IMG/VR virus record: IMGVR_UViG_3300044695_006401
Direction: 5' to 3' (one strand)
DNA: 64,000 nt
Source: a virus
Taxonomy: Duplodnaviria > Caudoviricetes
The translations under genes and the position numbers were made by a program. The notes beneath the pieces are model-generated. The model was not told the DNA's origin. It worked only from the letters and a program-made list of their open reading frames with translations, and made no database searches. This document shows, one piece after another, positions 1 through 64,000 of the stretch (positions are counted from its first letter, which is position 1; each line of letters begins with the position of its first letter).

Positions 1-2
1 AA

Positions 3-596
3 ACTATAAAAAGACCTCATACAATCCCACTGAAAGTTTTGTGGGTTTTCAATTCCCATTCTATCCCAAATCTTTTCCAAGAAAAAATAAAGGTACTGAT
101 CCACACCAACACTATTTTCAATTCTAAGATTCCTCAAAAAACTTTCTATAGTGAAGTATGTTGGGTTCACTTTCATACTTCGTCCAATAATTTTTTTCTT
201 CTTAGTTGAAAATGTTCCTGAATAAAACATTTTCTTTTTGAAATTGAATGTAAGGTAGTTTGTAACCTTTCTTTCTGTAAAGTACCTACCTCCTACTTTT
301 CTATTTTTTTGGTGAAATTGGAACTTAATTGATATTTTATCATCACCCTCTTCTATAAACAATCTTTGTCTATCAAAATGGACTGATGCAAATGGATTTC
401 CAAAATGCTCAACAAAGGCATCTTCAGTGTGGAATTGAGCATCAGAAAAGAACTTACCTTTATTTTTTGTTTCAACATACAAGCCTAAGATATGTCTATC
501 TTTTTGATTTATATCGCAATAATTAAGATATAAACTAGTTCTATAGTTTTTAATCTCAACAAACTTATGAAATGTTTTACCTTCTACTTCTAACAT
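3..596 (-). CDS. Hypothetical protein, 5' part only (runs off the window start); missing from the ORF track
   Basis: Manual translation from ATG at 596 (MLEVEGKTFHKFVEIKNYRTSLYLNYCDINQ...) stays open to the window edge (198 codons). TATCTTTA lies 4 nt upstream and a terminator lies just above it. Confidence 0.8.
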   Translation of the reverse strand, partial: MLEVEGKTFHKFVEIKNYRTSLYLNYCDINQKDRHILGLYVETKNKGKFFSDAQFHTEDAFVEHFGNPFASVHFDRQRLFIEEGDDKISIKFQFHQKNRKVGGRYFTERKVTNYLTFNFKKKMFYSGTFSTKKKKIIGRSMKVNPTYFTIESFLRNLRIENSVGVDQYLYFFLEKIWDRMGIENPQNFQWDCMRSFYS

Positions 597-609
597 AGAA
601 TAAAGATAT

Positions 610-638
610 AAAAAACCCCCGACTTATTCAACCGGGGG
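610..638 (-). terminator. Rho-independent terminator after ORF 644..931
   Basis: Stem CCCCCG (616-621) / CGGGGG (633-638), followed by a T6 run on the minus strand (610-615). Confidence 0.75.
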
Positions 639-643
639 ATACA

Positions 644-931
644 TCAATTCATAAAAATTTTACCCATGTGGTGATCCATGAATGGTTGGATGTCTTTTTT
701 TATTTGATCTTCTTTCTTGTCTTGATTTAATGAAACCAACAATGATATTAATTGATTTCTTGTTGGTGCAATTTCTTTTTCAGAGTCAAAGTTATTTGTT
801 GCCAATTTTCTAACTTCTTCGTAAAAAATTTCACTATCTATAGTCCCAATTAATAACTTTAACTGATCTGGATTTTTTTTAAAAAACCCGATGAAGTTAG
901 TCATATAAATTTCAATATCTACATTTGCCAT
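644..931 (-). CDS. Hypothetical protein (95 aa)
   Basis: ORF track; own upstream promoter-like element and downstream terminator. Confidence 0.75.
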   Translation of the reverse strand: MANVDIEIYMTNFIGFFKKNPDQLKLLIGTIDSEIFYEEVRKLATNNFDSEKEIAPTRNQLISLLVSLNQDKKEDQIKKDIQPFMDHHMGKIFMN

Positions 932-935
932 ATGA

Positions 936-943
936 CAAAAATA
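936..943 (-). promoter_or_regulatory. Bacteroidota-type -7 element TATTTTTG, 4 nt before ATG 931
   Basis: Matches TAnnTTTG; no clear -33 element. Confidence 0.5.
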
Positions 944-970
944 ATAAAAAAATATTAAATAATATAAATT

Positions 971-2341
971 TTAATCAAAAATGTGCAAATTAGAATCTTC
1001 ACCCGCCATAGCTATTATACTCTCAGGTAATGCAGCTTTATTACTATTCTTTATATTAATTACAGATAGCGATGATAAATTTGCAATACACTCAGGTAGT
1101 TTTTGTAGATTAGGATTGTCAGGTAAAGATAAGAATTGTAATTTAGTTAAGTTACATATAGTTTCAGGTATTGAAGCAACACAACCTACCAAATGAAGTG
1201 CGGTTAATTCTTTGAAATTACCAATTGATTGAGGGATATTTAAATCTAACTTACCTGATTTAGCTATAAACTCTAATCTTGTGATTTGCTTTGGGAGAGT
1301 TTCAAAAAACTCATCAAACCCATAAAGGGCAATAAATTTCGAAGCTGAGTCGCCAGGATAAGAAACTGTTACTTTTTTTCCTTCGTTTTTGTCACTTAAT
1401 CCTTTCATGAATTCAAATTTGAAATATTCTTTCATTCCTTCTTCATTTGTATTCAAAAAGTCAACTAAATCAATTTGTCTATCAGCCGGGTCCATATACT
1501 GATTAGATGGGAAGTGGAATTGGTAACGATTAGCCGGAAGACCAGATACATCACCATATTCTTTATCTGATTGGAATTTTTTACCGGTATTTGGCATTAC
1601 AACATACAGAGGCCCATCTTTAATATAACGGTCAAACCAAGTAAGTCCAGGTGACGATGTACACCATCTTGTTTCACCTTTACCGGGTTCTTGATAAGAA
1701 CCACCATAGAAACACGCAGCGTCCTTACCTAATTTACCTGTATCTGAAATTCTTGCAACTGTCCAGTCAGTGCCTCTATATACAATATCAGCACCGGGGT
1801 GAGCGTATGTCTTAGAAGCCTCTTTCTTTTCAGTAGCACTTGCTTTAGTTTTTTCTAAACTGAAGTCTTTAACATTGTCGTATAATGTTTCAATAGTTAA
1901 TTTATTGATGTCTCTAGCTTCTTGTGGTAAACGATTTTTAAATCTTTCAAATTTTTGTAAGTCACCTGTAACTTTATATAAGTCTTCCAAGAATAAATCT
2001 TGATATTCTTTCATTGCTTGTTTGTATTGTCCTGATTGTGGGTCGGAAACCATCAATGGGTGGTCAGCGGCCAATTTAGGTGAAACAAAGTTTTTTAACA
2101 ACCATTGAGTGTATTTACCAATTTTAACCTTATCCATATCTTCAAGTTTGGCATTATCGATGTCCATTCCTTGTGGAAATTTAGATGTAGGGTCCGCAGC
2201 AATAATTGCAAATAAAGTTTCAAAAGGCATCATACCTTTTTTACCCTTTTCTTTTGGTTTTACGAATTTGTCGAAAAGAACTTGGAATCTTGAGTTTTCA
2301 ACGATTAAGTCTTTTAAGATGTTAGTGAAACTAATAGCCAT
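971..2341 (-). CDS. Phage protein with C-terminal leucine-rich repeats (456 aa)
   Basis: About 4 repeats of LxxLxL...(I/L)PxxIxNL type (IPQSIGNF, IPETICNL, LPECIANL, LPESII). The N-terminal region (RWCTS...GPLYVV...YQFHF) is unassigned. Confidence 0.8.
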   Translation of the reverse strand: MAISFTNILKDLIVENSRFQVLFDKFVKPKEKGKKGMMPFETLFAIIAADPTSKFPQGMDIDNAKLEDMDKVKIGKYTQWLLKNFVSPKLAADHPLMVSDPQSGQYKQAMKEYQDLFLEDLYKVTGDLQKFERFKNRLPQEARDINKLTIETLYDNVKDFSLEKTKASATEKKEASKTYAHPGADIVYRGTDWTVARISDTGKLGKDAACFYGGSYQEPGKGETRWCTSSPGLTWFDRYIKDGPLYVVMPNTGKKFQSDKEYGDVSGLPANRYQFHFPSNQYMDPADRQIDLVDFLNTNEEGMKEYFKFEFMKGLSDKNEGKKVTVSYPGDSASKFIALYGFDEFFETLPKQITRLEFIAKSGKLDLNIPQSIGNFKELTALHLVGCVASIPETICNLTKLQFLSLPDNPNLQKLPECIANLSSLSVINIKNSNKAALPESIIAMAGEDSNLHIFD

Positions 2342-2358
2342 TTTGATATTTTTATTTA

Positions 2359-2366
2359 TATAAATA
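2359..2366 (-). promoter_or_regulatory. TATTTATA motif (putative phage/late promoter)
   Basis: 17 nt upstream of ATG 2341; the same motif recurs before many structural genes. Confidence 0.5.
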
Positions 2367-2389
2367 TTACAATTTTACAAAAACGAAGA

Positions 2390-3229
2390 TTAATAATTCA
2401 TAATTAGTAATTCTTCTCCCATATTTTGTTTTTCTCCTTTCTTTGCTGAAGCAGCTTTAGCGAACTCTTTTTTCACCCAAGTGTATTGGTCTTCAGGGAA
2501 CCATTCGTGAAGTAAATCAAAATCATAGTAAGATAACGAGAACTTACCTTGAATATTGTGTAAGTTTTTTGCCAATCTTTCGTGATCTCCTCTATCAAAA
2601 TCGTGATTGGAGTAATAGTTTTCAGTCTTCCAATAAGGTGGGTCTAAATAGATGTATGTTGATGGTGAATCATATTTAGTTATTACCTCAGCAAAGTCCA
2701 TATTTTCAACATCTGTGATTTTTAGAAAATGATCTACCCAATCAGGTTTTAATAACTTATCTCTGAAGGTAAGAAATTTTGATTTATATTTTCCTTTAAG
2801 GTCAATAAAATTTGAGGTCTCTGGTTTTGAACCACTGAAAACCTGAGTTAGAACATAAACATACTTAGCAGCGGTTTCATAATCGTAAGCCTGTACCCTG
2901 AAATCTTTATTAAAAATATCAGCCTGAAACCTTACAAATTGTTCTTTATAAATCTCGGGAGTTACATCAACACCTTGTTTTTGGCAATCAATATCATTGA
3001 TTGATCTTAATAATTCAGTTGGGTTTTGAACACACTGAAACAAATTGTAATTGAGTGGATTAAAGTCGTTGTAAACAACTTTCTTTAGGTTAGGGTACTG
3101 TTTTAGGTCCATGTTATAAAAACACCAAAACATCCCTCCAAAAGTCTCCAAATAGACTTCCATATTTTTATCATAGAAAGGGACTATCCACTTTCCAATT
3201 TTACTTTTTCCTCCGATATAACTTAACAT
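2390..3229 (-). CDS. dam: DNA adenine methyltransferase (Dam/D12-class N6-MTase), orphan
   Basis: N-terminal YIGGKS, motif I variant ETFGG, YNDFN, catalytic DPPY. Confidence 0.9.
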   Translation of the reverse strand: MLSYIGGKSKIGKWIVPFYDKNMEVYLETFGGMFWCFYNMDLKQYPNLKKVVYNDFNPLNYNLFQCVQNPTELLRSINDIDCQKQGVDVTPEIYKEQFVRFQADIFNKDFRVQAYDYETAAKYVYVLTQVFSGSKPETSNFIDLKGKYKSKFLTFRDKLLKPDWVDHFLKITDVENMDFAEVITKYDSPSTYIYLDPPYWKTENYYSNHDFDRGDHERLAKNLHNIQGKFSLSYYDFDLLHEWFPEDQYTWVKKEFAKAASAKKGEKQNMGEELLIMNY

Positions 3230-3233
3230 ATTA

Positions 3234-3264
3234 CAAATATAGTTTTTTTGATATTTATTTTCAA
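3234..3264 (-). promoter_or_regulatory. Host-type promoter TTG-N20-TATATTTG for dam
   Basis: TATATTTG at 3241-3234 and TTG at 3264-3262; ATG 4 nt downstream. Confidence 0.6.
3252..3259 (+). promoter_or_regulatory. TATTTATT motif on the plus strand, upstream of plus-strand ORF 3289
   Basis: Same motif class as the minus-strand late-type motifs, flipped where the gene orientation flips. It lies inside the dam promoter spacer. Confidence 0.4.
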
Positions 3265-3288
3265 CTAATCACTAATTAAAATATAGGT

Positions 3289-3450
3289 ATGGAAAAAGAA
3301 AAAGCAACAGAAGTTACAGGATGTAATACATGTAAAGGTGGTCTTTCAAACAGACAAAAAGTTATGTTATTTGCTGGATTTTATATGGTTGGGGCAACCT
3401 TGTATTCAACCGTAGAACTATTTGAATACATTTTTAGCATCTTCCAATAA
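3289..3450 (+). CDS. Small CxxC plus single-TM membrane protein (53 aa); missing from the ORF track
   Basis: MEKEKATEVTGCNTCKGGLSNRQKVMLFAGFYMVGATLYSTVELFEYIFSIFQ*; fills the dam-dnaJ gap and overlaps the dnaJ 3' end by 33 nt. Confidence 0.65.
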   Translation: MEKEKATEVTGCNTCKGGLSNRQKVMLFAGFYMVGATLYSTVELFEYIFSIFQ

Positions 3451-4401
3451 TTTATCTAACTTACCGATAGTTTCAGGATCTTTAATGTTTGGTTTTGTCA
3501 CATATACTTTGATGTAGAAATCACCATTACCATCATTAAATTTATACCCTTTACTAGGAACCCTCAATGGTTTTTCACTATCAAAAGTGTCAGGTAATTT
3601 AATTTTTAAATTCCCATCGGGGTGACTTATTTCAATTTGTTCGTCGGATAGTATCTCAATAGGAGTAAGTCTTTTATTTAAAATCAAATCTTTACCAATT
3701 TTTTCATACCCATCTCTTTTAGTCATAATTATTTTGAGTATGACATCCCCCTTGGATCTTGCTTTATTATTAAAGTCACCTTTACCTGCAACCCTCATAA
3801 AATCACCGTCATCAACATTTTTGGGAATAGATACTGATAATTTTTCAAGGGTATTTTTTAATCCGGTACCGTGACAAGCTAAACATCTTTTACTTATTAC
3901 ACTACCCTCCCCTCGACACTGACCACATTGTGTTTGGATCCTTTGTACAAACATACCACTTCCAAACTGTTGTATTATAACACCTGACCCATTACAAACA
4001 TTACAAACCTTTCTATCACCACCGTTTCCATCACAAACATTACAACAATCCGATGAATTAAATTCCAAAACTTTATTAACACCAAAATACGATTCAATTG
4101 GATTAATTTCTAAGTTGATAATTTTGTCGGGAGCTTTCATTGGTGGTCTTCCTCCACCGAACCCATTAAATAAATCTTCCATATTGAATGATCCGAACGG
4201 GTTATTCCTTCTATTATCGTAATCATTTTTTTTGTTTTGATCTCCTAAAATTTCATAGGCCTCAGTTATGTCTTTAAACTTTTCCTCTCCATTTGGGTTT
4301 ACATCTGGATGATATTGTTTACTTAATTTTCTATACGCCTTTTTTATGTCGTCTAAAGTGGTGTTTTCATTTACACCTAATATATCGTAATAATTTTTCA
4401 T
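3418..4401 (-). CDS. dnaJ: Class A DnaJ co-chaperone
   Basis: J domain with HPD (YHPDVNP), short G/F region, four CxxCxGxG repeats (CNVCDGNG, CNVCNGSG, CGQCRGEG, CLACHGTG), C-terminal substrate-binding domain. Confidence 0.95.
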   Translation of the reverse strand: MKNYYDILGVNENTTLDDIKKAYRKLSKQYHPDVNPNGEEKFKDITEAYEILGDQNKKNDYDNRRNNPFGSFNMEDLFNGFGGGRPPMKAPDKIINLEINPIESYFGVNKVLEFNSSDCCNVCDGNGGDRKVCNVCNGSGVIIQQFGSGMFVQRIQTQCGQCRGEGSVISKRCLACHGTGLKNTLEKLSVSIPKNVDDGDFMRVAGKGDFNNKARSKGDVILKIIMTKRDGYEKIGKDLILNKRLTPIEILSDEQIEISHPDGNLKIKLPDTFDSEKPLRVPSKGYKFNDGNGDFYIKVYVTKPNIKDPETIGKLDKLLEDAKNVFK

Positions 4402-5044
4402 GTCTCAAAATTATATAATAGTTTTATTTAAAAATAAGTCAAAAAAGAAACTTATCAAATCATATATTACGGAAAAAACCGCAACTGTCAAGTACAAAGA
4501 GTTGTTAAAGGAAAACGAAAATATATTGTTTGATAAAAAATATGAAAATGCGACTGAGGTCACATACGAGTTAGGTTTATTAACAAATAATCAAAAAACA
4601 CAAAAGAGTTTATTCATTACCGACGATTTAGGAAGAAATATTCCAGTTAATTTGGAAAATCCTGATTATGTTTTTTTAGAGATTCAAAGGTTTAAGGTAG
4701 AAGAAAAAATATTTGATTGGCAAACTAAAGAAAAAATAACTACAATAGAATTTATCAAAAATTATTGTAAAGGTAGGGATCTTAAGAGTATTTTTACATT
4801 ACACAATAAAATATGTGTGCAAATTGACACAGAAGTAAGTGTATTTTCTTTAAAGAATAAAATAGACTCTGAAAGATTTTTAGAGTCTGTTGAGGGTTAT
4901 TTTAGGGATAATGGTCGTTATGATGCGATCTTTGTTAGGGATGTGTCATCTGCACAAAGAAAATGGATTTACAACACATTGGAAGAAAAGGGGTTTGATA
5001 AAAAAAGGCTCTACCGTTTAAAAACTACTTTTTCAAAAAGGTAA
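4400..5044 (+). CDS. Hypothetical protein (214 aa), plus strand
   Basis: Long ORF with no competing minus-strand gene; fills the gap between dnaJ and 5025..5246. Confidence 0.8.
   Translation: MSQNYIIVLFKNKSKKKLIKSYITEKTATVKYKELLKENENILFDKKYENATEVTYELGLLTNNQKTQKSLFITDDLGRNIPVNLENPDYVFLEIQRFKVEEKIFDWQTKEKITTIEFIKNYCKGRDLKSIFTLHNKICVQIDTEVSVFSLKNKIDSERFLESVEGYFRDNGRYDAIFVRDVSSAQRKWIYNTLEEKGFDKKRLYRLKTTFSKR
4413..4443 (-). promoter_or_regulatory. Putative dnaJ promoter TTTG-N19-TATTATAT inside ORF 4400..5044
   Basis: TTTGACT at 4443-4437 and TATTAT at 4420-4415, with the same 19-nt spacing as the ssb and primase promoters. Confidence 0.45.
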
Positions 5045-5246
5045 AATCTACATCACCTATTGATATTATACATTTTAAATCCTCACTATTGTTTCTTAGT
5101 GTTTTTAATAAATTAGAAAAGGTGTCATCGTCTAATGACACCTCAACTTTAATGTCTCCTTTTGATAAGAAGGATTTTTCTAAAATTTCAACTACTTCGG
5201 CTAATTTTGTTAATTCATCCCTAAAGTTTTCAATATTCTTTGCCAT
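5025..5246 (-). CDS. Hypothetical protein (73 aa)
   Basis: ORF track; chained overlaps with neighbours. Confidence 0.65.
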   Translation of the reverse strand: MAKNIENFRDELTKLAEVVEILEKSFLSKGDIKVEVSLDDDTFSNLLKTLRNNSEDLKCIISIGDVDFTFLKK

Positions 5247-5422
5247 AAATTATATTTTTCCTCAACAATAGGCGTATTAATTAATTGGGTGTTTTTATAC
5301 TTTTTGATTTGTTCAGAAAGTTCCTTTTTGTATTTTTCGTTTTGGTTTTCAAAAAGACTTCTTTCATCATTCAAAAGATCAAGATTCTTTTGTATCTCCG
5401 ATATTGATTTCCTCTGCTTCAT
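5210..5422 (-). CDS. Hypothetical coiled-coil protein (70 aa)
   Basis: ORF track; chained overlaps. Confidence 0.6.
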   Translation of the reverse strand: MKQRKSISEIQKNLDLLNDERSLFENQNEKYKKELSEQIKKYKNTQLINTPIVEEKYNLWQRILKTLGMN

Positions 5423-5804
5423 TAGAAATAAGTTTTGTTAATTCCTCCATATCAAATTTTAAACCTTTCAAACTTTCTAAGTTTTTAGTTTCAAAAATAC
5501 TTTTCAACTCTTGTACTTTGGTTTTGAAAAGTCTCTCTTTTTCTTCTCTTTCGATATTAGTTTTCACAATATTGTTGAATACTTCTTCAACTTTATTTAA
5601 AAGGTCTTCTTTATTCTCACATACAAATGAACTTACCATTCCTGAGTCCTGTGTTTCAGTTTGTACTATTTCAATACCATCTGGCATCTTTTTTAACATA
5701 ACCCAAGTATTAGGAAAAATCATGTCCAAACTAACATAATTTTTTAATATCCTAACCGACTTTAGGTATTTGCTTGTTTTATTAATAAATTCACTGTACA
5801 CCAT
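5379..5804 (-). CDS. Hypothetical protein (141 aa)
   Basis: ORF track; C-terminal coiled coil. Confidence 0.7.
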   Translation of the reverse strand: MVYSEFINKTSKYLKSVRILKNYVSLDMIFPNTWVMLKKMPDGIEIVQTETQDSGMVSSFVCENKEDLLNKVEEVFNNIVKTNIEREEKERLFKTKVQELKSIFETKNLESLKGLKFDMEELTKLISNEAEEINIGDTKES

Positions 5805-5805
5805 T

Positions 5806-5997
5806 TTAAATGAAAAAAATATAAGTTATTATGTATGATAAAAATAAACCACTTATCGTAGTTTCAATTATCGACAATTCTAATCTTTGTGGAGGTGTAG
5901 ATAAAAAAGATTTAAAGAACTTAAATATTAATCTACCAATTACCATTACAGAAAAGACGAAAAGGTACATCCCAATAAAACTTAAAAAATTAGTCAT
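5806..5997 (-). CDS. Small two-TM membrane protein (63 aa)
   Basis: Two hydrophobic segments (FLSFIGMYLFVFSVMVIG; IIETTISGLFLSYIITYIFFI). Confidence 0.65.
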   Translation of the reverse strand: MTNFLSFIGMYLFVFSVMVIGRLIFKFFKSFLSTPPQRLELSIIETTISGLFLSYIITYIFFI

Positions 5998-6172
5998 TCG
6001 TTTCTGTTTTACTATGTGTCAAAATCTCTCCTCTTAATTTTTGAACTGCGTTTTTCAATTCTTGTGAAACTTTTCTTGCTCTTACACCCGCAGACTTATT
6101 ACCATTATAAAATTTTGTGGTGTCAACAGAAAGTGTTTCAACTAATGTTTTGATTTGTTCTAGCGTTTCCAT
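5990..6172 (-). CDS. Histone H1-like Hc1-family small basic protein
   Basis: KFYNGNKSAGVRARKVSQELK matches the Bacteroidota Hc1-like pattern KF...GNK(S/A)AG.RARK...ELK. Confidence 0.75.
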   Translation of the reverse strand: METLEQIKTLVETLSVDTTKFYNGNKSAGVRARKVSQELKNAVQKLRGEILTHSKTETND

Positions 6173-6202
6173 TTTTTTATTATTATAAATTTTTATTTTA
6201 TT

Positions 6203-6233
6203 TAACTATAATCCCTTATATCACATATGTAAA
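6203..6233 (-). promoter_or_regulatory. Putative promoter TTTACA-N17-TATAGT upstream of the Hc1-like gene
   Basis: Sigma70-like hexamers at 6233-6228 and 6210-6205 in a 69-bp intergenic gap. Confidence 0.4.
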
Positions 6234-6241
6234 TACAGTTT

Positions 6242-6733
6242 TTATAAAATATTCATGGACCTTTCGAGTACTTTATATATGTCTGTAAAAATTTCAATAT
6301 CGGATTTAGTTTTTTTAGACCTGATGTCAAATAGTTCTTTGAAGAACTTATTTATATTATCTTTGATTTCTTTGTCGGGTTGATCGTAGAATATTTCAAA
6401 AAAGAACGATTCAAAAAATTCAGAGTCGTTATTGTTGAACTTGAAATCTATATTTTCTTTTTGAAAATTTTCAATTGTTTTATTCCAACACCACCTGAAG
6501 TGGTCCTTTTTTTGTTCTATTGTCATTCCAACTCTAGTTTCTTTGTTGTCACTAAAGTCATCACCTAAATATGTTTCTTTTAGTAATTGAAGGAAGGAAA
6601 AACAAAAATCCCTAAATAGTTCTGTAAGTTCTGGTGTGATATTGTTTGCCAAATACCAAGCGGTAATGTCTTCTTGGTCCATTGGTTTGGCCAACCAATC
6701 AAAAAAACGACCCATACTATTATTAGTTTCCAT
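6242..6733 (-). CDS. Hypothetical protein (163 aa)
   Basis: ORF track; aromatic-rich. Confidence 0.75.
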   Translation of the reverse strand: METNNSMGRFFDWLAKPMDQEDITAWYLANNITPELTELFRDFCFSFLQLLKETYLGDDFSDNKETRVGMTIEQKKDHFRWCWNKTIENFQKENIDFKFNNNDSEFFESFFFEIFYDQPDKEIKDNINKFFKELFDIRSKKTKSDIEIFTDIYKVLERSMNIL

Positions 6734-6774
6734 AACTAATAATAATATGGGTCAGTTTAAAATTGTAGATTAGA

Positions 6775-8181
6775 TTATTGGGTTTTTTGTTTATAACCAA
6801 TTAAATCTTTCATTTTTTGAACTTCTGATAAAACTTTTTTGTTTTCAACAGATTCAAGTTTCATTAGTATTTCACTTGCTTCATCTGCGTTTTCACCAGC
6901 AACATCATTGACCGGTTGAGAAGCTTTGTTGTAAGCCTTTTTCTTAAGTTTTGATAATAAATTATTTTTTCTTATGGTATTTCTTTCTTTGTTAACTCCT
7001 GTTTCAACTGCATTTGCCCAATCTGGATTATTACCAGTTCTTGATGATCCTTCGATGTTATCTGTCACCCATTCTTCATCAGGATTGATCCCATCATAAT
7101 CAATATTTTCTAAAGCCGCTGCCGTAAAGTTTTTGATATACTCATCAACTGATTTTGAAGGTATGTAAGCCTTTTTTGACATTTTTTCTATTTCTCCATT
7201 TCCTCTTGGAAAATCTTTTGGGTTCATTTCGTATGAACCTTTAGAACCTTTCTTCAAGTAATCTTTCATTTTTTTAACAACACTTTCAATGTAGTCTTCA
7301 TTTTCTTTTTCAGAAACCTTCAATGATTTTTTTAGTGTTGGGTCGACAGTTTTACTACCTTTTTTATTTTTTTCCTCTAAAACGATGTTTTCAATAATGT
7401 CAATTACTTCATTTTCTGTAAAGAAAATTCTTTCACCTGTAGACTCATTCATATAAAGTTCATAAACATCCTGTTCACTAACTGCTACTTTTCCAGACCA
7501 ATCGTCTTTTTTAGCTCTTTTAGCAAAATAAAGTTGACTCAAATCACTTCTTAATTTGTGAGGAACTTTCTTACCGTCTTTTTGAAATTCTTCTGACTTA
7601 TTTTTTAATTTTTTGATTTCTTTATTTAATTGTTCAATACTTTTGTTTGAGTGGTTTCCCGTTTTTTTAACATCAACATCATTAGACCATTTTTCCTCTA
7701 ATTGTGATTCGTTTTTTACCGGATAGGTTTTACCATCAACTGTAAATGTTTTTTTACCAGCTTCTCTCGCCTTTGCTAATTCACCTGAAAATTCATTTCC
7801 TTCTTCAACCTCATCTTCATCAATTTCTTTGAATCCAATTTCCATATCTGTATCGTACATATCTCTTTCTCTTTCTAAAGAAGTTCTAGTGTCCATATCA
7901 CTATCTCCTCTTAATATACTTTCAATGTCATCAATTGACATTTCTTTAGAGAATCTCTTTTTACCGAATCTTGGGTGTCCGTCATCCATACCACCTAACT
8001 CATCAAGTTGGGCTTCTTTCATATAACCGCACTCATTACATTCATTCTCAACCATTTGTCCTGTACCACATTGTTCGCACATTTCTTTGTTTTCAAATAT
8101 TCTTCTTTTAATATCTGACATTTTATCCGACATTTCTTCAGATAAAACTTTATTAACGATTTTCATAATTTCTTTGTTCAT
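6775..8181 (-). CDS. Modular acidic protein, putative virion/head-internal protein (468 aa)
   Basis: CxxC...CxxC (CEQC/CNEC) near the N-terminus, charged low-complexity modules, TATTTATT motif 4 nt upstream. Confidence 0.7.
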   Translation of the reverse strand: MNKEIMKIVNKVLSEEMSDKMSDIKRRIFENKEMCEQCGTGQMVENECNECGYMKEAQLDELGGMDDGHPRFGKKRFSKEMSIDDIESILRGDSDMDTRTSLERERDMYDTDMEIGFKEIDEDEVEEGNEFSGELAKAREAGKKTFTVDGKTYPVKNESQLEEKWSNDVDVKKTGNHSNKSIEQLNKEIKKLKNKSEEFQKDGKKVPHKLRSDLSQLYFAKRAKKDDWSGKVAVSEQDVYELYMNESTGERIFFTENEVIDIIENIVLEEKNKKGSKTVDPTLKKSLKVSEKENEDYIESVVKKMKDYLKKGSKGSYEMNPKDFPRGNGEIEKMSKKAYIPSKSVDEYIKNFTAAALENIDYDGINPDEEWVTDNIEGSSRTGNNPDWANAVETGVNKERNTIRKNNLLSKLKKKAYNKASQPVNDVAGENADEASEILMKLESVENKKVLSEVQKMKDLIGYKQKTQ

Positions 8182-8185
8182 ACCT

Positions 8186-8193
8186 AATAAATA
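8186..8193 (-). promoter_or_regulatory. TATTTATT motif, 4 nt before ATG 8181
   Basis: Recurrent motif; leaderless geometry. Confidence 0.5.
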
Positions 8194-8201
8194 TCTTTAA
8201 T

Positions 8202-8723
8202 TTATGAATTGTCACCCAACTTATTGAATAATAAGTATTTTATAGTTTCAACATCTAAACCTGATCTCAATGAAACATTTTCAATAGCCTCTTGGAGTTT
8301 AGTTTTCTTTTTTCTTCTTTTTTTTGGTTTTCTAATATCCAAGGCATTAATGTCTCCTTGGTTACAATAAGGGAAAGTTTTACATTTTTCTTTTACTGAC
8401 ACAAAAGATCCTCCAGGTATCTGAGCCTTATTCCATGAGGAACCCTGTCCTTTTACTGTATTACCCTTCATGTTTATGTCTTGAAAACTGTTCGCATCAT
8501 ATGGCCCGACAGAAGAACTCGATGTTACTTCGTTCGCTTCTATTTGTTTGATGTCTTTTTTTGTTTTATATTCAGATTTAGCAACATCGTCTTCTGACCA
8601 CATACTGAATGCGGGACTTGAGTAACCATATCCTCCACCAGTAGCCGTAACTTCTGTTGTTTCTTCTTCCTTTTTTTTCTTTAAGGCTTCAAGTATGTAT
8701 TTGTTTAAAATTTTCTTATCCAT
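8202..8723 (-). CDS. Hypothetical protein (173 aa)
   Basis: ORF track; TAATG stop-start coupling at 8723; CKTFPYC motif. Confidence 0.75.
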   Translation of the reverse strand: MDKKILNKYILEALKKKKEEETTEVTATGGGYGYSSPAFSMWSEDDVAKSEYKTKKDIKQIEANEVTSSSSVGPYDANSFQDINMKGNTVKGQGSSWNKAQIPGGSFVSVKEKCKTFPYCNQGDINALDIRKPKKRRKKKTKLQEAIENVSLRSGLDVETIKYLLFNKLGDNS

Positions 8724-8971
8724 TACTTAATGTTTTTAATTGTATTTTCCCAATTTGATCTCTTTGACCACAAAAAATGATAAAATTCAACAAAGGCTTT
8801 ACGAATATACTCATTAACATCTCCTCGTAATTTACCTGACTTCATGTCTGTTTTTATTCTTTCTATCATTCTATCTTCAAATTTTTTAATGGTATTAGCA
8901 TCCAAGAAACTTTTTATTTCTTTTCTAACGATGTTTTCAATTTCTTTTTTATCTGAAGATGATAATGGCAT
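8723..8971 (-). CDS. Hypothetical protein (82 aa)
   Basis: ORF track; TAATG couplings on both sides. Confidence 0.7.
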   Translation of the reverse strand: MPLSSSDKKEIENIVRKEIKSFLDANTIKKFEDRMIERIKTDMKSGKLRGDVNEYIRKAFVEFYHFLWSKRSNWENTIKNIK

Positions 8972-9384
8972 TATTTGAAAATTAAAAGATAAGTTAATGG
9001 TGCTATTATTGCCCCTGATATGATGTTGAAAATTGTGTTTTTTGTTTTCAATCTTTTGTTGTCATCAGCCAATCTTTGATTTTCTGTTTTATATATTTCA
9101 ACCTTTTCTTCAGTTTTAGAAATTATTTGAGTACTCAAAGAATCCTTTTCTACATATGTTTTAATTGTTTTATCCAACAAAACAATTTTATTATTCAATT
9201 CTTTTATTTCTTTTTGATTGAGTTTGTCAATTTCTTTCAATCTGTCATAATCGTTCAGATCTAATAAGATTTTTTGAGCAACAGAAAATGGGATACACAT
9301 TTCAGATGTATCCATAATTGGTTTTTGAGCACTTAATTTAAAACTCAACAAAACAAACCCTATAAGTGTTAAAATATTTTTCAT
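8971..9384 (-). CDS. Signal-peptide, coiled-coil, C-terminal-TM protein (spanin-like candidate)
   Basis: MKNILTLIGFVLLSFKLSA|Q signal peptide, central heptads, C-terminal hydrophobic IFNIISGAIIAPLTYLLIF. Confidence 0.55.
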   Translation of the reverse strand: MKNILTLIGFVLLSFKLSAQKPIMDTSEMCIPFSVAQKILLDLNDYDRLKEIDKLNQKEIKELNNKIVLLDKTIKTYVEKDSLSTQIISKTEEKVEIYKTENQRLADDNKRLKTKNTIFNIISGAIIAPLTYLLIFK

Positions 9385-9386
9385 AA

Positions 9387-9740
9387 TTAAAAATTATATC
9401 GTCCTCTCAACAAACTATCTATTTGTTTTTTGTCGGCACTTTTTATCTCTTCTTTCTTTTGAGTATAATAGTTGTTTACTTGGCTTTTCTCCATTTTTAT
9501 CTTACCAATTTTTTCATCTATCTTATCTATTTTACTTTGGTAAGCTTGAATAGAGTCATTAAGTTTAAGTTGTAGTTGTTTCATTTCATTTATATGTTTG
9601 TCCAACTGTTCTAACTTATATTTGTTTAATTCTGACATATCAGGTGCCGGTGTAAAAACTCTGATTAGTAAATAAATAAAAATAACACCTAGTATACCAA
9701 GTGTTATCATTTTCCAATTTTTAGTAAAAAAATCTTTCAT
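9387..9740 (-). CDS. N-terminal-TM coiled-coil protein (i-spanin-like candidate)
   Basis: TM ITLGILGVIFIYLLIRVF followed by a long coiled coil. Confidence 0.55.
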   Translation of the reverse strand: MKDFFTKNWKMITLGILGVIFIYLLIRVFTPAPDMSELNKYKLEQLDKHINEMKQLQLKLNDSIQAYQSKIDKIDEKIGKIKMEKSQVNNYYTQKKEEIKSADKKQIDSLLRGRYNF

Positions 9741-9742
9741 AA

Positions 9743-10294
9743 TTATTCTTCTTCTTTTTTAAATTGTGTTTTCTTTCTTGATGAAATTACTTTAGCCCAC
9801 TTTGATTTAAATTTTTCATGGTAGGAGGTCAACTTGTTAATCAAATCAACCAATTTGTCATCCAATTTGATCATTTCTCCGTTTATATATACCCCATTAT
9901 CCTCTCCGATTGAATAGAAGAACTCAATATCTGCATCTAAAATCTTACCGCTCCATTGAACGCTATTTGGGTAAACATTTAATATCCCAAAATCTGATAA
10001 GTCTGAAACATCATTTACAAACTCATCCATAGTTTCTTGAAAAGCAGCCTTTTCTTCCGTGGTCAACTGAAGTTCTTTTTTTTCTTTACCATGTAATGCA
10101 AGTAAACCTCCAGATATTCTATAAGTTTTTGATTTATCTTGTTTAATGTCATCACTTTCTGCACCGACTTCGTCTTGATAAACATCGTCTTCAATATTGT
10201 CTTCGATACTTTTAGCAATATTAGTACCTGTTGTTTGTTCTTGTAAAAGTCTAGATCTTTTTAACAAACTTTTTATTTCATCGTAACTATTCAT
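9743..10294 (-). CDS. Hypothetical acidic protein (183 aa), possible virion protein
   Basis: ORF track; N-terminal ...RLLQE|Q motif. Confidence 0.7.
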   Translation of the reverse strand: MNSYDEIKSLLKRSRLLQEQTTGTNIAKSIEDNIEDDVYQDEVGAESDDIKQDKSKTYRISGGLLALHGKEKKELQLTTEEKAAFQETMDEFVNDVSDLSDFGILNVYPNSVQWSGKILDADIEFFYSIGEDNGVYINGEMIKLDDKLVDLINKLTSYHEKFKSKWAKVISSRKKTQFKKEEE

Positions 10295-10889
10295 TTTTTA
10301 ATAATTCTTCTAATCGTTTAAAGTTAAATGAAGGATTTACATCCTTATATATAAAATCAAAATTACTTCTTGACACAACACCTTTGAAGTACTCAACATC
10401 ATCTTGTTTAACATTATTTCCCAAACAAGTTTTTGGTATGTTGAATTTCTCACATAACTCACTTATCAAATTTGCCAAATTTTCTAACTGAATTTCAGTG
10501 TATGGGTCCCAAAAAAAATGATCTCTCCACTTTTTTTCGTAAGCCTTTTTTTTATAAATATCCCCAATCCAATTAACATACGAATCTTGTAAAGGATTTT
10601 TTTTAAGCCAATTATAATTCTCTAATGTTATTATTATACCATATCTATTCACATCTTCATCATCCATGTATTTTGAATAACTTTGGGGTTCCATGATTTG
10701 AAAGACATCCCCATCTTTTGTGATAATATAATGTGGTAAATATGGGTTATTTTTATTATACCGATATCTTAAAGAATTAATATAATTCTTATAACCTCTT
10801 TTAGTGTCAGTAATAATAATTTGTTTTTTATTGTTACTAGTACCAATCGGTTTAAATTCGTTGGATGCTGACAGATTTTGGACTTCCAC
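10287..10889 (-). CDS. N-acetylmuramoyl-L-alanine amidase-like (Amidase_2 fold), Zn ligands apparently degenerate
   Basis: KQIIITDT, PHYIITKDGDVFQ, IIITLEN, YTEIQLENLANLISELCEKFNIP and DVNPSF follow the Amidase_2 layout; the expected His positions read D and N/R. Confidence 0.65.
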   Translation of the reverse strand: MEVQNLSASNEFKPIGTSNNKKQIIITDTKRGYKNYINSLRYRYNKNNPYLPHYIITKDGDVFQIMEPQSYSKYMDDEDVNRYGIIITLENYNWLKKNPLQDSYVNWIGDIYKKKAYEKKWRDHFFWDPYTEIQLENLANLISELCEKFNIPKTCLGNNVKQDDVEYFKGVVSRSNFDFIYKDVNPSFNFKRLEELLKNE

Positions 10890-11979
10890 CTCGATTTATG
10901 TAAGACAATCGTTTATTAGTAGGTGCAACATTTTCAGGTTTCGTTTCTTCAATTATTGGTTGTTCCACTATATTATTTTCTTCAAACATTTTGAAGTATT
11001 TTTCCTCGTCAAATAAATTTTCATCGTCTTCGAACATTTTTTCAAATGATCTTACTTCTTGTATTTCTATCGTTGGTTCTGGTGTGGGGGTAGGAGTATT
11101 TTTTGGAAAAATGGGTAAGACTTGGGGGGTAACTTGAGGGGTGACTTGGGGGGTGACTTGGGGGGTCTCCTCTTCTTCTTTTTTACTAGTTTTAAACGCT
11201 TGGTTCGTAGCAATGACCAATGTTATCGCCAATGGATCAAAAACGAATATTAATATAAGAATGAATATGTTTGCAGTTTTCTTAACACCCCAACCAGTAA
11301 GCTCACTTATATATTTAATTGTACCAAGTTCATTACCTGATATCTCAGCAGATTCTTTATCTAATATCTCAATATCCAATTTTGTAATACTATCGTTTAA
11401 CGCATCAATTTTCAAAGACATTTTATCACGATTTTCAATTGCCATCGTCAATTGTGTTTCAAATGACTTTCTATTTGCGTTATTTGCTCTTGTAATCAAC
11501 TGACCTGTTTGTCTATCAACACTTTGAGTTGTAGTATTACTTGAAAGAGCTTCTCTTAATTTTGATATGTCTTTATCTAATGTTTGTTTTTCTTTTTGGT
11601 ATTCACCTTTGATTTCTTCAAACCTTTCTTTTTTTACTTCGATGTTTTTTATTTCCTTTTGACCTATCTCAAGTTTTGCAATATTAGAAGAAAATCCGGT
11701 ACTTAATAAACCATAGATACCAAGAGATGTAATAAGTGATAATGTTACCAATGCTATTGTCATATAAATTTTCAATACTCCATATGTTTCTTTCCACTTG
11801 TCGTGTAAATATGTTGCAATTGCAAGTTTAGATATTTCTAAAAATCCACCCATAACTATAACAGGTAAAGCAACCCCCACAAATACAACGGATAGACCAA
11901 CAACACTATAATATGCTGCAGTTCCTGACAAACCAAGAGCACAAAAAAGTAAAAACCACGGTAATAATTTATTTTTCAT
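10852..11979 (-). CDS. Multi-TM membrane protein with large coiled coil and Pro/Thr-rich tail (start revised to 11979, MKNKLLPW)
   Basis: Three N-terminal hydrophobic segments, coiled coil, TM IFILILIFVFDPLAITLVIA. The track start at 12066 would run through the terminator and promoter motif. Confidence 0.75.
   Translation of the reverse strand: MKNKLLPWFLLFCALGLSGTAAYYSVVGLSVVFVGVALPVIVMGGFLEISKLAIATYLHDKWKETYGVLKIYMTIALVTLSLITSLGIYGLLSTGFSSNIAKLEIGQKEIKNIEVKKERFEEIKGEYQKEKQTLDKDISKLREALSSNTTTQSVDRQTGQLITRANNANRKSFETQLTMAIENRDKMSLKIDALNDSITKLDIEILDKESAEISGNELGTIKYISELTGWGVKKTANIFILILIFVFDPLAITLVIATNQAFKTSKKEEEETPQVTPQVTPQVTPQVLPIFPKNTPTPTPEPTIEIQEVRSFEKMFEDDENLFDEEKYFKMFEENNIVEQPIIEETKPENVAPTNKRLSYINRGGSPKSVSIQRI
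11120..11167. repeat. 4 x 12-bp G-rich tandem repeat (ACTTGGGGGGTG consensus) encoding TPQV x4
   Basis: Units start at 11120, 11132, 11144 and 11156. Confidence 0.9.
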
Positions 11980-11995
11980 AATAATAACTATAATA

Positions 11996-12003
11996 GATAA
12001 ATA
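11996..12003 (-). promoter_or_regulatory. TATTTATC motif 16 nt upstream of ATG 11979
   Basis: TATTTAT core directly downstream of the sigma-gene terminator. Confidence 0.45.
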
Positions 12004-12011
12004 TAAAAGAT

Positions 12012-12040
12012 AAAGAAAAACCCCCTTGTTAGAAGGGGGT
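12012..12040 (-). terminator. Rho-independent terminator after the sigma factor gene
   Basis: Stem ACCCCCTT (12020-12027) / AAGGGGGT (12033-12040), then TTTTCTTT on the minus strand. Confidence 0.8.
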
Positions 12041-12052
12041 CGTGTTATAGTA

Positions 12053-12868
12053 TCATAAATATTCAAACAAATCCGAACACTCGTTACGAAGTTTACGAAG
12101 TGCTTTTTCTTTAATTTGTCTTACTCGTTCTTTAGTTAGACTAAAATCAGAACCAATGTCTTCTAATGTTCTAGGTGTACCTGTGATACCGTAGTAGTCT
12201 TCTATAATAATTCTTTCTCTTTCATCTAAAACACCCATAATTTCCATCATTTTTTGTTTTAAGATGTCTTTAGTGTTGAAAACTTCGTCGGGTGATTCTA
12301 CATTATCGTTTTTGATAATGTCAATTAGAGTATCACCATCTTCATTGATATGCATGTCTAAATCAACCATGCGAGGTAAAGAAGCAAACTTACTAGACAA
12401 CTCTTTGTTTGTTTTTTCGTTTTCTCGTTTTTCTTTTTGCATGTCTTGTACGACATTTACCGGTAGTCGGATGGTACGAGAGTTATCATTTAATGATTGT
12501 AGGATTGATTGTTTGATCCACCAAACCGCATAAGAAATAAAACGATTTTTCTTTGACCAATCGAAGTTTTTTATTGCCTTCATTAACCCATAATTCCCTT
12601 CCGCTATCAAATCTGATAGGTCAACACCTTGGTTTTGGTATTGTTTAGCAACCGTAATCACAAATCGAAGGTTCCCTTCTAACATTTCTTTTTGAATAGC
12701 ATTTTTTTCTCTATCCGTACAGTCTGTTGATGAGATTCTCTCAGCCAATGCTCGTTCCCTTTCGGGAGTCATGACTTTTAGTTTTCGAATGTCTTTAAGG
12801 TAAATTTGAATTTCATCCTGATTAAGGGGGTTAGTTGATTTTGTTTCCTCCATTTTCTCTCTTTCCAT
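12053..12868 (-). CDS. Sigma-70 family RNA polymerase sigma factor (Bacteroidota RpoD/SigA-like)
   Basis: Region 1.2 YLKDIRK; region 2 NLRFVITVAKQYQNQG...DLIAEGNYGL...FISYAVWWIKQSI; region 4 TLEDIG...TKERVRQIKEKALRKLR. Confidence 0.95.
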   Translation of the reverse strand: MEREKMEETKSTNPLNQDEIQIYLKDIRKLKVMTPERERALAERISSTDCTDREKNAIQKEMLEGNLRFVITVAKQYQNQGVDLSDLIAEGNYGLMKAIKNFDWSKKNRFISYAVWWIKQSILQSLNDNSRTIRLPVNVVQDMQKEKRENEKTNKELSSKFASLPRMVDLDMHINEDGDTLIDIIKNDNVESPDEVFNTKDILKQKMMEIMGVLDERERIIIEDYYGITGTPRTLEDIGSDFSLTKERVRQIKEKALRKLRNECSDLFEYL

Positions 12869-13436
12869 AATTGTCTAATATTTGTTTCTCTTCTTTTGTT
12901 AATGACTCTATTCCTTTCTCTGTTATCTTTTCTAAAATTTGGTCCACTGTTGGTTTAGGTGATTCAGGTCTTTTAAACTTCATCGGAAACTCAAAGTTTT
13001 CATCCGACAAAGGTAAAATAAATTCCATGATATTACCTAATTTTTTCTCTTTTTCTTCATTTAATTTTTCTACATCTACTTCTTTGTTCTTGTTTTCTTT
13101 CTTAACTCCGTCAATATTTAAAAAATCTTTCTTCAATTTTCTGTCCATCTTGATATCTACATTTTCTGTCGCTTCCATCAAAAAATACTGTTCTACTTGA
13201 CCCTCTAAACACATGTCAATATAGTCTTTCAACTCAGCAAATGTTTCTTTGGTTCTAAAGTGTAAAACCATTCCAAACTCACCGTAGTTGAATTTTAAAA
13301 ACTCACTAGATACGATAGTAACTAATTGATACGAAATTTCATCAATAAAGTTTTCCATTTCCGAAAAATCGCCGAAAATAAACAACATATATCTTTTATC
13401 TTGTGACTTCATTTCTTCTTTCTTAATTCTTCCCAT
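12831..13436 (-). CDS. Hypothetical protein with DUF6576-like C-terminal helical motif (201 aa)
   Basis: C-terminal VDQILEKITEKGIESLTKEEKQIL. Confidence 0.65.
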   Translation of the reverse strand: MGRIKKEEMKSQDKRYMLFIFGDFSEMENFIDEISYQLVTIVSSEFLKFNYGEFGMVLHFRTKETFAELKDYIDMCLEGQVEQYFLMEATENVDIKMDRKLKKDFLNIDGVKKENKNKEVDVEKLNEEKEKKLGNIMEFILPLSDENFEFPMKFKRPESPKPTVDQILEKITEKGIESLTKEEKQILDNYGKRENGGNKIN

Positions 13437-13459
13437 AAATATTTCTTAAATGTATTTTA

Positions 13460-13467
13460 CAAATATA
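13460..13467 (-). promoter_or_regulatory. Bacteroidota-type -7 element TATATTTG upstream of 12831..13436 and the sigma gene
   Basis: Exact TAnnTTTG; no recognisable -33 element. Confidence 0.45.
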
Positions 13468-13483
13468 CTATTATTTTTAGTAT

Positions 13484-15889
13484 CTATACTAATTTTGAAA
13501 TATTATTTTCTTTACGTATTTTCACAACGCAATCAGCCCATTGAGAGACGAGGGGCGAGTGAGTTATGACGAAAATCTTGTCAAAATATTCTTTTATTTT
13601 GGTGAAGAACTCAGCAACCATCTCTAAGTTGTCATTACTAATTTTACCGAATATCTCGTCAAAAACAATTACATTTGGTTTAGGTAAACTACATATCTTA
13701 CTCAATACTGATCTTAAAGCAAGTGCAGCAACACTACGCTCATAACCCGAACCTGATACCATTAGTTTTTCAATTCCTGTTCCATTATCAATCATCACAA
13801 ACTCGACTTCGTTTTTGTCTGAAATTCTAATTTCAAGTTTGAAGTATGAACTATCTTCCATCAATCGTTGAAGTTCTGAGTTGATGAGTGGCATCATGGT
13901 TTTCATTATGATTTTAGAAATTCCATTCTTACCAAAAAGTTCTAAGTATATCTTATAGATTTTTTCTTTTTCCTCTTCTTCTTGGATTTTAACAATAGTT
14001 TTTTTGTTGTTTTCAATCTTTTCTTCTAAAGACTTGATTGTGAACTCATTATTAGATATAAGAGTATTGATTTTGTTTTTTTGATTATCTAATTCATCTA
14101 ATCTCAAATCAGCCTTAATCAACATTGAATCAATCTTTTGGTTTTCTTGGATTTTATCTTGGATTTCCTCCCACCTTTTGATTTTATCTTTCAAAGAAGT
14201 AATTTTTAAATCGCAACTTTCAATACTAACCTCGTACTTTTCTTTAATAAGTTTGTTTTTTTCATACTCATCAAACTCTTTTTTCAACTGAACAAAACCT
14301 TCTTCCGTGCGGGATAAAACCGTCATAGCAACCTCATTTGTCTGTTTCTGCATGATATATCCATCAAGTTCAGCAATCTTTGCATTCGTGATCACAGCGT
14401 TCATTAATTCAATACCACAGTGCTCACATTTAATTCCACCTTCAACAGATGACTTCAACTTATTGATTGACGCAATTTCGGTATCAATCTTAACTATATC
14501 TTTGTAAAGTTCATTAATTTCTTCTTTTACTTTATCGTGTGTATCCTCATAATAAAACTGAGATGGTTCAACAACTTTAAGTTCAATGATTTTAGAAACT
14601 AGACCCTTTTTTTCAAAATCAATTGTGTTGATTTCTTCCTGTGTCTTTGTTGGATTTAATAAACTAATCTCGTGGTCAATGTTTGTGTGTTTTTTCTTTA
14701 ACATGTCATCACGATAAGTTTTACCTTTCAGAATCGCATCTTCTACATTTAAAAGTTCCTTCTTACTTTCTACAATCTGTTCTAAATTATTTTTGATTGA
14801 TCCTTCATGTGTTTCGATATCATCTTTTAATTGTTGTGAAGAATAAATGTTTGACATCTTGGATTTTGAAAATTCAGAGTAGATTTCTTTTGCTATTTCC
14901 TCTTTTGTTTTCAAAAACTCTAATCCCATAAATCTCGATAAAACCTGACCTCTCGCTGTTGGTTTTGCCTCCAACAACTCTTCAAGGTTTGATGCGGTTG
15001 TAAGAATGGTCATTAAGAAGTCCTCTTTCGTACCAATTGAAGATTTAATGAACGCTTCGGTTTCTCTTCTTTGTTCACCTGTAAAGTTTTGTAAACTACC
15101 ATCAGACAACTTTTTAAAGAAGTCCAACTCAGTTTTAACATTCCATTCACCTTTTTTAGATAACTTTCTTTCAATTGTTCTTACTATGATATAATCTTCA
15201 CCATCGATTTGCACTTCACCCTTTACATGTACCTTGTTCTTATCACTAAAACGATTGAATATTTCTTCAGCCTTTGTTGTCTTTGTTGTTTCATTAAAGA
15301 ACAAGAACATCAATAGATCAACTGAAAGAACCGTTTTTCCACCGAAGTTTGGCGGGTCTGATTCTACAACAATAATTCCATTGAGTTTCTCAAAATCCAA
15401 TCTCTGATTTTCACCATAAGACAGGAAGTTTGAGAACTCGATGTTTTTAATGTACCACTTTTTAAACTGAGCAGTTTCCTCTTGTTTTTCAGCGATCTTG
15501 TTTTCAACCATTCGGTTAATAGATAGTACTGATTCTAAGTGGTCGTTATAACCTTTTGTCTCCAAGTGTTGTTTAATTAACCCCAACTGGTAATTAGTGT
15601 CAGTGATATTCATCGACACATCAATACTTTGGTTCTCTTCAATGTTGGTGACTTTTGCCTTTGTTAGAACATTTACATTAGTTGTATTATACTTTTTTGA
15701 AAAGTAGTGTTTAACGGACTTTATTTTGTCTTGTGTAAAGTTTTCAGGTAGGTCTTCCCAAACTACTTGAATTGTTGGGTTAATAAACTTTGAAATATCA
15801 AGGTCTTTTATCATTATTTGGTAATTAAAGGTTTTAGTTTCCTTGAACAGATCCAACTGGTTCTGTGGTTGTATTTGTATTTTCATCAA
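13484..15889 (-). CDS. sbcC: SbcC/Rad50 (T4 gp46-like) SMC ATPase with N-terminal extension (likely start 15814)
   Basis: IEFSNFLSYG, Walker A NFGGKT, coiled coil with zinc hook CEHC, signature variant SGYE, Walker B IVFDEIFG, H-loop VITH. Confidence 0.9.
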   Translation of the reverse strand: MMKIQIQPQNQLDLFKETKTFNYQIMIKDLDISKFINPTIQVVWEDLPENFTQDKIKSVKHYFSKKYNTTNVNVLTKAKVTNIEENQSIDVSMNITDTNYQLGLIKQHLETKGYNDHLESVLSINRMVENKIAEKQEETAQFKKWYIKNIEFSNFLSYGENQRLDFEKLNGIIVVESDPPNFGGKTVLSVDLLMFLFFNETTKTTKAEEIFNRFSDKNKVHVKGEVQIDGEDYIIVRTIERKLSKKGEWNVKTELDFFKKLSDGSLQNFTGEQRRETEAFIKSSIGTKEDFLMTILTTASNLEELLEAKPTARGQVLSRFMGLEFLKTKEEIAKEIYSEFSKSKMSNIYSSQQLKDDIETHEGSIKNNLEQIVESKKELLNVEDAILKGKTYRDDMLKKKHTNIDHEISLLNPTKTQEEINTIDFEKKGLVSKIIELKVVEPSQFYYEDTHDKVKEEINELYKDIVKIDTEIASINKLKSSVEGGIKCEHCGIELMNAVITNAKIAELDGYIMQKQTNEVAMTVLSRTEEGFVQLKKEFDEYEKNKLIKEKYEVSIESCDLKITSLKDKIKRWEEIQDKIQENQKIDSMLIKADLRLDELDNQKNKINTLISNNEFTIKSLEEKIENNKKTIVKIQEEEEKEKIYKIYLELFGKNGISKIIMKTMMPLINSELQRLMEDSSYFKLEIRISDKNEVEFVMIDNGTGIEKLMVSGSGYERSVAALALRSVLSKICSLPKPNVIVFDEIFGKISNDNLEMVAEFFTKIKEYFDKIFVITHSPLVSQWADCVVKIRKENNISKLV

Positions 15890-16076
15890 CTATTGTTGCA
15901 TCTTCAACTAAATTATTTTCTGTGTCTGCTGACATTTTTGCAAACTCTTCTCTTAATTTTTCCATTTGTTCTTGCATCGCCGTGTTCCATTCTTTTGAAA
16001 TTTTTCTTTCTGTGTGTTGTAATCTAAGATTTCTTTTAAGAACTTTTGCTCTGTGTGCTTTTGCCGCTTTTCCCAT
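15834..16076 (-). CDS. Hypothetical protein (80 aa), basic N-terminus and acidic C-terminus
   Basis: ORF track; operon context. Confidence 0.6.
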   Translation of the reverse strand: MGKAAKAHRAKVLKRNLRLQHTERKISKEWNTAMQEQMEKLREEFAKMSADTENNLVEDATIVDENTNTTTEPVGSVQGN

Positions 16077-16101
16077 TTTTTAAACTATTAATTATTATTT
16101 A

Positions 16102-16440
16102 TTACTTTCTGTTTTCCTCAAACCACTCAATGATTGCATTTATCCCCCATACAAAACCCGCAGATAACATACCATCATAAAATACAGATAAAAATTCATT
16201 TAGTCCAATGAATTCTTTGTTTGGTGAAAAATATGCCAATGATAGAAAAAATCCCACCCATGTACCTGTACATAACATACAAGAAATTAAACCAGATAAA
16301 AAATTACCTATAAAATTAAATGGAGCATATTCATTTTTACCCCACCTGTGAATCGCATTTCTCCAATTTGCGAAAATTGATCCATAAACTAAAATTGTTG
16401 TCATTCCATAGGCGACAACTGCCCAAATTAATAAATTCAT
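16102..16440 (-). CDS. DUF1360-like membrane protein
   Basis: Three hydrophobic segments with CMLCTGTWVG (CxxCxxxW) motif. Confidence 0.65.
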   Translation of the reverse strand: MNLLIWAVVAYGMTTILVYGSIFANWRNAIHRWGKNEYAPFNFIGNFLSGLISCMLCTGTWVGFFLSLAYFSPNKEFIGLNEFLSVFYDGMLSAGFVWGINAIIEWFEENRK

Positions 16441-16441
16441 A

Positions 16442-17128
16442 CTACCTATATAAGTTATCGTTTAGATTAGAACCACCATGAAATCGAGCGTTCATTTGAT
16501 TGTCGATTTTAGGTTGATTTAATATTTTATTTTCTAATTCTTTATTTTTTATTTTTAAATCCCTGATCTCAACATTCAAGTTTGTAATTGTCTGTTGTAA
16601 CATTTGAAGTTTGTTGTTGTCGGTATTTTGGAAATTATTTTCCATTTCTTGTGTTTTAGTGGAAAATTCTTGTCTAATTGTATCGATTTCGGTAGTTTTA
16701 GTGGAAATTTCTTGCTCCAACTGTTGTATTTTTAACAACAGTTCATTTACTTGAGTGTCGTCAGTTATATAGATTTCTTTTTTAATAACTCTATCTATTG
16801 GGACTTCTTTGATAACCTCTTGAATTACAACTTTCTCTACCGGTATTTCTTTAATCACTTCAACAGGTACTTCCACCCGTTTTTCAACAATTACCTCCTT
16901 TATTACCTGTTTTTCTTCGATCCCACCCGTTTTTAAGTGTTTTTCACCTTCATTAAGTGTTTTTCCCAAAAAACCATACTTCTCAATATCGAAACCTTGT
17001 TTGAAACACTTGTAAACAAAGTCATCAACATTTTCAATATTGTTTGCAGAACAATATTCAGACACCGTCTGCACAATTTTGTCGTTAAGCATTTTGGAGT
17101 TTTTCTGTTCCATTTTCAATATCTTCAA
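16442..17128 (-). CDS. Coiled-coil protein with E-V-I-K/E-V-P repeats (228 aa; likely start 17113)
   Basis: VIKEVIVEKRVEVPVEVIKEIPVEKVVIQEVIKEVP followed by heptads. Confidence 0.7.
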   Translation of the reverse strand: MKILKMEQKNSKMLNDKIVQTVSEYCSANNIENVDDFVYKCFKQGFDIEKYGFLGKTLNEGEKHLKTGGIEEKQVIKEVIVEKRVEVPVEVIKEIPVEKVVIQEVIKEVPIDRVIKKEIYITDDTQVNELLLKIQQLEQEISTKTTEIDTIRQEFSTKTQEMENNFQNTDNNKLQMLQQTITNLNVEIRDLKIKNKELENKILNQPKIDNQMNARFHGGSNLNDNLYR

Positions 17129-17864
17129 AAGATTTTATTGAGAACTTCAAAAAAGGTTTTGGGTTGAATAAATCAACATAGGAGTATTCTTTTGTTTCAA
17201 CATCATAAATTCCATACCCGTGTCTTTGGATACTTTCTCCTATGTTTTGTTGAATCGGACTTCCAATCATATACCCTTTACCTGTTTTGAATTTGAACTC
17301 TTGTCGTTTGTGAATATCTCCACATAACACTGCTTCAAGACCATCGAACTTTTCAACATCATAAGCCTCTTCACCAAAGTCAAATCCAAGGTCTGTTTTC
17401 ATACCTTGTATTGGTCCGTGAAACAATCCAATTCGTTTACCTTTTGATTCAGTAATATCAGGTGGAATGTTTCCTTGATATTGTGAATAAACACACCAAC
17501 TAATGTTCTCGTCTTCATAAACACCTCTGTCTTTGTAATAAACAATATTCTCACTATTAAGTGAATTAATAATTGGTGTTAGAGCATCCAATCTTTCTGT
17601 GTTGTTTACCAAAAAGTCGTGGTTACCAGGAATCAAGATTGTCTTTGCGATCTTAGAACATTCGGTTAAAACCCAAGCAACAATCTCAATAAGTTCAGGT
17701 GTCATTTGATTTTTAGAATGAACTAAATCACCTGTGAATACTATTCTATCCGGCTTAATTTGTTCGAATCGCGACAACATGTCGCGAATAATGTCGCGAT
17801 ACAAGTCGTGATCTTTAAATAAACGGATGTGTAAATCAGAAAAGTGTGTAAGTTTCTTAATCAT
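17085..17864 (-). CDS. sbcD: SbcD/Mre11 (T4 gp47-like) metallophosphoesterase nuclease, short C-terminus
   Basis: Five phosphoesterase motifs: SDLH, GDLVH, GNHD, FHG, GDIH. Confidence 0.9.
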   Translation of the reverse strand: MIKKLTHFSDLHIRLFKDHDLYRDIIRDMLSRFEQIKPDRIVFTGDLVHSKNQMTPELIEIVAWVLTECSKIAKTILIPGNHDFLVNNTERLDALTPIINSLNSENIVYYKDRGVYEDENISWCVYSQYQGNIPPDITESKGKRIGLFHGPIQGMKTDLGFDFGEEAYDVEKFDGLEAVLCGDIHKRQEFKFKTGKGYMIGSPIQQNIGESIQRHGYGIYDVETKEYSYVDLFNPKPFLKFSIKSFEDIENGTEKLQNA

Positions 17865-18105
17865 TTAACTGTGTTTTGTCTTCGCAATATACTTCGTATG
17901 GTGGTCTATATGGGTCACCAGAACTACCAGGAAAAGGATTAATTGGCATCGGAACTCGGTATGGTTCGGCAATACCGATCTTTGGTTCATCTTTAACCTC
18001 TTTCATCTTCTCTTGGATAGTCTCGATATCAATTTGTTTGAAATCTGTCCATCTTTTATTGGTCATAAATCCTTCCAACCAAATATAAAATTCTTTGTGT
18101 GTCAT
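17857..18105 (-). CDS. Hypothetical protein (82 aa)
   Basis: ORF track; ATGA-type overlaps. Confidence 0.65.
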   Translation of the reverse strand: MTHKEFYIWLEGFMTNKRWTDFKQIDIETIQEKMKEVKDEPKIGIAEPYRVPMPINPFPGSSGDPYRPPYEVYCEDKTQLND

Positions 18106-18248
18106 ACTAATTCTCTATTATAAAGGTTTGCTAATATAATTCTTGCGAATTTAAAATCTTTAGCTCTATTTAATTTTAGACCATATGCTAATCCAATACT
18201 TTTCAAGTATGGGTACGCTTCACTTATAGTCATTTTACCTATTTCCAT
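18102..18248 (-). CDS. Small hypothetical protein (start revised to ATG 18248, 48 aa)
   Basis: ATG lies 1 nt after the upstream TAA; the track's GTG start overlaps the previous gene by 44 nt. Confidence 0.5.
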   Translation of the reverse strand: MEIGKMTISEAYPYLKSIGLAYGLKLNRAKDFKFARIILANLYNRELV

Positions 18249-18249
18249 T

Positions 18250-18465
18250 TTAATCGAATAATTTGAAATCCTCGTTAACATGTCCACATTCATTGCACAT
18301 GTATGTAGGAAATGGTACTATAGTATCTTCAGAACTACCTGTTAATAGTTTAGGAACTTTTTTAAGCATTGTTACTTCTTTAAAAAAGACTCCCTCACAC
18401 TTTCCACATTGGATTGTTTGTTGTTGTCTCAAGTCAATTCTTGGTTTTATAATGTCTTCGCTCAT
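18250..18465 (-). CDS. Zinc-ribbon protein (71 aa)
   Basis: CGKC...CNECGH. Confidence 0.75.
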   Translation of the reverse strand: MSEDIIKPRIDLRQQQTIQCGKCEGVFFKEVTMLKKVPKLLTGSSEDTIVPFPTYMCNECGHVNEDFKLFD

Positions 18466-18554
18466 TTTATGATATAATTTATTTTTATTTTAAATGGTAA
18501 TTCTTGGTCCCAACTAGTTGTTGTATACCAAATTGGTGTTATAGTAGATTCCAT
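18462..18554 (-). CDS. Micro-ORF (30 aa, MESTITPIWYTTTSWDQELPFKIKINYIIK); missing from the track
   Basis: Fills the 18466-18567 gap; its TGA overlaps the next ATG (ATGA). Confidence 0.45.
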   Translation of the reverse strand: MESTITPIWYTTTSWDQELPFKIKINYIIK

Positions 18555-18567
18555 GTTATAATATAAT

Positions 18568-19437
18568 TTATTTATTTAATTTAGTCAAATACTTACTAAT
18601 ATCCATTTTTAATATTGTATCAACAACATCTCGTGGTATTCTATATTCTTTGAATTCGGTATCTTCAGTTAAATGGACAATGACTCCACCAAGTAATGGT
18701 ATGTTACCATACTTTGTCCCTTCCAACATTTTTAAGAGCAGTTTACCATAAAAAGGTAATTGGGTATTATAGTGCCCAAGTGCATTGTTAGGAAGGTTTT
18801 CAAAAGGTTTTTTCATAGGTTTGGTGTAGTCATTAACCTCCATATTTTTTTCCTTATTTGTCTTCCAATCGGTAATAACAATCCCAAACCCCGTTTTTAA
18901 TTTATTAAACATTAACCATACCTTATCGGGTTGTCCCGTATATCCAAGTTTAGGATGACCTAAGACAATCTCCGTGTCAAGTAATACAGCACCTCTTTCT
19001 TCCATTAGTGTTAAAAACTTCTTACCACCTTTAATCATTCGATCACCTTTCATCACTAATTCCAAGTCACACTCAAAAAGTGGTTGCCTCACTTCTTTAT
19101 CTAATTTAAATCTATTAACGGTTTCTAATTCAAGTTCATAATGAACTCTACTTCCCATATTTGTCGATATTAGACCACTTTGTTTCCACTCTTCTAAATA
19201 AGTGTGCATTAAATATGGATCACCTTTTGCCTTCCTTTTTGCCACTTCTTCTGTTGGAAACTCGTCATAAAACAACTTCATTACTTTTGATACCGATGGG
19301 AAGTCGTCTCTGACTTTACCATTAACATCCAACATTGTGTATCTATGATTATCTTCTTCAAAAGTTAATTGAAACTCTTGTTGTTTTTGTGATATAATAT
19401 CTCTTATTTCTTTTGCTATTTCTCTTAAATCTATCAT
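18568..19437 (-). CDS. PD-(D/E)XK nuclease family exonuclease
   Basis: GSRVHYELE, TEIVL, GQPD, ITDWKT and QLPFY motifs; no Cas4 Fe-S cysteines. Confidence 0.8.
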   Translation of the reverse strand: MIDLREIAKEIRDIISQKQQEFQLTFEEDNHRYTMLDVNGKVRDDFPSVSKVMKLFYDEFPTEEVAKRKAKGDPYLMHTYLEEWKQSGLISTNMGSRVHYELELETVNRFKLDKEVRQPLFECDLELVMKGDRMIKGGKKFLTLMEERGAVLLDTEIVLGHPKLGYTGQPDKVWLMFNKLKTGFGIVITDWKTNKEKNMEVNDYTKPMKKPFENLPNNALGHYNTQLPFYGKLLLKMLEGTKYGNIPLLGGVIVHLTEDTEFKEYRIPRDVVDTILKMDISKYLTKLNK

Positions 19438-20351
19438 TTGAATTCTATGTAATATTTTTCTATGTCACCTTTAAGATCACATACATCTTTATCTTTTGGT
19501 AGTTTCACTAACTTCACTCTATTGTATAGAGTCCCACCATTTAATTTATCATACAAGTTCTTTGCGTCGGTGTATGCATCACCATCCAAACAAACTATTA
19601 TATTCTTCTTTGCTTTGGAATACAATTTTTCCCATAAATTGTCAGTTAAAAACTTTCCCAATAGACATATTGAGTTATCCAAAAAGAAACTATCGAATAC
19701 ACCCTCAACAAGGTATATATCTTTTTTCCAATCAATTAAACTCTCGTTGAAAATTAAGAAGTCTTTTGATGCTTCAGGGTTTTTGTATTTTAATTTACTT
19801 CTTGGGTTCCAAGACCTTGATACAAAAAAGTTTAACTCACCTTTTTTATCAAATGATGGGACTATTATTCTACCAGAATATTCTCCTTCCAAACATAATC
19901 CAATTTGGTATTTCTCAATTATCTCGTCAGTAATACCTCTTTTTTTAAGGTAGTTTAAAGCTTCCTTTCTTGGAATATGAAGTGGGTGAACCTCATCAAA
20001 CTTTTTATATTCTTTTGGTAGTTCAAGTTTTTTATAAACTTTTTCTTTTTTTTCAAACTCATCAGGTCTAATTAACTTATAGATTTTCTTATCTTTTTTA
20101 TTACCAAACTTATCAATAAGTTTTCCTAAGTGACCATGAGTTCCGTGTGTTTCAGCACAAGCCCAACATTTATAAACATGTTGTTGGTAGTTGATTTCAA
20201 GATTACCCTTTCCATCCAATTTATCGAGTCCTTTTATGGTGTACGAGCAGACAGGACAATCTACCGAGATTTGTCCTCTGATTTCATTTATCATTTTTGG
20301 TTCTCCAAAAATGTTACCAATAAGATCTATGATTAGTTCTTCTGCTTCCAC
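19434..20351 (-). CDS. dnaG: DNA primase (zinc finger plus TOPRIM)
   Basis: CPVC...CWAC zinc finger, RIIVPS, LVEGVFD, LDGD, KDVCD. Confidence 0.9.
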   Translation of the reverse strand: MEAEELIIDLIGNIFGEPKMINEIRGQISVDCPVCSYTIKGLDKLDGKGNLEINYQQHVYKCWACAETHGTHGHLGKLIDKFGNKKDKKIYKLIRPDEFEKKEKVYKKLELPKEYKKFDEVHPLHIPRKEALNYLKKRGITDEIIEKYQIGLCLEGEYSGRIIVPSFDKKGELNFFVSRSWNPRSKLKYKNPEASKDFLIFNESLIDWKKDIYLVEGVFDSFFLDNSICLLGKFLTDNLWEKLYSKAKKNIIVCLDGDAYTDAKNLYDKLNGGTLYNRVKLVKLPKDKDVCDLKGDIEKYYIEFK

Positions 20352-20355
20352 CCCT

Positions 20356-20385
20356 AAAAGATAAGAATAATAAGGGGAATGTCAA
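20356..20385 (-). promoter_or_regulatory. Promoter TTGACA-N16-TATCTTTT, 4 nt before the primase GTG
   Basis: Equivalent to TTG-N19-TAnnTTT; same spacing as the ssb promoter. Confidence 0.65.
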
Positions 20386-20425
20386 TTACCGGTTTAAAAA
20401 CCGATTTTTTGTGGTAATAATAATT

Positions 20426-21028
20426 TTACCAAATTTTTTGTTCTTTCATATACCCAAGAACGCATGTGTAAGAATCGGCCATATCAAAACATTCTTTTTT
20501 CAATGTATTGTTTTTTGTAAAAAGCCATGTAATTTGTGGTTCCTTATCTGAAACCTTTTTCCAAATAATTTCCTTCTTATCGATATCTTTTGGTAATCCG
20601 CCAAATAACACATACTTGTCTTTATCATTTTTTTGAGTAAGATCAGGCCAAGCATATTTTCTAGAGTTATAGGTTGAGATATAATTTGGGATAATACCTA
20701 ATGTATCATAAATAGACTTAGTGATCATAGAGTTATATCTTAATAATGTACCCACTGTCCACACATTGTTTGAATTTAGGAGTGGTTCTTCAATAATCAC
20801 TTTAGTAATTCCTAAATTTCTATATCCCTCTAATTTTTCTTCAAAAGCAACTACTTTTAAAAGTAACTCTTCTATTTTATCTTCAGGTTTTGGTTTGATT
20901 ACCGGTGAAAAATGAGTTAGCTCAAGTAATTCTTTTGTTTGAATGTCGAACAATGACCATCCAATTGTTTTAGTGGAAATGTCCAAACCTAACACTTTAG
21001 GTGAATTTTTAAAATCTTGTTTTGTCAT
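20426..21028 (-). CDS. ruvC: RuvC-like Holliday junction resolvase
   Basis: VLGLDISTKTIGW, IIEEP and DMADS acidic catalytic residues. Confidence 0.8.
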   Translation of the reverse strand: MTKQDFKNSPKVLGLDISTKTIGWSLFDIQTKELLELTHFSPVIKPKPEDKIEELLLKVVAFEEKLEGYRNLGITKVIIEEPLLNSNNVWTVGTLLRYNSMITKSIYDTLGIIPNYISTYNSRKYAWPDLTQKNDKDKYVLFGGLPKDIDKKEIIWKKVSDKEPQITWLFTKNNTLKKECFDMADSYTCVLGYMKEQKIW

Positions 21029-21034
21029 AACTAA

Positions 21035-23245
21035 TTAGAAATCCAATTTAACAGGATACTGTTGTATACCCTGTCTTTTTTCAGGGGACTGTATCTTAGA
21101 AATAACCATAAGTTCTTTTTGGTCATTGTAAAGAGCAACCTCAGTTACATAAGGTGCTGTTCCGTCCCATGTAGGATTTGTTGAGTTTAGAAATTGTGTT
21201 TGTCCTAAATTACAAAGGAAGTTCATAACATAAATTGTTGCCTGAATATCAGTCTTCAATACGCCGTAAAAATAATATTCTCCACCAAAATTCAAAGTTA
21301 CTCCTGTTGAACCCAAACTTGGTAAGTCAATGTAATTTGTTAGATCATATGTTGGCGCATTATCGTACATATCTTTAGTGATTTGTATCGTAGATCCAGT
21401 TAAACCACTCACAGTTAAAAATCCATTAGTTGTTGACGCAGATAATTGAGTCATAACATCAATTTCTTTCCATGCTGTTGAGTTCGGTCTTGTCGTACCA
21501 CTACTAACCTTTTGTACTAAAACTTTCATTTGATTCGCAGTGTATCCTGTAGGTATTGTTGAAGTATTTGAAATTAAGAAAGGAAATTCATTTCCAAATT
21601 TTAAGAATATATTATATGTAGGTTGATTAGGGTCAAATAAAACAGGATTAACTCTAGTGTAGTAATTACAATGTAATGAATTTGTAAATGCCGAATTATT
21701 AAATCTGTAAGTCACAAATACTGACTCTGTATTAGCACTCAAAAGTCCTTCATCTTCACCTAATACGCCTTCACATGCGTTTGGTATTATGGTTCCTATT
21801 TTAGGTGCTGGTAATGTCCAAGATCTATTTGATTTATAACTCAATGCCGCCACGATTTCATCGTCATCAAAAATAACCATTTTATAATCAGGGAAAACTT
21901 TACCAACTCTACTTGGTTTTCCATCCGCATTCGCGTGTGTATCCCATAGGTAATAATATCTCAAACCAGGATTATTAAATTGTGCATCTTTTTTTGATTT
22001 TATGTATTGAGCTTCGAACAGATTTTGACTAGTGAATCCAGATGGGTCTGTGTAAAAATCTTGTCCTATTGTTGCGTTGGTGTTCTTATGCCACATTAAC
22101 CATGGAATACTTATCTTGAAGTTTCTGGCTTGTCCAGTCCCACCAGGGTTTGTATCATCATACGGTTGTTGTGCAAATTTTTCACCATAAAAGTTATCTA
22201 TCGCTTGATTTGTATAGTGTATAATGGCAATTGATTTTTGATCACTCGGACTAAGGATAATGTTTTGATCGAGTGAGTTAGTAAAATAAACAGATCCTGT
22301 ATCAACTTGACCGCTATTAGAAGTGTATCCGAAATATTCTTTTGAACCTGTATAACCTGTGGACTTATAGTAATTAAAATCTTGAACATTGTTTGGGAAT
22401 ACTCCGGCCGGTGACTCAGTCCATGGAATATTCATATTCCAAACTTTAACATCAGATTGGGATACATCACAGTTTGTTTCGTAATTAAATACATTTGATG
22501 CCCAATATATTTGTGGTGTAATGGAATCGTACAATGAGGTCATCCCTGATGGATAAAACAAAGCATATGATGTTCCAGAATAACCCATAGTACTAAAATT
22601 AGGCACATCTCTATCAAGTTGTACTGTGACAGTAGTATTTCCAGATGTGTTTCCAGTAATAGCAACTACAGTATATGTAAACATGGATGAATTACCACTT
22701 ACAGGAGTGATTGAGTTAGTCGTAAACAATGTTAAAAACATACCAGGTGTCACCGTACCCGACACAGTTGGTGCTAAGGATCCTAAGTTAATAGTTATTG
22801 TATTACCTGATGTAAGTCCAGAATTAAACACATAATAGTTAGGATTAATAGTATATGCGGAAGAAGTATAAGCACTAAAGTTAAATGTCGATGCGGTCGA
22901 TCCTGTAAAAAAACCTCTTGGCGCTGCAGAGTTATAAATATTATCAACATATGATGCATCATATGGTATACCATAGGTGGATCCTGAAGTCGAGTCTAAA
23001 AATAAAGGATATTTAACATGGTGTCTATTACTTTCTGGTGCCGGTGTCAAGTTTTGAGCGTTATACTGTGGCATCAAAACATTCAACTGAGAAGGTACTA
23101 AATTGTCTATCGTGTTGTAAGAAACTTCACTATCACCAACTTGAAAATAAGAGATGTTGAAATTTCCTTGGGACATCCTTTTTCTAGCAGCATCCGTTAA
23201 AATCGTACTAATTAATGGTCCTGTTATTTTATTAATATATGACAT
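21035..23245 (-). CDS. Tail/baseplate structural protein (736 aa)
   Basis: N-terminal ILTDAARKRM...YFQVGDSE and C-terminal VTEVALYNDQKELMVISK resemble the two halves of a tail-fibre attachment (P2 gpH N-terminal/DUF3751-like) fold; Thr/Ser/Gly/Asn-rich. Confidence 0.6.
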   Translation of the reverse strand: MSYINKITGPLISTILTDAARKRMSQGNFNISYFQVGDSEVSYNTIDNLVPSQLNVLMPQYNAQNLTPAPESNRHHVKYPLFLDSTSGSTYGIPYDASYVDNIYNSAAPRGFFTGSTASTFNFSAYTSSAYTINPNYYVFNSGLTSGNTITINLGSLAPTVSGTVTPGMFLTLFTTNSITPVSGNSSMFTYTVVAITGNTSGNTTVTVQLDRDVPNFSTMGYSGTSYALFYPSGMTSLYDSITPQIYWASNVFNYETNCDVSQSDVKVWNMNIPWTESPAGVFPNNVQDFNYYKSTGYTGSKEYFGYTSNSGQVDTGSVYFTNSLDQNIILSPSDQKSIAIIHYTNQAIDNFYGEKFAQQPYDDTNPGGTGQARNFKISIPWLMWHKNTNATIGQDFYTDPSGFTSQNLFEAQYIKSKKDAQFNNPGLRYYYLWDTHANADGKPSRVGKVFPDYKMVIFDDDEIVAALSYKSNRSWTLPAPKIGTIIPNACEGVLGEDEGLLSANTESVFVTYRFNNSAFTNSLHCNYYTRVNPVLFDPNQPTYNIFLKFGNEFPFLISNTSTIPTGYTANQMKVLVQKVSSGTTRPNSTAWKEIDVMTQLSASTTNGFLTVSGLTGSTIQITKDMYDNAPTYDLTNYIDLPSLGSTGVTLNFGGEYYFYGVLKTDIQATIYVMNFLCNLGQTQFLNSTNPTWDGTAPYVTEVALYNDQKELMVISKIQSPEKRQGIQQYPVKLDF

Positions 23246-23249
23246 ATTT

Positions 23250-23257
23250 TATAAATA
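23250..23257 (-). promoter_or_regulatory. TATTTATA motif, 4 nt before ATG 23245
   Basis: Recurrent motif; leaderless geometry. Confidence 0.5.
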
Positions 23258-23271
23258 CTTTATTTTTTTAT

Positions 23272-24897
23272 TTATCCCGCAATTGATACATTACCACCAG
23301 GACTAATCAATACAATAGATTGTCTAAAGTTACTAAACGATATAGGTGATACGGAAGTGTTTATACTTTCGCAAATATTTTGATTCACTAAAGTTATATT
23401 CGAAAGGGAGATACTATCTGCAGTTTCACCAAAGTTCGTACAAGGGAATGTACTATCAGCCGTACTAATAGTTGATACTACATTACTACTAACCGTTCCT
23501 GCTCCAACAATTCTAGCACTGTAAGTTCTTGTTCTAGCACTTGTCTGATATGATATATAGTTAGTACTCGAATTACAAGCGTTTGTTGTTGATACTGATG
23601 ATGTAATTGTGGAAGCTGAAGATAAATATTGACCTCCACCTGTCGTACCTGTTGTAACACTATGTACTATTGTAGGTGTTATGTTTGTTATTCCTCTTGT
23701 AAAATTAGTTACATGTGTCACATTAAACAATAATTGTCTACCCGCAGGTAAAGATGGCGACACACTTACTACCCAATTATAAACCTTAGATACACTACCT
23801 GTCGATGTGGTTGTTTGTCCATTAGTTGGTACAAAATTTAAGGAAACAGTATATTGGGTTACACTTGTGGATGATTGGAGGTTGACGGCATTTGCCGATA
23901 TGTTCCCATCAAAATCTTGTACATAAACAGTATATACACCATTAGATAAGTTTGTAAATGAGTTTGATACTTGGTAAGATGCTGGTGTATTAATCAATGA
24001 ATATGTATATGGTGGGTCTCCACCAATAACATTACTTACTTGTATACTTCCATTAGATGCTGCTGTACAACTTGGGTTATTTGTGGTAATAATTGCCGAA
24101 ATTGTGGCTGAACAGTTACCTAAACTCACCGAAACAGTTCTACTACTTCCTAAAACATTCCAAATTCCAATTGGTGGACTGACTGCCGATGGTAATGAAG
24201 GTTGACCATTAAGTTGCCAACCATTTATCATCCACATGGTGTTTGCCGTGTTGTAATACATTGTTTGAGACGGTGTGGAGGCAGTCCAAGAAGGGTAACC
24301 ATTTATTGTTCCACCTGAAAGAAACTGATACTGTGTTTGTGAACCTTGGTAATTTGAGGTCACACATAATCCTGAAACATTCAACAACGCAGGAACTGTT
24401 GGTAAACATTCCCCACAAGAATCAAAAGGACCTGAAACAAATACAGGTTCATAATTATAATAAGTTTGATTAGTATACAATATTACTCCTGTTCTATTCC
24501 AACACCCACTCTGACCATTAATACTGTAAACCTCATCTATAACATATTGACTTTGTGTGATATCTGCTAAATAAAAAATAACATTTGTGGGATCAATACA
24601 GTTTTCAAATCTTTGTAAATAAAAAGTATCAAACTCAACAGTACATGTTGTAGTTGCACTAAAATCACCATAATAATCAACAACTGTTGCGGTATAGTCA
24701 CCAAATTGTAGGTTTGTAATATTTTGATTTGCCGATCCATTGCTCCATGTAACAGAGTATGGTGGTGTTCCACCAGTGATTATTAAGTTAATTGCACCGT
24801 CCTGAGTAAAAGGGGTATATGCATCTGTAACCACACATTCTACTCCCATAGGAAATAATGTTATTACTTGACAAGAATTACCAGATAAAGCAGGCAT
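23272..24897 (-). CDS. Cys-rich SprB-repeat tail-associated protein (541 aa)
   Basis: DGAINLIITGGTPPYSVTWSNG...NLQFGDYTATVVD and PSCTAASNGSIQVSNVIGGDPPYTYS...GVYTVYVQD. Confidence 0.7.
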   Translation of the reverse strand: MPALSGNSCQVITLFPMGVECVVTDAYTPFTQDGAINLIITGGTPPYSVTWSNGSANQNITNLQFGDYTATVVDYYGDFSATTTCTVEFDTFYLQRFENCIDPTNVIFYLADITQSQYVIDEVYSINGQSGCWNRTGVILYTNQTYYNYEPVFVSGPFDSCGECLPTVPALLNVSGLCVTSNYQGSQTQYQFLSGGTINGYPSWTASTPSQTMYYNTANTMWMINGWQLNGQPSLPSAVSPPIGIWNVLGSSRTVSVSLGNCSATISAIITTNNPSCTAASNGSIQVSNVIGGDPPYTYSLINTPASYQVSNSFTNLSNGVYTVYVQDFDGNISANAVNLQSSTSVTQYTVSLNFVPTNGQTTTSTGSVSKVYNWVVSVSPSLPAGRQLLFNVTHVTNFTRGITNITPTIVHSVTTGTTGGGQYLSSASTITSSVSTTNACNSSTNYISYQTSARTRTYSARIVGAGTVSSNVVSTISTADSTFPCTNFGETADSISLSNITLVNQNICESINTSVSPISFSNFRQSIVLISPGGNVSIAG

Positions 24898-24908
24898 CTA
24901 ACAAATTA

Positions 24909-25130
24909 TTAAGTATAAACAGCACAAAAGGTACATCCATTTGCACTATTCAATTTTATCGCATATTGCGTGGCAACTTCATATACTGAGGGTAATGTGA
25001 AGGTGTGTGGTAACGAGTTAATTGTCTTAATATATTGACAACTTGATGTCGTGGAACAATCATCACAAATCCATAAATCTATTGGTGTTGTTGCCCCTGT
25101 TACTGATTGTATTGTTACTGATGTACTCAT
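24909..25130 (-). CDS. Small Cys-rich tail-associated protein (73 aa)
   Basis: Paralogous to 33711..33989 and to the N-terminus of 31029..32165. Confidence 0.7.
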   Translation of the reverse strand: MSTSVTIQSVTGATTPIDLWICDDCSTTSSCQYIKTINSLPHTFTLPSVYEVATQYAIKLNSANGCTFCAVYT

Positions 25131-25133
25131 AAA

Positions 25134-26744
25134 TTAACAATTTCCATTTACTCTACAAAACTGTGTTATTTGTCCATTTACATCAACAGAATATATGAAT
25201 CCATTATATCTAATATAGTCTTCAATTATTGGTTCAGTAAGAGAACTATCTTGATAAATAAAGTTTCCTGTTTCTAAAGTGTCAACCGTAGATGAAGTAT
25301 AGAATGTTAGATTAGTACCTCCGTCCGTCAACTGACAAACAGGACACGATACACTAAAACCACCTTGAGCTGACCAAGATTTATATGTAAATGTTGGCGT
25401 TGGTGTTGGTGTTAAACACTCAAGACATGTCACATATGTTGTTGCAGTTGAAGCGGTAAATATTGGTTGGTTTGACCATTTGTAACCACTTGGTGGTGAA
25501 TACCTAACAAAGAACCCAATATATGTAAAACATCCAATATTTTGATCTTTGATTATATCACCAATGTTCACATTACTTGGTGGTGTTTCATCTTGTACAA
25601 TCATCAGATTATTATTACACCCTGTGAATACAAATTGAGTATACGGTTCATAAGTCACAACAGGTGTTGGTGTTGGGCTCGAAGTTGGTGTAGGTGTTGG
25701 TGTTGCGGTAGGAGTAGGTGTTGGTGTTGGTGTGACACATCCAACACATGACCCATATGTTGCCAAAATAGAATTTAAATAGTTTGACGGGCTACCTGCA
25801 ATATCTTCAGTGTATGTGACACATCTGACTTGATTATCAATTCTTGCTTGTAATGTAGTTCCTGTCGCAATAGTCGTTGTACCACTAATTATTGGTCCAC
25901 CCACATAATAAATCTGACCATTATTACAATCTTCCAATACTTTTATTGTTGGGCAATTAAAATATCCTTGTTCAACCACAAATACAACACTCTCACCAGT
26001 TATTGTGTACTGATAGTTTGGTGTTGGTGTAGGTGTTGGGGTAGGTGTAGGTGTTGGGGTAGTGACTGCACTAAATGTAATTGTAGCCGTAAAAACACAA
26101 GGTGTTGGCGTAGGTGTCGGTGTTGGTGTCGGAGTAGGACTAGATGTAGGTGTCGGTGTTGGTGTGGGTGTTACAAAATCACAATCTAATGAAGCGTTAA
26201 AAGTTAGTCCTGAACAAGGGTTTGCCGGTGTTGGGGTCGGTAAGCAAGATCCTGTATAGGAAATTGTTTCACTTAGATCTGGACAGGTCGCATTAGTTGG
26301 TTGTGACCCAAAAAAGTAACATGTCCCAGATAAGGAATTACTAAGACACCAACGAGTTCCCGTAAAATAAACAAAACCATTTGTCGATCCTGTCCAATAC
26401 GGGTATCCGCCATTAGTTCCGGCAACTTCATAAACACCACTATACCCACTATAGGTATCGTTGTTTATTGTGATACAAATTTCATTACTACAAAAAGCAG
26501 AAGAGTTACAAGCAGTTGCAGAACAATTAGCTTGTAATGTATAAACCCCATCGGGCACAAAACTCACACTTGTATAACCTGATGTGAACGCAGAAACAAT
26601 CGTATAACAACCATTAGGAACGGTTGTGTCTGATTGAAAGGAAAAAACTGATGTTACTGCGGAAGTCGCCCCTGTCCAATTACTCTCATCGGTAAAGAAC
26701 TGATATCCAGGATAATAACAACCTTCAAATAAAATATTTGCCAT
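25134..26744 (-). CDS. Cys-rich multidomain virion protein with five (Thr-Pro)n linkers (536 aa)
   Basis: TP tracts at about 25395-25412, 25663-25735, 26018-26054, 26098-26172 and 26225-26243, separating Cys-paired modules. Confidence 0.75.
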   Translation of the reverse strand: MANILFEGCYYPGYQFFTDESNWTGATSAVTSVFSFQSDTTVPNGCYTIVSAFTSGYTSVSFVPDGVYTLQANCSATACNSSAFCSNEICITINNDTYSGYSGVYEVAGTNGGYPYWTGSTNGFVYFTGTRWCLSNSLSGTCYFFGSQPTNATCPDLSETISYTGSCLPTPTPANPCSGLTFNASLDCDFVTPTPTPTPTSSPTPTPTPTPTPTPCVFTATITFSAVTTPTPTPTPTPTPTPNYQYTITGESVVFVVEQGYFNCPTIKVLEDCNNGQIYYVGGPIISGTTTIATGTTLQARIDNQVRCVTYTEDIAGSPSNYLNSILATYGSCVGCVTPTPTPTPTATPTPTPTSSPTPTPVVTYEPYTQFVFTGCNNNLMIVQDETPPSNVNIGDIIKDQNIGCFTYIGFFVRYSPPSGYKWSNQPIFTASTATTYVTCLECLTPTPTPTFTYKSWSAQGGFSVSCPVCQLTDGGTNLTFYTSSTVDTLETGNFIYQDSSLTEPIIEDYIRYNGFIYSVDVNGQITQFCRVNGNC

Positions 26745-26762
26745 TTAGGTTTAACTTTATTA

Positions 26763-26770
26763 TATAAATA
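26763..26770 (-). promoter_or_regulatory. TATTTATA motif restarting structural genes after the GT cassette
   Basis: 18 nt upstream of ATG 26744. Confidence 0.5.
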
Positions 26771-26799
26771 ATCAAATATTCGTTTTATTAAAGATTTTA

Positions 26800-27597
26800 T
26801 TATAAGAATAGATCAATATATTCTCTCCATCCACACTTTATCAAATTGTATTTTTCAGGATCAGATAGATACATAAAGTCAAACATTTTTTCATCACTAC
26901 CAACATACTCATTGTTAATAGAATTAAGTGTAACCTTTTCAAAAATCTTAACCGCATCTTCTATTTTATTTTTCGGTACGAACAAAGACCCTCCTTGAAT
27001 AAACCTTGTTTGTGAAAGTGCGTGGAATTCTTGGTTTTCGACTCTCACATAATCGTGATGACAGAAAAATGTTATTTTATCATTATCAAGTTTATTAATT
27101 TTTTCTAAATTTGGCCAGTGTACATTTTTTTGCGGGTGGTCTTCTCTAATCACTCCCGCATCTGCCCAAACATATAAGTCAGCATCAAAATAATTATTTT
27201 TGTATGAGTCTAAGATGTAATACAACTTACTAAACATTACAACATTGTACAACGGTTTTGTCATTTCTGGTACATCAAATTGTATTTTCTTTTTAAATGA
27301 CTCGGATGACATTAAATTTTGGAGAGGTTCATTAAATGTTTTATAACCGTCGATTTGTTCTAAAGGTTGTATCACAAAAATTGTCTTTTCTAAGTTGGGG
27401 TCAACCTCTTTTCTGAAATTCATGATTTGATCCTTAAACTTTTCTTCGGTGTAAATTATCAAATTAGTATCCAAATAAAGCAAACTTCTCATCCACCAAA
27501 TATATGTGTGATAAGACATCGTAAAATTGTCCCATTTATCTCTTCCTATATCAAATAGCGCGGTGACTAATGCCGTTTTCTTTATATCCATTCCCAA
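26800..27597 (-). CDS. HtrL/YibB (WlaTC/HtrL)-like putative glycosyltransferase
   Basis: TALVTALFDIGRDKW, YNVVMFSK, YVWADAG, FIQGGSLF, GSDEK. Confidence 0.7.
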   Translation of the reverse strand: MGMDIKKTALVTALFDIGRDKWDNFTMSYHTYIWWMRSLLYLDTNLIIYTEEKFKDQIMNFRKEVDPNLEKTIFVIQPLEQIDGYKTFNEPLQNLMSSESFKKKIQFDVPEMTKPLYNVVMFSKLYYILDSYKNNYFDADLYVWADAGVIREDHPQKNVHWPNLEKINKLDNDKITFFCHHDYVRVENQEFHALSQTRFIQGGSLFVPKNKIEDAVKIFEKVTLNSINNEYVGSDEKMFDFMYLSDPEKYNLIKCGWREYIDLFL

Positions 27598-28328
27598 TTT
27601 ATTTTTATGTTTTTATGTTGTATGTTTACTTGATCGACATCAAAAAAATCAGAAGTATTATCAGATTTTATTATCGTATTTAGTGTATATCCATATTTGT
27701 TCAACATGGTTGGTACAAATCCTTCAGAATATCCGTGTAAACCTTCTTCGTGTATTTCCAATAATTTTTTCATAGCCCTATTAGAAAATCTGTTTGTTGG
27801 AAAAAACGAACCAAACTTTTCATTAATGTCATCGGGTAAAATATCTCCATCGCCCGGAAATCTTTCAAACCACATGTGTTGTGATGTGGTTCTGTTATCA
27901 ATTACTGGTATTTTTTCTTGTGTAATCACATTTGAGTCCTTGAATACGATATAACCTAAAAAGTCTGAATCGTCTTTATCCGTTCCTTCAAAAAATAAAT
28001 CCCAATTCCCAACTTTTACATCGTCATCAAAAAACCAATAATAGTCATAATTGGGGTTTTGGGTGTAATAATTTAACATCCTAAAATGAGCGTAGAACCA
28101 TATTATATTTCGATTCCCGTTTGAATTCCAATAATGTCTTTTACTGACCTCACCAGTAAAATCTAATTGTTCTCTTAATTTTTTTTCTGTATATGTAAAA
28201 CCTAAATTAAAGTTTTCATTTTTACTATTATCTGTCACCCAAACAATGTCTTTAGTGAAGTTTTTCCAATTATTCTCATATGCCGGATACACATCAGGTG
28301 TCGTACAGACACAATATACACTATTCAT
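27582..28328 (-). CDS. Putative GT-A glycosyltransferase (DUF3405-like)
   Basis: YDYYWFFDDDV acidic motif, FFPTNRFSNRAM, GYSEGFVPT. Confidence 0.6.
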   Translation of the reverse strand: MNSVYCVCTTPDVYPAYENNWKNFTKDIVWVTDNSKNENFNLGFTYTEKKLREQLDFTGEVSKRHYWNSNGNRNIIWFYAHFRMLNYYTQNPNYDYYWFFDDDVKVGNWDLFFEGTDKDDSDFLGYIVFKDSNVITQEKIPVIDNRTTSQHMWFERFPGDGDILPDDINEKFGSFFPTNRFSNRAMKKLLEIHEEGLHGYSEGFVPTMLNKYGYTLNTIIKSDNTSDFFDVDQVNIQHKNIKINWEWI

Positions 28329-29139
28329 ATTCTTTTAGTATTATTTCATTCCACTCAGGTATTCTATTGAATTGGTGTACAATGTCATAGACTTGGTCTT
28401 TGTGGTTATATATTTTATTATCTTTAAGATATGGAATACCTCCGTATCTATTTATAAGAGTATTTTTAAATCCCCATGATTCAAAGAACTGTGTAGGTCC
28501 ACCAACAGCACAATGTACAGTCCAACCCTCATCAAAAGAAAATATTTTTAATTTTTCAATTTCATTTTTAGCAATCATTACAATCAATGCCGCTTGATCT
28601 TTGATGTTGTGTAAGTTACTACTGTTTTCACACATATCATTCATTTTGGTATAAAGTTTAATTAACTCTTCTTTTTTTCCTCCGATTACTCCTGAACATA
28701 TAATTTCATGGTTTCGACATAACTCTAAATCTTCGGGGAATACTTTAGATATTACATCACCATTCCAAGGCTCTTCATTTATTTTTAAACCTTCAGAACC
28801 CACAAAAACATCATAGTCATTTGTGAATTTAACAAACGGGTCCGATTGGAAGACAACATCAAAAACATCTGTAATCAAATAAAAATCATAATCAGATGTT
28901 GTAATGAAATCTAAAGTATGTTTCAATCTCTTATTGTTAATAAACCATGTATCCTCAACATTTACCTTAATTGGTATAATACCTAATTGTTCGCATAATT
29001 TTATCTCGTCCTCCGTTGAGTTTGCACAAAGTAGTACGACATCTCCGTCTGTTGATCTTTTGAAGCTATTAGACCAAACTTTTATTTTACCTATGTTTTG
29101 GGATATGTTGTTACATAGTCCAGTTAACACTTTTTTCAT
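28321..29139 (-). CDS. Putative GT-A glycosyltransferase (PLOD-GT-like)
   Basis: YLITDVFDVVFQSDPF (DxxD), IICSGVIGG, DQAAL, HQFNR. Confidence 0.7.
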   Translation of the reverse strand: MKKVLTGLCNNISQNIGKIKVWSNSFKRSTDGDVVLLCANSTEDEIKLCEQLGIIPIKVNVEDTWFINNKRLKHTLDFITTSDYDFYLITDVFDVVFQSDPFVKFTNDYDVFVGSEGLKINEEPWNGDVISKVFPEDLELCRNHEIICSGVIGGKKEELIKLYTKMNDMCENSSNLHNIKDQAALIVMIAKNEIEKLKIFSFDEGWTVHCAVGGPTQFFESWGFKNTLINRYGGIPYLKDNKIYNHKDQVYDIVHQFNRIPEWNEIILKEYE

Positions 29140-29140
29140 A

Positions 29141-29740
29141 CTAACAATTGTTTAATCTATGAGTTAATTGGTCATTTACACCGAAAATTGTTGGCCATGT
29201 ATACTCCAAAGCCCAAATATTATTGTCGTTTCCGTCACCCGGTCCTGAGGATAATGATATAGTTTTTCTAATACTTTCTATCAATTTTACATAAAAATCA
29301 CGGCTGTTTTTTTGAATTGTTTCTTTTTTTACGATACATTGCATACCAGCAACAAACATAAAAGGTAATTCATAACTTATTCCCATCTTATCACAATAAT
29401 CAGTTGCTTGTTTTATACAACCTTCATTATCTCGTACATAGGTCGCACCTAACGGATGGAATTCTTTGTCAAATTTATAACTGTTTATAAATTCTACACA
29501 ATTTTCACAATAATGATCGAAAGGATTACCTTGTAAAAAAATAGTAAAGTCCGTTAAATTATCATAATTGTTTATTATGTGATACAAATGAGTTTGAGCG
29601 TCTTTACCATAATTAGGAAGATTATTTTCATATAAGTGGTCGTCTTCTCTATTCTTATTATATATTGTAACTTTGTGTTTTACATTTTTAGTCCAACTCA
29701 CATCCTCATTAAATTTTGCAACTACTACTTCTACATTCAT
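29141..29740 (-). CDS. DUF3431-family protein (putative GT-like)
   Basis: VVVAKFNEDVSW, NYGKDAQTHLYHIINNYDNL..FTIFLQGNPFDH. Confidence 0.8.
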   Translation of the reverse strand: MNVEVVVAKFNEDVSWTKNVKHKVTIYNKNREDDHLYENNLPNYGKDAQTHLYHIINNYDNLTDFTIFLQGNPFDHYCENCVEFINSYKFDKEFHPLGATYVRDNEGCIKQATDYCDKMGISYELPFMFVAGMQCIVKKETIQKNSRDFYVKLIESIRKTISLSSGPGDGNDNNIWALEYTWPTIFGVNDQLTHRLNNC

Positions 29741-30984
29741 AACTTTTTCTCTATTTTTTCACACCAACCTTTAGATTTAGAAAACGGCCAGACTACATAA
29801 TAATTAGGTTTTTCGGCTGTTTGGAATTTTCTACAGATGTTATACATCTGAGGTTCTTCTCTCGTTAGGAAATTTATTTCATTTATATCTGCATCTTGTC
29901 TGTGTAAAGTTTCACCACCTTCTCTATGGAAAGCAACAACCCAAAATTCATAATCATTCTCAGGTAGTTTTGATCTATCTACACTGATACAGTATTCAAA
30001 GTCTTTTACAAAACTTTCCTTCCACTCATCTTCTGAATTATATTCATATGGATTTGGTGGGTAATTTTTTTGTAGGGTGTAGTCCTGAACAGATCTTTTT
30101 TCAAATAAAAGTCCGGAATATATTTCATAGTCTCTTAATGTTCTTTCTTTTCCAAAACCATAAGGTCCGTCATGACCTTCTTGTTCTAACCCATCCATAC
30201 CAAATAATTTTCTATTTGTAAGATGTGATGATTCATTTTTTTTGTACCATTCTTTATCATCATCCCATTGTTTTGTTCTACCGTTTCTGGTATACTCATG
30301 CCAACACACAATTCTGTGTGGATGAAATAGATCATAACCATGTGTGAACGCCCTAACGGCTATTGAAATTTCCTCTCCGTGAAAATAATATTCAGGATTG
30401 TGTTGAACTTCCTTCGAAAACTGACCTAAAGTAAAACAGAAGTGTGCAGAATAAAATCTAGCCGGCACTGGCATTTCAATTTCTTCCCAATTTGGAATTG
30501 TCTCAGGTAAGAAGAAAACCGCACCTTCAGGTATGAATTTATCAAACGCCATTCTCCAAGGAACTTGGACTCTACCATCGGGATCATTCGTTGGGTTATA
30601 TGAAGGCACATACGATGTTAATAATGGTTTTGGTATGCCTATTTCTTGGAGTTGTTTAACCATGTTGATTAACATTTTATCCCAATTTTTTTCAAATCTC
30701 ATATGGGAATCTATTTGTAATGTGTATTCCTCACCATCATATTGTTGTTGGGTAAGGTTTCTAGCCCAACATACCCCTTTTGACTCTTCGTGAGGTATAT
30801 CAATCACTTTAAATCTTTCATCGTCACTATACTCAGACAGATCATCAAATTTGTCATCAGGGTGAAATTGTTTTGCAATACTGAAAACTAAGTTCTCAGG
30901 ATTTTTTGAATTTTCAATACAACTCTTGATAGTTGGGATTAGTTCAGGGTCACGATATGAAGCAATCTGAATAAAAATTTTCAT
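29737..30984 (-). CDS. GT60-like polypeptide/hydroxyproline alpha-N-acetylglucosaminyltransferase with extra C-terminal domain
   Basis: IFIQIASYRDPEL, GVCWARN, YTLQIDSHMRF (DxH), FYSAHFCF, YFHGEEISIAVRAFTHGYDLFHP. Confidence 0.85.
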   Translation of the reverse strand: MKIFIQIASYRDPELIPTIKSCIENSKNPENLVFSIAKQFHPDDKFDDLSEYSDDERFKVIDIPHEESKGVCWARNLTQQQYDGEEYTLQIDSHMRFEKNWDKMLINMVKQLQEIGIPKPLLTSYVPSYNPTNDPDGRVQVPWRMAFDKFIPEGAVFFLPETIPNWEEIEMPVPARFYSAHFCFTLGQFSKEVQHNPEYYFHGEEISIAVRAFTHGYDLFHPHRIVCWHEYTRNGRTKQWDDDKEWYKKNESSHLTNRKLFGMDGLEQEGHDGPYGFGKERTLRDYEIYSGLLFEKRSVQDYTLQKNYPPNPYEYNSEDEWKESFVKDFEYCISVDRSKLPENDYEFWVVAFHREGGETLHRQDADINEINFLTREEPQMYNICRKFQTAEKPNYYVVWPFSKSKGWCEKIEKKL

Positions 30985-31028
30985 AGATTTTTATTTGAAA
31001 AATAACCTATGATTTGACTAAATAAAGG

Positions 31029-32165
31029 TTAATTAAAAGAAACCGTTAAACTACCAATATTTTGAGTGGTATAAAAAACATTTGGTCCTGGAGTCGTTTG
31101 GTATGAACTCACAAGATACGGTGAATTAACTTCTATACTATATGTCTCACCATTTGAGTCTATAATATAAATTGATCCACTACTTCCGATAATACCTGTC
31201 GGTGTCGTTACACCTGTTGTTATGTCTATTTCTATATCTAATGTTGCCCCTGATGAATAATTATACTGTTGTATGTAATAGTTTGTTCCGTCACCACCCA
31301 AAATTATTAAATCACCTGTAGTCGACAATACAATGTCTTGTATCGCAGGATCACCCGAAAGTGATCCTTGTAATTGAAATAGTTGTGTATAAGTTGCAGC
31401 ACTTCCAGATATGTCTATGTTATAGACATAATTCAAAGATGTACCTGTTTGATCATAGTGTGTACAAATCAAAGTATTAGTGTCTTTTGCTTCAAATCCT
31501 TGTCTAGTACTTTCAGAAAAAGGGTTTGTGATTGATCTACTGTATGTTACACTAAAAGGATTTAAGGTATAATTCAACTCGTCAATACCACCATCAAATG
31601 GTCTTACCCAAATTTTGTTTGAACTATTCGCCAATGTGCCACCATCTGTCAACCCACTCAAATTATAACCTCCTTGCATCGTATTATCGTTTATACTATA
31701 CAAGTAAAAATCACTATTGTCATCAAAGGATGATGCAATAACAACATCAGGTGGTGTTGTTGGGGTAGGAGTTGGTGTAGGCGAAACAGTTGGGGTTGGG
31801 GTAGGAGTCGGTGTTGGTGAGATAGTCGGAGTTGGTGTTGCTGTCGGTGGTATAGGTGTAGGTGTTGGACTAACTGTGGGTGTAGGTGTTGGTGTCGAAG
31901 TAGGTGTTGGTGAGATAGTCGGAGTTGGTGTAGGCGTAGGTGTAGGAATACATACTTTATTTTCGGTATATATACATCCATTACTATCTATTAACTTAAC
32001 ACCGATAGAATCATAATTAGGAAAAAAGTAATCAGTATCCACCACAACTGTAGGTGGTATTTGACAACTACCTGATATTAAAAAGCAAGACGTATATCCA
32101 GTATTACATAAAAATACATCATATGGACTTGTTCCACTTGTTACACCAGTTATTTGTATTATCAT
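31029..32165 (-). CDS. Virion protein: Cys-domain, 65-aa (Thr-Pro)n linker, beta-rich C-terminal domain (378 aa)
   Basis: TP tract at about 31755-31950; the C-terminal domain is beta-strand/propeller-like. Confidence 0.75.
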
Positions 32166-32174
32166 CTATTTTTA

Positions 32175-33710
32175 TTATTGTATCTCATAACTACCGTTCC
32201 AAATGAATCTATCAGTACTTGCCCAAGTAAACGGTTGGATTGAATTAACATCGTTAGCGGTTCCACCTGTAGTTTGATATTGTATCGGAGCTTTAGTGTT
32301 AAATCCAGCTCTTGCCCCAACCATAGTAGCATTATACCAAGCGGAACCATTATCTAATAACGTGGCTGTCAATAGTATAGCATCCGCATTAGCGGCAGTA
32401 AACGGCATCGATACATACCATTCACCTGAACCAAATGTTGTTGAGCTACCCATCACAATATTACCCCTAACAAAACATGTTTTACCGATTACTTTGTAGT
32501 ATCCTTCTATAGTTCCATTACCAATTACAGGGTTAGTAACACTTGCTGTCCAAACTGGTGTATATGATGCCCAAGCAGTTTCTATTTGTGAACCCGAAAG
32601 ATTAAATGTCGTTGCTGATATTGTAGTTGCCGAAATTGTTGGTGCAGTTATTCGTCCTCCAACTTTTGTATTACCAGATATGTCAACCATTTCTGTTGGG
32701 TTAGTAATACCAAATCCAACATATCCTCTTGTAGTACCAGTACCTTGGATATGAATATCAGGTATTGTTCCATTAGCGTCTTGACCTGCATAAAATCTAA
32801 TGTAATCCTCTATTGTAGAACCTGATGTTTGACGATTGATAATATTAAGCCCGTTTGCTTCGTTGGAGGCGTATATGAATGTGTCGCCAACTTTACCATA
32901 TCCAGGATATGTTACATCGTCCCAAGTTCTAACACCTGCAGATAAACTAAATAATGGTTTGGTTACAGATGGGGCCCCTGCCACATTAATTCTTGGTAAG
33001 AAAGTATCACCTGATATTTGAAATACACCACCTGCTGTATTTTCATAAGTGATTTTAGATTTTGTCCCAAACGCTTCAACTGTATGTTGTGGATTGTTTG
33101 TATTTATACCCAATCTATTATTAACTTGGTCCAAAGTAATACCTGATGTAATACCAAAATAAGTATTACCTGTTACAGTCCCACCTGATAAAGGTAGATA
33201 TAAACCATCAGGACTAATTCCGCTAGTCCCTGAAGAACCCGAGCTTCCACTACTTCCTGAAGTTCCACTTGACCCTGAGCTTCCACTACTTCCTGAAGAA
33301 CCGCTTGTTCCGCTAGATCCTGAAGAGCCGCTACTTCCACTCGATCCATATGTTCCTGAAGACCCTGAAGAACCTGAGATTCCGCTAGTTCCACTTGAGC
33401 CCGAGCTCCCACTACCTGAGGTACCAGAGGTACCGCTACTTCCTGAAGAACCACTCGACCCTGAAGAACCCGAGCTACCGCTACCTGAGGTACCAGAGGT
33501 GCCGCTACTTCCTGAAGAACCCGAGCTACCGCTACTTCCTGAAGATCCGGAAGTACCTGTACCGCCGCTAATACTCGCAGTAATAGAAGAAAAATATATT
33601 GCACTTGTTATTCCTGAAGCATTAGTGCTGTAGTCTACAAGCACCATAATAGATTGTGGTTGCCCTGAACTTACAAATGGTAGTTGAGATATTCTTAAAT
33701 CTTGTGACAT
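32175..33710 (-). CDS. Tail fibre-like protein with Gly-Ser-Ser collagen-like repeat (511 aa)
   Basis: N-terminal DLRISQLP, about 115-aa G-X-X tract, GINTNNP/GFGITNP fibre motifs, C-terminal YTPVWTAS..NPVIGNGTIEGYY..IGKTCFV head domain. Confidence 0.75.
   Translation of the reverse strand: MSQDLRISQLPFVSSGQPQSIMVLVDYSTNASGITSAIYFSSITASISGGTGTSGSSGSSGSSGSSGSSGTSGTSGSGSSGSSGSSGSSGSSGTSGTSGSGSSGSSGTSGISGSSGSSGTYGSSGSSGSSGSSGTSGSSGSSGSSGSSGTSGSSGSSGSSGTSGISPDGLYLPLSGGTVTGNTYFGITSGITLDQVNNRLGINTNNPQHTVEAFGTKSKITYENTAGGVFQISGDTFLPRINVAGAPSVTKPLFSLSAGVRTWDDVTYPGYGKVGDTFIYASNEANGLNIINRQTSGSTIEDYIRFYAGQDANGTIPDIHIQGTGTTRGYVGFGITNPTEMVDISGNTKVGGRITAPTISATTISATTFNLSGSQIETAWASYTPVWTASVTNPVIGNGTIEGYYKVIGKTCFVRGNIVMGSSTTFGSGEWYVSMPFTAANADAILLTATLLDNGSAWYNATMVGARAGFNTKAPIQYQTTGGTANDVNSIQPFTWASTDRFIWNGSYEIQ
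33218..33568. repeat. Degenerate 9-bp (Gly-Ser-Ser/Gly-Thr-Ser) tandem repeat
   Basis: Recurrent CTTCCTGAAG / GAGCTTCCAC / CCGCTAC units on the plus strand with synonymous variation. Confidence 0.9.
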
Positions 33711-33989
33711 CTATAGTATAATTTTAAAACCGTTTTCTTGTAATATGTAATAACCGTTCTCTTGTAATAAATACCCTATTGGGCAACTTATTAATTGGAA
33801 AACTTCAAAATTATTACTGTCAACAAGTTTGACCATTATGGTTTCTGCAGTTTGAAAAAAACTATTAAGGGTAAAGGTTCCTCCTGTTGTACCAATATAT
33901 TGGCAATTATTACCATTTTCATCACATATAAAAAATTGGTATGGTGGATTACCCCCCGTTTCACCCGATATTACCAAACCACTAGCCAT
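33711..33989 (-). CDS. Small Cys-domain protein with C-terminal LQENG repeat (92 aa)
   Basis: GGNPPYQFFICDENGNNCQYI; ends YLLQENGYYILQENGFKIIL; TAG abuts the fibre ATG. Confidence 0.7.
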   Translation of the reverse strand: MASGLVISGETGGNPPYQFFICDENGNNCQYIGTTGGTFTLNSFFQTAETIMVKLVDSNNFEVFQLISCPIGYLLQENGYYILQENGFKIIL

Positions 33990-33991
33990 TA

Positions 33992-36664
33992 TTAACAGAC
34001 ATATTTAGATAATACGACACCTAAATCGTTAACTTGTAACACATTTCGAGTAGTTATCGGACAAGCACTTGAAACATAAATTCTTGCAAATCCATCCGTA
34101 GGTCCAAAATTAGTCCCAACATATTTAGTTGTTAATAATGGATCCGTATATATCACATCACCAACATTAATCGTTGCACCCGTAGAATAGAGACTTCTGT
34201 TACAAATTGTATCCTCACAAACATCTTCATCAGCAATATTGTAAATATCAAGGTTTGTAAACCAAACAATACCTGACGATGTTGGGGTTGGTGTTGGAGT
34301 CGCAGTAGGTGTTGATGTCGGCACATAAGTTGGTGTCGGTGTTGGAGTTGGTGTTGGTGTTGGAGTTGGTGTTGTTAATTGCGAACATTTGATGTCATAT
34401 GTGATTTCTAATTCAATTTTGAAGTAGTTACTACTGATAGAACTACAATCACATGTTATTTCCAATGTATTATTGAGTACACTTATAGTATATGCGTTTA
34501 CCTCGGGTATTATGTCTAAAATAGCTTCGATTGCGTGTTGCCAAGAATAATCATCGGCATATGTAAATGTTTGTCCCGATGTTGACCCATTAATGGTTAC
34601 TAATGCTTCTAACTCTACTTTATTTAATATACAATTGGAGTACCCTGATAAATTTATTAGGTCAAAAAATCCTTCATTTATCATTTTTTGAATAGATCTC
34701 TTGGTTCCTGTAAGTGTGTCAAATTTTTGATTAACGACATTATATCTTGTTCTACCTGTAACTAAATATTGATTACATACTATGTCGAATGTCCAAAATT
34801 CAGTACACCCACTATTATCTGCAACAGTCACCGAATAACTTCCACCCGACAATCCAGTCACAGTACTCCCTGTACTCCCTGAAGGAACATTATCTGACCA
34901 ATCAAATGTAAATGGTGGTGCACCATCAAAAATTGTTACGGTCGCAGCACCGTCATTATTATTAGTACAGTCGGTTTTAGTTAATGTAGATGTTAGATTA
35001 CCACTTAATGGTACGGTTAAATCTAAACTTACCGTACAGTTATCAGCATCAGTCACTTGTAGTGTATAACTTCCAGGTGTTAAGAAATTGAATGTGTATG
35101 AAGAAAAGTTTACATTTTGTAATGTGTTACCATTACTTAAGACATAATCAATCGGTTCTGTGTAACCAGTACTCACATTTACAGAGATAGATCCGCTTTG
35201 TGATCCACATGACGATGGTGTTGTTGTTGCTGTAACCGTAAACTTACTTTCGGATGTAACTTCCAAAGTTTCGGTATAAACACAACTACTTGAGTTTCCT
35301 GATATTGTTAATAGGTATGTATCGGTTTCCAAACCGTCAAATGTCACATTTTGGTCCTGTGTAAACTTAGTAAACACCTGATTCGTATTTTGACCCGAAA
35401 GAATGTAAGAGTAGAAACCATACAACCCAACAATACTTGTCTGTATTAACCCATTATCAAATGAGCAGGTTGAGTTTGTTATAGTATTACTTACATTTCT
35501 GAATCCATTAACTGAGTTAAGTTCTGTTATAAAATCTAATGTACAAAGATTAGCATCTTTTATAATAATTTGGTAATCCCCTGCGGTTAACCCCGTAATT
35601 GATAATTCATTAGATAGTGTAACTCCTATATTACCAGACGATGCCGAGTAATAGTATGGAACACTTCCACCTGTTATTGTAATATCTATAATTCCATTGT
35701 TACTAAAACATGTTGGGTTAGTTCCTGTGACCAAACCAACCCCCAATGGTGATGCTATATCCACAAAAACACTTTTTGTTAACTCACACCCTTGGCTGTC
35801 TGTTACGGTTACTGAATATTCACCTACCGTTAGTCCTGTTATAGTTTGACCTGTATGTCCGTCAGACCATAAATAGGTGTATGGACATACACCAGTTTGT
35901 CCTGTGACAGAAATTTTTCCTTTGTCAGTTGCACACTGTGAAGTATCTACCTTCCATAAACCAAAATCTAACTGTGTACTAGCACTTATGACAACATTTT
36001 CTGTTTTAGCGGTAACATTACTTGAATCAACAAGTAATGCGTAGTAAATACCCTCACCTAATTCAGGAAATATATATGGTACTGAATTTGTTTGTTGTAT
36101 TTGATTTAGAACTTCATCCTTATATAAAAGAATATTATATGGTGGTGTCGTTGATGATGCACTCACAGTTATTAAACCGTTTTCTAAACCGCAGGTAGTA
36201 CCTTCAACAAAAGTTGTAGTTGCACTAAAACAGTTTCCGACACTTACATTTATAAACAATTCCGAATTAACATCACCTAACGAGTCGTTGAGTCTAAAAA
36301 CATAAGTTTCATCAGTAAGCCCCGTAAAAGTTATTGAAGTTGTTCCTGTTTGTGCGGACAATCCATGACCCACAGGAAAAATTGGGTCAATTGTGTATGG
36401 TGGGTAACCTCCGTTAGGGGATATAGTAACCGATCCATTTGCAATTCCACATGTACCAGTTACCGTGAAAAAATAAGATAATTCAGATGTTCCACTACAA
36501 GCCTGTGTACAAGTACTACCAGTATCATACACTATGTTTACGGCACTTCCAGAGTAACTTTGGTCCAAACATACAGTTTCACCTGATGATGCACCGACCC
36601 TTGTCAATCCACAACAGTCAACATAAGTATAAATTCCATTTGTATATCCACTAATACAAGCCAT
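33992..36664 (-). CDS. Multi-SprB-repeat, Cys-rich virion protein with (Thr-Pro)n linker (890 aa)
   Basis: About 7 repeats C...(N/D)G.I.V...GG..PY.Y.W......GL..G.Y.V.V.D...C; TP tract at about 34278-34378. Confidence 0.8.
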   Translation of the reverse strand: MACISGYTNGIYTYVDCCGLTRVGASSGETVCLDQSYSGSAVNIVYDTGSTCTQACSGTSELSYFFTVTGTCGIANGSVTISPNGGYPPYTIDPIFPVGHGLSAQTGTTSITFTGLTDETYVFRLNDSLGDVNSELFINVSVGNCFSATTTFVEGTTCGLENGLITVSASSTTPPYNILLYKDEVLNQIQQTNSVPYIFPELGEGIYYALLVDSSNVTAKTENVVISASTQLDFGLWKVDTSQCATDKGKISVTGQTGVCPYTYLWSDGHTGQTITGLTVGEYSVTVTDSQGCELTKSVFVDIASPLGVGLVTGTNPTCFSNNGIIDITITGGSVPYYYSASSGNIGVTLSNELSITGLTAGDYQIIIKDANLCTLDFITELNSVNGFRNVSNTITNSTCSFDNGLIQTSIVGLYGFYSYILSGQNTNQVFTKFTQDQNVTFDGLETDTYLLTISGNSSSCVYTETLEVTSESKFTVTATTTPSSCGSQSGSISVNVSTGYTEPIDYVLSNGNTLQNVNFSSYTFNFLTPGSYTLQVTDADNCTVSLDLTVPLSGNLTSTLTKTDCTNNNDGAATVTIFDGAPPFTFDWSDNVPSGSTGSTVTGLSGGSYSVTVADNSGCTEFWTFDIVCNQYLVTGRTRYNVVNQKFDTLTGTKRSIQKMINEGFFDLINLSGYSNCILNKVELEALVTINGSTSGQTFTYADDYSWQHAIEAILDIIPEVNAYTISVLNNTLEITCDCSSISSNYFKIELEITYDIKCSQLTTPTPTPTPTPTPTPTYVPTSTPTATPTPTPTSSGIVWFTNLDIYNIADEDVCEDTICNRSLYSTGATINVGDVIYTDPLLTTKYVGTNFGPTDGFARIYVSSACPITTRNVLQVNDLGVVLSKYVC

Positions 36665-36676
36665 TTTATTTAATTA

Positions 36677-39600
36677 TTAATTAATACATTCAACTGTCAC
36701 ATCTAAGACAACATTTATGGTTAATGAGCTATTTGTAAATTCATCAAGACATGTTGTATTGAAAATAGTTAGGTTTCCACCTTCAAAACTATAACCTAAA
36801 CCAACAGATTCTAAAGGTTGTAAACTGTTTGTAATGGCTAGTAACACCCCGTCATAATATAATGGGTCACCTGTTTGTTGATTAAGTGCTTCAGGTCCAT
36901 CTCCAATCCAAAACTGTTCAAACAATAAAATTTGTTCATTACCAGTTAGTAAATTTGTTAAGACTACTTCAACATACCAAGTAGATATAACCGTATTATT
37001 ATTACATTGGGATAAGTCAATTCCTTGATTTAAAATCGCATCATTTGTTTCGATACTAAGAATTTCAAAAGGATCAAACATAGTTAATGCTGCTGTCAGT
37101 GTTTGTTCATTACAGTCGTAAGCACCACTTCCTCCTTCATATACAGATTGTACAGGTGGTTCATCTTGAGGGGTAAAAGAACCAGTACCGACAAAAGTAC
37201 ATCCTCTTTGTCTTTTCCATGACACTTTTTGTCTATGAAATATTGAGTTGTCAAATTTTTGACCCGTATTCCATAAAGTAGTGGCGGGTACAAATTGTTC
37301 AACAAGTCTAACCCAATAGTCACCTAAATTCAGAGTATAATCTACCATTTTTTGATATGTAAAATCATTGAATGGGAAATTTGTATTTTGTGTAGTTTCC
37401 AAATACTTCCAAAAAATATATTGTAATGTTGGGTAACCTCCGGTTTTACCGTCAAAAATCCATTGTCTATTTCTAACATTTATCATGTTATTATAGAATG
37501 TTTGTGCAAATTCTAAAAAGGTTTTTTGATTCGGTTTAGGATTAATTACCGTCCAATCAATTCCACCTTGTGTTGCATATGGAGATGTTAACCCTGTATT
37601 CGCAATTGGGTATCCGTATTTAGAAGACATATCCCAAATGTCATATGTTATTCCTTGGCCCATATTAAGGTACAATTCCATGTTTTTAGAATTGATTGCC
37701 AAATCTTCATTTGGTACAGTGTAATATGTTTCCGAATAATTTTGTGTGTTTTTTCTTAAACCAACCTGAGTATCCACCCATGATTTTGTATTGTCAACCG
37801 TTCTTGTTAATCGATATCCTAAGTCCAAAAATGGAAACTTTTCGTAACGATCCAAATATTCTTGCCCATATGTGAATGGTGTAAGTACAGAAGAAAATAC
37901 CGCAATTTGCGGATTAATTTCTGATGTTGAAAAATTAATAACTTCGGGTGATGTGTGTTCGGGAGTCGTTTCAAACCAACCGGCACCTTTTTGAAAAAAA
38001 TAATCTTCGGTTTCAACCGCACTTTCAGGATATCCTGTTTCTAAAGATATCGGGTAGTCTCCAAGTCCGGTGTTAACCGTAGTAATAACTGAATTAGCAA
38101 CAAACCCTGTAAAATTGATGCTTTGTATTGAGTATTGAATACTAGAATTTAAGGATGTAATCTTATCCAACTTGGTTCCACCTGAAATTTGAGCAAATTG
38201 TGTTTCAAAATCAGAAACAGATATTTTTTGATCCGCAAGATAAACATATTCATTAAACTCAATAAGTTGGTCGGGCACACCAACCATCTTCATAATATAC
38301 TCAATTGACTTTCTCGTACCTTTAGTTTTATACAAATAAGCAGAATTAAGTATTAAATTTTTATAATACTGTATGTTTACTTGTTCTGGTGTTTGTATTT
38401 TCGATTGTCCAGGATAGATTACATTATTTGTCGTGTTATATATCGTATCGTTAAGTCCATCAGTTGTGATTGGTGATATATTTGTTTTCCAACCTAGTGT
38501 TTCAACTATATACGACAATAATTGATCGGGTATGTCATTTTTAGTGATATAATTTACCGAATTCATGTTTGCCAAAGCATCTATTAGTGTCTTTGTCTCA
38601 TCAAAACTTCTACCATAAATTTGTAAAACTTTTTCTAACTTTTGGTCTGGTGTGTCAAATTCTTTAAGTGAGTCAGATGTTAAAAATCTACTTAACAGGT
38701 TTGTCTTGAATTGGTCGATTAATTCAGCAATTTCCTGAATCGTTGTTAGGTATGTGTCAAAATTAGTCGTTTCAATGTCAAGATTCCAAGCACCATCTAA
38801 TTTCCATGTTACAGGTTTAGTAAATAAAGTGTAATTACCATTACTATCATAATCAGGATATTGAAATTTAGCGGTGTACTTAGGAAAAGTATTTCTATTA
38901 AGAAGGTATTGCTCAATTTCATCAAAATCGTTTTTAAATACTTGTTCAGTTACTAAATTGTTTGGTTTGATAATAATAGTATCTGTGATTTGAGAACCCG
39001 TAAATGGTTGACCTTTTACTACTATCGGAATTGTACCAGCAGTGAGTGTTGTCGTCGCTACTAAATCAATGATTGGGTATTCATCATTGAAAGTTGTAGT
39101 ATATAATGAATAACTTTCATAGAATTTTTTTAAATCTCTATATTTGCTTACATTGTATGGTAGAACTTGTATGTTCTGTGCGGCATTAACGCTATAATCA
39201 ATTGCGAATGGATTTTTGAAAAATTGAACATCCACATCAAAAGATGTTTCATCACCTATAGGATCATATATAATATTGAACGCAGTATAACCTGTGTTTA
39301 AACTGTAATTCTGAAAATCTATTTGGATTCCGGCCGGAAAAAAGTTAATTATCTTGGTTATAGATGAAGAAAGTCTTTTCTGTAATGAACCATAAAGAGT
39401 ATAGTTAGTGACTTGAGCTAAATCAAAATTTGGATATACCTTAAAATTTTTGCGAACTATTTCTTTTGCTTGTTCGACTGATTCAATATTTAGGTTTTCA
39501 AGAGTGTATGGGTCAGAAAAAAGACCAGTATCAAATGTCCTGTCAATTTTTTCATATATTGCAGTGGTAAACTGAAAATTTCCTTGCGTTAAACCACCAC

Positions 39601-39691
39601 CCGAGACTAATTGTAAACCAACTAATTCATTGGAAAAGGTACCTGATCCGTTTGCAGGTGGTGCTGGACATTTATATTTTGTAACTGCCAT
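36677..39691 (-). CDS. Baseplate wedge/tail protein (P2 gpI / T4 gp7-like core; 1004 aa)
   Basis: LLSYIVETLGW...AYLYKTKGTRKSIEYIMKMVG motif; baseplate context. Confidence 0.65.
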   Translation of the reverse strand: MAVTKYKCPAPPANGSGTFSNELVGLQLVSGGGLTQGNFQFTTAIYEKIDRTFDTGLFSDPYTLENLNIESVEQAKEIVRKNFKVYPNFDLAQVTNYTLYGSLQKRLSSSITKIINFFPAGIQIDFQNYSLNTGYTAFNIIYDPIGDETSFDVDVQFFKNPFAIDYSVNAAQNIQVLPYNVSKYRDLKKFYESYSLYTTTFNDEYPIIDLVATTTLTAGTIPIVVKGQPFTGSQITDTIIIKPNNLVTEQVFKNDFDEIEQYLLNRNTFPKYTAKFQYPDYDSNGNYTLFTKPVTWKLDGAWNLDIETTNFDTYLTTIQEIAELIDQFKTNLLSRFLTSDSLKEFDTPDQKLEKVLQIYGRSFDETKTLIDALANMNSVNYITKNDIPDQLLSYIVETLGWKTNISPITTDGLNDTIYNTTNNVIYPGQSKIQTPEQVNIQYYKNLILNSAYLYKTKGTRKSIEYIMKMVGVPDQLIEFNEYVYLADQKISVSDFETQFAQISGGTKLDKITSLNSSIQYSIQSINFTGFVANSVITTVNTGLGDYPISLETGYPESAVETEDYFFQKGAGWFETTPEHTSPEVINFSTSEINPQIAVFSSVLTPFTYGQEYLDRYEKFPFLDLGYRLTRTVDNTKSWVDTQVGLRKNTQNYSETYYTVPNEDLAINSKNMELYLNMGQGITYDIWDMSSKYGYPIANTGLTSPYATQGGIDWTVINPKPNQKTFLEFAQTFYNNMINVRNRQWIFDGKTGGYPTLQYIFWKYLETTQNTNFPFNDFTYQKMVDYTLNLGDYWVRLVEQFVPATTLWNTGQKFDNSIFHRQKVSWKRQRGCTFVGTGSFTPQDEPPVQSVYEGGSGAYDCNEQTLTAALTMFDPFEILSIETNDAILNQGIDLSQCNNNTVISTWYVEVVLTNLLTGNEQILLFEQFWIGDGPEALNQQTGDPLYYDGVLLAITNSLQPLESVGLGYSFEGGNLTIFNTTCLDEFTNSSLTINVVLDVTVECIN

Positions 39692-40599
39692 TAACTAATA
39701 ATATTTGTAAAGTTTTTACTAAAGTCGATATTAGTTCCCCTATCTTGTCTAACCTCATAAAGAAGTTCATTAAAGTTATCTCTAACCTCAAATAGGTTGT
39801 ATTGTTTATAAATGTTACCAACACTATCATAAAGAGTGTAGATACCATCTTCAATAGATTTAGTTTGATTACCGTATAACGCAATTGCCAATGTATCAAT
39901 ATCATAATTAGATATTTGCACATCCAAACTAAGTGGATTGAAAAAAGTATTCGTAACAATAATATTTTGATTTGGTTGACCAATAAATGGTGTAGCATTC
40001 GGTTTGTTAGTTGGTGATGAACTAGGTGAAAGTGTACAAAATAATAAATCACTCGCACCCTCAACATAACGATATCTTATAGACTTTTGAGTAGTGTTTG
40101 TCTGGTCTGAAACAACCGGCTCACAATAAAAAGAAGATGTTACTATTCTATAAAAATTAGGTATTTTTGTTCCGTCATTGTTTAAATATTCAATTCTGAA
40201 TCCAACTAAACCTTGGTTCACAAATTTGTTTCTAAATTGTTGTGGGACCTGATTGATGTCTATAATAATACCTTTAACATTAGGGAGTGCCGATAACACA
40301 CCACAATCTGTTATTCTTGTTCTAATTTCGGCGGGTCTAATGTAAAGTGTGTAAATACCAACAGCATTAAACTCAGTGGCAGGTAATCTAAGATTATATA
40401 ACCCTCCCAATATTTCAATATTATTGTTTCCACCAGTCTGATTGTTGTGGTAATATGGTGTTAAAATTGTTGTTGCATCTAATTTTTTCAATACAAAGTT
40501 AGATGTTACATCACGCGACGGCGTGTAATGTAATAATATTTCAACATCAGATGGTGATACATCTGCGGGTCTGATAGTACCGTATGCTCCTAATGCCAT
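39691..40599 (-). CDS. Putative structural protein (302 aa)
   Basis: ORF track; TAATG coupling; late-type motif upstream. Confidence 0.7.
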   Translation of the reverse strand: MALGAYGTIRPADVSPSDVEILLHYTPSRDVTSNFVLKKLDATTILTPYYHNNQTGGNNNIEILGGLYNLRLPATEFNAVGIYTLYIRPAEIRTRITDCGVLSALPNVKGIIIDINQVPQQFRNKFVNQGLVGFRIEYLNNDGTKIPNFYRIVTSSFYCEPVVSDQTNTTQKSIRYRYVEGASDLLFCTLSPSSSPTNKPNATPFIGQPNQNIIVTNTFFNPLSLDVQISNYDIDTLAIALYGNQTKSIEDGIYTLYDSVGNIYKQYNLFEVRDNFNELLYEVRQDRGTNIDFSKNFTNIIS

Positions 40600-40610
40600 T
40601 AGTTTTTATT

Positions 40611-40618
40611 TATAAATA
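40611..40618 (-). promoter_or_regulatory. TATTTATA motif 11 nt upstream of ATG 40599
   Basis: Recurrent motif. Confidence 0.5.
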
Positions 40619-40633
40619 GTTTATGACGCTTTT

Positions 40634-41716
40634 TTAATCGTTGTTAATTTTGTAATACCCATAACCATAACTTATTAAATCACCAAGATTATCAACCTCG
40701 TTAAGTCGTTGTAATGGTTCGAATGGACTATACCTTCCTCTCTCTACCGCAATATCCGTTTGTACTTCAGGATCCATCACAAAATCAAGAAGGTATTCAT
40801 TTTTAGTCAAAGCCGAAACTGTAATATCATTAGCGGTTAATCCTGACGATTCAAAAACAAAATAAGTTAAACCATTCGGTAGGTTGAAATAATTAACACT
40901 GTTGATTGTGTAAGCGGTATATTCATTTGTTATTTCTGACACATAACCAATACCCCCGTTTGATAGTTGTGTAATATACCCAACTGTAAATGGTTGTGGT
41001 CCCCATCTTCTTAGTAACTCTAACTGTGAATTTGTGTATCCCGAAACTTGGAATGGTACTGTGGTGTATGCACTTGAAATCTGTTGGTTTATGTTATTAT
41101 TAGAGTCACCAGTAAAAATAAAATCTAAACTCAACTGAACCCCTGCCCAACTTCCTCCTTGTGCAGCAAAAGTAATATTACCCAATTGATTTGTAATGGT
41201 AACACCCGTGAAGGGAACTGTAACTGGTTGTTGGACCGTTGTTAATCCAAACATATTTGTTTGTGAAAGTGTTATTGTATAACTTTGTGGTACACTTGGG
41301 TAAACATGTGATTGTGTGGTATTATTGATTGAAATTGTGGATCCACTTGATCCATCACCCCAAGCAACATTGTATGAAGAATCTTGAAGATAGTTTTGAA
41401 AATTATATCCAGCACTATTAAATACATGAACTTGATATGGATTTATAGGGTCACCTGAAATTACAAAATTAGTAACCACATCTTTTTGATCTATGAATCC
41501 CTCAAACGGAGAATAATATCCAATATCATTAAAGTTTTGTGTTAAAAGAATTGGTATGGTCAATCCTGTTAGAAGTGACGATCCATTTGTACCCCCACTA
41601 AGAACATAACTTAAACCAGAGTATACATCAAAAGTCTGAGTTTGATAAACCTCAGCAAACAAATCGTCTCTGAGTACTTCGGGTGAAATAACAATATTTA
41701 TTTTTTCAGGATTCAT
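40634..41716 (-). CDS. Putative structural protein with PKD/Ig-like module (360 aa)
   Basis: YNVAWGDGSSG...QSHVY..PQSYTITL. Confidence 0.65.
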   Translation of the reverse strand: MNPEKINIVISPEVLRDDLFAEVYQTQTFDVYSGLSYVLSGGTNGSSLLTGLTIPILLTQNFNDIGYYSPFEGFIDQKDVVTNFVISGDPINPYQVHVFNSAGYNFQNYLQDSSYNVAWGDGSSGSTISINNTTQSHVYPSVPQSYTITLSQTNMFGLTTVQQPVTVPFTGVTITNQLGNITFAAQGGSWAGVQLSLDFIFTGDSNNNINQQISSAYTTVPFQVSGYTNSQLELLRRWGPQPFTVGYITQLSNGGIGYVSEITNEYTAYTINSVNYFNLPNGLTYFVFESSGLTANDITVSALTKNEYLLDFVMDPEVQTDIAVERGRYSPFEPLQRLNEVDNLGDLISYGYGYYKINND

Positions 41717-42603
41717 TATGGATTCACATATTCATACCATTTTATTGGACTAATAGTTGTCCCTACTCTTGATAAACTACCATTAGGTGATTCTTTGTAA
41801 ACAGCATATTTGAATGTGTTGTAATCCAAAATGTATTTGTAATAAAATGTATCATCTTTGTTTACATTAAAAACCCCCGGACCTACAAATGTAGATTGTG
41901 GTGTGGTTAACATTCTCACAAATTGTCCATTTTTTGCATTGAAGAACTTACATGACACATAAAACGCGTCTAAATTGAAAATTGATTTATCTTTTAAGAA
42001 ATAAACAAAAAAACCTTCTTTATTTGCTCCGATATAATCCAATTTAAATTTTGGTTTGTTGACCATTACACTTATTGGATTATTGGGTGATCCGATGGAA
42101 CCATTTTCTTTTAAACCTTGTTGTGTAGGTAGTATTACGGTTAAAAATAATTGTTGTGTTTGAGAATCTTTTTTATCGTAGAAATCCAACTTGAAAAAGC
42201 TACCTTTAAATGAGTTTGCGAAATAGTAAATTTCATTATCCGTGAATCCTGCCTTTTCATAATCATCGTCCCAATTTGATGTGGTTGCTATATCAACATT
42301 TGTTGTATAGTCAAAAAAGAAAAATTCATAATCTATAGTTGTGGGGATAATAGTTACATTTAAAATTATACTACTACCTCCAGGTATAAATGGTGGTGAT
42401 ACAATTTGGAAATTTACAGTCCATCCCGAATGAGCAAACTTAGTCATTTCAAAATCAGTGACGGGATTTATAATTTGTCTTAAGATTTGATTTTCAAAAT
42501 CCTCAACTGCCTGTGAACGACCTTCCAAATCGAAATCGACTTCTAGCGGTATATTCAAATAACCGTCTTGTACTTTAAGTGTTCCTAAAAATTTATCACT
42601 CAC
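41716..42603 (-). CDS. Putative structural protein (295 aa)
   Basis: ORF track; coupled within the baseplate operon. Confidence 0.7.
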   Translation of the reverse strand: MSDKFLGTLKVQDGYLNIPLEVDFDLEGRSQAVEDFENQILRQIINPVTDFEMTKFAHSGWTVNFQIVSPPFIPGGSSIILNVTIIPTTIDYEFFFFDYTTNVDIATTSNWDDDYEKAGFTDNEIYYFANSFKGSFFKLDFYDKKDSQTQQLFLTVILPTQQGLKENGSIGSPNNPISVMVNKPKFKLDYIGANKEGFFVYFLKDKSIFNLDAFYVSCKFFNAKNGQFVRMLTTPQSTFVGPGVFNVNKDDTFYYKYILDYNTFKYAVYKESPNGSLSRVGTTISPIKWYEYVNP

Positions 42604-44308
42604 AATCGTCAGTTATTGGGTCATTTATCAGGTCTGTTTCTAAATCAGAAACATTTCTTCTTGTAGGAAACTGTATCATTCTAACTTCTTTAAACGGGTA
42701 ATGTGAATCATTTAAAAATGGAATGTTCAAACCTATTCCATCTCCATCAATATACCCATAACTATATATATCACGCCATATAAAGTTCCCCGTTTTTTTT
42801 GAGAAGTAGGAATAGAATGGGGCATTAACAATACTATTTACAGGTAATGTTTCAATAAAATCACTAAACACTCTGATTGGAATACTATAGTGGGGTTTGT
42901 AGGCGTATCCTGAAGGTAAATTTGTCGTACCAGATGTCGCATCATCAATAAAATTATTTGGATTTATCGAATATTTGTGGTAAAGTGGTGATAAAACATA
43001 TTCCCTTTGTTCAATATTATTATATTCGCAAAAATCCCCTTTAATGGTGTCACCTATTTTTAAATCTTGATTAAAATAAAATGTTTTACCTTGAAGGGTA
43101 TATGACCCATAAGGGATGTTATCTTTATTAAACGATGACGATTTGTCCCACCAATTACTTATGTTATTTTTTAAAAAGTTAAACTCCCATCCAATTTCTA
43201 AAGCCGATGTTTGTCCCGCGTTTGGTTTGTTGAACCATCCAGCATAACCTTTAAATAACATAGTAAAAAATAATTCAGTAACTGGTTTACCATTGTTGTC
43301 AATTAATGGTGATATATCAATATCTCTATTCACCGAAAAACCATAACTTTGTGTTCCAGTCTTAACCGATATTCTTTGAAACGAATTTGGTGTAAGTGCC
43401 GAAAATTCTAATTTTCTTTTGACGGGAAATGGGTTATTTTCAAACCCAAGTTTAGTTACAAAAGTATCTTCAACATTTGTAAGTATTTTATGTAATCTAA
43501 TATAATATCTTGATTTTGTTTCAGCACTATTTGTAATATCAGTTATTCTTTTGAAATTACCATATCTTCCATCATATACATCATTTTGTGAATAAGATAA
43601 ATTATAGACAGTGAATACATTTTTTTCAGACCTATAAGATCCATTACCTAATGAGTAAACTTGATATAAATTTTTTCCATTTATGGTAATACTTAATTCA
43701 ACCCACTGTCCAACACTCAAATTATGATTAGTTGGACAATTAAAGAATATTAAATCTTTACCATTCGTTTGACCTGTATTCATTACAAATGGTATTCCAT
43801 CGGAAACATTGTAGGATTGGTTAGTTACATTGTATTTTTCGTTAGTATAGGACATTGTTTGAGCCGTACTACTACTGAACGCATATGATGCATAATATGT
43901 CCAATTATATGTTGAAGCACTAACCGTTTGGAATTGGAAGTGGTTTGTAATCCCGCTAGACCGTATCATACTAAATTCATCATATTGGGGAAACCCTTTC
44001 CAAACATTCGTATTGACCGAAACTTCAGGATTTATATAATATAATGAATTTTTAAATGGGGTATAACTAGTACTACCTGAAATAGAATTGTTGAACAAGT
44101 TTACGATTTTACCATTAAGTCTAAAAATGGATGATTCAGTTCTTTCTTCGTCAAAGATATCATTCAAACTTACTATTCTTGATCTATCTCCTTGAACCAT
44201 ATTCCTTCTTTTACCAAACAATGGTACTTGTAGTTGCTCATCCACATTTGCAGAACCAGCAAATCTTTTCGATCCTAAAACTATTCTTATGTCATCCTGT
44301 TTTCTCAT
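42596..44308 (-). CDS. Putative structural protein (570 aa)
   Basis: ORF track; coupled within the baseplate operon. Confidence 0.7.
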   Translation of the reverse strand: MRKQDDIRIVLGSKRFAGSANVDEQLQVPLFGKRRNMVQGDRSRIVSLNDIFDEERTESSIFRLNGKIVNLFNNSISGSTSYTPFKNSLYYINPEVSVNTNVWKGFPQYDEFSMIRSSGITNHFQFQTVSASTYNWTYYASYAFSSSTAQTMSYTNEKYNVTNQSYNVSDGIPFVMNTGQTNGKDLIFFNCPTNHNLSVGQWVELSITINGKNLYQVYSLGNGSYRSEKNVFTVYNLSYSQNDVYDGRYGNFKRITDITNSAETKSRYYIRLHKILTNVEDTFVTKLGFENNPFPVKRKLEFSALTPNSFQRISVKTGTQSYGFSVNRDIDISPLIDNNGKPVTELFFTMLFKGYAGWFNKPNAGQTSALEIGWEFNFLKNNISNWWDKSSSFNKDNIPYGSYTLQGKTFYFNQDLKIGDTIKGDFCEYNNIEQREYVLSPLYHKYSINPNNFIDDATSGTTNLPSGYAYKPHYSIPIRVFSDFIETLPVNSIVNAPFYSYFSKKTGNFIWRDIYSYGYIDGDGIGLNIPFLNDSHYPFKEVRMIQFPTRRNVSDLETDLINDPITDDCE

Positions 44309-44310
44309 TA

Positions 44311-47300
44311 TTATAGAAGATATTTAGTGATGTACCTGTTTAATGATGATTTACCTTTATTTAACCCAAAGTAAAAATGATATGGAGCACCAACAACATA
44401 TCTATTAGATGGTTGGTTAACTGAAGGTGCGAATGTCGGTACTCCATTATTATTATAATTGTAGATATATCCAGTAGAAGGACCGTTTGTCGCTTGGAAA
44501 TAATCAGTAGTATTAAAACTCATCTCTTGGTAAGGTGCTGTGTAATATCCATTGTTCGCATCAAATGATGTAAACCAATCGTTGTCTTGGCTTCCTAAAA
44601 TAGTTTGTGGTGCGGTTTGACCGTCTTTAATCCATTTATACATAGGTACTACTTGGGTTTTAGGGTACCCAATTGTCTGCGTAATATTACCAAATGTTAT
44701 AGTACCTGGTGTTAATCTTATTCTATTCTCAGTAATAGCAGAATATAATACACCTATAAGTGGTCCGTCATTTGTGTTCGGAGCTAAGTAGATATCATTA
44801 TCATCATAAAATTCGTCATTGAAAGGTAAAATACCATATTCAGAGTTTATGCTAAACATTTGAGCGATGTCCCCATCAATTCTATCCTCACTTCTCGAAA
44901 ATAAACTATTAATTGATGCGTCTCCACTACCTAAAATTTGTTGGGTAAATGATGTGGATAACAATCTTGATAGTATAGCAAAAAGTAATATATCGGCAGT
45001 TTCGTTGTATGTAGTACTCTTCAATGTATCCACTAAATAACCCTCCAATTGAGGATTTAAACAGATTTCTTTTGCAAATTCATCTCTAGGACCCAAATCC
45101 ATAATTGTAGTTGGAAAAAATAAATTGCGATTATTCATTCCTTTATATGTCGGTCCAACGGGCTCCCAGTCATTATTGAATAAATTCTTTTTCATAGGTA
45201 ATTGTCCAATAAACTGACCCGTAACATAATCGTAAGGTGTTGATCTATAAAAGAATGAAAATCTATCTTCATCAAAATAAATCGGTCCTTGGTTAGTAGT
45301 GACTTGAATTAGCACGGGGTCCTTTGTTCCGCAAAACTTATATTTCTTAACATTACCGACACTATCAAAAATTGTTTGTTTCCTGAACGAGAACGCGTAA
45401 AGGGTACCATTCACCCAATTGTTTTGGAATACATGACTAATCACACCTCTACAAGCACCAAATACAAATCTGAATCTTGCTTTCCATTCTGCCAAATATT
45501 TTAAGTCGTCTTTTATTGTCTTTATAAGTTCGTCTTGGACAAAATAATAACACCCCCCTTTAACTCTAGTTTTATCAGGATTGTTAGGGAAATTCGCAGG
45601 ACATGGCGCCTTTACTCCGAAATTTTCACCACTACCTGAATAACATTCTAATAATGTTAATTGATCACATGTTAAAGACCCTAACACCGCATCACTGACA
45701 CCACTACCATCATCTTCGAAATCTTGTAAATTATTTGTAGTATCTGTAGGTTGCATGTTAAACACCGGTATAGTAATAACACCTCCTGTATCCAATAACT
45801 TATACATTAAAAAGTTATCATTTAGGTGTAAAGAAAATGATGTGTTACCCGAAACTTGAACTACATCTGAAGTTGGTAATCTGTCTGATCTGAGTATTAA
45901 TCTATCTGAGTTTACCATGTTAGTATTAGGTGTATAATCTAAATGATAAGTGGGGGAAAAAACTCTACTGTGTCTATTTTGTTGTTGTGTTGGCATAGAG
46001 ACTTGTTGAGGTTCATAACCCGCTAACAAAGTTCCACCCTCAATATTACCTTGTGGTGATGTTGCACATGTAGGTTGAGGAGTTAAAGATCCGTTCCATG
46101 CCCCTGAACAAACTTCATAATCTAAAATTATTCCACTAGCGTCTAATTTAACTGCCGCCTGTACAAACCAAGTATATTGTCCAGTTGTCGCATCATAATA
46201 GTCGTACCTCATAGGAACCCACAGAAAATCATTTATAGTTGTGTTGAAAACACCGTCCATTGGTATGTTTCCGGGACTATTTGGTCCGACATATTGTGTG
46301 TAGAAAATATCACCAACATTTAAGAATGGTGATGTTGTTACGACACCATAACCTGTACTAAAGTTTTCACAAGCACCAACACCAAATTGACATGGTATAC
46401 CAATAGGTATACCCGAACAAGAAGTCTGATATGCATAATTGTTCGAAGGGTCTGTGTTAGAATAAAAAGCGTACCCATCTGCAACAGGTCTTGTCCATGT
46501 ATAAAGTTGTGTTGTTGATTGAATGGATCCAAACTGAAAACCTATAGTACTCTTTCCAAGTTCGGGCCCATTACATGCAATGTCAGAATAAACCCCAGCA
46601 GGTAGTGTAAATTGATTTAAAGCATAGGTATCACCAAAGTACGCAGGTGACCCAAATCGTGATTTATCTGTGGAATTGTAATATTTTAAAATGTTGTTTG
46701 TAAATGCCGAAAAAACAGAAGGTTGTACCGAAAACGAGAATGGTATGTGAAACAACTTATTATTATTATTTGTGGTTGTTTCATGTGTTTCCGGTGTTTT
46801 ATAGTCGTTTCTCCATGGTAAATTTAAATTTGTATTTGACTGTATTGGAATATTCAAATAATAACTGCCTTCAACAATAGGTCCTTGTGTAAAATTATAC
46901 CCAAACAATTTAGAAAGGTCATATTTTATGTTTTGTTTTTGAGTATAAGGATCAACTCCCCTTGAAAGAAATATAATCTCCTGATCACCAAATAAGTCGT
47001 ACGCCTGTAGTGGGGTTGAAATAAATGTTTGGAGGTTCGAGTTTTGCGGTAATTGTGGGACAGAATGATAATAGGCTCTCTGAGTTTTAGCAAAAAGATA
47101 CTTGTTTAAAAGTGAGTTGACATTATTTTGATTTGTAAGACCAGAATATTGACTGACAGTCCCTCCTGTTATTACTTGGAAGTACTCATTCCCTGCAACA
47201 AAATTATAAGGTTTTCCATCTTCAGTAATTTTTAACTTCAATGTTGCAGTCTGTATGGTTCCACCTGTTGTCACATACTGTACAGTTTTATTAACAAGCG

Positions 47301-49689
47301 CCACTTGGTTGGGATTGGTACTACCTGTAATACTTTTAGTTTGGAACTGATTCAAAGTAGCCCCTGTTAAGTTAGGATCTTGTATTTTTGATATGTCATG
47401 GAAAGAAATTAAATCTCCAGGTAATAATGTTTGAAGTGTTCCCGCATCACAAACTACCATGAGAACTGAGTCTGTAAATGGTGTTGATGGCTGAGGAATT
47501 AAACCATTTGGTGGTGTATTAAATACTGTAGTTCTTATTATATTTTCACCCTCAAAGTACCTTATTCTTAAATTAGCCATGTTCAAAGACTGTGATAATG
47601 TAACATCATTTCCTAAGTACTTATAACTCGAGGCTTGGTTTGGCCATTCCAAAATAGGAAGTTTTGTTAACTTTTGGTCCATTATATTACTATTGAATGT
47701 TGAACCTGGTAAAAATTGGTACCCAGCTAAAACCTGTCTTAATCCATTGTTTTGTCCTTCTGTACTGGTAGTACTTACAACCAAACCTTCAAAAGAAGAC
47801 ACTGAATTTGAATTTATTAGTTGACTATAATTGCCCTGTGAAATAAGGAAATTCTGAAATGGATTAAAGTTAGTAGTAGTATTAAGTGACGCATCCTCAC
47901 AGTTACAAGCTTCACAATCAGGATATGACATCATGGGTAATGAAATTCTTTTGAATGGATTGTTTTCTTCAAGTTTATCTAAAACTGCCTTGTTACACCC
48001 ACCTTCAGGTTTATTCCCATTGGTTAGCCAGTTTATAGCCTTACATATTGCAAAAACAACATCATTGATAAAATCTATTATAGAATTTATGAATTTTACT
48101 ATAATTGGATATATTAACGCCAAAATATGTAAAATAACAATTATAGAAGCTAATAATGGTGATAGTAATGTTATTAACAAATTAAATAAGAAAAATATAA
48201 AATCAAAATTTCTAACTCCATCATTCACTGGAAATCTATTTGTTGTTGTTGAACATGCCCTATCTGTTATTTCCTTTATTCCTAAATGTCTTGCTCTATT
48301 ATATCCCCATTTCCATCTATCAATAAAATTTGCAACAGTATAAACTCGATTGAAGTTCATTTCAAAGAATCTATCTTCACAGTTGATCGCCTCCTGAATC
48401 ATTTGGTTTCCGATAGTTGTTGCAGTATCTCCATAATCATTCCAGTCTAAACTAAAGGCATATGATTGTTTTTGAAGGGTATCTGAAAGAGGTGCTTCAG
48501 ATTGTGTAAGTGACCAACCGTATTCTTTAATATTAGGTACTAAGTAGTCAGCTCTCATGGCATTATTTTCTAACCCATCTTCATTTTGGTATTGGATCCT
48601 GAATCTGTACTTGCCCTTGGTTGGTATACCAATTGTAGGGTCATTCGATATAATCTGGTCTCCGAACTCATTTGTAGTTACAAAATCAAAGTTCATCGGC
48701 ACTTCAATTAACCATGTTCCATTATCATCAATGACATTTCCTCCGTCTTCAAATCTATACTCTTCTAAAACCGGTAATCCTTGACTGTCGTTAAAAACTG
48801 TTTGTCTTAATGCTAAAATTTTCCCAGCACCTGTAACTAAATCACAAAGATTACCTGAATCGAATTTTGGTTTACAATTCACATTTAAAACATCATCTTC
48901 ACTAGTCGAAAACAAAGATCCCATGAAAATTGATTGAGGTACTATCTCTATACCTGAGTCCCTTAAATCAAAGTCAATTCTTGTAATACCAACATTACAT
49001 ATGTTTTCTTCACCCCAAAATGCGGCAACTTCAACATCTTTAGCTTGATTAACTATTTGTGGTAATGAATCTAAATTTTCAGATGATCTAAAATTAGGGC
49101 CAGCAAATTGTGATTTAACACCAAGACCTTGTCTAACTAAATCTGTAGGTCTTTGGGAAAAACATCCGATATTAGATAAGTCTAAATCCATTACGATCGT
49201 CTGAATACCTAAAGGTACTCCAACTATCATAAAGTCACCACTATCGTTAGTTCTTACGGTGTACTTGTAGTATTTTTCATATACTTCTAATACTTCTTTT
49301 CTTGTTAAAACTTCTTCAATATCAGGAAAAGTACCTGTCGGTGTATGTCCTCCGTACTCTTGTACATAAGGTAAAAGGTTATATCTATAACCTTCGTCAT
49401 TTTTATCTGTGATTGTTTTATATGGGTATAATGTTGATATTACAGGGTCTGTTTCATCTTCTGTGGTGAGTGGTACAAAAACAGATATTGGTACATTTGG
49501 TACTCCGTAACCGCCATTTGCAATTACCCTACCTACTACAACACCATAATCGGCACAAAAACGAGTATAAACATCTTCTTGTTTTAATTTCAACGACAAG
49601 ATTTCTATTAAGTCAAAATCTTGTTGGATGTCAATTCGGATGTTTTTATCGATTCCAGGCGTTGTTCTAATTCTATAACTTTTGGACAT
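44311..49689 (-). CDS. Very large putative baseplate/tail protein (1792 aa) with a hydrophobic segment and Cys pairs
   Basis: N-terminal prealbumin/carboxypeptidase-regulatory-like strands (GRVIANGGYGVPNVPISVF...TNDSGDFMIVGVPLG); TM-like FIFFLFNLLITLLSPLLASIIVILHILALIYPIIV. Confidence 0.65.
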   Translation of the reverse strand: MSKSYRIRTTPGIDKNIRIDIQQDFDLIEILSLKLKQEDVYTRFCADYGVVVGRVIANGGYGVPNVPISVFVPLTTEDETDPVISTLYPYKTITDKNDEGYRYNLLPYVQEYGGHTPTGTFPDIEEVLTRKEVLEVYEKYYKYTVRTNDSGDFMIVGVPLGIQTIVMDLDLSNIGCFSQRPTDLVRQGLGVKSQFAGPNFRSSENLDSLPQIVNQAKDVEVAAFWGEENICNVGITRIDFDLRDSGIEIVPQSIFMGSLFSTSEDDVLNVNCKPKFDSGNLCDLVTGAGKILALRQTVFNDSQGLPVLEEYRFEDGGNVIDDNGTWLIEVPMNFDFVTTNEFGDQIISNDPTIGIPTKGKYRFRIQYQNEDGLENNAMRADYLVPNIKEYGWSLTQSEAPLSDTLQKQSYAFSLDWNDYGDTATTIGNQMIQEAINCEDRFFEMNFNRVYTVANFIDRWKWGYNRARHLGIKEITDRACSTTTNRFPVNDGVRNFDFIFFLFNLLITLLSPLLASIIVILHILALIYPIIVKFINSIIDFINDVVFAICKAINWLTNGNKPEGGCNKAVLDKLEENNPFKRISLPMMSYPDCEACNCEDASLNTTTNFNPFQNFLISQGNYSQLINSNSVSSFEGLVVSTTSTEGQNNGLRQVLAGYQFLPGSTFNSNIMDQKLTKLPILEWPNQASSYKYLGNDVTLSQSLNMANLRIRYFEGENIIRTTVFNTPPNGLIPQPSTPFTDSVLMVVCDAGTLQTLLPGDLISFHDISKIQDPNLTGATLNQFQTKSITGSTNPNQVALVNKTVQYVTTGGTIQTATLKLKITEDGKPYNFVAGNEYFQVITGGTVSQYSGLTNQNNVNSLLNKYLFAKTQRAYYHSVPQLPQNSNLQTFISTPLQAYDLFGDQEIIFLSRGVDPYTQKQNIKYDLSKLFGYNFTQGPIVEGSYYLNIPIQSNTNLNLPWRNDYKTPETHETTTNNNNKLFHIPFSFSVQPSVFSAFTNNILKYYNSTDKSRFGSPAYFGDTYALNQFTLPAGVYSDIACNGPELGKSTIGFQFGSIQSTTQLYTWTRPVADGYAFYSNTDPSNNYAYQTSCSGIPIGIPCQFGVGACENFSTGYGVVTTSPFLNVGDIFYTQYVGPNSPGNIPMDGVFNTTINDFLWVPMRYDYYDATTGQYTWFVQAAVKLDASGIILDYEVCSGAWNGSLTPQPTCATSPQGNIEGGTLLAGYEPQQVSMPTQQQNRHSRVFSPTYHLDYTPNTNMVNSDRLILRSDRLPTSDVVQVSGNTSFSLHLNDNFLMYKLLDTGGVITIPVFNMQPTDTTNNLQDFEDDGSGVSDAVLGSLTCDQLTLLECYSGSGENFGVKAPCPANFPNNPDKTRVKGGCYYFVQDELIKTIKDDLKYLAEWKARFRFVFGACRGVISHVFQNNWVNGTLYAFSFRKQTIFDSVGNVKKYKFCGTKDPVLIQVTTNQGPIYFDEDRFSFFYRSTPYDYVTGQFIGQLPMKKNLFNNDWEPVGPTYKGMNNRNLFFPTTIMDLGPRDEFAKEICLNPQLEGYLVDTLKSTTYNETADILLFAILSRLLSTSFTQQILGSGDASINSLFSRSEDRIDGDIAQMFSINSEYGILPFNDEFYDDNDIYLAPNTNDGPLIGVLYSAITENRIRLTPGTITFGNITQTIGYPKTQVVPMYKWIKDGQTAPQTILGSQDNDWFTSFDANNGYYTAPYQEMSFNTTDYFQATNGPSTGYIYNYNNNGVPTFAPSVNQPSNRYVVGAPYHFYFGLNKGKSSLNRYITKYLL

Positions 49690-49702
49690 AATATCGTTTA
49701 AA

Positions 49703-49726
49703 AATAAATAGTCTTTTTGACTATTT
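49703..49726 (-). promoter_or_regulatory. TATTTATT motif overlapped by an 8-bp inverted repeat
   Basis: Motif at 49710-49703; IR AAATAGTC (49706-49713) / GACTATTT (49719-49726). Confidence 0.4.
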
Positions 49727-49761
49727 TAAAAGTAACACGGTTTGGGTTAAAATAAACAATC

Positions 49762-51603
49762 TTAACTATAATCTACTGTTGTTATATTTTTAACCCTTAC
49801 TTTTATGTCTTTATTTGGGAATCTTACTTGGTAAATTTGATCGGGCTCTGCAAAAATAGTGTCATCAATAAGTTCAATTTGTTTAGTTGCAACATCTACA
49901 TATCTTTGTGATGTTTCAGATGATGAGTATTGACCGCCAACTCTATTATATACTCTTATTTCAGATAATGTATTAACTCCTTCTATTCCTTGAACGATTT
50001 GTCTAATTTCTGAAACATTAACATTTTCACCTAACTCCCTTGTAGATGGTGCCATGTAAGTTGTTACATTATCAATTATTTGTGTGATGACTTGACTTTG
50101 TGATCCTGCAGCGGTTAAAACAACAAAGAACTCAAATTCCAAATCTATAACTTTAGCGACTTCAATTGAAATATAATCGTTAATCATTCTATACTTCGAT
50201 AGATAAGTTGCCAAATTTGTTTTAAGATTATTCGAGACTGTTTGTGTTAGAGCACCTTGTGTGTCGAAAGAAAGGATCTTCACCAAAATTTTATTGTTGA
50301 ATTCTGATATCGACACTTTAGCTGGGGCACCGTATTGTCCTGGCATTGTATCAATTAGAGACTTGTAGTCATTTATTGTTACCGCTCTTTTTTGTGCCGC
50401 AAAGTTATATGTAACCATATTTCTTACCTCGTTAACTGAAGGTTGGTTTGCTCCTCCGATTGCCGCAGTCACATTATTAACTCTAATCGATTGTATGGTA
50501 TTGTTATTGACAACCGCTGAGGGTCCGTTTACTGCAAAATCAACTAATGCAACTTGATTGATCGCACCAACACCAACATTACTAGCCAATCCACCACCTG
50601 TCCTATATTGAACAAACAAAGTAGTATTTGGTCTTACTGTTAAACCTAAACCTATGTTATTTTGATAATTTTGTATTTTTAGTGGAACACCTGTTTTAGT
50701 AAATTGATTTAGTTGTTCTTCAGGTGTTACAGTCCCATTACCAAATTGAATTCTTAAAAATCCCTCGGGGGTGTATTCAGTAATGAATCGATTATCTGTT
50801 TTTAAATACCTTCCTACTTTTACGCCAGCGTCATCAACAGGTTTAGTTGGGTCCTCGATAAATACTGTATTTTCTACTAATGAATCAACCTCATACCATC
50901 TGTTTGGTGAAGTTTGGAATTCAGTGAAGGATGGTGTTGATTGGTAATCAGTACCGTCTTTTTGTATTATCGATGTCACACCTAAGACATTTTTTTCAGG
51001 TAAGAAAAAACTAAAGAAAGGTATTACTTCTGCAGGGGTAATTACCTTTTTGAATACTTGGGTACTACCATTGACAACAATTTCTCGTTTTGTAATTATG
51101 TAGCTTGATGGTGCAGAATTATCATCACTGAATTGTGGTATTTTTGTTCTGTTCACAAACCCTTCTCTGTTAAATTGAGTTGAGAAATCAATGTCATATA
51201 CGGTTTCAAATGTCGTTCCTCCACCGTTGAATTGGGCTCCGGCTCTTAATATACCTAAATATCTTACATCTTCAGAGTCACCTAAAGCAGGTATAGTTAT
51301 CGAAATATCAACCAAAGCAACAGAAGGTCTAAATCCAGGTACTTTTAGTCCATAGGTTCTAGCAATGTTAAATATAGAAGATCTTTGTTGTGCAAACTGT
51401 AAAACGGTTTCTTGTATACTCCTATCTATATGAAAATGCAAATTGTCACCAATCGCAGCATTCAAATCCATCAGTACTGAAAATACAGACGCATCATTAA
51501 AATTTTGTATTAATTCTGGATAATACTGTTGGGTATAATCTATGAGGTCTTGTCTTAACGCTTCAAAATCTCTGTCAGTATATGCAATTCTTCTATTTGC
51601 CAT
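49762..51603 (-). CDS. gp6: Baseplate wedge subunit (T4 gp6-like / baseplate J)
   Basis: RDFEALRQDL, AQQRSSIFNIARTYG, GGANQPS, QKRAVTINDY; follows gp25. Confidence 0.85.
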   Translation of the reverse strand: MANRRIAYTDRDFEALRQDLIDYTQQYYPELIQNFNDASVFSVLMDLNAAIGDNLHFHIDRSIQETVLQFAQQRSSIFNIARTYGLKVPGFRPSVALVDISITIPALGDSEDVRYLGILRAGAQFNGGGTTFETVYDIDFSTQFNREGFVNRTKIPQFSDDNSAPSSYIITKREIVVNGSTQVFKKVITPAEVIPFFSFFLPEKNVLGVTSIIQKDGTDYQSTPSFTEFQTSPNRWYEVDSLVENTVFIEDPTKPVDDAGVKVGRYLKTDNRFITEYTPEGFLRIQFGNGTVTPEEQLNQFTKTGVPLKIQNYQNNIGLGLTVRPNTTLFVQYRTGGGLASNVGVGAINQVALVDFAVNGPSAVVNNNTIQSIRVNNVTAAIGGANQPSVNEVRNMVTYNFAAQKRAVTINDYKSLIDTMPGQYGAPAKVSISEFNNKILVKILSFDTQGALTQTVSNNLKTNLATYLSKYRMINDYISIEVAKVIDLEFEFFVVLTAAGSQSQVITQIIDNVTTYMAPSTRELGENVNVSEIRQIVQGIEGVNTLSEIRVYNRVGGQYSSSETSQRYVDVATKQIELIDDTIFAEPDQIYQVRFPNKDIKVRVKNITTVDYS

Positions 51604-51606
51604 AGT

Positions 51607-52068
51607 TTATAAATTGATGATAACGAATTGTCTTGTTCCGAAAGCACTGCTTTCGTCAACATATTCTATTTTTATTTTTGCTGTGTACTCTTCAGTATTT
51701 GCTCCAGGAATAGCATAAACAGGAATGTCTTGTTCAGGAACAACTAACTCACCTAAAGATGGTTCAGAATTAACATATGGTTCTATACTTATATTTTGAA
51801 TAGTAAGATTAGGAATAAATGTAGATATTGATTCTTCTATTTCACTTCTCAGTGTTGAAAAGGTATCCCCATCTAAAGGTTCAAAAATATATTCATACAA
51901 TCTTGTACCAAAATTTGGTAGATAGTATCTTGATCCTTTCCTTGTTAGTAACAGATGGACCAAATCAGTTCTGATTTCTTCATCTGGTGTTTCCGATAGA
52001 GATAGGTATTGACCTTTTAAACTCTGTCTTAAAGGAAAATTAATACCATATGTTATTCCGTTTGCCAT
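51607..52068 (-). CDS. gp25: Baseplate/sheath initiator, GPW/gp25 family
   Basis: HLLLTRKGSRYYLPNFGTRLYEYIFEP. Confidence 0.9.
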   Translation of the reverse strand: MANGITYGINFPLRQSLKGQYLSLSETPDEEIRTDLVHLLLTRKGSRYYLPNFGTRLYEYIFEPLDGDTFSTLRSEIEESISTFIPNLTIQNISIEPYVNSEPSLGELVVPEQDIPVYAIPGANTEEYTAKIKIEYVDESSAFGTRQFVIINL

Positions 52069-52072
52069 ATTA

Positions 52073-52106
52073 AATAAATATAATGTTGCTATTTTTTGAA
52101 TAAATA
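52073..52106 (-). promoter_or_regulatory. Two TATTTATT motifs upstream of gp25
   Basis: Copies at 52106-52099 and 52080-52073; the proximal one is 4 nt before the ATG. Confidence 0.5.
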
Positions 52107-52110
52107 GATT

Positions 52111-52140
52111 AAAAACAAAAAAGTCCGATTACTCGGACTT
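52111..52140 (-). terminator. Rho-independent terminator after nrdA
   Basis: Perfect 8-bp stem AAGTCCGA/TCGGACTT with GTAA (GNRA) loop on the minus strand, then a T-rich run. Confidence 0.85.
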
Positions 52141-52145
52141 TAAGA

Positions 52146-54566
52146 TTATGATGAACAACCAAAACATTCAAAATCAGAATTTTCAGGTTTTGGTGGTAAG
52201 TTTACATATTCAACTTTAGGCACTTCATTTTTTTGTTTAATTTCTTTTTTTGAAATATCTACCGCTAAATGTTTGGCTCCCGTAGAAATCGCCTTTGTTC
52301 TAACATAATAACAAAGTGTTTTCAATCCACTTTCCCAAGAATGAAAATGTGACGATGTAATCTTTGAAAGTGTTGGATTTGACATGTAAATGTTCATTGA
52401 TTGAGACTGATCAATAAATGGTGCTCTATCTGAAGCCATATCGATAAGTTGTTTTTGTGAAATCTCCCAAATAGTTTTATATTTTGGAATAAGGTGTTCA
52501 ATTCGTTTAACTTTCTTATTGTAATTCTTATCCTCGGGATCTAAATAATTATTGAAGTTAATGTTTTGAATTGATCCTTCATTAATAATTATTTCGTTTT
52601 TAAGGTCTTCACTCCAAATTCCAATTTTTTCAAAATCATTAATTAGATATTTGTTAACAATCATAATTTCTCCACCAACAACTCGTCTGTTAAAGATCGC
52701 AGAATGTGCCGGTTCAGTCATTTCATAAGAACCTGTAATTTTTGCAGATGATGCTACAGGCATTTGTGCAGTAAACAATGAATTACATACTCCGTGTTCC
52801 ATAACACTTTGTTTTAATTTTTTCCAATCCCACATACCTGATAGATTTGATTGGTCAACATCCCACATATCAAACTGAAAATTTCCTTGTGACATTGGTG
52901 ACCCTTTGAAGAAGTCATATGGTTTATATTGTCCGTCAATACACAACTGATTACTTTCATAAATCGCGGCGTAATAAATGGTCTCAAAAATATCTCTGTT
53001 TAATTTTTTAGCGTCGTCCGATGTGAATATATAATCCATTAAATAGAATACATCCGCTAATCCCTGAGTACCAATAGCTATCGCTCTTTGCTCTAAACCG
53101 CCTTTTCTACCTTTTTCTGTTGAGTAATTGTTAATATCCACAACTTTATTTAAAGATCTTACAACTTTTCTAACTTCACTAAAAAGAAGTTCAAAATCAA
53201 ACTTACCGGATTTAATAAAGTTTTTTAAAACCATTGATGAAAGTGTGCATATGGCCGTCGTGTTTTCATCTGTATATTGATAAATCTCATTACAAAGATT
53301 TGATTGCTTGATTACTCCAATATTTTGGTGATTGGTTTTTCTATTTGCACTATCCTTTGAACATAGATAAGGCACTCCTGTCTCTACTTGTGATTCAATA
53401 ATTTTAGTCCAAATATCTTGAGCCTTAACTTTTTTACCCAAACCTAAGTTAACTGCTTGGTTATAAACCTCTTCATATTCCTCACCATAACATTCTTGAA
53501 GTGGTTTAAGTCCTGCCTTATTAATATCATTAGGACAAAACAAATACCATTCAGAATTGTTTTTAACTGCCCTCATAAAGTTGTCAGGAATCCACAAAGC
53601 GGTGAATAAGTCTCTTGCTCTTAATTCTTCTGCTCCCGTATTCTTTTTAATATCCAATAAATCGAAAATATCTTTATGCCAAGGCTCAAGGTAGATTGCC
53701 GCAGAACCAGGTCTACGACCTTGTTGGTTAAAGAACCTAAGAGATTCATTAACAATTTTAAGATATTTCAATAACCCACCAGCATAACCACCTGAACTTG
53801 ATATTCTACTCTCTTTACTACGGATATTGGACATTGAAAGTCCGATACCAGCAGCGTCTGAAGAGAATGTAGAGATATCCGTCAAAGTATCTAATAAACC
53901 TTTTCTTGAGTCAGCATCATTATAATGTAATACACACGACGCCAATTGAGGTACTTTTGTACCTGAGTTGATCATGATTGGAGTTGCCTTTGAAATTAGT
54001 TGCTCTGATAAAGATTTGTAATATTCAAATGCGTCAGTAATATTTGTTGTTACCCATAACGCAACTCTCATGTACATATGTTGCGGTCTTTCAACTACTT
54101 TACCGTTAGGTCTTTTTAATAAATACATTTCCTGTAAAGATCTCCATGCGAAATAATCAAAATTATAATCGTTATCGTGATTAATCACAGCATCAATAGT
54201 ATCAGGACCATACTCTGTTATGGTTTCAATTAACTTTTTGTTTATTATACCATCTTCATAAAGTAGCATCATAGTTTGAGAAAAACTATCATTAGTTTCT
54301 TTGTGGTAAGATGAGATCGCAACACTAGAAGCTAGTCTTGAATAATCGTGATGGCTACCTGTGTATGATGCAGCAATTTCATACACTAACTTGTCCAATT
54401 CTTTCGTTGTTACTTCACCCTCAGTTGGTACTGATGTTATCACTTTGATGAAAATCTCATCTGAATTGACATTTAACCCTTTAGAAGATCTTTTTACTCG
54501 GTTATAAATTTTTTGTGGGTTGAATGCTACGATCTCTCCACCTCTTTTTATTATTTTTAATGACAT
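52146..54566 (-). CDS. nrdA: Ribonucleotide reductase class Ia alpha subunit
   Basis: N-terminal ATP cone, QLASC, SNLCNEI, YYVRT, C-terminal CFGC; no intein or intron. Confidence 0.97.
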   Translation of the reverse strand: MSLKIIKRGGEIVAFNPQKIYNRVKRSSKGLNVNSDEIFIKVITSVPTEGEVTTKELDKLVYEIAASYTGSHHDYSRLASSVAISSYHKETNDSFSQTMMLLYEDGIINKKLIETITEYGPDTIDAVINHDNDYNFDYFAWRSLQEMYLLKRPNGKVVERPQHMYMRVALWVTTNITDAFEYYKSLSEQLISKATPIMINSGTKVPQLASCVLHYNDADSRKGLLDTLTDISTFSSDAAGIGLSMSNIRSKESRISSSGGYAGGLLKYLKIVNESLRFFNQQGRRPGSAAIYLEPWHKDIFDLLDIKKNTGAEELRARDLFTALWIPDNFMRAVKNNSEWYLFCPNDINKAGLKPLQECYGEEYEEVYNQAVNLGLGKKVKAQDIWTKIIESQVETGVPYLCSKDSANRKTNHQNIGVIKQSNLCNEIYQYTDENTTAICTLSSMVLKNFIKSGKFDFELLFSEVRKVVRSLNKVVDINNYSTEKGRKGGLEQRAIAIGTQGLADVFYLMDYIFTSDDAKKLNRDIFETIYYAAIYESNQLCIDGQYKPYDFFKGSPMSQGNFQFDMWDVDQSNLSGMWDWKKLKQSVMEHGVCNSLFTAQMPVASSAKITGSYEMTEPAHSAIFNRRVVGGEIMIVNKYLINDFEKIGIWSEDLKNEIIINEGSIQNINFNNYLDPEDKNYNKKVKRIEHLIPKYKTIWEISQKQLIDMASDRAPFIDQSQSMNIYMSNPTLSKITSSHFHSWESGLKTLCYYVRTKAISTGAKHLAVDISKKEIKQKNEVPKVEYVNLPPKPENSDFECFGCSS

Positions 54567-54576
54567 AGTTTGTTAT

Positions 54577-55524
54577 TTAGAAGTCGTCTGTAAATGTTAT
54601 AGTTTCGTTTAACTTTGCTTTTTGGTATTCCATTGTTCTTGATTCAAAGAAGTTACCTTTAGTTTCAACCGCTATCTGTTCCATGAACTTGAATGGTTGT
54701 TCTACATTAAATTCTTTACTACATCCCATCTTCATTAACAAACCATCAACAACGAACTCAAGATATTGTTTCATCAAGTTAGAGTTCATACCGATCAAAG
54801 ATACCGGTAATGATTCTGTGATGAATTCTTTTTCAATCTCAAGAGCCGACAATAGAATCTCTTTGATTCGTTTCTCGGATGGTTTCTCTTCCAAATGGTT
54901 ATTTAACAAGTGGATTGCGAAGTCACAGTGTAGGTTTTCGTCTTTGAAGATCAATGAGTTTGCGTTAGCCAACCCTTGCATGATGCCTCTTGACTTCAAC
55001 CAAAATATGGAACAAAAAGAACCTGAAAAGAAAATACCTTCAACGGCCGCGAATGCTACTAATCGTTCAGCGAATGATGCCTTTTCAATCCACTCCAAAG
55101 CCCATTTTGCTTTCTTCTGAACCGCAGGTAATCTATCAATCGCATTGAAACATTCGTCTTTCTCGTTCGGGTTGTTAATGTATGTATCAATCAACAATGA
55201 ATACATCAACGAGTGAATATTCTCCATTGCCAACTGAAATCCATAGAAGAATTTCGCCTCAGGATATTGTACCTCACGGTAGAAGTTCTCGGCTAAGTTC
55301 TCATTAACAATACCATCAGAAGCTGCGAAGAATGAAAGTACATTTTTAACGAAGTATTTTTCATTTTCGGTTAATGATTCCCAATCTCTGATGTCATTTG
55401 TTAGGTCAACTTCCTCAGCCGTCCAAAACGCCGCCTGGTGTTGTTTGTAAAATTCCCATATATCATTGTGTTCGATAGGGAAGATGACAAATCGACCAGG
55501 GTTTTCTGTTAATATTTTTTCCAT
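54577..55524 (-). CDS. nrdB: Ribonucleotide reductase class Ia beta subunit
   Basis: [42 protein letters not shown]. Confidence 0.97.
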
Positions 55525-55551
55525 TTTTTTAATAAAATTTAATTATTGTTT

Positions 55552-56934
55552 TTAAGATTCTTGTTGTTCCTTTTGTTTCTTTTTTTCCAAAAGTTCTTTG
55601 ATCCTACTTCTATTTCTTTCTTCTTTCTGTTCTTCCAAACCTAAGAAAGTTACACTTTGTTCAGTATCTATTTCAAGCATTCCATTATCAAACTTACAGT
55701 TTTCAAACACAATACCATCTTTACCGATTCTTGACTTTGTTATCGCAATTGTGGCTAAATTCATTTCTTTCTGTTGTAGACTTTTTGCCACCGTAATAAT
55801 CACATGTCCAACTTGAGCCTTCTTAATTGATCCACCCATTTGGTCTGTAGTAACAACCTCAGAAGAAATCGAATTACGATTACCTTGTGTTGCCGTCCAA
55901 CCAGCGATATCCAATTCGTGACACATAGCTTCAAACGCTCTCATCACTGAACCTTCACTTTTCCATTCATCCCCCAACATCTTATCCGGTACAACACAAT
56001 CAATATAATCCAAAATAATCATATCAACTCTGTTCCCTTCAGCTATCATCTTTCTAACCTGATTTTTAATCTGATTCATAGTGACAGTATCTGATGGAAG
56101 TTTTTTCATTATTAATTTATTCTTCCTTGTTGCTTGGATGTGTTTTACTTTTTCAAACACCTCATCTCTGTTTTCAGTTAAATCGTCAGGATGTATTCCC
56201 GTCCAAAGTGTAATGTGTTTTCTTTGAATAATTTTTGGGTTATCCTCAAAAAATATCTGTACAACATTGTACCCTAAATTAAATGCGTGGTTAGCAATTT
56301 TAGTAGTGAAAGTTGACTTACCAACACCTGTAGGCGCTAAGATAACACCAATTTCTCCTTTTGCCAAACCACCTTTCAAAAGATTATCAATACCTGGTAC
56401 ACCAATTGGAATTGGGTGTCTGTAATCATCATTTAATACCTCGTCAAGGTTGAAGAAAACATCGGTTGTTCCTTTGTCTACTTCACCTACTTGTAATGCC
56501 CCTCTTACCATTTCTTCAAGGTGGTCATAACTCTCAAAATCACCTTTATCAATAATTGATTGAGCTTTAGTCATAACCTTCTGTAACTCTTGTTGTTTAC
56601 AGAATTTTAATGACTTTTCCTGTACAAACATTGATCCGTCGTCTGATACATTTTTAACTTGGTCTAAAGTATCTAATATACTCTTTTGAGCCATAGGAGA
56701 GGTAATTTCAGACTTTGTGAGTTGTTCTAATGTGTCAAATGTTGGTGTATGTTCATACTTAGAATAATACTCTTTTATCATTTGACAAATGATACGAAAA
56801 TATTGGTTATCAAAGTAATGTGGATCAATAACTTCAAGGATGGAATTTGAGAAATCTTTGTATAAAATAATGTTATTTAATAGTTGGATTTGAAAGGTAT
56901 TTCCCAAGTATCCGAAGTTTTTTTTGTCTGACAT
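55552..56934 (-). CDS. dnaB: Replicative helicase (DnaB / T4 gp41-like)
   Basis: Walker A APTGVGKST, ILDYID, TATQGNR, KSRIG. Confidence 0.92.
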   Translation of the reverse strand: MSDKKNFGYLGNTFQIQLLNNIILYKDFSNSILEVIDPHYFDNQYFRIICQMIKEYYSKYEHTPTFDTLEQLTKSEITSPMAQKSILDTLDQVKNVSDDGSMFVQEKSLKFCKQQELQKVMTKAQSIIDKGDFESYDHLEEMVRGALQVGEVDKGTTDVFFNLDEVLNDDYRHPIPIGVPGIDNLLKGGLAKGEIGVILAPTGVGKSTFTTKIANHAFNLGYNVVQIFFEDNPKIIQRKHITLWTGIHPDDLTENRDEVFEKVKHIQATRKNKLIMKKLPSDTVTMNQIKNQVRKMIAEGNRVDMIILDYIDCVVPDKMLGDEWKSEGSVMRAFEAMCHELDIAGWTATQGNRNSISSEVVTTDQMGGSIKKAQVGHVIITVAKSLQQKEMNLATIAITKSRIGKDGIVFENCKFDNGMLEIDTEQSVTFLGLEEQKEERNRSRIKELLEKKKQKEQQES

Positions 56935-56971
56935 ATATAATTGTTTTTCTTTGATTCTTTTATAAATATGA

Positions 56972-57424
56972 TTAAATCATTGAATAATTTAGGTATTGGT
57001 AAGATAAATTTTTGCCTGATAAAATGTCAGTTAACTCTTTCAATATGGTTTTTATTGATGGTCGTATGTCCAGGGTATATCTTACCTTCGGTGGGTACAA
57101 TTTGGCGTCGATGGTTCTATGACAAATTGTCTCATTTCCAATTTTGACCATGATGTTAAATTGCTCAGGACCATCAGTATTTGAGGTTTCAAGTACTGAA
57201 GGATCTTCCTCAATTTGATATCTATTCTCAAGCATATAGACAACACACTTGTTTCGTAATTTTAAATGGAGTTCGTTTGATAACTCTTTAACATATTCGT
57301 ACAGATCAATACTTTTCTTAGCGTTAGGGTTAATTCCCTTAACATTAAAAAAACGCTGAACAACAAAATTGTCATTAAGTGTAATTAGAAACTCAACTTT
57401 AGTTACATCATTTAGTTCTTTCAT
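56972..57424 (-). CDS. Hypothetical protein (150 aa)
   Basis: ORF track; replication operon. Confidence 0.7.
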   Translation of the reverse strand: MKELNDVTKVEFLITLNDNFVVQRFFNVKGINPNAKKSIDLYEYVKELSNELHLKLRNKCVVYMLENRYQIEEDPSVLETSNTDGPEQFNIMVKIGNETICHRTIDAKLYPPKVRYTLDIRPSIKTILKELTDILSGKNLSYQYLNYSMI

Positions 57425-57428
57425 AATT

Positions 57429-58436
57429 TTACTTTTTGTTTTTGAATTTTGACTTTTCTTTTCTTGTTAACTTTAAAAATGGTTTTAAAAAATAAACCCA
57501 ACTATCATCACTTTTTGGTAGGTATTTAAATAACCCGTCTTCCATCATCATTCGAATAAGGTTCTTGTATCCTCTTCCATCGGGATCTAATGATTCTGAG
57601 TAATATGAATCCACCATTTCTTTACCTTCTTGATTAATGAGGGGGGTACTCAAATCAATAAGTTTTTTATTAATGTCATAATACTCATCACCAAAGATGC
57701 CCTCTTTTGTTTTACCTGACAAAAGATTTTGTAGTGATTTGTTGTCTTTATTTTCTTTTAGAAGTTCTTCTCCTTTAGATAAAATATCGGTATAATCTAC
57801 AGGTTTTTCAAGTAGCTCAGGGAAAAACTTAAATAAAGTTTTTTCACCCAAGTAAAAAATACCATCAATGTTGTCCGAACTATCTCCAGTAAGAATTTTG
57901 ATTGTTTTGACATTATAATGGGGTACTTCAAAATCACTCATTTTGATAGTATCCCCATTCTTATAATATCTTTTTGCGGATGGTGAATAGATAGATACCT
58001 TTTCAGATATTAACTGTGTTAGGTCTCTATCACTTGAGAATATAGTTTTATCCTCATCTTCAGAAATCTGACAGTAGTATGCAATTAAATCATCAGCCTC
58101 AGAATTTTCAACCTCAACTTGTCTTACAAACATCTCTTCAAGATATTGTTTAACTCGTTGTTTCTGACCTTCGTAAGATTCTTGCTTATACTCATTTGAA
58201 GCTTCTTTTCGGTTTAATTTGTATTTTGGGTATATCAACCTTCTCTGTGACGAGTTTGTTTCACTATCCCAAAAGACAACAACTTTGTTATAGTTGTTTT
58301 CCTCTATGAATCTTCTTAAGGTATTTAAAAAGTGCCAAATAGCACCGATATGTTGTCCGTTATGAAAGTAATCTTTCACTCCGTGGAAACCAATTTTTAT
58401 TAAATTGTTCCCATCAACCAATAAGGTTTTTGTCAC
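57429..58436 (-). CDS. 5'-3' exonuclease / flap endonuclease (Pol I N-terminal / T4 RNase H-like)
   Basis: LLVDGNN, VFWD, YPKYKLNR, EADDLIA, SSDRDLTQL, GDSSDNIDG. Confidence 0.92.
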   Translation of the reverse strand: MTKTLLVDGNNLIKIGFHGVKDYFHNGQHIGAIWHFLNTLRRFIEENNYNKVVVFWDSETNSSQRRLIYPKYKLNRKEASNEYKQESYEGQKQRVKQYLEEMFVRQVEVENSEADDLIAYYCQISEDEDKTIFSSDRDLTQLISEKVSIYSPSAKRYYKNGDTIKMSDFEVPHYNVKTIKILTGDSSDNIDGIFYLGEKTLFKFFPELLEKPVDYTDILSKGEELLKENKDNKSLQNLLSGKTKEGIFGDEYYDINKKLIDLSTPLINQEGKEMVDSYYSESLDPDGRGYKNLIRMMMEDGLFKYLPKSDDSWVYFLKPFLKLTRKEKSKFKNKK

Positions 58437-58457
58437 TTTTTTGTTTTTTAATTGTTA

Positions 58458-59465
58458 CTACTCTACTTCTTCTTTTTCTGCTTTCAAATCGAAGTCACCA
58501 TCAACTCCAATAATCTCCTTCCAATACTCAGCATATTCTTTCTTATACTTTTCTACGGAAGACTTCTCCTCGGCCGTGTCTTTACCCGGTAAGAACCCGT
58601 GTGGTGTTACAATAATTCTACCGTCTTCAAACCCAAGTCCGTTGATGTGATTTTTCATAACGGATACTTTTGTTCGTGTGGCAAACTTTACTGTTCGTTT
58701 GTCTTTGGTTGCCGTAATCTTAGTTGTACCAGCACCTTTTTGATTTCCAAACAAGAACACCAATGATGAGTTTAACCAAATAGCTTCACCACCTTTTGCT
58801 TTAATTTTAGGTTGACCAAATGGGTTATCAGGTAATTCAACCCAAGGTTGATTCACAATGATAAGGGTATTTTCAAACTTAGAATCAGATTTACGCGATC
58901 CTGAAATTCTTTGATTAATTCCCATACCAATCTTGTCTGCTAAAACACTTGCATTGTGTTGCTTACCACCTTTACCTTCATATGTCATCTTACAAGGAAC
59001 AGACCCCACTGAATCCCATAAGAAACATAATGAATAATCCAACTCACCCTTCTCTTGTGCATCTAACAAACTATTGATGTAATCTGTAATTTGTTCGATG
59101 TATTCAAAGTTATTGTTGAAGATAAAGAATCCGTCCCAATCAAGTTCTCCCGTTTCTTCATCAACCACTTCTTCACATTCAAATCCCATTAGTTTTGCAT
59201 GTTCAAAAGACCACTTCTGCTCTGTAATGATGAACACAGGTAAAATACCTTTCTTTTGTGCATCAACAGCAGTTTTAACTAATGCTGTGGTTTTTCCTGT
59301 ATCAGAGTGACCTAACAACATATTAAGGTGCCCAATAGCGGGACCAGGTAATCCAACCGCATCTAAGAACTCAGAACCCAAATCAAAAAATCTTTGTGGT
59401 TTGTACTTCGCCGATGTGGAGAATTTTTTCTTTAATGAACCGAAATCGTTTTTCTTAATAGCCAT
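58458..59465 (-). CDS. recA: RecA/UvsX-like recombinase
   Basis: Walker A GHSDTGKTT, LWDSVGS, IIVNQ, KGGEA, KNHING. Confidence 0.9.
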   Translation of the reverse strand: MAIKKNDFGSLKKKFSTSAKYKPQRFFDLGSEFLDAVGLPGPAIGHLNMLLGHSDTGKTTALVKTAVDAQKKGILPVFIITEQKWSFEHAKLMGFECEEVVDEETGELDWDGFFIFNNNFEYIEQITDYINSLLDAQEKGELDYSLCFLWDSVGSVPCKMTYEGKGGKQHNASVLADKIGMGINQRISGSRKSDSKFENTLIIVNQPWVELPDNPFGQPKIKAKGGEAIWLNSSLVFLFGNQKGAGTTKITATKDKRTVKFATRTKVSVMKNHINGLGFEDGRIIVTPHGFLPGKDTAEEKSSVEKYKKEYAEYWKEIIGVDGDFDLKAEKEEVE

Positions 59466-59466
59466 A

Positions 59467-59688
59467 TTACAATTCGTATACTTTAAATTCTGTAATGGTC
59501 TCTAACTTATCTTTTGCGTCAGTAAGTTGTCCAACCAAATTATCCATTTCTTCTGTGTGTTGTGGATGTTCTCCAATACCAACAGAGTTTGAGAAATAAA
59601 TATATAAACGAGCTTCGGCATCTGCGATCTCAGCTTCATACTTTTTAATCAAAGCGTCTTTTAATTTTTCTGCAATAATTGGTTTCAT
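59467..59688 (-). CDS. Hypothetical helical protein (73 aa)
   Basis: ORF track; SVGIGEHP motif between two helices. Confidence 0.7.
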   Translation of the reverse strand: MKPIIAEKLKDALIKKYEAEIADAEARLYIYFSNSVGIGEHPQHTEEMDNLVGQLTDAKDKLETITEFKVYEL

Positions 59689-59710
59689 TTTTTTGTTTTA
59701 ATTAGTTAAT

Positions 59711-59746
59711 AAAAAAAGCATGAACACTTGCAAGGTATCCATGCTT
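59711..59746 (-). terminator. Terminator after ssb
   Basis: Stem AAGCATG (59716-59722) / CATGCTT (59740-59746), extendable by G-U pairs; T run follows on the minus strand. Confidence 0.7.
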
Positions 59747-59756
59747 CGATGATTTT

Positions 59757-60611
59757 TTAGAACGGTAAATCTTCTGCCGGTTCTTCATTGGCCTGTGGGT
59801 CCGCAGGTGTTGGTGTTTCTTGTTTGTTTCCACCTAATGAAATTTCAGCTTCTTCACCATATACATATTTTTTAAGTTCAGAAGACCAAATTGGTGTTTC
59901 TCCAACCGCTACGGCTTCTAAATACTCTACAGGTTTTTTAGAGTAAACATCGTTCCATGTAAGTTCATCCTGAACCCATCCGTCCATAATTTCTTTATCT
60001 TCGTGAAGTGGTTGTGGGTCATCATACATGATTGTTTGAATAACTGTGTATTCTTTACCCTGTGGTGTTTTAGCCTTTGTTAGTTCGATGATTAAGTCAC
60101 GACCTTTTTCTGCGTCTGTAACATCACCTTTAGCCTTCCAAATAGGGAGAATTTTATCTAACACACCTTCTTGTTTGTAGTTGTGTTTAAATCTCCAAAA
60201 TTTAACACCATCTTGTTCATTATCACGGTCAACTACTTTAACGATATAAAACAATCGAGATCTATATTGTGAAGCCAATTCTTTGTCTTCTTTTTTACCT
60301 GTAGAGATAAGTTCGTTATATACTTCGGTCAATGGTGATCGTTCGTTGTCATTTTTATCAGGGTCATACAACTTAACCCATTGTCCGTTTACTTGGATCT
60401 CGTGATACCATACTTCAACAAACGGAGACGATCCATCTTTAGTAGGTAAAATACGAATTCTTCGTGATGCAGATTTTTCATTCTTTTGTAAAATTGCTGA
60501 AAAATACTTTTTCAAACGGTCTTCTTGTGAAATGTTTGATCGTTGTGAACTCGATGTTGTTGAGTTCTTTTCGTACTGTGCAAGTACTGAATCTAATACT
60601 GAATTTGCCAT
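59757..60611 (-). CDS. Single-stranded DNA-binding protein (T4 gp32-like)
   Basis: IRILP...PFVEVWYH, FYIVKVVDR...GVKFWRF, GRDLIIE; acidic tail ending AEDLPF. Confidence 0.85.
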   Translation of the reverse strand: MANSVLDSVLAQYEKNSTTSSSQRSNISQEDRLKKYFSAILQKNEKSASRRIRILPTKDGSSPFVEVWYHEIQVNGQWVKLYDPDKNDNERSPLTEVYNELISTGKKEDKELASQYRSRLFYIVKVVDRDNEQDGVKFWRFKHNYKQEGVLDKILPIWKAKGDVTDAEKGRDLIIELTKAKTPQGKEYTVIQTIMYDDPQPLHEDKEIMDGWVQDELTWNDVYSKKPVEYLEAVAVGETPIWSSELKKYVYGEEAEISLGGNKQETPTPADPQANEEPAEDLPF

Positions 60612-60646
60612 AAATAAATTTTTAATTATTACTCTTTTATCTACAA

Positions 60647-60677
60647 CAAATATAAGTGAATATTCAAGTTTGTCAAA
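60647..60677 (-). promoter_or_regulatory. Consensus Bacteroidota housekeeping promoter TTTG-N19-TATATTTG
   Basis: TTTG at 60677-60674, 19-nt spacer, TATATTTG at 60654-60647. Confidence 0.75.
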
Positions 60678-60703
60678 TAAAAAAGGGACCGTAAAGTCCC
60701 TTT
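60678..60703 (-). terminator. Terminator closing the upstream structural operon
   Basis: Stem AAAGGGAC (60682-60689) / GTCCCTTT (60696-60703), then a T run on the minus strand. Confidence 0.75.
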
Positions 60704-60723
60704 ATATTATGTTTAATTTTTTT

Positions 60724-61395
60724 TTAGTTTTGGTCTTCGTTATCGTAGATATTGAAAGTTTTTTTGATCTCCCCTGGTGAAAAGTTTTCAACATCGTCTG
60801 AAGTTAAAACATATTCATTTTTTCCCGTTTTATCCATTTCAACTTCTTTGTCTTGGAAAAAATCAGTAAGTTTTTGATTATAAGGATATGAGTCTAACGA
60901 TCTTAACATAAGTTTTTCCTCTGGTGTTTTTTCTCTATACTTATCGAATTTATTTTCAAGGTTATTTATTTTATCCATGATTTGATCCATCGTATTCAAC
61001 TTACTTTCTAAATCATCTAACTTTGAGAACATGTTAGTCATAAATTCCTCTTGTTTTGTTTTGATTTCCTGTTGGTTAGTTACTAAATCGGTAATATCAA
61101 TTTCTTCTGTATCTTCGGTTTCTGTACCAGTCCCTTCGGCATCCACTTCTTCTACATCAGGGTCCGATTGTATATCAATAGGTTCTGCCACTTCTTCAGG
61201 TGCTGCTGCATCTGTACCTGTTGCAGCTTCAGGTGCCGCTGCGGCATCAGGTGCTGCCGGAGTCGTTGCGGTGGCATCGGCCTCAGGAGTAGGTTCTTCC
61301 TCAGGTAATGGAGCATCTCCTTGTTCTTTTAGTATGTAGGTATTAATTTGATTAAACCTTTTTAGTTCTTCGATGATTTTTTTATCAATATTCAT
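60724..61395 (-). CDS. Acidic protein with Ala/Pro linker and coiled coil, putative virion/head-associated (start revised to 61395, MNIDKK)
   Basis: The ATG lies 10 nt after the upstream TAA; the track start overlaps the previous gene. Confidence 0.65.
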   Translation of the reverse strand: MNIDKKIIEELKRFNQINTYILKEQGDAPLPEEEPTPEADATATTPAAPDAAAAPEAATGTDAAAPEEVAEPIDIQSDPDVEEVDAEGTGTETEDTEEIDITDLVTNQQEIKTKQEEFMTNMFSKLDDLESKLNTMDQIMDKINNLENKFDKYREKTPEEKLMLRSLDSYPYNQKLTDFFQDKEVEMDKTGKNEYVLTSDDVENFSPGEIKKTFNIYDNEDQN

Positions 61396-61405
61396 TACCT
61401 TATTT

Positions 61406-61630
61406 TTATCCGTTAAGTAATGTCTTAACACCTGTCGGTGTTTCGACTTTTAATGTTCTATTAGTTTTCATAGTGTTGTCAACTCTTTCAATAAGACCAT
61501 CTTTCATTCTTATCGTATAACAATCACCTGTATCTAAATCACAAACTTCTTGATAACCATTACCACTATCTCTTTGGGTAACTCTAGTATCTTTTTTTAG
61601 ATAGTCGTCTAAAAGTGCTTTCATGTTCAT
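61406..61630 (-). CDS. Hypothetical protein (74 aa)
   Basis: ORF track; CDLDTGDC motif; late-type motif upstream. Confidence 0.7.
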   Translation of the reverse strand: MNMKALLDDYLKKDTRVTQRDSGNGYQEVCDLDTGDCYTIRMKDGLIERVDNTMKTNRTLKVETPTGVKTLLNG

Positions 61631-61641
61631 AATAATTTCTA

Positions 61642-61649
61642 TATAAATA
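61642..61649 (-). promoter_or_regulatory. TATTTATA motif 11 nt upstream of ATG 61630
   Basis: Recurrent motif. Confidence 0.5.
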
Positions 61650-61655
61650 TATCGT

Positions 61656-63998
61656 TTATGGGAAATAAGTTACCGCAAGCTCAACAAGTTGTTGATATGC
61701 ACTATATACACTTGGTAAAATAGTTTCATTCTGTACATTTGTGAGAACAAAATCCTTCATTTGACTTGCACTTTTTCCTGTAAAACCGTAACCCGTATCC
61801 CAAGTCGCAATAATAAATTGAGCGATTGCTTGTTTTGTAGTTTCTTGTTGGTTACCAGTATTTAAAAGTTTCATTTCCTCAACTATTGGTCCTAAATTTT
61901 GATACAACTTGTAAGTAATTTCTATTGATTCGATGGCTTGTGCAAATGAGAATAATGGATTGGTTACATTATCAACACTAGTACACACCAAGGAATTAAG
62001 TCTTGGGTCGTCGCTGTATGTGTTTTTACCCGTCAACTCAAACAAGTTATTGTTAATAGGTTGTAATAGATTATCCTCGAAACCATTTGAAGATCTTGTA
62101 ATTGCAATAACAAAAAGTGTAATAGCAATATTTTTATCAATACTTGGTATTGATTTGATGAGGTTAGCAAATTCATTAAAGGTCAAATTACTTCTACTGA
62201 TGGCAACAAAAGGTAAGGTGGAGTATTTTGAATTAACTAATAACTGACATTCATCTTCAGGTTTCAATGTTGTTCCAACCGCCTCAGGTTGATCAAGGTT
62301 AGTTGTCGCTCCTTGTGGTGCTGAGATAGGGTTAGGTCTTTGAAGTGCAATACTTTTATACTTCTCTAAATAATTCTGTTTTATATATGTTGCCATACTA
62401 TCGGGTGGTGGTAATTCATATATTGGCATTCTAGTACCTTTGAATTCTGTTTCAAATCCTTGAGGAGAGATTCTATGTTCAACACTATATATTTGATATG
62501 ATCCCGCAAAAAGTGGAACATGTCTCAAATTGAAGTACATAAGTGGTTGTATCATCACATTACCTAAGGATGAAACTGTACAGCTATATGAAGAACTTAA
62601 ATATAAAGAATATATTGAGGATGTTTGTTGAGCGATTGAATCCCCATTTACACCATTTGCAATTTGGTCTCTCACTAAAAATGTTGCTCCTGTTGGTTTT
62701 TTTTCGTCCATACCAACTTCTAAATTTGAGAACATATTTTGGTTTTGAATACCAAAGTCTACGGTAAACGCAACCACTTTATTTGAAAGTGAAAAATTGT
62801 ATGGTGGTGTTACAGGTATTCTTACAGGACAAGTAGACGGGTTTCTAAAATCATAACTATCGTCATTATATAATACCGTATTATTATTTGACTTAGGGTG
62901 TTCTGATGTTTTACCAACATACGACAAAACAAACTTTGGTTTAGAGTCTATGTAGTTAACTTCAGCATATGTACCGAACAGTGAGTTTGGTAAATCAATA
63001 GGTTTAGGTATTGCGTTTGGTGTTGGCGATTGGTTTCCATAAAAATTAATGTATGCTGGCATCGCGTAAAATAACATATTGTCAATTACAGTCATAATTG
63101 TATCAACGGTGTCCAATATTGTCATTGTTTTTCTTTCTTTCAATAATTTTGCAATTTGTATAACATTTACTTGAAGTGTTCCGCCGATATCACCATTTCC
63201 TGCATTTACAAAAATGAAGTCTTCAAATAATGTTTTACTTTTAAAATCTCCACCCGCAATCCATTTATCATTGAAAGCTTGGAATGTGTTGTATGTACTT
63301 AGTTTAGTAACATTACCACTTACATTCGATCCTACACCTTCTATCTCTGTTTTTGTATTCGGTAGATTTTTGTTTAATCTCGAAGAGATTTCTCGAACCA
63401 TATCACTCTGTAGTGAATTCAAGTCATCTAAAAACTGATTGTAGTCACCGAAGAAATTATCAATATCCCAAGACCCACCGTCATACAATGTTTTGAATTT
63501 TTGAAAAGCATAAATCTTAATTAACGGGTATAAAGTTTGAACATTTGAAGATGAAAATTCAATATTATTATCAATAAAGAAATCAGTAATTGTAGATCCA
63601 CTATCCGAATATAATACATTATTGTTTACTGAGAATCCAACATATTTTTGTAGTTCTATCCAAGATTCAGAATTTAAAGATTGGCTGTCTAAAAGAGAAA
63701 CACCTGTTCCATCACCAGGGAGAGTCCCCAAAACATATTCTGAGTATGTTAGTGGTTGTAATGGTTTTAGAGTATCATCAGTTGAAAAACTATTGAATAC
63801 TTTTCTGTTGAAATTGGAAGGGTTACCTATTTTGAGAATACAATCAAAATTTATAAACTCCTCGAGTTTTTTTGACATGTTAATTTGCTGTACTTGTGCA
63901 ATATTTACCGCGTCTATGTTTTCTTGATTTATAATTGGGTTTGTTAAATCAGTTTCTTTAACAACAAACAAATTCAATATTTGATCTCTTAATCTCCT
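61656..63998 (-). CDS. C-terminal part of a large baseplate hub-like protein (gp27/gp44/gpD-like); start lies beyond the window
   Basis: The frame is open to the window end; GSYQIYSVEHRISPQGFETEFKG resembles the hub/late-control-D C-terminal motif. Confidence 0.6.
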   Translation of the reverse strand, partial: RRLRDQILNLFVVKETDLTNPIINQENIDAVNIAQVQQINMSKKLEEFINFDCILKIGNPSNFNRKVFNSFSTDDTLKPLQPLTYSEYVLGTLPGDGTGVSLLDSQSLNSESWIELQKYVGFSVNNNVLYSDSGSTITDFFIDNNIEFSSSNVQTLYPLIKIYAFQKFKTLYDGGSWDIDNFFGDYNQFLDDLNSLQSDMVREISSRLNKNLPNTKTEIEGVGSNVSGNVTKLSTYNTFQAFNDKWIAGGDFKSKTLFEDFIFVNAGNGDIGGTLQVNVIQIAKLLKERKTMTILDTVDTIMTVIDNMLFYAMPAYINFYGNQSPTPNAIPKPIDLPNSLFGTYAEVNYIDSKPKFVLSYVGKTSEHPKSNNNTVLYNDDSYDFRNPSTCPVRIPVTPPYNFSLSNKVVAFTVDFGIQNQNMFSNLEVGMDEKKPTGATFLVRDQIANGVNGDSIAQQTSSIYSLYLSSSYSCTVSSLGNVMIQPLMYFNLRHVPLFAGSYQIYSVEHRISPQGFETEFKGTRMPIYELPPPDSMATYIKQNYLEKYKSIALQRPNPISAPQGATTNLDQPEAVGTTLKPEDECQLLVNSKYSTLPFVAISRSNLTFNEFANLIKSIPSIDKNIAITLFVIAITRSSNGFEDNLLQPINNNLFELTGKNTYSDDPRLNSLVCTSVDNVTNPLFSFAQAIESIEITYKLYQNLGPIVEEMKLLNTGNQQETTKQAIAQFIIATWDTGYGFTGKSASQMKDFVLTNVQNETILPSVYSAYQQLVELAVTYFP

Positions 63999-64000
63999 TT

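Follow-up and report, generated by a model that had tools for sequence, protein, structure and literature searches.

Layout of the divided Mre11-Rad50 locus

The Mre11-Rad50 complex is universal, and its working cycle depends on the tethering of the nuclease dimer to the ATPase. In the window (the whole 64,000-nucleotide stretch of DNA that was analysed, from an uncultured lake jumbo phage), the nuclease SbcD is unusually short and the ATPase SbcC begins with extra residues, which raises the question of whether the C-terminal part of Mre11 now resides on Rad50, and of how the two chains came to be divided at that point. The locus very probably encodes a two-chain Mre11-Rad50 (SbcCD) nuclease that descends from a single-chain ancestor cut within the capping domain, with a consequent move of the subunit boundary.

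The SbcD and SbcC reading frames are 1.27 kb apart, with stop codons and three same-strand open reading frames between them (Table 1). The SbcC frame (13484-15889, minus strand) is open from a TTG at 15889, and relatives start at the ATG at 15814; therefore the gene is most likely 13484-15814, encoding 776 aa with an extension of about 118 aa. A reading of the locus from its sequence alone, hereafter the sequence-only reading, had placed 115-140 extra residues ahead of the first ATPase strand; the extra segment is present there, ahead of the first Rad50 strand (WYIKNIEF, at about residue 146 of the TTG-started frame), and only its length needed mending. Every one of the 80 IMG/VR loci whose fetched piece contains both genes shows this layout, as do two distant contigs (L005 and L010), and a survey of these relatives for the same split point, proposed at the outset, showed the break at the identical point in all 82 related loci examined (SbcD of 258-272 aa, SbcC of about 775-810 aa). 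With 86-95% of the sampled words of the split stretch also present in 17 lake-water metagenome runs, the split layout is neither chance nor an assembly artefact. No second Mre11 was found within the 64-kb window, and promoter-like and terminator-like sites were no more frequent than in shuffles.

Table 1. Features of the divided locus (positions in the window).
Feature	Position	Strand	Remarks
SbcD/Mre11 N-terminal piece	17085..17864	(-)	259 aa; Pfam Metallophos 4e-13, phrog_100
SbcD phosphoesterase domain	17229-17864	(-)	
SbcD capping-domain strands 1-3	17127-17228	(-)	
SbcD 13-residue tail	17088-17126	(-)	
Intervening gene 1	16442..17128	(-)	~216-228 aa; start overlaps SbcD end
Intervening gene 2	16102..16440	(-)	112 aa, small membrane protein; weak DUF1360 (6e-4), phrog_781
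Intervening gene 3	15834..16076	(-)	80 aa, N-terminus basic; homologue in 48/80 loci
Rad50/SbcC-like protein with Mre11 C-terminal module	13484..15814	(-)	776 aa; phrog_77 2e-42
Mre11 capping domain, second half (strand-helix-strand), residues 14-53	15656..15775	(-)	model E14-21, H28-41, E46-53
Flexible, partly acidic linker, residues 54-72	15599..15655	(-)	variable in alignment
Helix-loop-helix, counterpart of Mre11 Rad50-binding domain, residues 73-110	15485..15598	(-)	model H73-87, H90-110
Walker A (PPNFGGKT)	15332..15355	(-)	lysine retained, first glycine missing, two residues inserted
Q-loop position without glutamine (TILTTASN)	14987..15010	(-)	
CxxC zinc hook (CEHC)	14417..14428	(-)	apex of coiled coil
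ABC signature variant (SGSGYE)	13739..13756	(-)	
Walker B (VIVFDE) and H-loop (VITHSP)	13553..13672	(-)	13655-13672 and 13553-13570

Homology with single-chain proteins

The split pair is colinear with natural single-chain proteins of other phages, including those of Microcystis phage Mel-JY01 (1066 aa), LR756501 (1202 aa), P0237 and P0266; SbcD is 36% identical to residues 14-251 of the Mel-JY01 protein and SbcC 25% identical to its residues 325-1061. Colinearity also holds in a multiple alignment in which three split pairs are set beside four fused proteins and a single relative interrupted by a homing endonuclease; there the break is confined to one loop, between capping strands three and four. 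In an HMM built from fused single-chain proteins of other phages only, SbcD corresponds to positions 2-250 (E 5e-73) and SbcC to positions 253-398 (E 8e-25), and in phrog_35725 the two reading frames match positions 6-280 and 1000-1314 of the profile. The N-terminal profile of the fused proteins covers T. maritima Mre11 in full (3qg5_C, E 2.2e-24, 1-357 versus 1-376), capping domain and C-terminal Rad50-binding helices included, and the AlphaFold model of the fused N-terminal part (pLDDT 87.6) has Mre11/SbcD structures as its top Foldseek matches (3tho_B, 8.6e-17). The proposal that a capping segment, linker and helix-loop-helix of Mre11 are carried by Rad50 is thus upheld by colinearity, by the fused HMM, by the match to Mre11 structures and by the complex model described below.

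The relocated piece taken by itself gives no such match: its profile (A3) found only chance-level matches and no Mre11 among PDB sequences, and an hhalign comparison between A3 and T4 gp47, a single sequence, yielded a probability of 0.15 and no match, so that the link to Mre11 runs through the fused intermediates. These searches are what an extension unrelated to Mre11 and merely resembling it would produce, but the extension is contiguous with SbcD in the fused-only profile and colinear with fused proteins that match solved Mre11 by both sequence and fold, and an unrelated origin is extremely unlikely. Viewed by eye, which is not a test, the C-terminus of gp47 likewise shows a strand-helix-strand, an acidic linker and two helices.

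The divided capping domain

SbcD possesses the metal-ligand motifs of the phosphoesterases (DxH, GD, GNHD, H, GDxH), and its D10, H12, D46, N81, H82, H149, D183 and H185 are invariant in 30 relatives. As the sequence-only reading had remarked, the chain is short; its C-terminal end (...NPKPFLKFSIKSFEDIENGTEKLQNA) lies beyond strand three of the Mre11 capping domain. Neither a complete capping domain nor the helix-loop-helix Rad50-binding domain is found on the nuclease chain: the missing strand-helix-strand is that of SbcC, and both binding helices sit on the Rad50 chain, the front of which consists of what is the final third of Mre11. The relocated piece (15485-15775) reads TIQVVWED...NVNVLTKA / KVTNIEENQSIDVSMNITD / TNYQLGLIKQHLE...LSINRMVENK. 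Its strand-helix-strand aligns to E262-269, H278-292 and E296-301 of the fused-protein model, its linker has pLDDT below 50 at residues 55-67 of the SbcC model, and its helix-loop-helix corresponds in the alignment to the part of the fused profile at which the C-terminal helices of T. maritima Mre11 are matched. A library-wide search found 154 representatives matching the relocated piece, nearly all at the N-terminus of proteins of about 780 aa; in three it is internal to fused proteins, and none is a 400-aa Mre11.

Modelling of the SbcD-SbcC pair, an AlphaFold-type check suggested beforehand, paired the last strand of SbcD with the first strand of SbcC and gave an ipSAE of 0.79, against 0.01 for the best of three controls; part of this score may stem from solved Mre11 structures that the model has memorised, which is common when the two halves of a split domain are paired. 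Of 80 solved complexes 58 reach the ipSAE mark, as do 2 of 110 mismatched pairs, and the runs agreed in at least 68% of contacts, with partner pLDDT of at least 62. SbcC residues 9-21 touch SbcD 233-246 in the model, and the contacts of lowest predicted error (SbcD 236-243 with SbcC 13-19) form the strand pair at the break.

The two chains probably reassemble, as judged from this model. If they did not, SbcD would be a free-standing nuclease with a capping stump, and the Mre11-derived piece of Rad50 would be a relic or would have a new role, for example only stabilising the base of the coiled coil. Such a reading, to which the derived ATPase motifs and the fact that the complex prediction is a model score lend some room, is nevertheless distinctly unlikely: strong purifying selection acts on the relocated piece (dN/dS 0.03 versus the closest relative), its W19, Y42 and D72 are invariant across sequences down to 24% identity, the end strand and tail of SbcD are likewise conserved among relatives, and the predicted interface is the very strand pair that is contiguous in fused relatives.

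Under the preferred reading of a cut single-chain enzyme, the ancestral Mre11-Rad50 protein would have been of the single-chain kind that is common among large phages, and its gene would have been cut in the loop between capping strands three and four, where a small gene cassette now sits. The first chain comprises the phosphoesterase domain and three capping strands, and the second the last two capping strands with their helix, a flexible linker, the helix-loop-helix and a complete Rad50 with zinc hook. The chains would reassemble in trans by completing the sheet of the capping domain, the helix-loop-helix would bind the base of the coiled coil in cis, on its own chain, and the complex would be a normal M2R2 nuclease that processes DNA ends during phage recombination and replication.

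The Rad50 chain and its ATPase motifs

A Pfam search of SbcC gave no match, and phmmer against the PDB gave only weak matches to SbcC/Rad50 (best E 0.008), but the full model (pLDDT 84) consists of the strand-helix-strand, a disordered linker, two helices, a Rad50 head, an antiparallel coiled coil (long helices 299-455 and 476-652) and a hook, with Rad50/SbcC on top in Foldseek. The zinc-hook cysteines C463 and C466 are invariant in 33 sequences; D719 and E720 of Walker B are invariant, and H752 of the H-loop nearly so. Other motifs have diverged. Walker A is PxNxGGK[TS] throughout the split clade and xNxxGK[ST] in fused relatives (canonical GxxxxGK[ST]), and the aligned Q-loop position is A, S or G in all split-clade sequences, the glutamine being present in most fused relatives and missing in fused P0266 and LR756501. 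The SGYE signature, singled out in the sequence-only reading against SGGE, is present and non-canonical (canonical SGGE or SGGQ), though as one of several ATPase-motif changes common to the whole clade: all members of the split clade have SG[YF]E, the fused family has SGME or SGA[EQ], and the SbcC of Bacillus phage Bcp1 has SGGE. Given the absent Q-loop glutamine, altered Walker A and SG[YF]E signature, the ATPase cycle may differ.

Genes between the two halves

Three genes do lie between the halves, as had been noticed, but they are a conserved cassette and not arbitrary insertions. A homologue of gene 1 directly follows SbcD in 80 of 80 IMG/VR loci and also in the distant L005 and L010; its conservation is limited to a 45-aa N-terminal domain (YCxxNxI...GFxIEKYG), which is followed by EVIKEVP-type repeats and a coiled coil. 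Pfam and PHROG offered no credible family for gene 1, and an Atlas look-up of its conserved domain gave nothing above chance. Gene 2 has a homologue in 77 of 80 loci, and none in L005 or L010. Neither the 112-aa nor the 80-aa gene has a homologue beside the fused genes of L001, L003, L008, L009 and L091.

Fractured phage genes with split inteins exist (PMC2677866), and the fused relative P0320 carries a LAGLIDADG domain; rejoining of the halves after transcription or translation, by a group I or II intron, a split intein or translational bypass, is nonetheless extremely unlikely here. An Rfam scan of 13000-18500 found no intron or ribozyme family, Pfam and PHROG searches found no nuclease or intein family in the three intervening frames, only about 13 extra residues flank the break on each side, too few for intein halves, and the 1.27-kb gap is filled with three conserved same-strand protein genes. 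RNA-library contigs include none that joins the halves at the break, a weak observation as it concerns contigs only. Two metatranscriptome runs contain contigs identical to stretches of SbcC (13785-13964, 14011-14164, 14939-15180 and 15497-15752), to SbcD at 17694-17776 and to the 80-aa gene, of which an RNA-library contig covers 15947-16109 exactly (weak evidence); these hint at expression of SbcC, the 80-aa gene and SbcD, being contigs that could derive from DNA carry-over. A 1622-base skip in one run labelled "RNA?" lies off the break and has a side of 30 bases with low likeness.

There is a small chance that the break is a selected design, with regulated docking of the nuclease, gene 1 as a third subunit or regulator, and co-adapted ATPase motifs; the joint in the capping domain would then adjoin the DNA-binding and active-site cleft.

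Direction of change

In the tree, the split clade is one group (support 100), sister to the fused pT24/P0266/LR756501 group (99) and placed among other fused groups. Its nesting within the fused family makes a re-split, as first proposed, the best reading of the tree. The tree was obtained by a quick search; its T4 outgroup sits on a single, very long branch and its deep forks are poorly supported, and the direction from fused to split is therefore likely rather than proven.

Those same weak forks and the long outgroup branch leave some space for the opposite order, in which the single-chain proteins would be later fusions, and the split form either the ancestor or a product of separate canonical Mre11 and Rad50 genes that passed through no fused stage. 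That order is very unlikely: canonical Mre11 has its capping domain and helix-loop-helix on the nuclease chain, and their shift to Rad50 needs either a fused intermediate or an improbably precise translocation. Moreover, the split clade forms a single group nested next to one of the fused groups, which number at least four, loss of the Q-loop glutamine is common to the split clade and fused P0266/LR756501, and the fused family is far more diverse (3477 clusters at E below 1e-5).

Comparison with known systems

This pair has in common with canonical Mre11-Rad50/SbcCD (T. maritima 3qg5 and 3tho, E. coli 6s6v, T4 gp47-gp46) the phosphoesterase motifs, capping domain, flexible linker, helix-loop-helix, Rad50 ABC head, long coiled coil and CxxC zinc hook, and T4 likewise has small genes (46.1 and 46.2) between genes 47 and 46. 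In contrast to the canonical enzymes, one chain gives way to the other within the capping domain and not behind the helix-loop-helix, the non-covalent contact would, according to the model, be strand complementation instead of helix-loop-helix on coiled coil, and the Walker A, Q-loop and signature motifs deviate. The single-chain phage proteins (about 1040-1310 aa), such as Mel-JY01 WWT39521, gp019 of Tenacibaculum phage pT24 (a "metallo-phosphoesterase") and that of the huge phage LR756501 (phrog_35725-like), are whole-length homologues with identical domain order, an SGxE-type signature variant and a primase nearby, but they hold nuclease and ATPase in one polypeptide, whereas here there are two reading frames with a three-gene cassette in the cut. 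A literature search for natural Mre11-Rad50 or SbcCD fusions of phages found nothing relevant, and no paper was found that describes the single-chain family as such.

The split form is a new version of a known enzyme, which occurs naturally in three versions: as a canonical pair of chains, as a single fused chain, and as a pair divided within a folded domain. It is probably a clean case, seen throughout the clade, of genes that fused and were afterwards separated at another point. This third version suggests that the capping domain tolerates being built of two polypeptides and that the Rad50-binding helices are able to function in cis, and structural biologists gain natural single-chain and re-split constructs for comparison. 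When these jumbo phages, which abound in lakes and in the sea, are annotated, an SbcD that looks short and an SbcC that looks long should be taken as halves of one unit and not as a truncation.

A related precedent is an "SbcD-like" gene of the Lake Gatun metagenome, fractured by a break that contains a Vsr-like homing endonuclease (Dassa et al. 2009, Nucleic Acids Res 37:2560, PMC2677866), a gene of the same kind and a case of the same principle, that of a phage repair gene in pieces without inteins. Its break follows phosphoesterase motif V and has the endonuclease gene inside; the same break was found in the relatives LR756508, L077 and L084. The present break lies about 60 residues further on, in the capping domain, has no recognisable endonuclease and is fixed clade-wide; neither a homing endonuclease gene nor split-intein halves, the marks used by Dassa et al., were found at it. 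Aeh1 nrdA, split by mobE, and gp43 of Aeromonas phage 25, as cited in PMC2677866 and PMC3045599, are also essential enzymes made as two non-covalently reassembling polypeptides after insertion of foreign DNA, but they are other enzymes, and in those accounts the inserted homing endonuclease gene is still in place.

Gene layout of the SbcCD region

The window derives from a lake jumbo phage that has not been cultured. Contigs related to it are up to 326 kb long, and the SbcCD stretch was found in 17 metagenome runs from lake water. In the 12-20 kb part of the window, every gene lies on the minus strand. The SbcC gene is taken to begin at the ATG at 15814 because close and distant relatives begin there, and a 19-base spacer separates it from the end of the preceding 80-aa ORF. 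Immediately downstream of SbcC, the window encodes a 201-aa protein (12831-13436) that ends in a DUF6576 motif (1e-10) and has homologues in 55 of the 80 related loci; the more distant contig L010 has a gene for a 133-aa DUF6576 protein in the corresponding position, directly after SbcC. Lake metatranscriptome libraries yielded contigs identical in sequence to segments of the relocated piece (15497-15752) and of SbcD (17694-17776), which weakly hints at natural expression of the two genes.

Features of the SbcCD region of the window
Feature	Position	Strand	Evidence
SbcD/Mre11 phosphoesterase, 259 aa	17085-17864	-	Pfam Metallophos 4e-13; phrog_100 8e-24
Intervening gene 1	16442-17128	-	ORF between SbcD and SbcC
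Intervening gene 2, 112-aa membrane protein	16102-16440	-	ORF between SbcD and SbcC
Intervening gene 3, 80 aa	15834-16076	-	ORF between SbcD and SbcC
Rad50/SbcC-like ABC ATPase, 776 aa	13484-15814 (ORF 13484-15889)	-	phrog_77 2e-42

Break within the Mre11 capping domain

The sequence-only reading described a short SbcD and inferred that the C-terminal part of Mre11 (capping segment, linker and helix-loop-helix) is carried by Rad50, and comparison with phages that make Mre11-Rad50 as a single chain supports this. SbcD and SbcC both match phrog_35725, a PHROG family of very long 'metallo-phosphoesterases' (profile positions 6-280 and 1000-1314, respectively). The 1066-aa single chain of Microcystis phage Mel-JY01 is matched by SbcD at residues 14-251 (36% identity, 3e-39) and by SbcC at residues 325-1061 (6e-43); further single-chain forms occur in huge phage LR756501 (1202 aa), Tenacibaculum phage pT24 (gp019, 1310 aa) and at least 3477 metagenome protein clusters that combine Metallophos with AAA_23/SMC_N. 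Three split pairs align colinearly with four fused proteins and with LR756508, a relative interrupted by a homing endonuclease; in this multiple alignment a single loop holds the break, flanked on either side by approximately 13 lineage-specific residues. The cleanest test searched the window with an HMM trained exclusively on 30 fused proteins: positions 2-250 matched SbcD (E = 5e-73), positions 253-398 matched SbcC residues 27-175 (E = 8e-25), and nothing else in the 64 kb was matched. The capping-domain split is real and exactly located.

Profile and structural model agree that the relocated piece is Mre11. The N-terminal profile of the fused proteins (1-357) aligns end to end with Mre11 of the Thermotoga maritima Mre11-Rad50 complex (3qg5_C, residues 1-376, E = 2.2e-24), taking in the capping strands and the Rad50-binding C-terminal helices. 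The AlphaFold model of residues 1-400 of the fused protein P0237 (pLDDT 87.6) has predicted capping strands at 219-225, 231-237, 242-250 and 262-269, a helix at 278-292 and a strand at 296-301; a low-confidence linker then leads to helices at 323-336 and 340-356, after which comes the first Rad50 strand. Its top Foldseek matches are exclusively Mre11/SbcD (3tho_B, 8.6e-17; nuclease plus capping domain of Staphylococcus aureus SbcD, 7dog, TM 0.69). The break in the window falls between strands 242-250 and 262-269. The window SbcC model (pLDDT 84) has strands at 14-21 and 46-53 around a helix at 28-41, a disordered segment at 55-67, and helices at 73-87 and 90-110, beyond which lie the head, coiled coil and CxxC hook of a Rad50; by fold the model is closest to Rad50/SbcC.

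Predicted reassembly of the two chains, and ATPase motifs

The two pieces are predicted to rejoin. SbcD modeled with SbcC 1-127 (a 30-row alignment for each) gave an ipSAE of 0.79, whereas the best-scoring of three controls gave 0.01. Among solved complexes, 58 of 80 attained that mark, as did 2 of 110 mismatched pairs. The score indicates likeness rather than binding, because the two halves of a domain often pass this kind of test through solved relatives that the model has learned. Contact agreement between runs was at least 68% and partner pLDDT at least 62, and the best-defined contacts of the model join the strands at the break, SbcD 236-243 (PFLKFSI) and SbcC 13-19 (TIQVVWE). Selection on the relocated piece lends independent support: compared with the closest relative, dN is 0.023 and dS 0.75 (ratio 0.03), similar to the Rad50 N-lobe, and W19, Y42 and D72 of SbcC are invariant in sequences down to 24% identity.

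The non-canonical signature SGYE, noticed earlier in place of SGGE, is present in SbcC and is SG[YF]E across the split clade, versus SGME in fused relatives. The clade also has a Walker A of the form PxNxGGK[TS], with two inserted residues and the first glycine missing (15332-15355 in the window), and lacks the Q-loop glutamine (14987-15010 in the window). SbcC retains the Walker A lysine, Walker B DE, H-loop histidine and hook cysteines, and may be an active but derived ATPase.

Spread and direction of the split

A library-wide HMMER search with SbcC 2-160 yielded 154 representatives, almost all with the piece N-terminal in proteins of approximately 775-800 aa (down to 26% identity); in three it is internal, in fused proteins, and in none does it belong to a canonical Mre11 of approximately 400 aa. 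The split point is shared by 80 IMG/VR loci (SbcD 258-272 aa, 49-91% identical), whose SbcC bears the relocated segment wherever it is present on the fetched piece, and the layout is identical in two more distant contigs. The gap between SbcD and SbcC in the 80 loci is 0.67-7 kb, and the two genes are never adjacent.

In a quick IQ-TREE analysis of concatenated Mre11 and Rad50, with T4 gp47 and gp46 as outgroup, the split clade is a single group (support 100), sister to the fused pT24/P0266/LR756501 group (99), with other fused groups around them; loss of the Q-loop glutamine is common to the split clade and P0266/LR756501. The branches of this tree are long and its deep forks open; the simplest reading is one fission of a fused ancestor, making the earlier suggestion of a re-split likely.

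Genes between SbcD and SbcC

The three same-strand ORFs between the halves, first noted as unrelated genes, are not arbitrary. A homologue of gene 1 directly follows SbcD in all 80 loci, and a shorter one in distant contigs L005 and L010; the 112-aa membrane protein recurs in 77 loci and the 80-aa protein in 48. Conservation of the gene 1 product is limited to 45 aa at the N-terminus, a domain with the pattern YCxxNxI...GFxIEKYG, after which come variable EVIKEVP-type repeats and a coiled coil. The protein matched no family and may be a nuclease partner or the original insert. None of the three genes resembles a homing endonuclease in Pfam or PHROG. Small genes between the subunit genes are not unusual in themselves, since T4 has 46.1 and 46.2 (1982-2432 of its locus) between gene 47 (Mre11) and gene 46 (Rad50); the unusual part is the shifted subunit boundary.

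Other interruptions of Mre11 genes

The window system is a variant of the known Mre11-Rad50 machine, and a literature search turned up no paper on the fused family of phage proteins or on the split in the capping domain. In a Lake Gatun 'SbcD-like' gene, Dassa et al. 2009 (PMC2677866) reported a fracture occupied by a Vsr-like endonuclease gene, the break carrying 25 and 9 additional residues. That break follows phosphoesterase motif V, unlike the one in the window. The motif V cut is also found in the relatives LR756508 (4172-8397), locus L084 and locus L077 (IMG/VR 3300025872_000070, 8001-14681), where the gene in it encodes a 305-306-aa endonuclease of zinc-finger plus Vsr-like type, and the extra residues there fit the Lake Gatun locus. 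L077 carries both breaks and so has a three-part Mre11: a 214-aa piece, a 75-aa middle piece and, on SbcC, what is left. Its gap additionally contains a cysteine-synthase-like gene.

The fused Mre11-Rad50 protein P0320 (1337 aa) contains a LAGLIDADG_3 domain, probably an intein, which is another mobile element aimed at this gene family. For SbcD of Bacillus phage Bcp1 (1248-2334 of its locus), the annotation gives a 42-aa 'exonuclease II' and a 274-aa 'recombination exonuclease' with 133 bases between them; this may be another interrupted Mre11 gene.

Follow-up and report, generated by a model that had tools for sequence, protein, structure and literature searches.

The GT60 glycosyltransferases that have been characterised all act on polypeptides: the protist pp-α-GlcNAc transferases initiate mucin-type O-glycans on domains rich in Ser/Thr, and Gnt1, a cytoplasmic enzyme, modifies a hydroxyproline of Skp1 (PMC8724618, PMC6939170). 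Glycosylated virions are described for the mycobacteriophages Che8, Corndog and Myrna (Freeman et al. 2023, via PMC12619734, PMC12801897), where, as far as these accounts relate, phage transferases and methyltransferases modify the C-termini of the phage's own capsid and tail-tube subunits in the cytoplasm, with no mention of a GT60 initiator; a cluster F1 relative carries an annotated HtrL/YibB gene (PMC10453261). In gels of virions of the Xanthomonas jumbo phage XacN1, PAS staining revealed two or more glycoproteins, as bands without link to its ORF334 (PMC5852040, Suppl. Fig. S4), and its authors annotated a 'glycosyltransferase' only, without tying an acceptor to the locus (PMC5852040). 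Chloroviruses and mimivirus employ self-encoded soluble transferases outside the ER and Golgi for their capsid or fibrils, starting from other initiating enzymes and acting on other acceptors than those considered here. Finally, the Thr-Pro linkers of secreted bacterial cellulases are O-glycosylated and, as carriers of glycans, withstand proteolysis, the sugars being attached by an export-coupled machinery of the host.

Here we describe a locus with resemblance to each of these systems in a stretch of 64,000 nucleotides (the window) from an uncultured lake jumbo phage. Five minus-strand open reading frames between positions 26800 and 30984, which overlap or abut each other, constitute a glycosylation cassette (Table 1). 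As stated in the initial annotation and confirmed by the ORF coordinates, the genes are tightly coupled: the first two overlap by 4 nt, a single nucleotide separates the second from the third, and the last two junctions are overlaps of 8 and 16 nt. If the HtrL gene began at an ATG two codons inside its TTG start, only 10 nt of the last overlap would be left. The cassette interrupts the tail genes, being embedded in a baseplate/fibre block that extends from baseplate wedge subunits (49762-52068) down to position 21035, and is wedged between fibre genes with long Thr-Pro tracts on both sides. Such tracts are found in only 3 of the 56 ORFs of the window, all within three genes of the cassette, and the same arrangement is seen again in hundreds of contigs, which together exclude a chance association. 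Nucleotide-sugar genes are absent from the window, as initially noted, whereas they do occur in the variable middle of the cassettes of relatives.

Table 1. Cassette genes and neighbouring fibre genes in the window.
Feature	Position	Strand	Length	Thr-Pro tracts (nt)
GT60-family (PF11397 'GlcNAc') soluble glycosyltransferase, Gnt1/pp-α-GlcNAc-transferase-like	29737..30984	-	415 aa	
DUF3431 protein, GT-A-like (RgpF/GT2-like) fold	29141..29740	-	199 aa	
Retaining-type GT-A glycosyltransferase, GT24/GT6/GT8/GT77-like fold	28321..29139	-	272 aa	
GT31-like (β-1,3-GlcNAc/Gal-transferase-like) GT-A glycosyltransferase	27582..28328	-	248 aa	
HtrL_YibB-family protein, conserved last cassette gene, TTG start	26800..27597	-	265 aa	
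Upstream neighbour, candidate acceptor and fibre protein	31029..32165	-	378 aa	31758-31946
Downstream neighbour, candidate acceptor and fibre protein	25134..26744	-	536 aa	26019-26171, 25662-25733, 25392-25412
SprB-repeat fibre-like protein with third Thr-Pro tract	33992..36664	-	890 aa	34280-34372
Collagen-like (Gly-Ser/Thr-Ser)n fibre protein, tail-fibre-type C-terminus (PF01391 and PHROGs)	32175..33710	-		

All five proteins had been proposed to be glycosyltransferases or glycan-associated, an assignment that is borne out by Pfam for three of them and by the fold of AF2 models compared with Foldseek for the other two. The first protein matches PF11397 (GT60) with an E-value of 2.7e-68 (231 bits) and phrog_24687 with 4e-160, and its DxH motif (D92-S93-H94) is invariant among 29 aligned homologues. 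It shares this type of metal motif and the lack of a ricin-type lectin domain with the protist enzymes of Dictyostelium and Trypanosoma cruzi, and it is soluble like Gnt1. While those CAZy GT60 enzymes are eukaryotic, this one is encoded by phages and bacteria, and it differs from them by an extra conserved region at the C-terminus (residues 295-415, about 120 aa), which matches no known family, and by the lack of an accompanying prolyl hydroxylase. The phage clade displays no detectable sequence similarity to solved structures. The 199-aa protein belongs to DUF3431 (PF11913, E 9e-14) and its Atlas model superimposes on RgpF with a TM-score of 0.75 and on GT2 with 0.73; phages also contain DUF3431-HtrL fusions. 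No Pfam family was found for either of the two following proteins (hmmscan, E<=0.1). The 272-aa protein, with 414 metagenomic homologues, is on the basis of its AF2 model (pLDDT 94.5) a GT-A glycosyltransferase nearest to retaining enzymes of the GT24/GT6/GT8 type, the PDB matches at E of about 5e-9 comprising the UGGT catalytic domain, α-1,3-GalT and WbbM, and the nearest Swiss-Prot models YfnD/YfnF, GT6 and GT8. The model of the 248-aa protein (pLDDT 94.9) similarly places it among GT-A glycosyltransferases, nearest to GT31 β-1,3 transferases (B3GNT2, B3GalT5 and B3GalT6, E about 2e-6, TM 0.45-0.51); its WFFDDD motif is invariant, with D101-D103 kept in 40 homologues. From the initial labels 'PLOD-GT-like' and 'DUF3405-like' the GT-A fold class was thus retained and the family names were dropped. 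Both names had surfaced only as language-model leads. The last protein is a member of HtrL_YibB (PF09612, E 1.5e-26), which other lineages encode as fusions with a GT-A domain or with domains of sugar O-methyltransferases. Nucleocytoviricota likewise contain relatives of the 248-aa and the 199-aa protein. Judged from hydrophobicity, none of the five enzymes contains a membrane segment (maximum KD19 <=1.33), and among 177 island proteins only two are marginally hydrophobic.

The long Thr-Pro linkers ascribed to both neighbours of the cassette are present, with lengths of 63 residues in the 378-aa protein and up to 51 residues in the 536-aa protein. The former (phrog_15511) combines an N-terminal module of ~65 aa, the linker and a variable C-terminal domain, and its module occurs 218 times around cassettes, either as a small stand-alone protein or as head of Thr-Pro proteins. 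The latter contains four Cys-containing modules with linkers between them, and it is kept with its tracts in all close relatives. These tracts are also break points of metagenome assemblies. The 890-aa protein matches SprB (PF13573, E 4e-23), and the collagen-like fibre matches PF01391 (E 1.8e-12) and several tail-fibre PHROGs.

The locus was found in about 250 related viral contigs, where it is built like a serotype locus. The first gene is always GT60, the last usually HtrL (the terminal gene in most of 80 loci), and between them reside 0-13 highly variable genes. These fall into 57 families of a glycan-tailoring kind, including GT2, GT10, GT25, GT31 and GT7C transferases, FkbM/TylF methyltransferases, DegT aminotransferases, GNAT and hexapeptide acyltransferases, a carbamoyltransferase, a sulfotransferase and an NTP-transferase. 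GT60 is single-copy in 9 of 10 large related contigs and in all five genomes that are >=90% complete. It stands alone, with the rest of the cassette missing, in at least 15 loci, whereas HtrL without GT60 was never found among the loci surveyed. The frequency of such minimal cassettes fits a role of GT60 as priming enzyme and of the other genes as optional extenders. In the lineage of the window, the slot between the two Thr-Pro genes is always occupied by a glycosyltransferase, namely a GT60 of either of two subtypes or, at three loci, a GT29-like gene. The latter three relatives keep the linkers, and as their contigs are fragments, a GT60 may lie elsewhere in these genomes. A common skeleton also extends to XacN1 and its relatives Xoo-sp13, CM1 and RAS14, whose GT60 homologues are 44-46% identical over their full length and whose last gene is HtrL-like. 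In the cultured XacN1, the cassette reaches from ORF334 (GT60, 46% identical) to ORF330 (HtrL-like) beside baseplate wedge genes, with ORF325, a protein of 3313 aa containing a Thr-Pro tract, also nearby. Its middle genes, a carbamoyltransferase and two other ORFs, differ from those of the window, and its HtrL is a fusion protein of 546 aa instead of 265 aa.

The co-occurrence of GT60 with Thr-Pro proteins among related phages had been set as a test in the initial annotation, and its outcome is positive. In 38 dereplicated loci, with related loci counted as independent, Thr-Pro linkers are encoded by 35 of 71 direct flanking genes compared to 28 of 488 other ORFs (Fisher p 4e-19) and by none of the 167 ORFs inside the cassettes. 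Genome G002 (295 kb) has a single tract coding for TPTPTPTP, located just upstream of GT60. Thr-Pro linkers are common flexible spacers, and in these phages tracts are also found tens of kb from the cassette. The coupling extends to bacteria. In the surroundings of 228 full-length bacterial GT60 homologues, Thr-Pro proteins account for 16 of 241 ORFs at a distance of up to two genes compared to 8 of 499 further off (p 6e-4), with mucin-like examples in Jiulongibacter and Gemmatimonadaceae. Further bacterial homologues reside within T6SS clusters and a C39-ABC peptide-export cluster, where DNA is no plausible acceptor.

Because GT60 adjoins Thr-Pro linker proteins in hundreds of phages and in some bacteria, the phage is likely to coat its own fibres with sugar, and we favour, with a fair degree of reserve, the view that the cassette is a cytoplasmic mucin-type O-glycosylation system for the linkers of these fibres. 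An alternative that we consider unlikely assumes virion proteins to be glycosylated elsewhere, on segments rich in Ser/Thr, for instance the collagen-like fibre or, as in mycobacteriophages, capsid or tail-tube termini, the linkers being mere neighbours since both features reside in a hypervariable fibre region. The collagen-like fibre is indeed encoded two genes upstream and directly adjoins GT60 in some relatives, a Thr-Pro neighbour is absent at some loci (L049, G007), and the stained bands of XacN1 carry no protein names. Conversely, the enrichment is specific to immediately adjacent genes and is seen again in unrelated genomes near the bacterial homologues, and characterised GT60 enzymes have a preference for mucin-type sequences rich in Thr/Pro or for hydroxyproline (PMC8724618, PMC6939170).

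DNA bases and host LPS had been named as other conceivable targets. It appears improbable that the cassette hypermodifies phage DNA by placing sugars on hydroxymethyl- or hydroxy-pyrimidines against restriction, as in T-even phages and TET/ThyS-associated GT-A and GT-B systems. Phage transferases that attach diverse glycans to DNA are documented (bioRxiv 10.1101/2023.12.21.572611), and in long HtrL fusions the GT-A domain at the C-terminus weakly matches the TET-associated DNA glycosyltransferases (TAGT), with 20 bits, under the cut-off of 27.5 bits. On the other side of the cassette, several lineages and XacN1 encode DNA-replication genes, which border it as DNA polymerase genes in XacN1 and L009-type lineages. 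However, a Thy-family gene, the partner to be expected if DNA were glycosylated, is found in only three of five large contigs, at a distance from the cassette of over 100 kb, and is missing from G002, which is 98% complete and has a large cassette; no Tet_JBP gene was matched in the five contigs, where the search's own control was likewise silent. The affiliation of GT60 with polypeptide transferases, the T6SS and peptide-export clusters, and the content of sulfotransferase, carbamoyltransferase, GT10, GT25 and GT31, typical of surface glycans, point in the same direction. We similarly give little credence to a remodelling of the host LPS/LOS core, capsule or S-layer glycan for superinfection block or altered receptor display, as suggested by HtrL_YibB genes that Escherichia, Salmonella, Campylobacter and Acinetobacter carry in their LOS/LPS core loci (PMC4172580), by the frequency of GT25, GT8-like and GT31-like enzymes in LOS synthesis and by large cyanophage transferase clusters read in this way (PMC12801897), since the islands lack a polyprenyl-phosphate transferase, flippase, polymerase or transporter and are practically free of membrane segments, their invariant first gene is from a polypeptide-transferase family, the locus sits among structural genes coupled to Thr-Pro proteins, and its carriers are large, apparently lytic phages.

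In the favoured O-glycosylation of fibre linkers, which is supported as a proposal by the co-occurrence and the GT60-only cassettes, the soluble GT60 as putative initiating enzyme would transfer a first hexosamine, most likely α-GlcNAc from host UDP-GlcNAc, to Thr (or Ser) residues of the (Thr-Pro)n linkers that join the modules of the 378-aa, 536-aa and 890-aa proteins, acceptors akin to the mucin-like tracts of pp-α-GlcNAc transferases and to cellulase linkers. The collagen-like Gly-Ser/Thr fibre may be a further target. The DUF3431 protein, a proposed glycan-extending enzyme, the retaining GT-A, the GT31-like GT-A and HtrL, in whichever order the four may act, would then, ahead of tail assembly or in its course, extend the primer to a short oligosaccharide, much as dedicated transferases follow the primer in the Skp1 pathway. 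As in mycobacteriophages, insofar as that system is recounted, the phage would thus modify its own structural proteins in the cytoplasm, although with inter-domain fibre linkers as putative acceptors and by an island with conserved ends and variable middle that is spread across a large group of aquatic jumbo phages. The likely benefit would be linkers that are protease-resistant, extended and either masked or adhesive, and with the locus's conserved ends and swappable middle, different phages would display different glycans.

The window resembles part of the genome of a large tailed phage, with nearly all of its genes on the minus strand, a GC content of 0.28-0.39 and no tRNAs. Its structural block, which opens with two baseplate wedge subunits and includes fibre proteins and several large proteins without assignment, is bordered on both sides by replication and recombination genes (RNR, DnaB, UvsX-like, RuvC-like, primase and SbcCD). 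As proposed in the initial annotation, the cassette of five putative glycosylation genes interrupts a run of tail proteins within this baseplate and fibre block, and the ORF coordinates bear out the described tight coupling of its members, which at successive junctions overlap by 4 nt, leave a gap of 1 nt, and overlap by 8 nt and by 16 nt. For the last gene, with TTG as listed start, an in-frame ATG is found two codons on (27591), which would reduce the overlap from 16 to 10 nt. The cassette is set off from the flanking genes by AT-rich spacers of 44 and 55 nt that carry no terminator-like sites. Since our scan for promoters and terminators identified sites that were no commoner than in sequence after shuffling, and did not place a terminator on either side of the cassette, we can only infer that cassette and fibre genes are co-transcribed. 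In a DNA-level search of phage genomes, the sole match was weak and extended over 281 nt.

Features of the window and of related loci (L-numbers denote fetched phage or bacterial loci; other positions refer to the window)
Feature	Location	Strand	Description
Baseplate wedge subunits	51607-52068; 49762-51603		Start of the structural block, which ends at 21035
SprB-repeat proteins	33992-36664; 23272-24897		Fibre region
PT tract of the 890-aa SprB protein	34280-34372		Further Thr-Pro tract
Copies of the ~65-aa module	31950-32165; 33711-33989		First copy is the N-terminus of the 378-aa protein
Collagen-like fibre	32175-33710
378-aa upstream protein	Thr-Pro repeat 31758-31946		N-terminal module of ~65 aa, 63-residue Thr-Pro repeat, variable C-terminal domain
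Gene 1	29737-30984	minus	PF11397/GT60
Gene 2	29141-29740	minus	DUF3431
Gene 3	28321-29139	minus	Retaining-type GT-A by predicted fold
Gene 4	27582-28328	minus	GT31-like by predicted fold
Gene 5	26800-27597	minus	HtrL_YibB
536-aa downstream protein	PT tracts 26019-26171; 25662-25733; 25392-25412		Four Cys-containing modules joined by PT tracts
HtrL fusions	L009:12853-14532; L005:6673-9045; L038:15920-18256		Examples of long forms
GT29-like genes	L098:5222-5824; L116:5227-5817; L099	opposite to GT60	In place of GT60
Small proteins beside bacterial GT60 and HtrL	L185:6941-7729; L190:7230-7955		Membrane anchor and Thr-Pro/Ser-Pro tail of ~100-150 aa
GT60 in T6SS clusters	L214, L215, L218, L222, L232, L233, L236, L240, L241, L243, L244 and others
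Sphingobacterium zeae cluster	L228:3924-12084		GT60-like gene with exporter

Gene 1 matches PF11397 with 231.5 bits (cut-off 21, E 2.7e-68) up to profile position 350 of 352 and phrog_24687 with an E-value of 4e-160; a second GT60 subtype found in phages matches PF11397 at about 1e-67. The triplet D92-S93-H94 and about 90 further positions are invariant in 29 phage homologues, including that of the cultured Xanthomonas jumbo phage XacN1, and we take this triplet, from knowledge of the family and not from a structure, to be the metal-binding DxH/DxD catalytic motif of GT-A enzymes. The approximately 120 residues past the Pfam domain (295-415), which are conserved across the phage and bacterial clade, contain no Pfam domain, and the same scan detected no C-terminal ricin-type lectin domain, whose absence distinguishes GT60 from GT27. 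Gene 5 is covered over its full length by HtrL_YibB (PF09612, 94 bits, cut-off 24.1, E 1.5e-26, residues 7-264 on profile positions 2-265 of 267), a family for which we know of no biochemical activity. For gene 2, the match to DUF3431 (PF11913, 52.2 bits, cut-off 25, E 9e-14) has its best stretch in residues 5-76 only, and its model from the Atlas, our source of language-model neighbours and structure models, superimposes on a DUF3431 cluster with a TM-score of 0.87 and on RgpF and GT2 transferases with 0.73-0.75. Fusions of DUF3431 and HtrL exist among phage proteins.

Genes 3 and 4, with several hundred metagenomic homologues each, match neither a Pfam family (E≤0.1) nor a PDB entry by sequence, and are described by their confidently predicted folds (pLDDT 94.5 and 94.9). 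The nearest folds of gene 3 are the UGGT catalytic domain (GT24), GT6 alpha-1,3-GalT and GT8-like proteins (E about 5e-9, TM 0.5-0.6), with GT77 also near, which identifies the model as a retaining-type GT-A enzyme. Gene 4, in which a WFFDDD motif is invariant, resembles the GT31 beta-1,3 transferases B3GNT2 and B3GalT5/6 (E about 2e-6, TM 0.45-0.51) without matching the Pfam Galactosyl_T family. Of the earlier labels 'PLOD-GT-like' (PF25342) for gene 3 and 'DUF3405-like' (PF11885) for gene 4, a resemblance at the level of the fold is retained and the family assignment is not: PLOD is an Atlas lead at rank 37 only, and the only trace of DUF3405 is that 15% of the members of a cluster of language-model neighbours carry this domain. 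The PLOD glycosyltransferase domain acts on collagen hydroxylysine; we rejected such an action of gene 3 on the collagen-like fibre, as there is no profile match and no lysine in the collagen-like repeats. Searches of solved structures with the sequences or profiles of GT60, HtrL and the 272-aa and 248-aa proteins encoded by genes 3 and 4 returned nothing meaningful, the matches to ferritin and kinetochore proteins being due to chance.

Long Thr-Pro (PT) tracts are found in only three of the 56 ORFs of the window, comprising the two immediate neighbours of the cassette, for which such linkers had initially been noted, and the 890-aa SprB protein. Co-occurrence of GT60 cassettes with PT genes in related phages, suggested earlier as a check, proved to be pronounced: in 38 loci that remained after dereplication, and that as relatives are not fully independent, a PT linker is encoded by 35 of the 71 genes immediately next to the cassette, compared to 28 of 488 other ORFs and none of the 167 genes within it (Fisher p 4e-19). 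PT tracts are not restricted to this locus and also occur 20-70 kb away in two complete genomes; in the 295-kb contig G002, the sole strict match is located just upstream of GT60. Around the cassettes of the fetched loci, the module at the N-terminus of the 378-aa protein has 218 matches, either as stand-alone small proteins (72-96 aa) or as head of PT proteins (150-880 aa). This is the pattern expected of a virion-attachment domain on variable fibres, and the module may be a conserved domain of this kind. A virion structural PHROG is matched by one of these neighbours.

A scan of IMG/VR identified 253 relatives of GT60 with 66-78% identity on contigs of up to 295 kb. Nine of ten large contigs carry the gene as a single copy, as do all five with a completeness of at least 90%. 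The 80 fetched loci all have GT60 as the first gene of the cassette and, with six exceptions, an HtrL homologue as the last, with 0 to 13 genes in between, whose 174 distinct proteins fall into 57 clusters. The locus is a glycan island with conserved ends and a variable middle. The middle proteins belong by Pfam to the transferase families GT2, GT10, GT25, GT31 and GT7C, to FkbM and TylF methyltransferases, DegT aminotransferases, GNAT and hexapeptide acyltransferases, and to carbamoyltransferase, sulfotransferase, NTP-transferase and HAD phosphatase families, which by their annotation make up a predicted glycan-tailoring toolkit. In most lineages, HtrL extends to about 557 aa and includes an extra GT-A domain with weak similarity to GT2 and TAGT and sometimes, at its N-terminus, a sugar O-methyltransferase domain of the FkbM or TylF type. 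Within the lineage of the window, compared by anchoring on a conserved 736-aa structural gene, the slot between the two PT genes is always filled by a transferase, which is one of the two GT60 subtypes, often GT60 alone, or at three loci a GT29-like (sialyltransferase-family) gene, which looks like a non-orthologous replacement.

Relatives of GT60 are also found in bacteria, where a scan of 185,579 species genomes identified 228 full-length proteins with 37-64% identity. The best matches in this collection come from low-GC contigs, one of 230 kb, that were binned with Saprospiraceae; together with the SprB gliding-adhesin repeats, these contigs provide a lead towards Bacteroidota as hosts, or they might be phage contigs mis-binned in MAGs. 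The pair of GT60 and HtrL is found again in Gemmatimonadota, Cytophagales and others, and PT proteins are enriched close to bacterial GT60 genes (16 of 241 ORFs within two genes versus 8 of 499 beyond, p 6e-4), as exemplified in Jiulongibacter by a mucin-like protein of 262 aa with a membrane anchor and in Gemmatimonadaceae by a protein of 241 aa. The N-terminus of the small Gemmatimonadaceae PT protein appears PqqD-like by eye. The type VI secretion (T6SS) clusters of 14 Burkholderiaceae and related loci include a full-length GT60-like gene (37-47% identical), which follows TssF, TssG, an unassigned gene and a fimbrial/MrkD-like protein and precedes, in some loci, ClpV. This location inside the cluster of a contractile injection system parallels the baseplate setting in phages. 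In Sphingobacterium zeae, a GT60-like gene is accompanied by a C39-peptidase ABC exporter, a Cys-rich SPASM-like 431-aa protein and an outer-membrane barrel, in a cluster that could be a glycosylated-peptide locus of the RiPP or bacteriocin-like type.

GT60 enzymes characterized so far modify polypeptides, by mucin-type priming on Ser/Thr-rich domains or on the hydroxyproline of cytoplasmic Skp1 (PMC8724618, PMC6939170). In the mechanism that we find best supported, and which sequence relationships and gene context render fairly probable, GT60 would initiate an O-glycan on the PT linkers of fibre proteins, which the other four enzymes of the cassette would lengthen. The cassette could instead glycosylate DNA bases, in the manner of the alpha- and beta-glucosyltransferases of T-even phages or of GT-A/GT-B enzymes associated with TET or ThyS, in line with the weak, below-threshold TAGT matches of the long HtrL fusions. 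DNA glycosylation requires a hydroxymethylating or hydroxylating partner such as a Thy homologue or a TET/JBP dioxygenase. Three of five contigs have a Thy-family gene, far away from the cassette; the 98%-complete G002 has none. A Tet_JBP search of the five contigs was empty, with its control being silent too. As the PT proteins, T6SS clusters and C39 exporter around bacterial homologues point to a protein or peptide as acceptor rather than to DNA, we regard this activity as improbable. Little credence is also given to a remodelling of the host envelope: no polyprenyl-phosphate priming transferase, flippase/polymerase or transporter is contained among the 25 of 29 island Pfam families listed, although this absence alone does not speak against peripheral enzymes of the LPS-core type, and a hydrophobicity scan detected membrane-like segments in none of the five window enzymes and, marginally, in two of 177 island proteins. 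Hydroxyproline is an unlikely acceptor, since of five genomes only one has P4H-like 2OG oxygenases, which it encodes far away from the cassette.

The priming of fibre linkers by GT60 would find a counterpart in XacN1, where the cassette ORF334-330, with ORF334 as GT60 homologue, adjoins ORF323/324, which are baseplate wedge genes, and ORF325, whose 3313-aa product contains a PT tract. The virions of this phage contain at least two PAS-stained glycoproteins, and the authors propose phage transferases as their makers (PMC5852040). The window may itself belong to the 'moraphages', freshwater jumbo phages of 200-307 kb with DnaJ/K genes and predicted Bacteroidota hosts, whose core includes four transferase orthogroups given without a target (PMC12619734). 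Our literature search for GT60 in phages or for glycosylated phage tails found no account of such a system. To our knowledge, only a few mycobacteriophages have been demonstrated to glycosylate their own particles, with a hint of the same for XacN1; the gene context of the window, with transferases located among structural genes, is of the mycobacteriophage type, and glycans enter the comparison only indirectly, through the PAS-stained bands of XacN1. The polypeptide HexNAc-transferases of the GT60 family have so far been characterized only in protists. We tentatively, and at slightly less than even chances, extend the proposal to a GT60-primed mucin-type O-glycosylation of Thr-Pro linkers of fibres in the bacterial cytoplasm, encoded by a single-copy core locus of a large group of freshwater jumbo phages, with the same subfamily serving bacterial contractile machines, including T6SS, and secreted mucin-like proteins. 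As its initiator and its last gene are fixed and its middle is freely swapped, the locus would be of serotype-like build and phage populations would display varied fibre 'glycotypes'.

Many metagenomes of lake water taken between 2020 and 2024 contain the cassette in nearly identical form. In these, the conserved GT60 core (about 30069-30538) draws 20-30 times the contig depth of its flanks, the range being 20-40 times for the core and the PT tracts (25684-26057) together, which suggests that many co-occurring phages have these segments, and GT60 in particular, in common. Assemblies break at the PT tracts. Exact contigs of 151-243 nt from genes 2 and 4 in one RNA library, where carry-over of DNA is possible, provide weak evidence for their expression. 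If the proposal is true, the abundant jumbo phages of lakes, probably with Bacteroidota as hosts, would have in their glycosylated fibres a trait that is core, ancient and highly diversified, and a GT60 gene beside PT-linker genes would be its recognizable genetic signature, which would assign a function to many unexplained transferase clusters of large aquatic phages. It would also offer a soluble toolbox for peptide O-glycosylation with dozens of natural extender sets and, with XacN1, Xoo-sp13, CM1 and RAS14 as cultured carriers, render testable whether fibre glycans affect host range, protease resistance or escape from recognition. Mucin-type priming by GT60 would then reach beyond protists to bacteria and their viruses.
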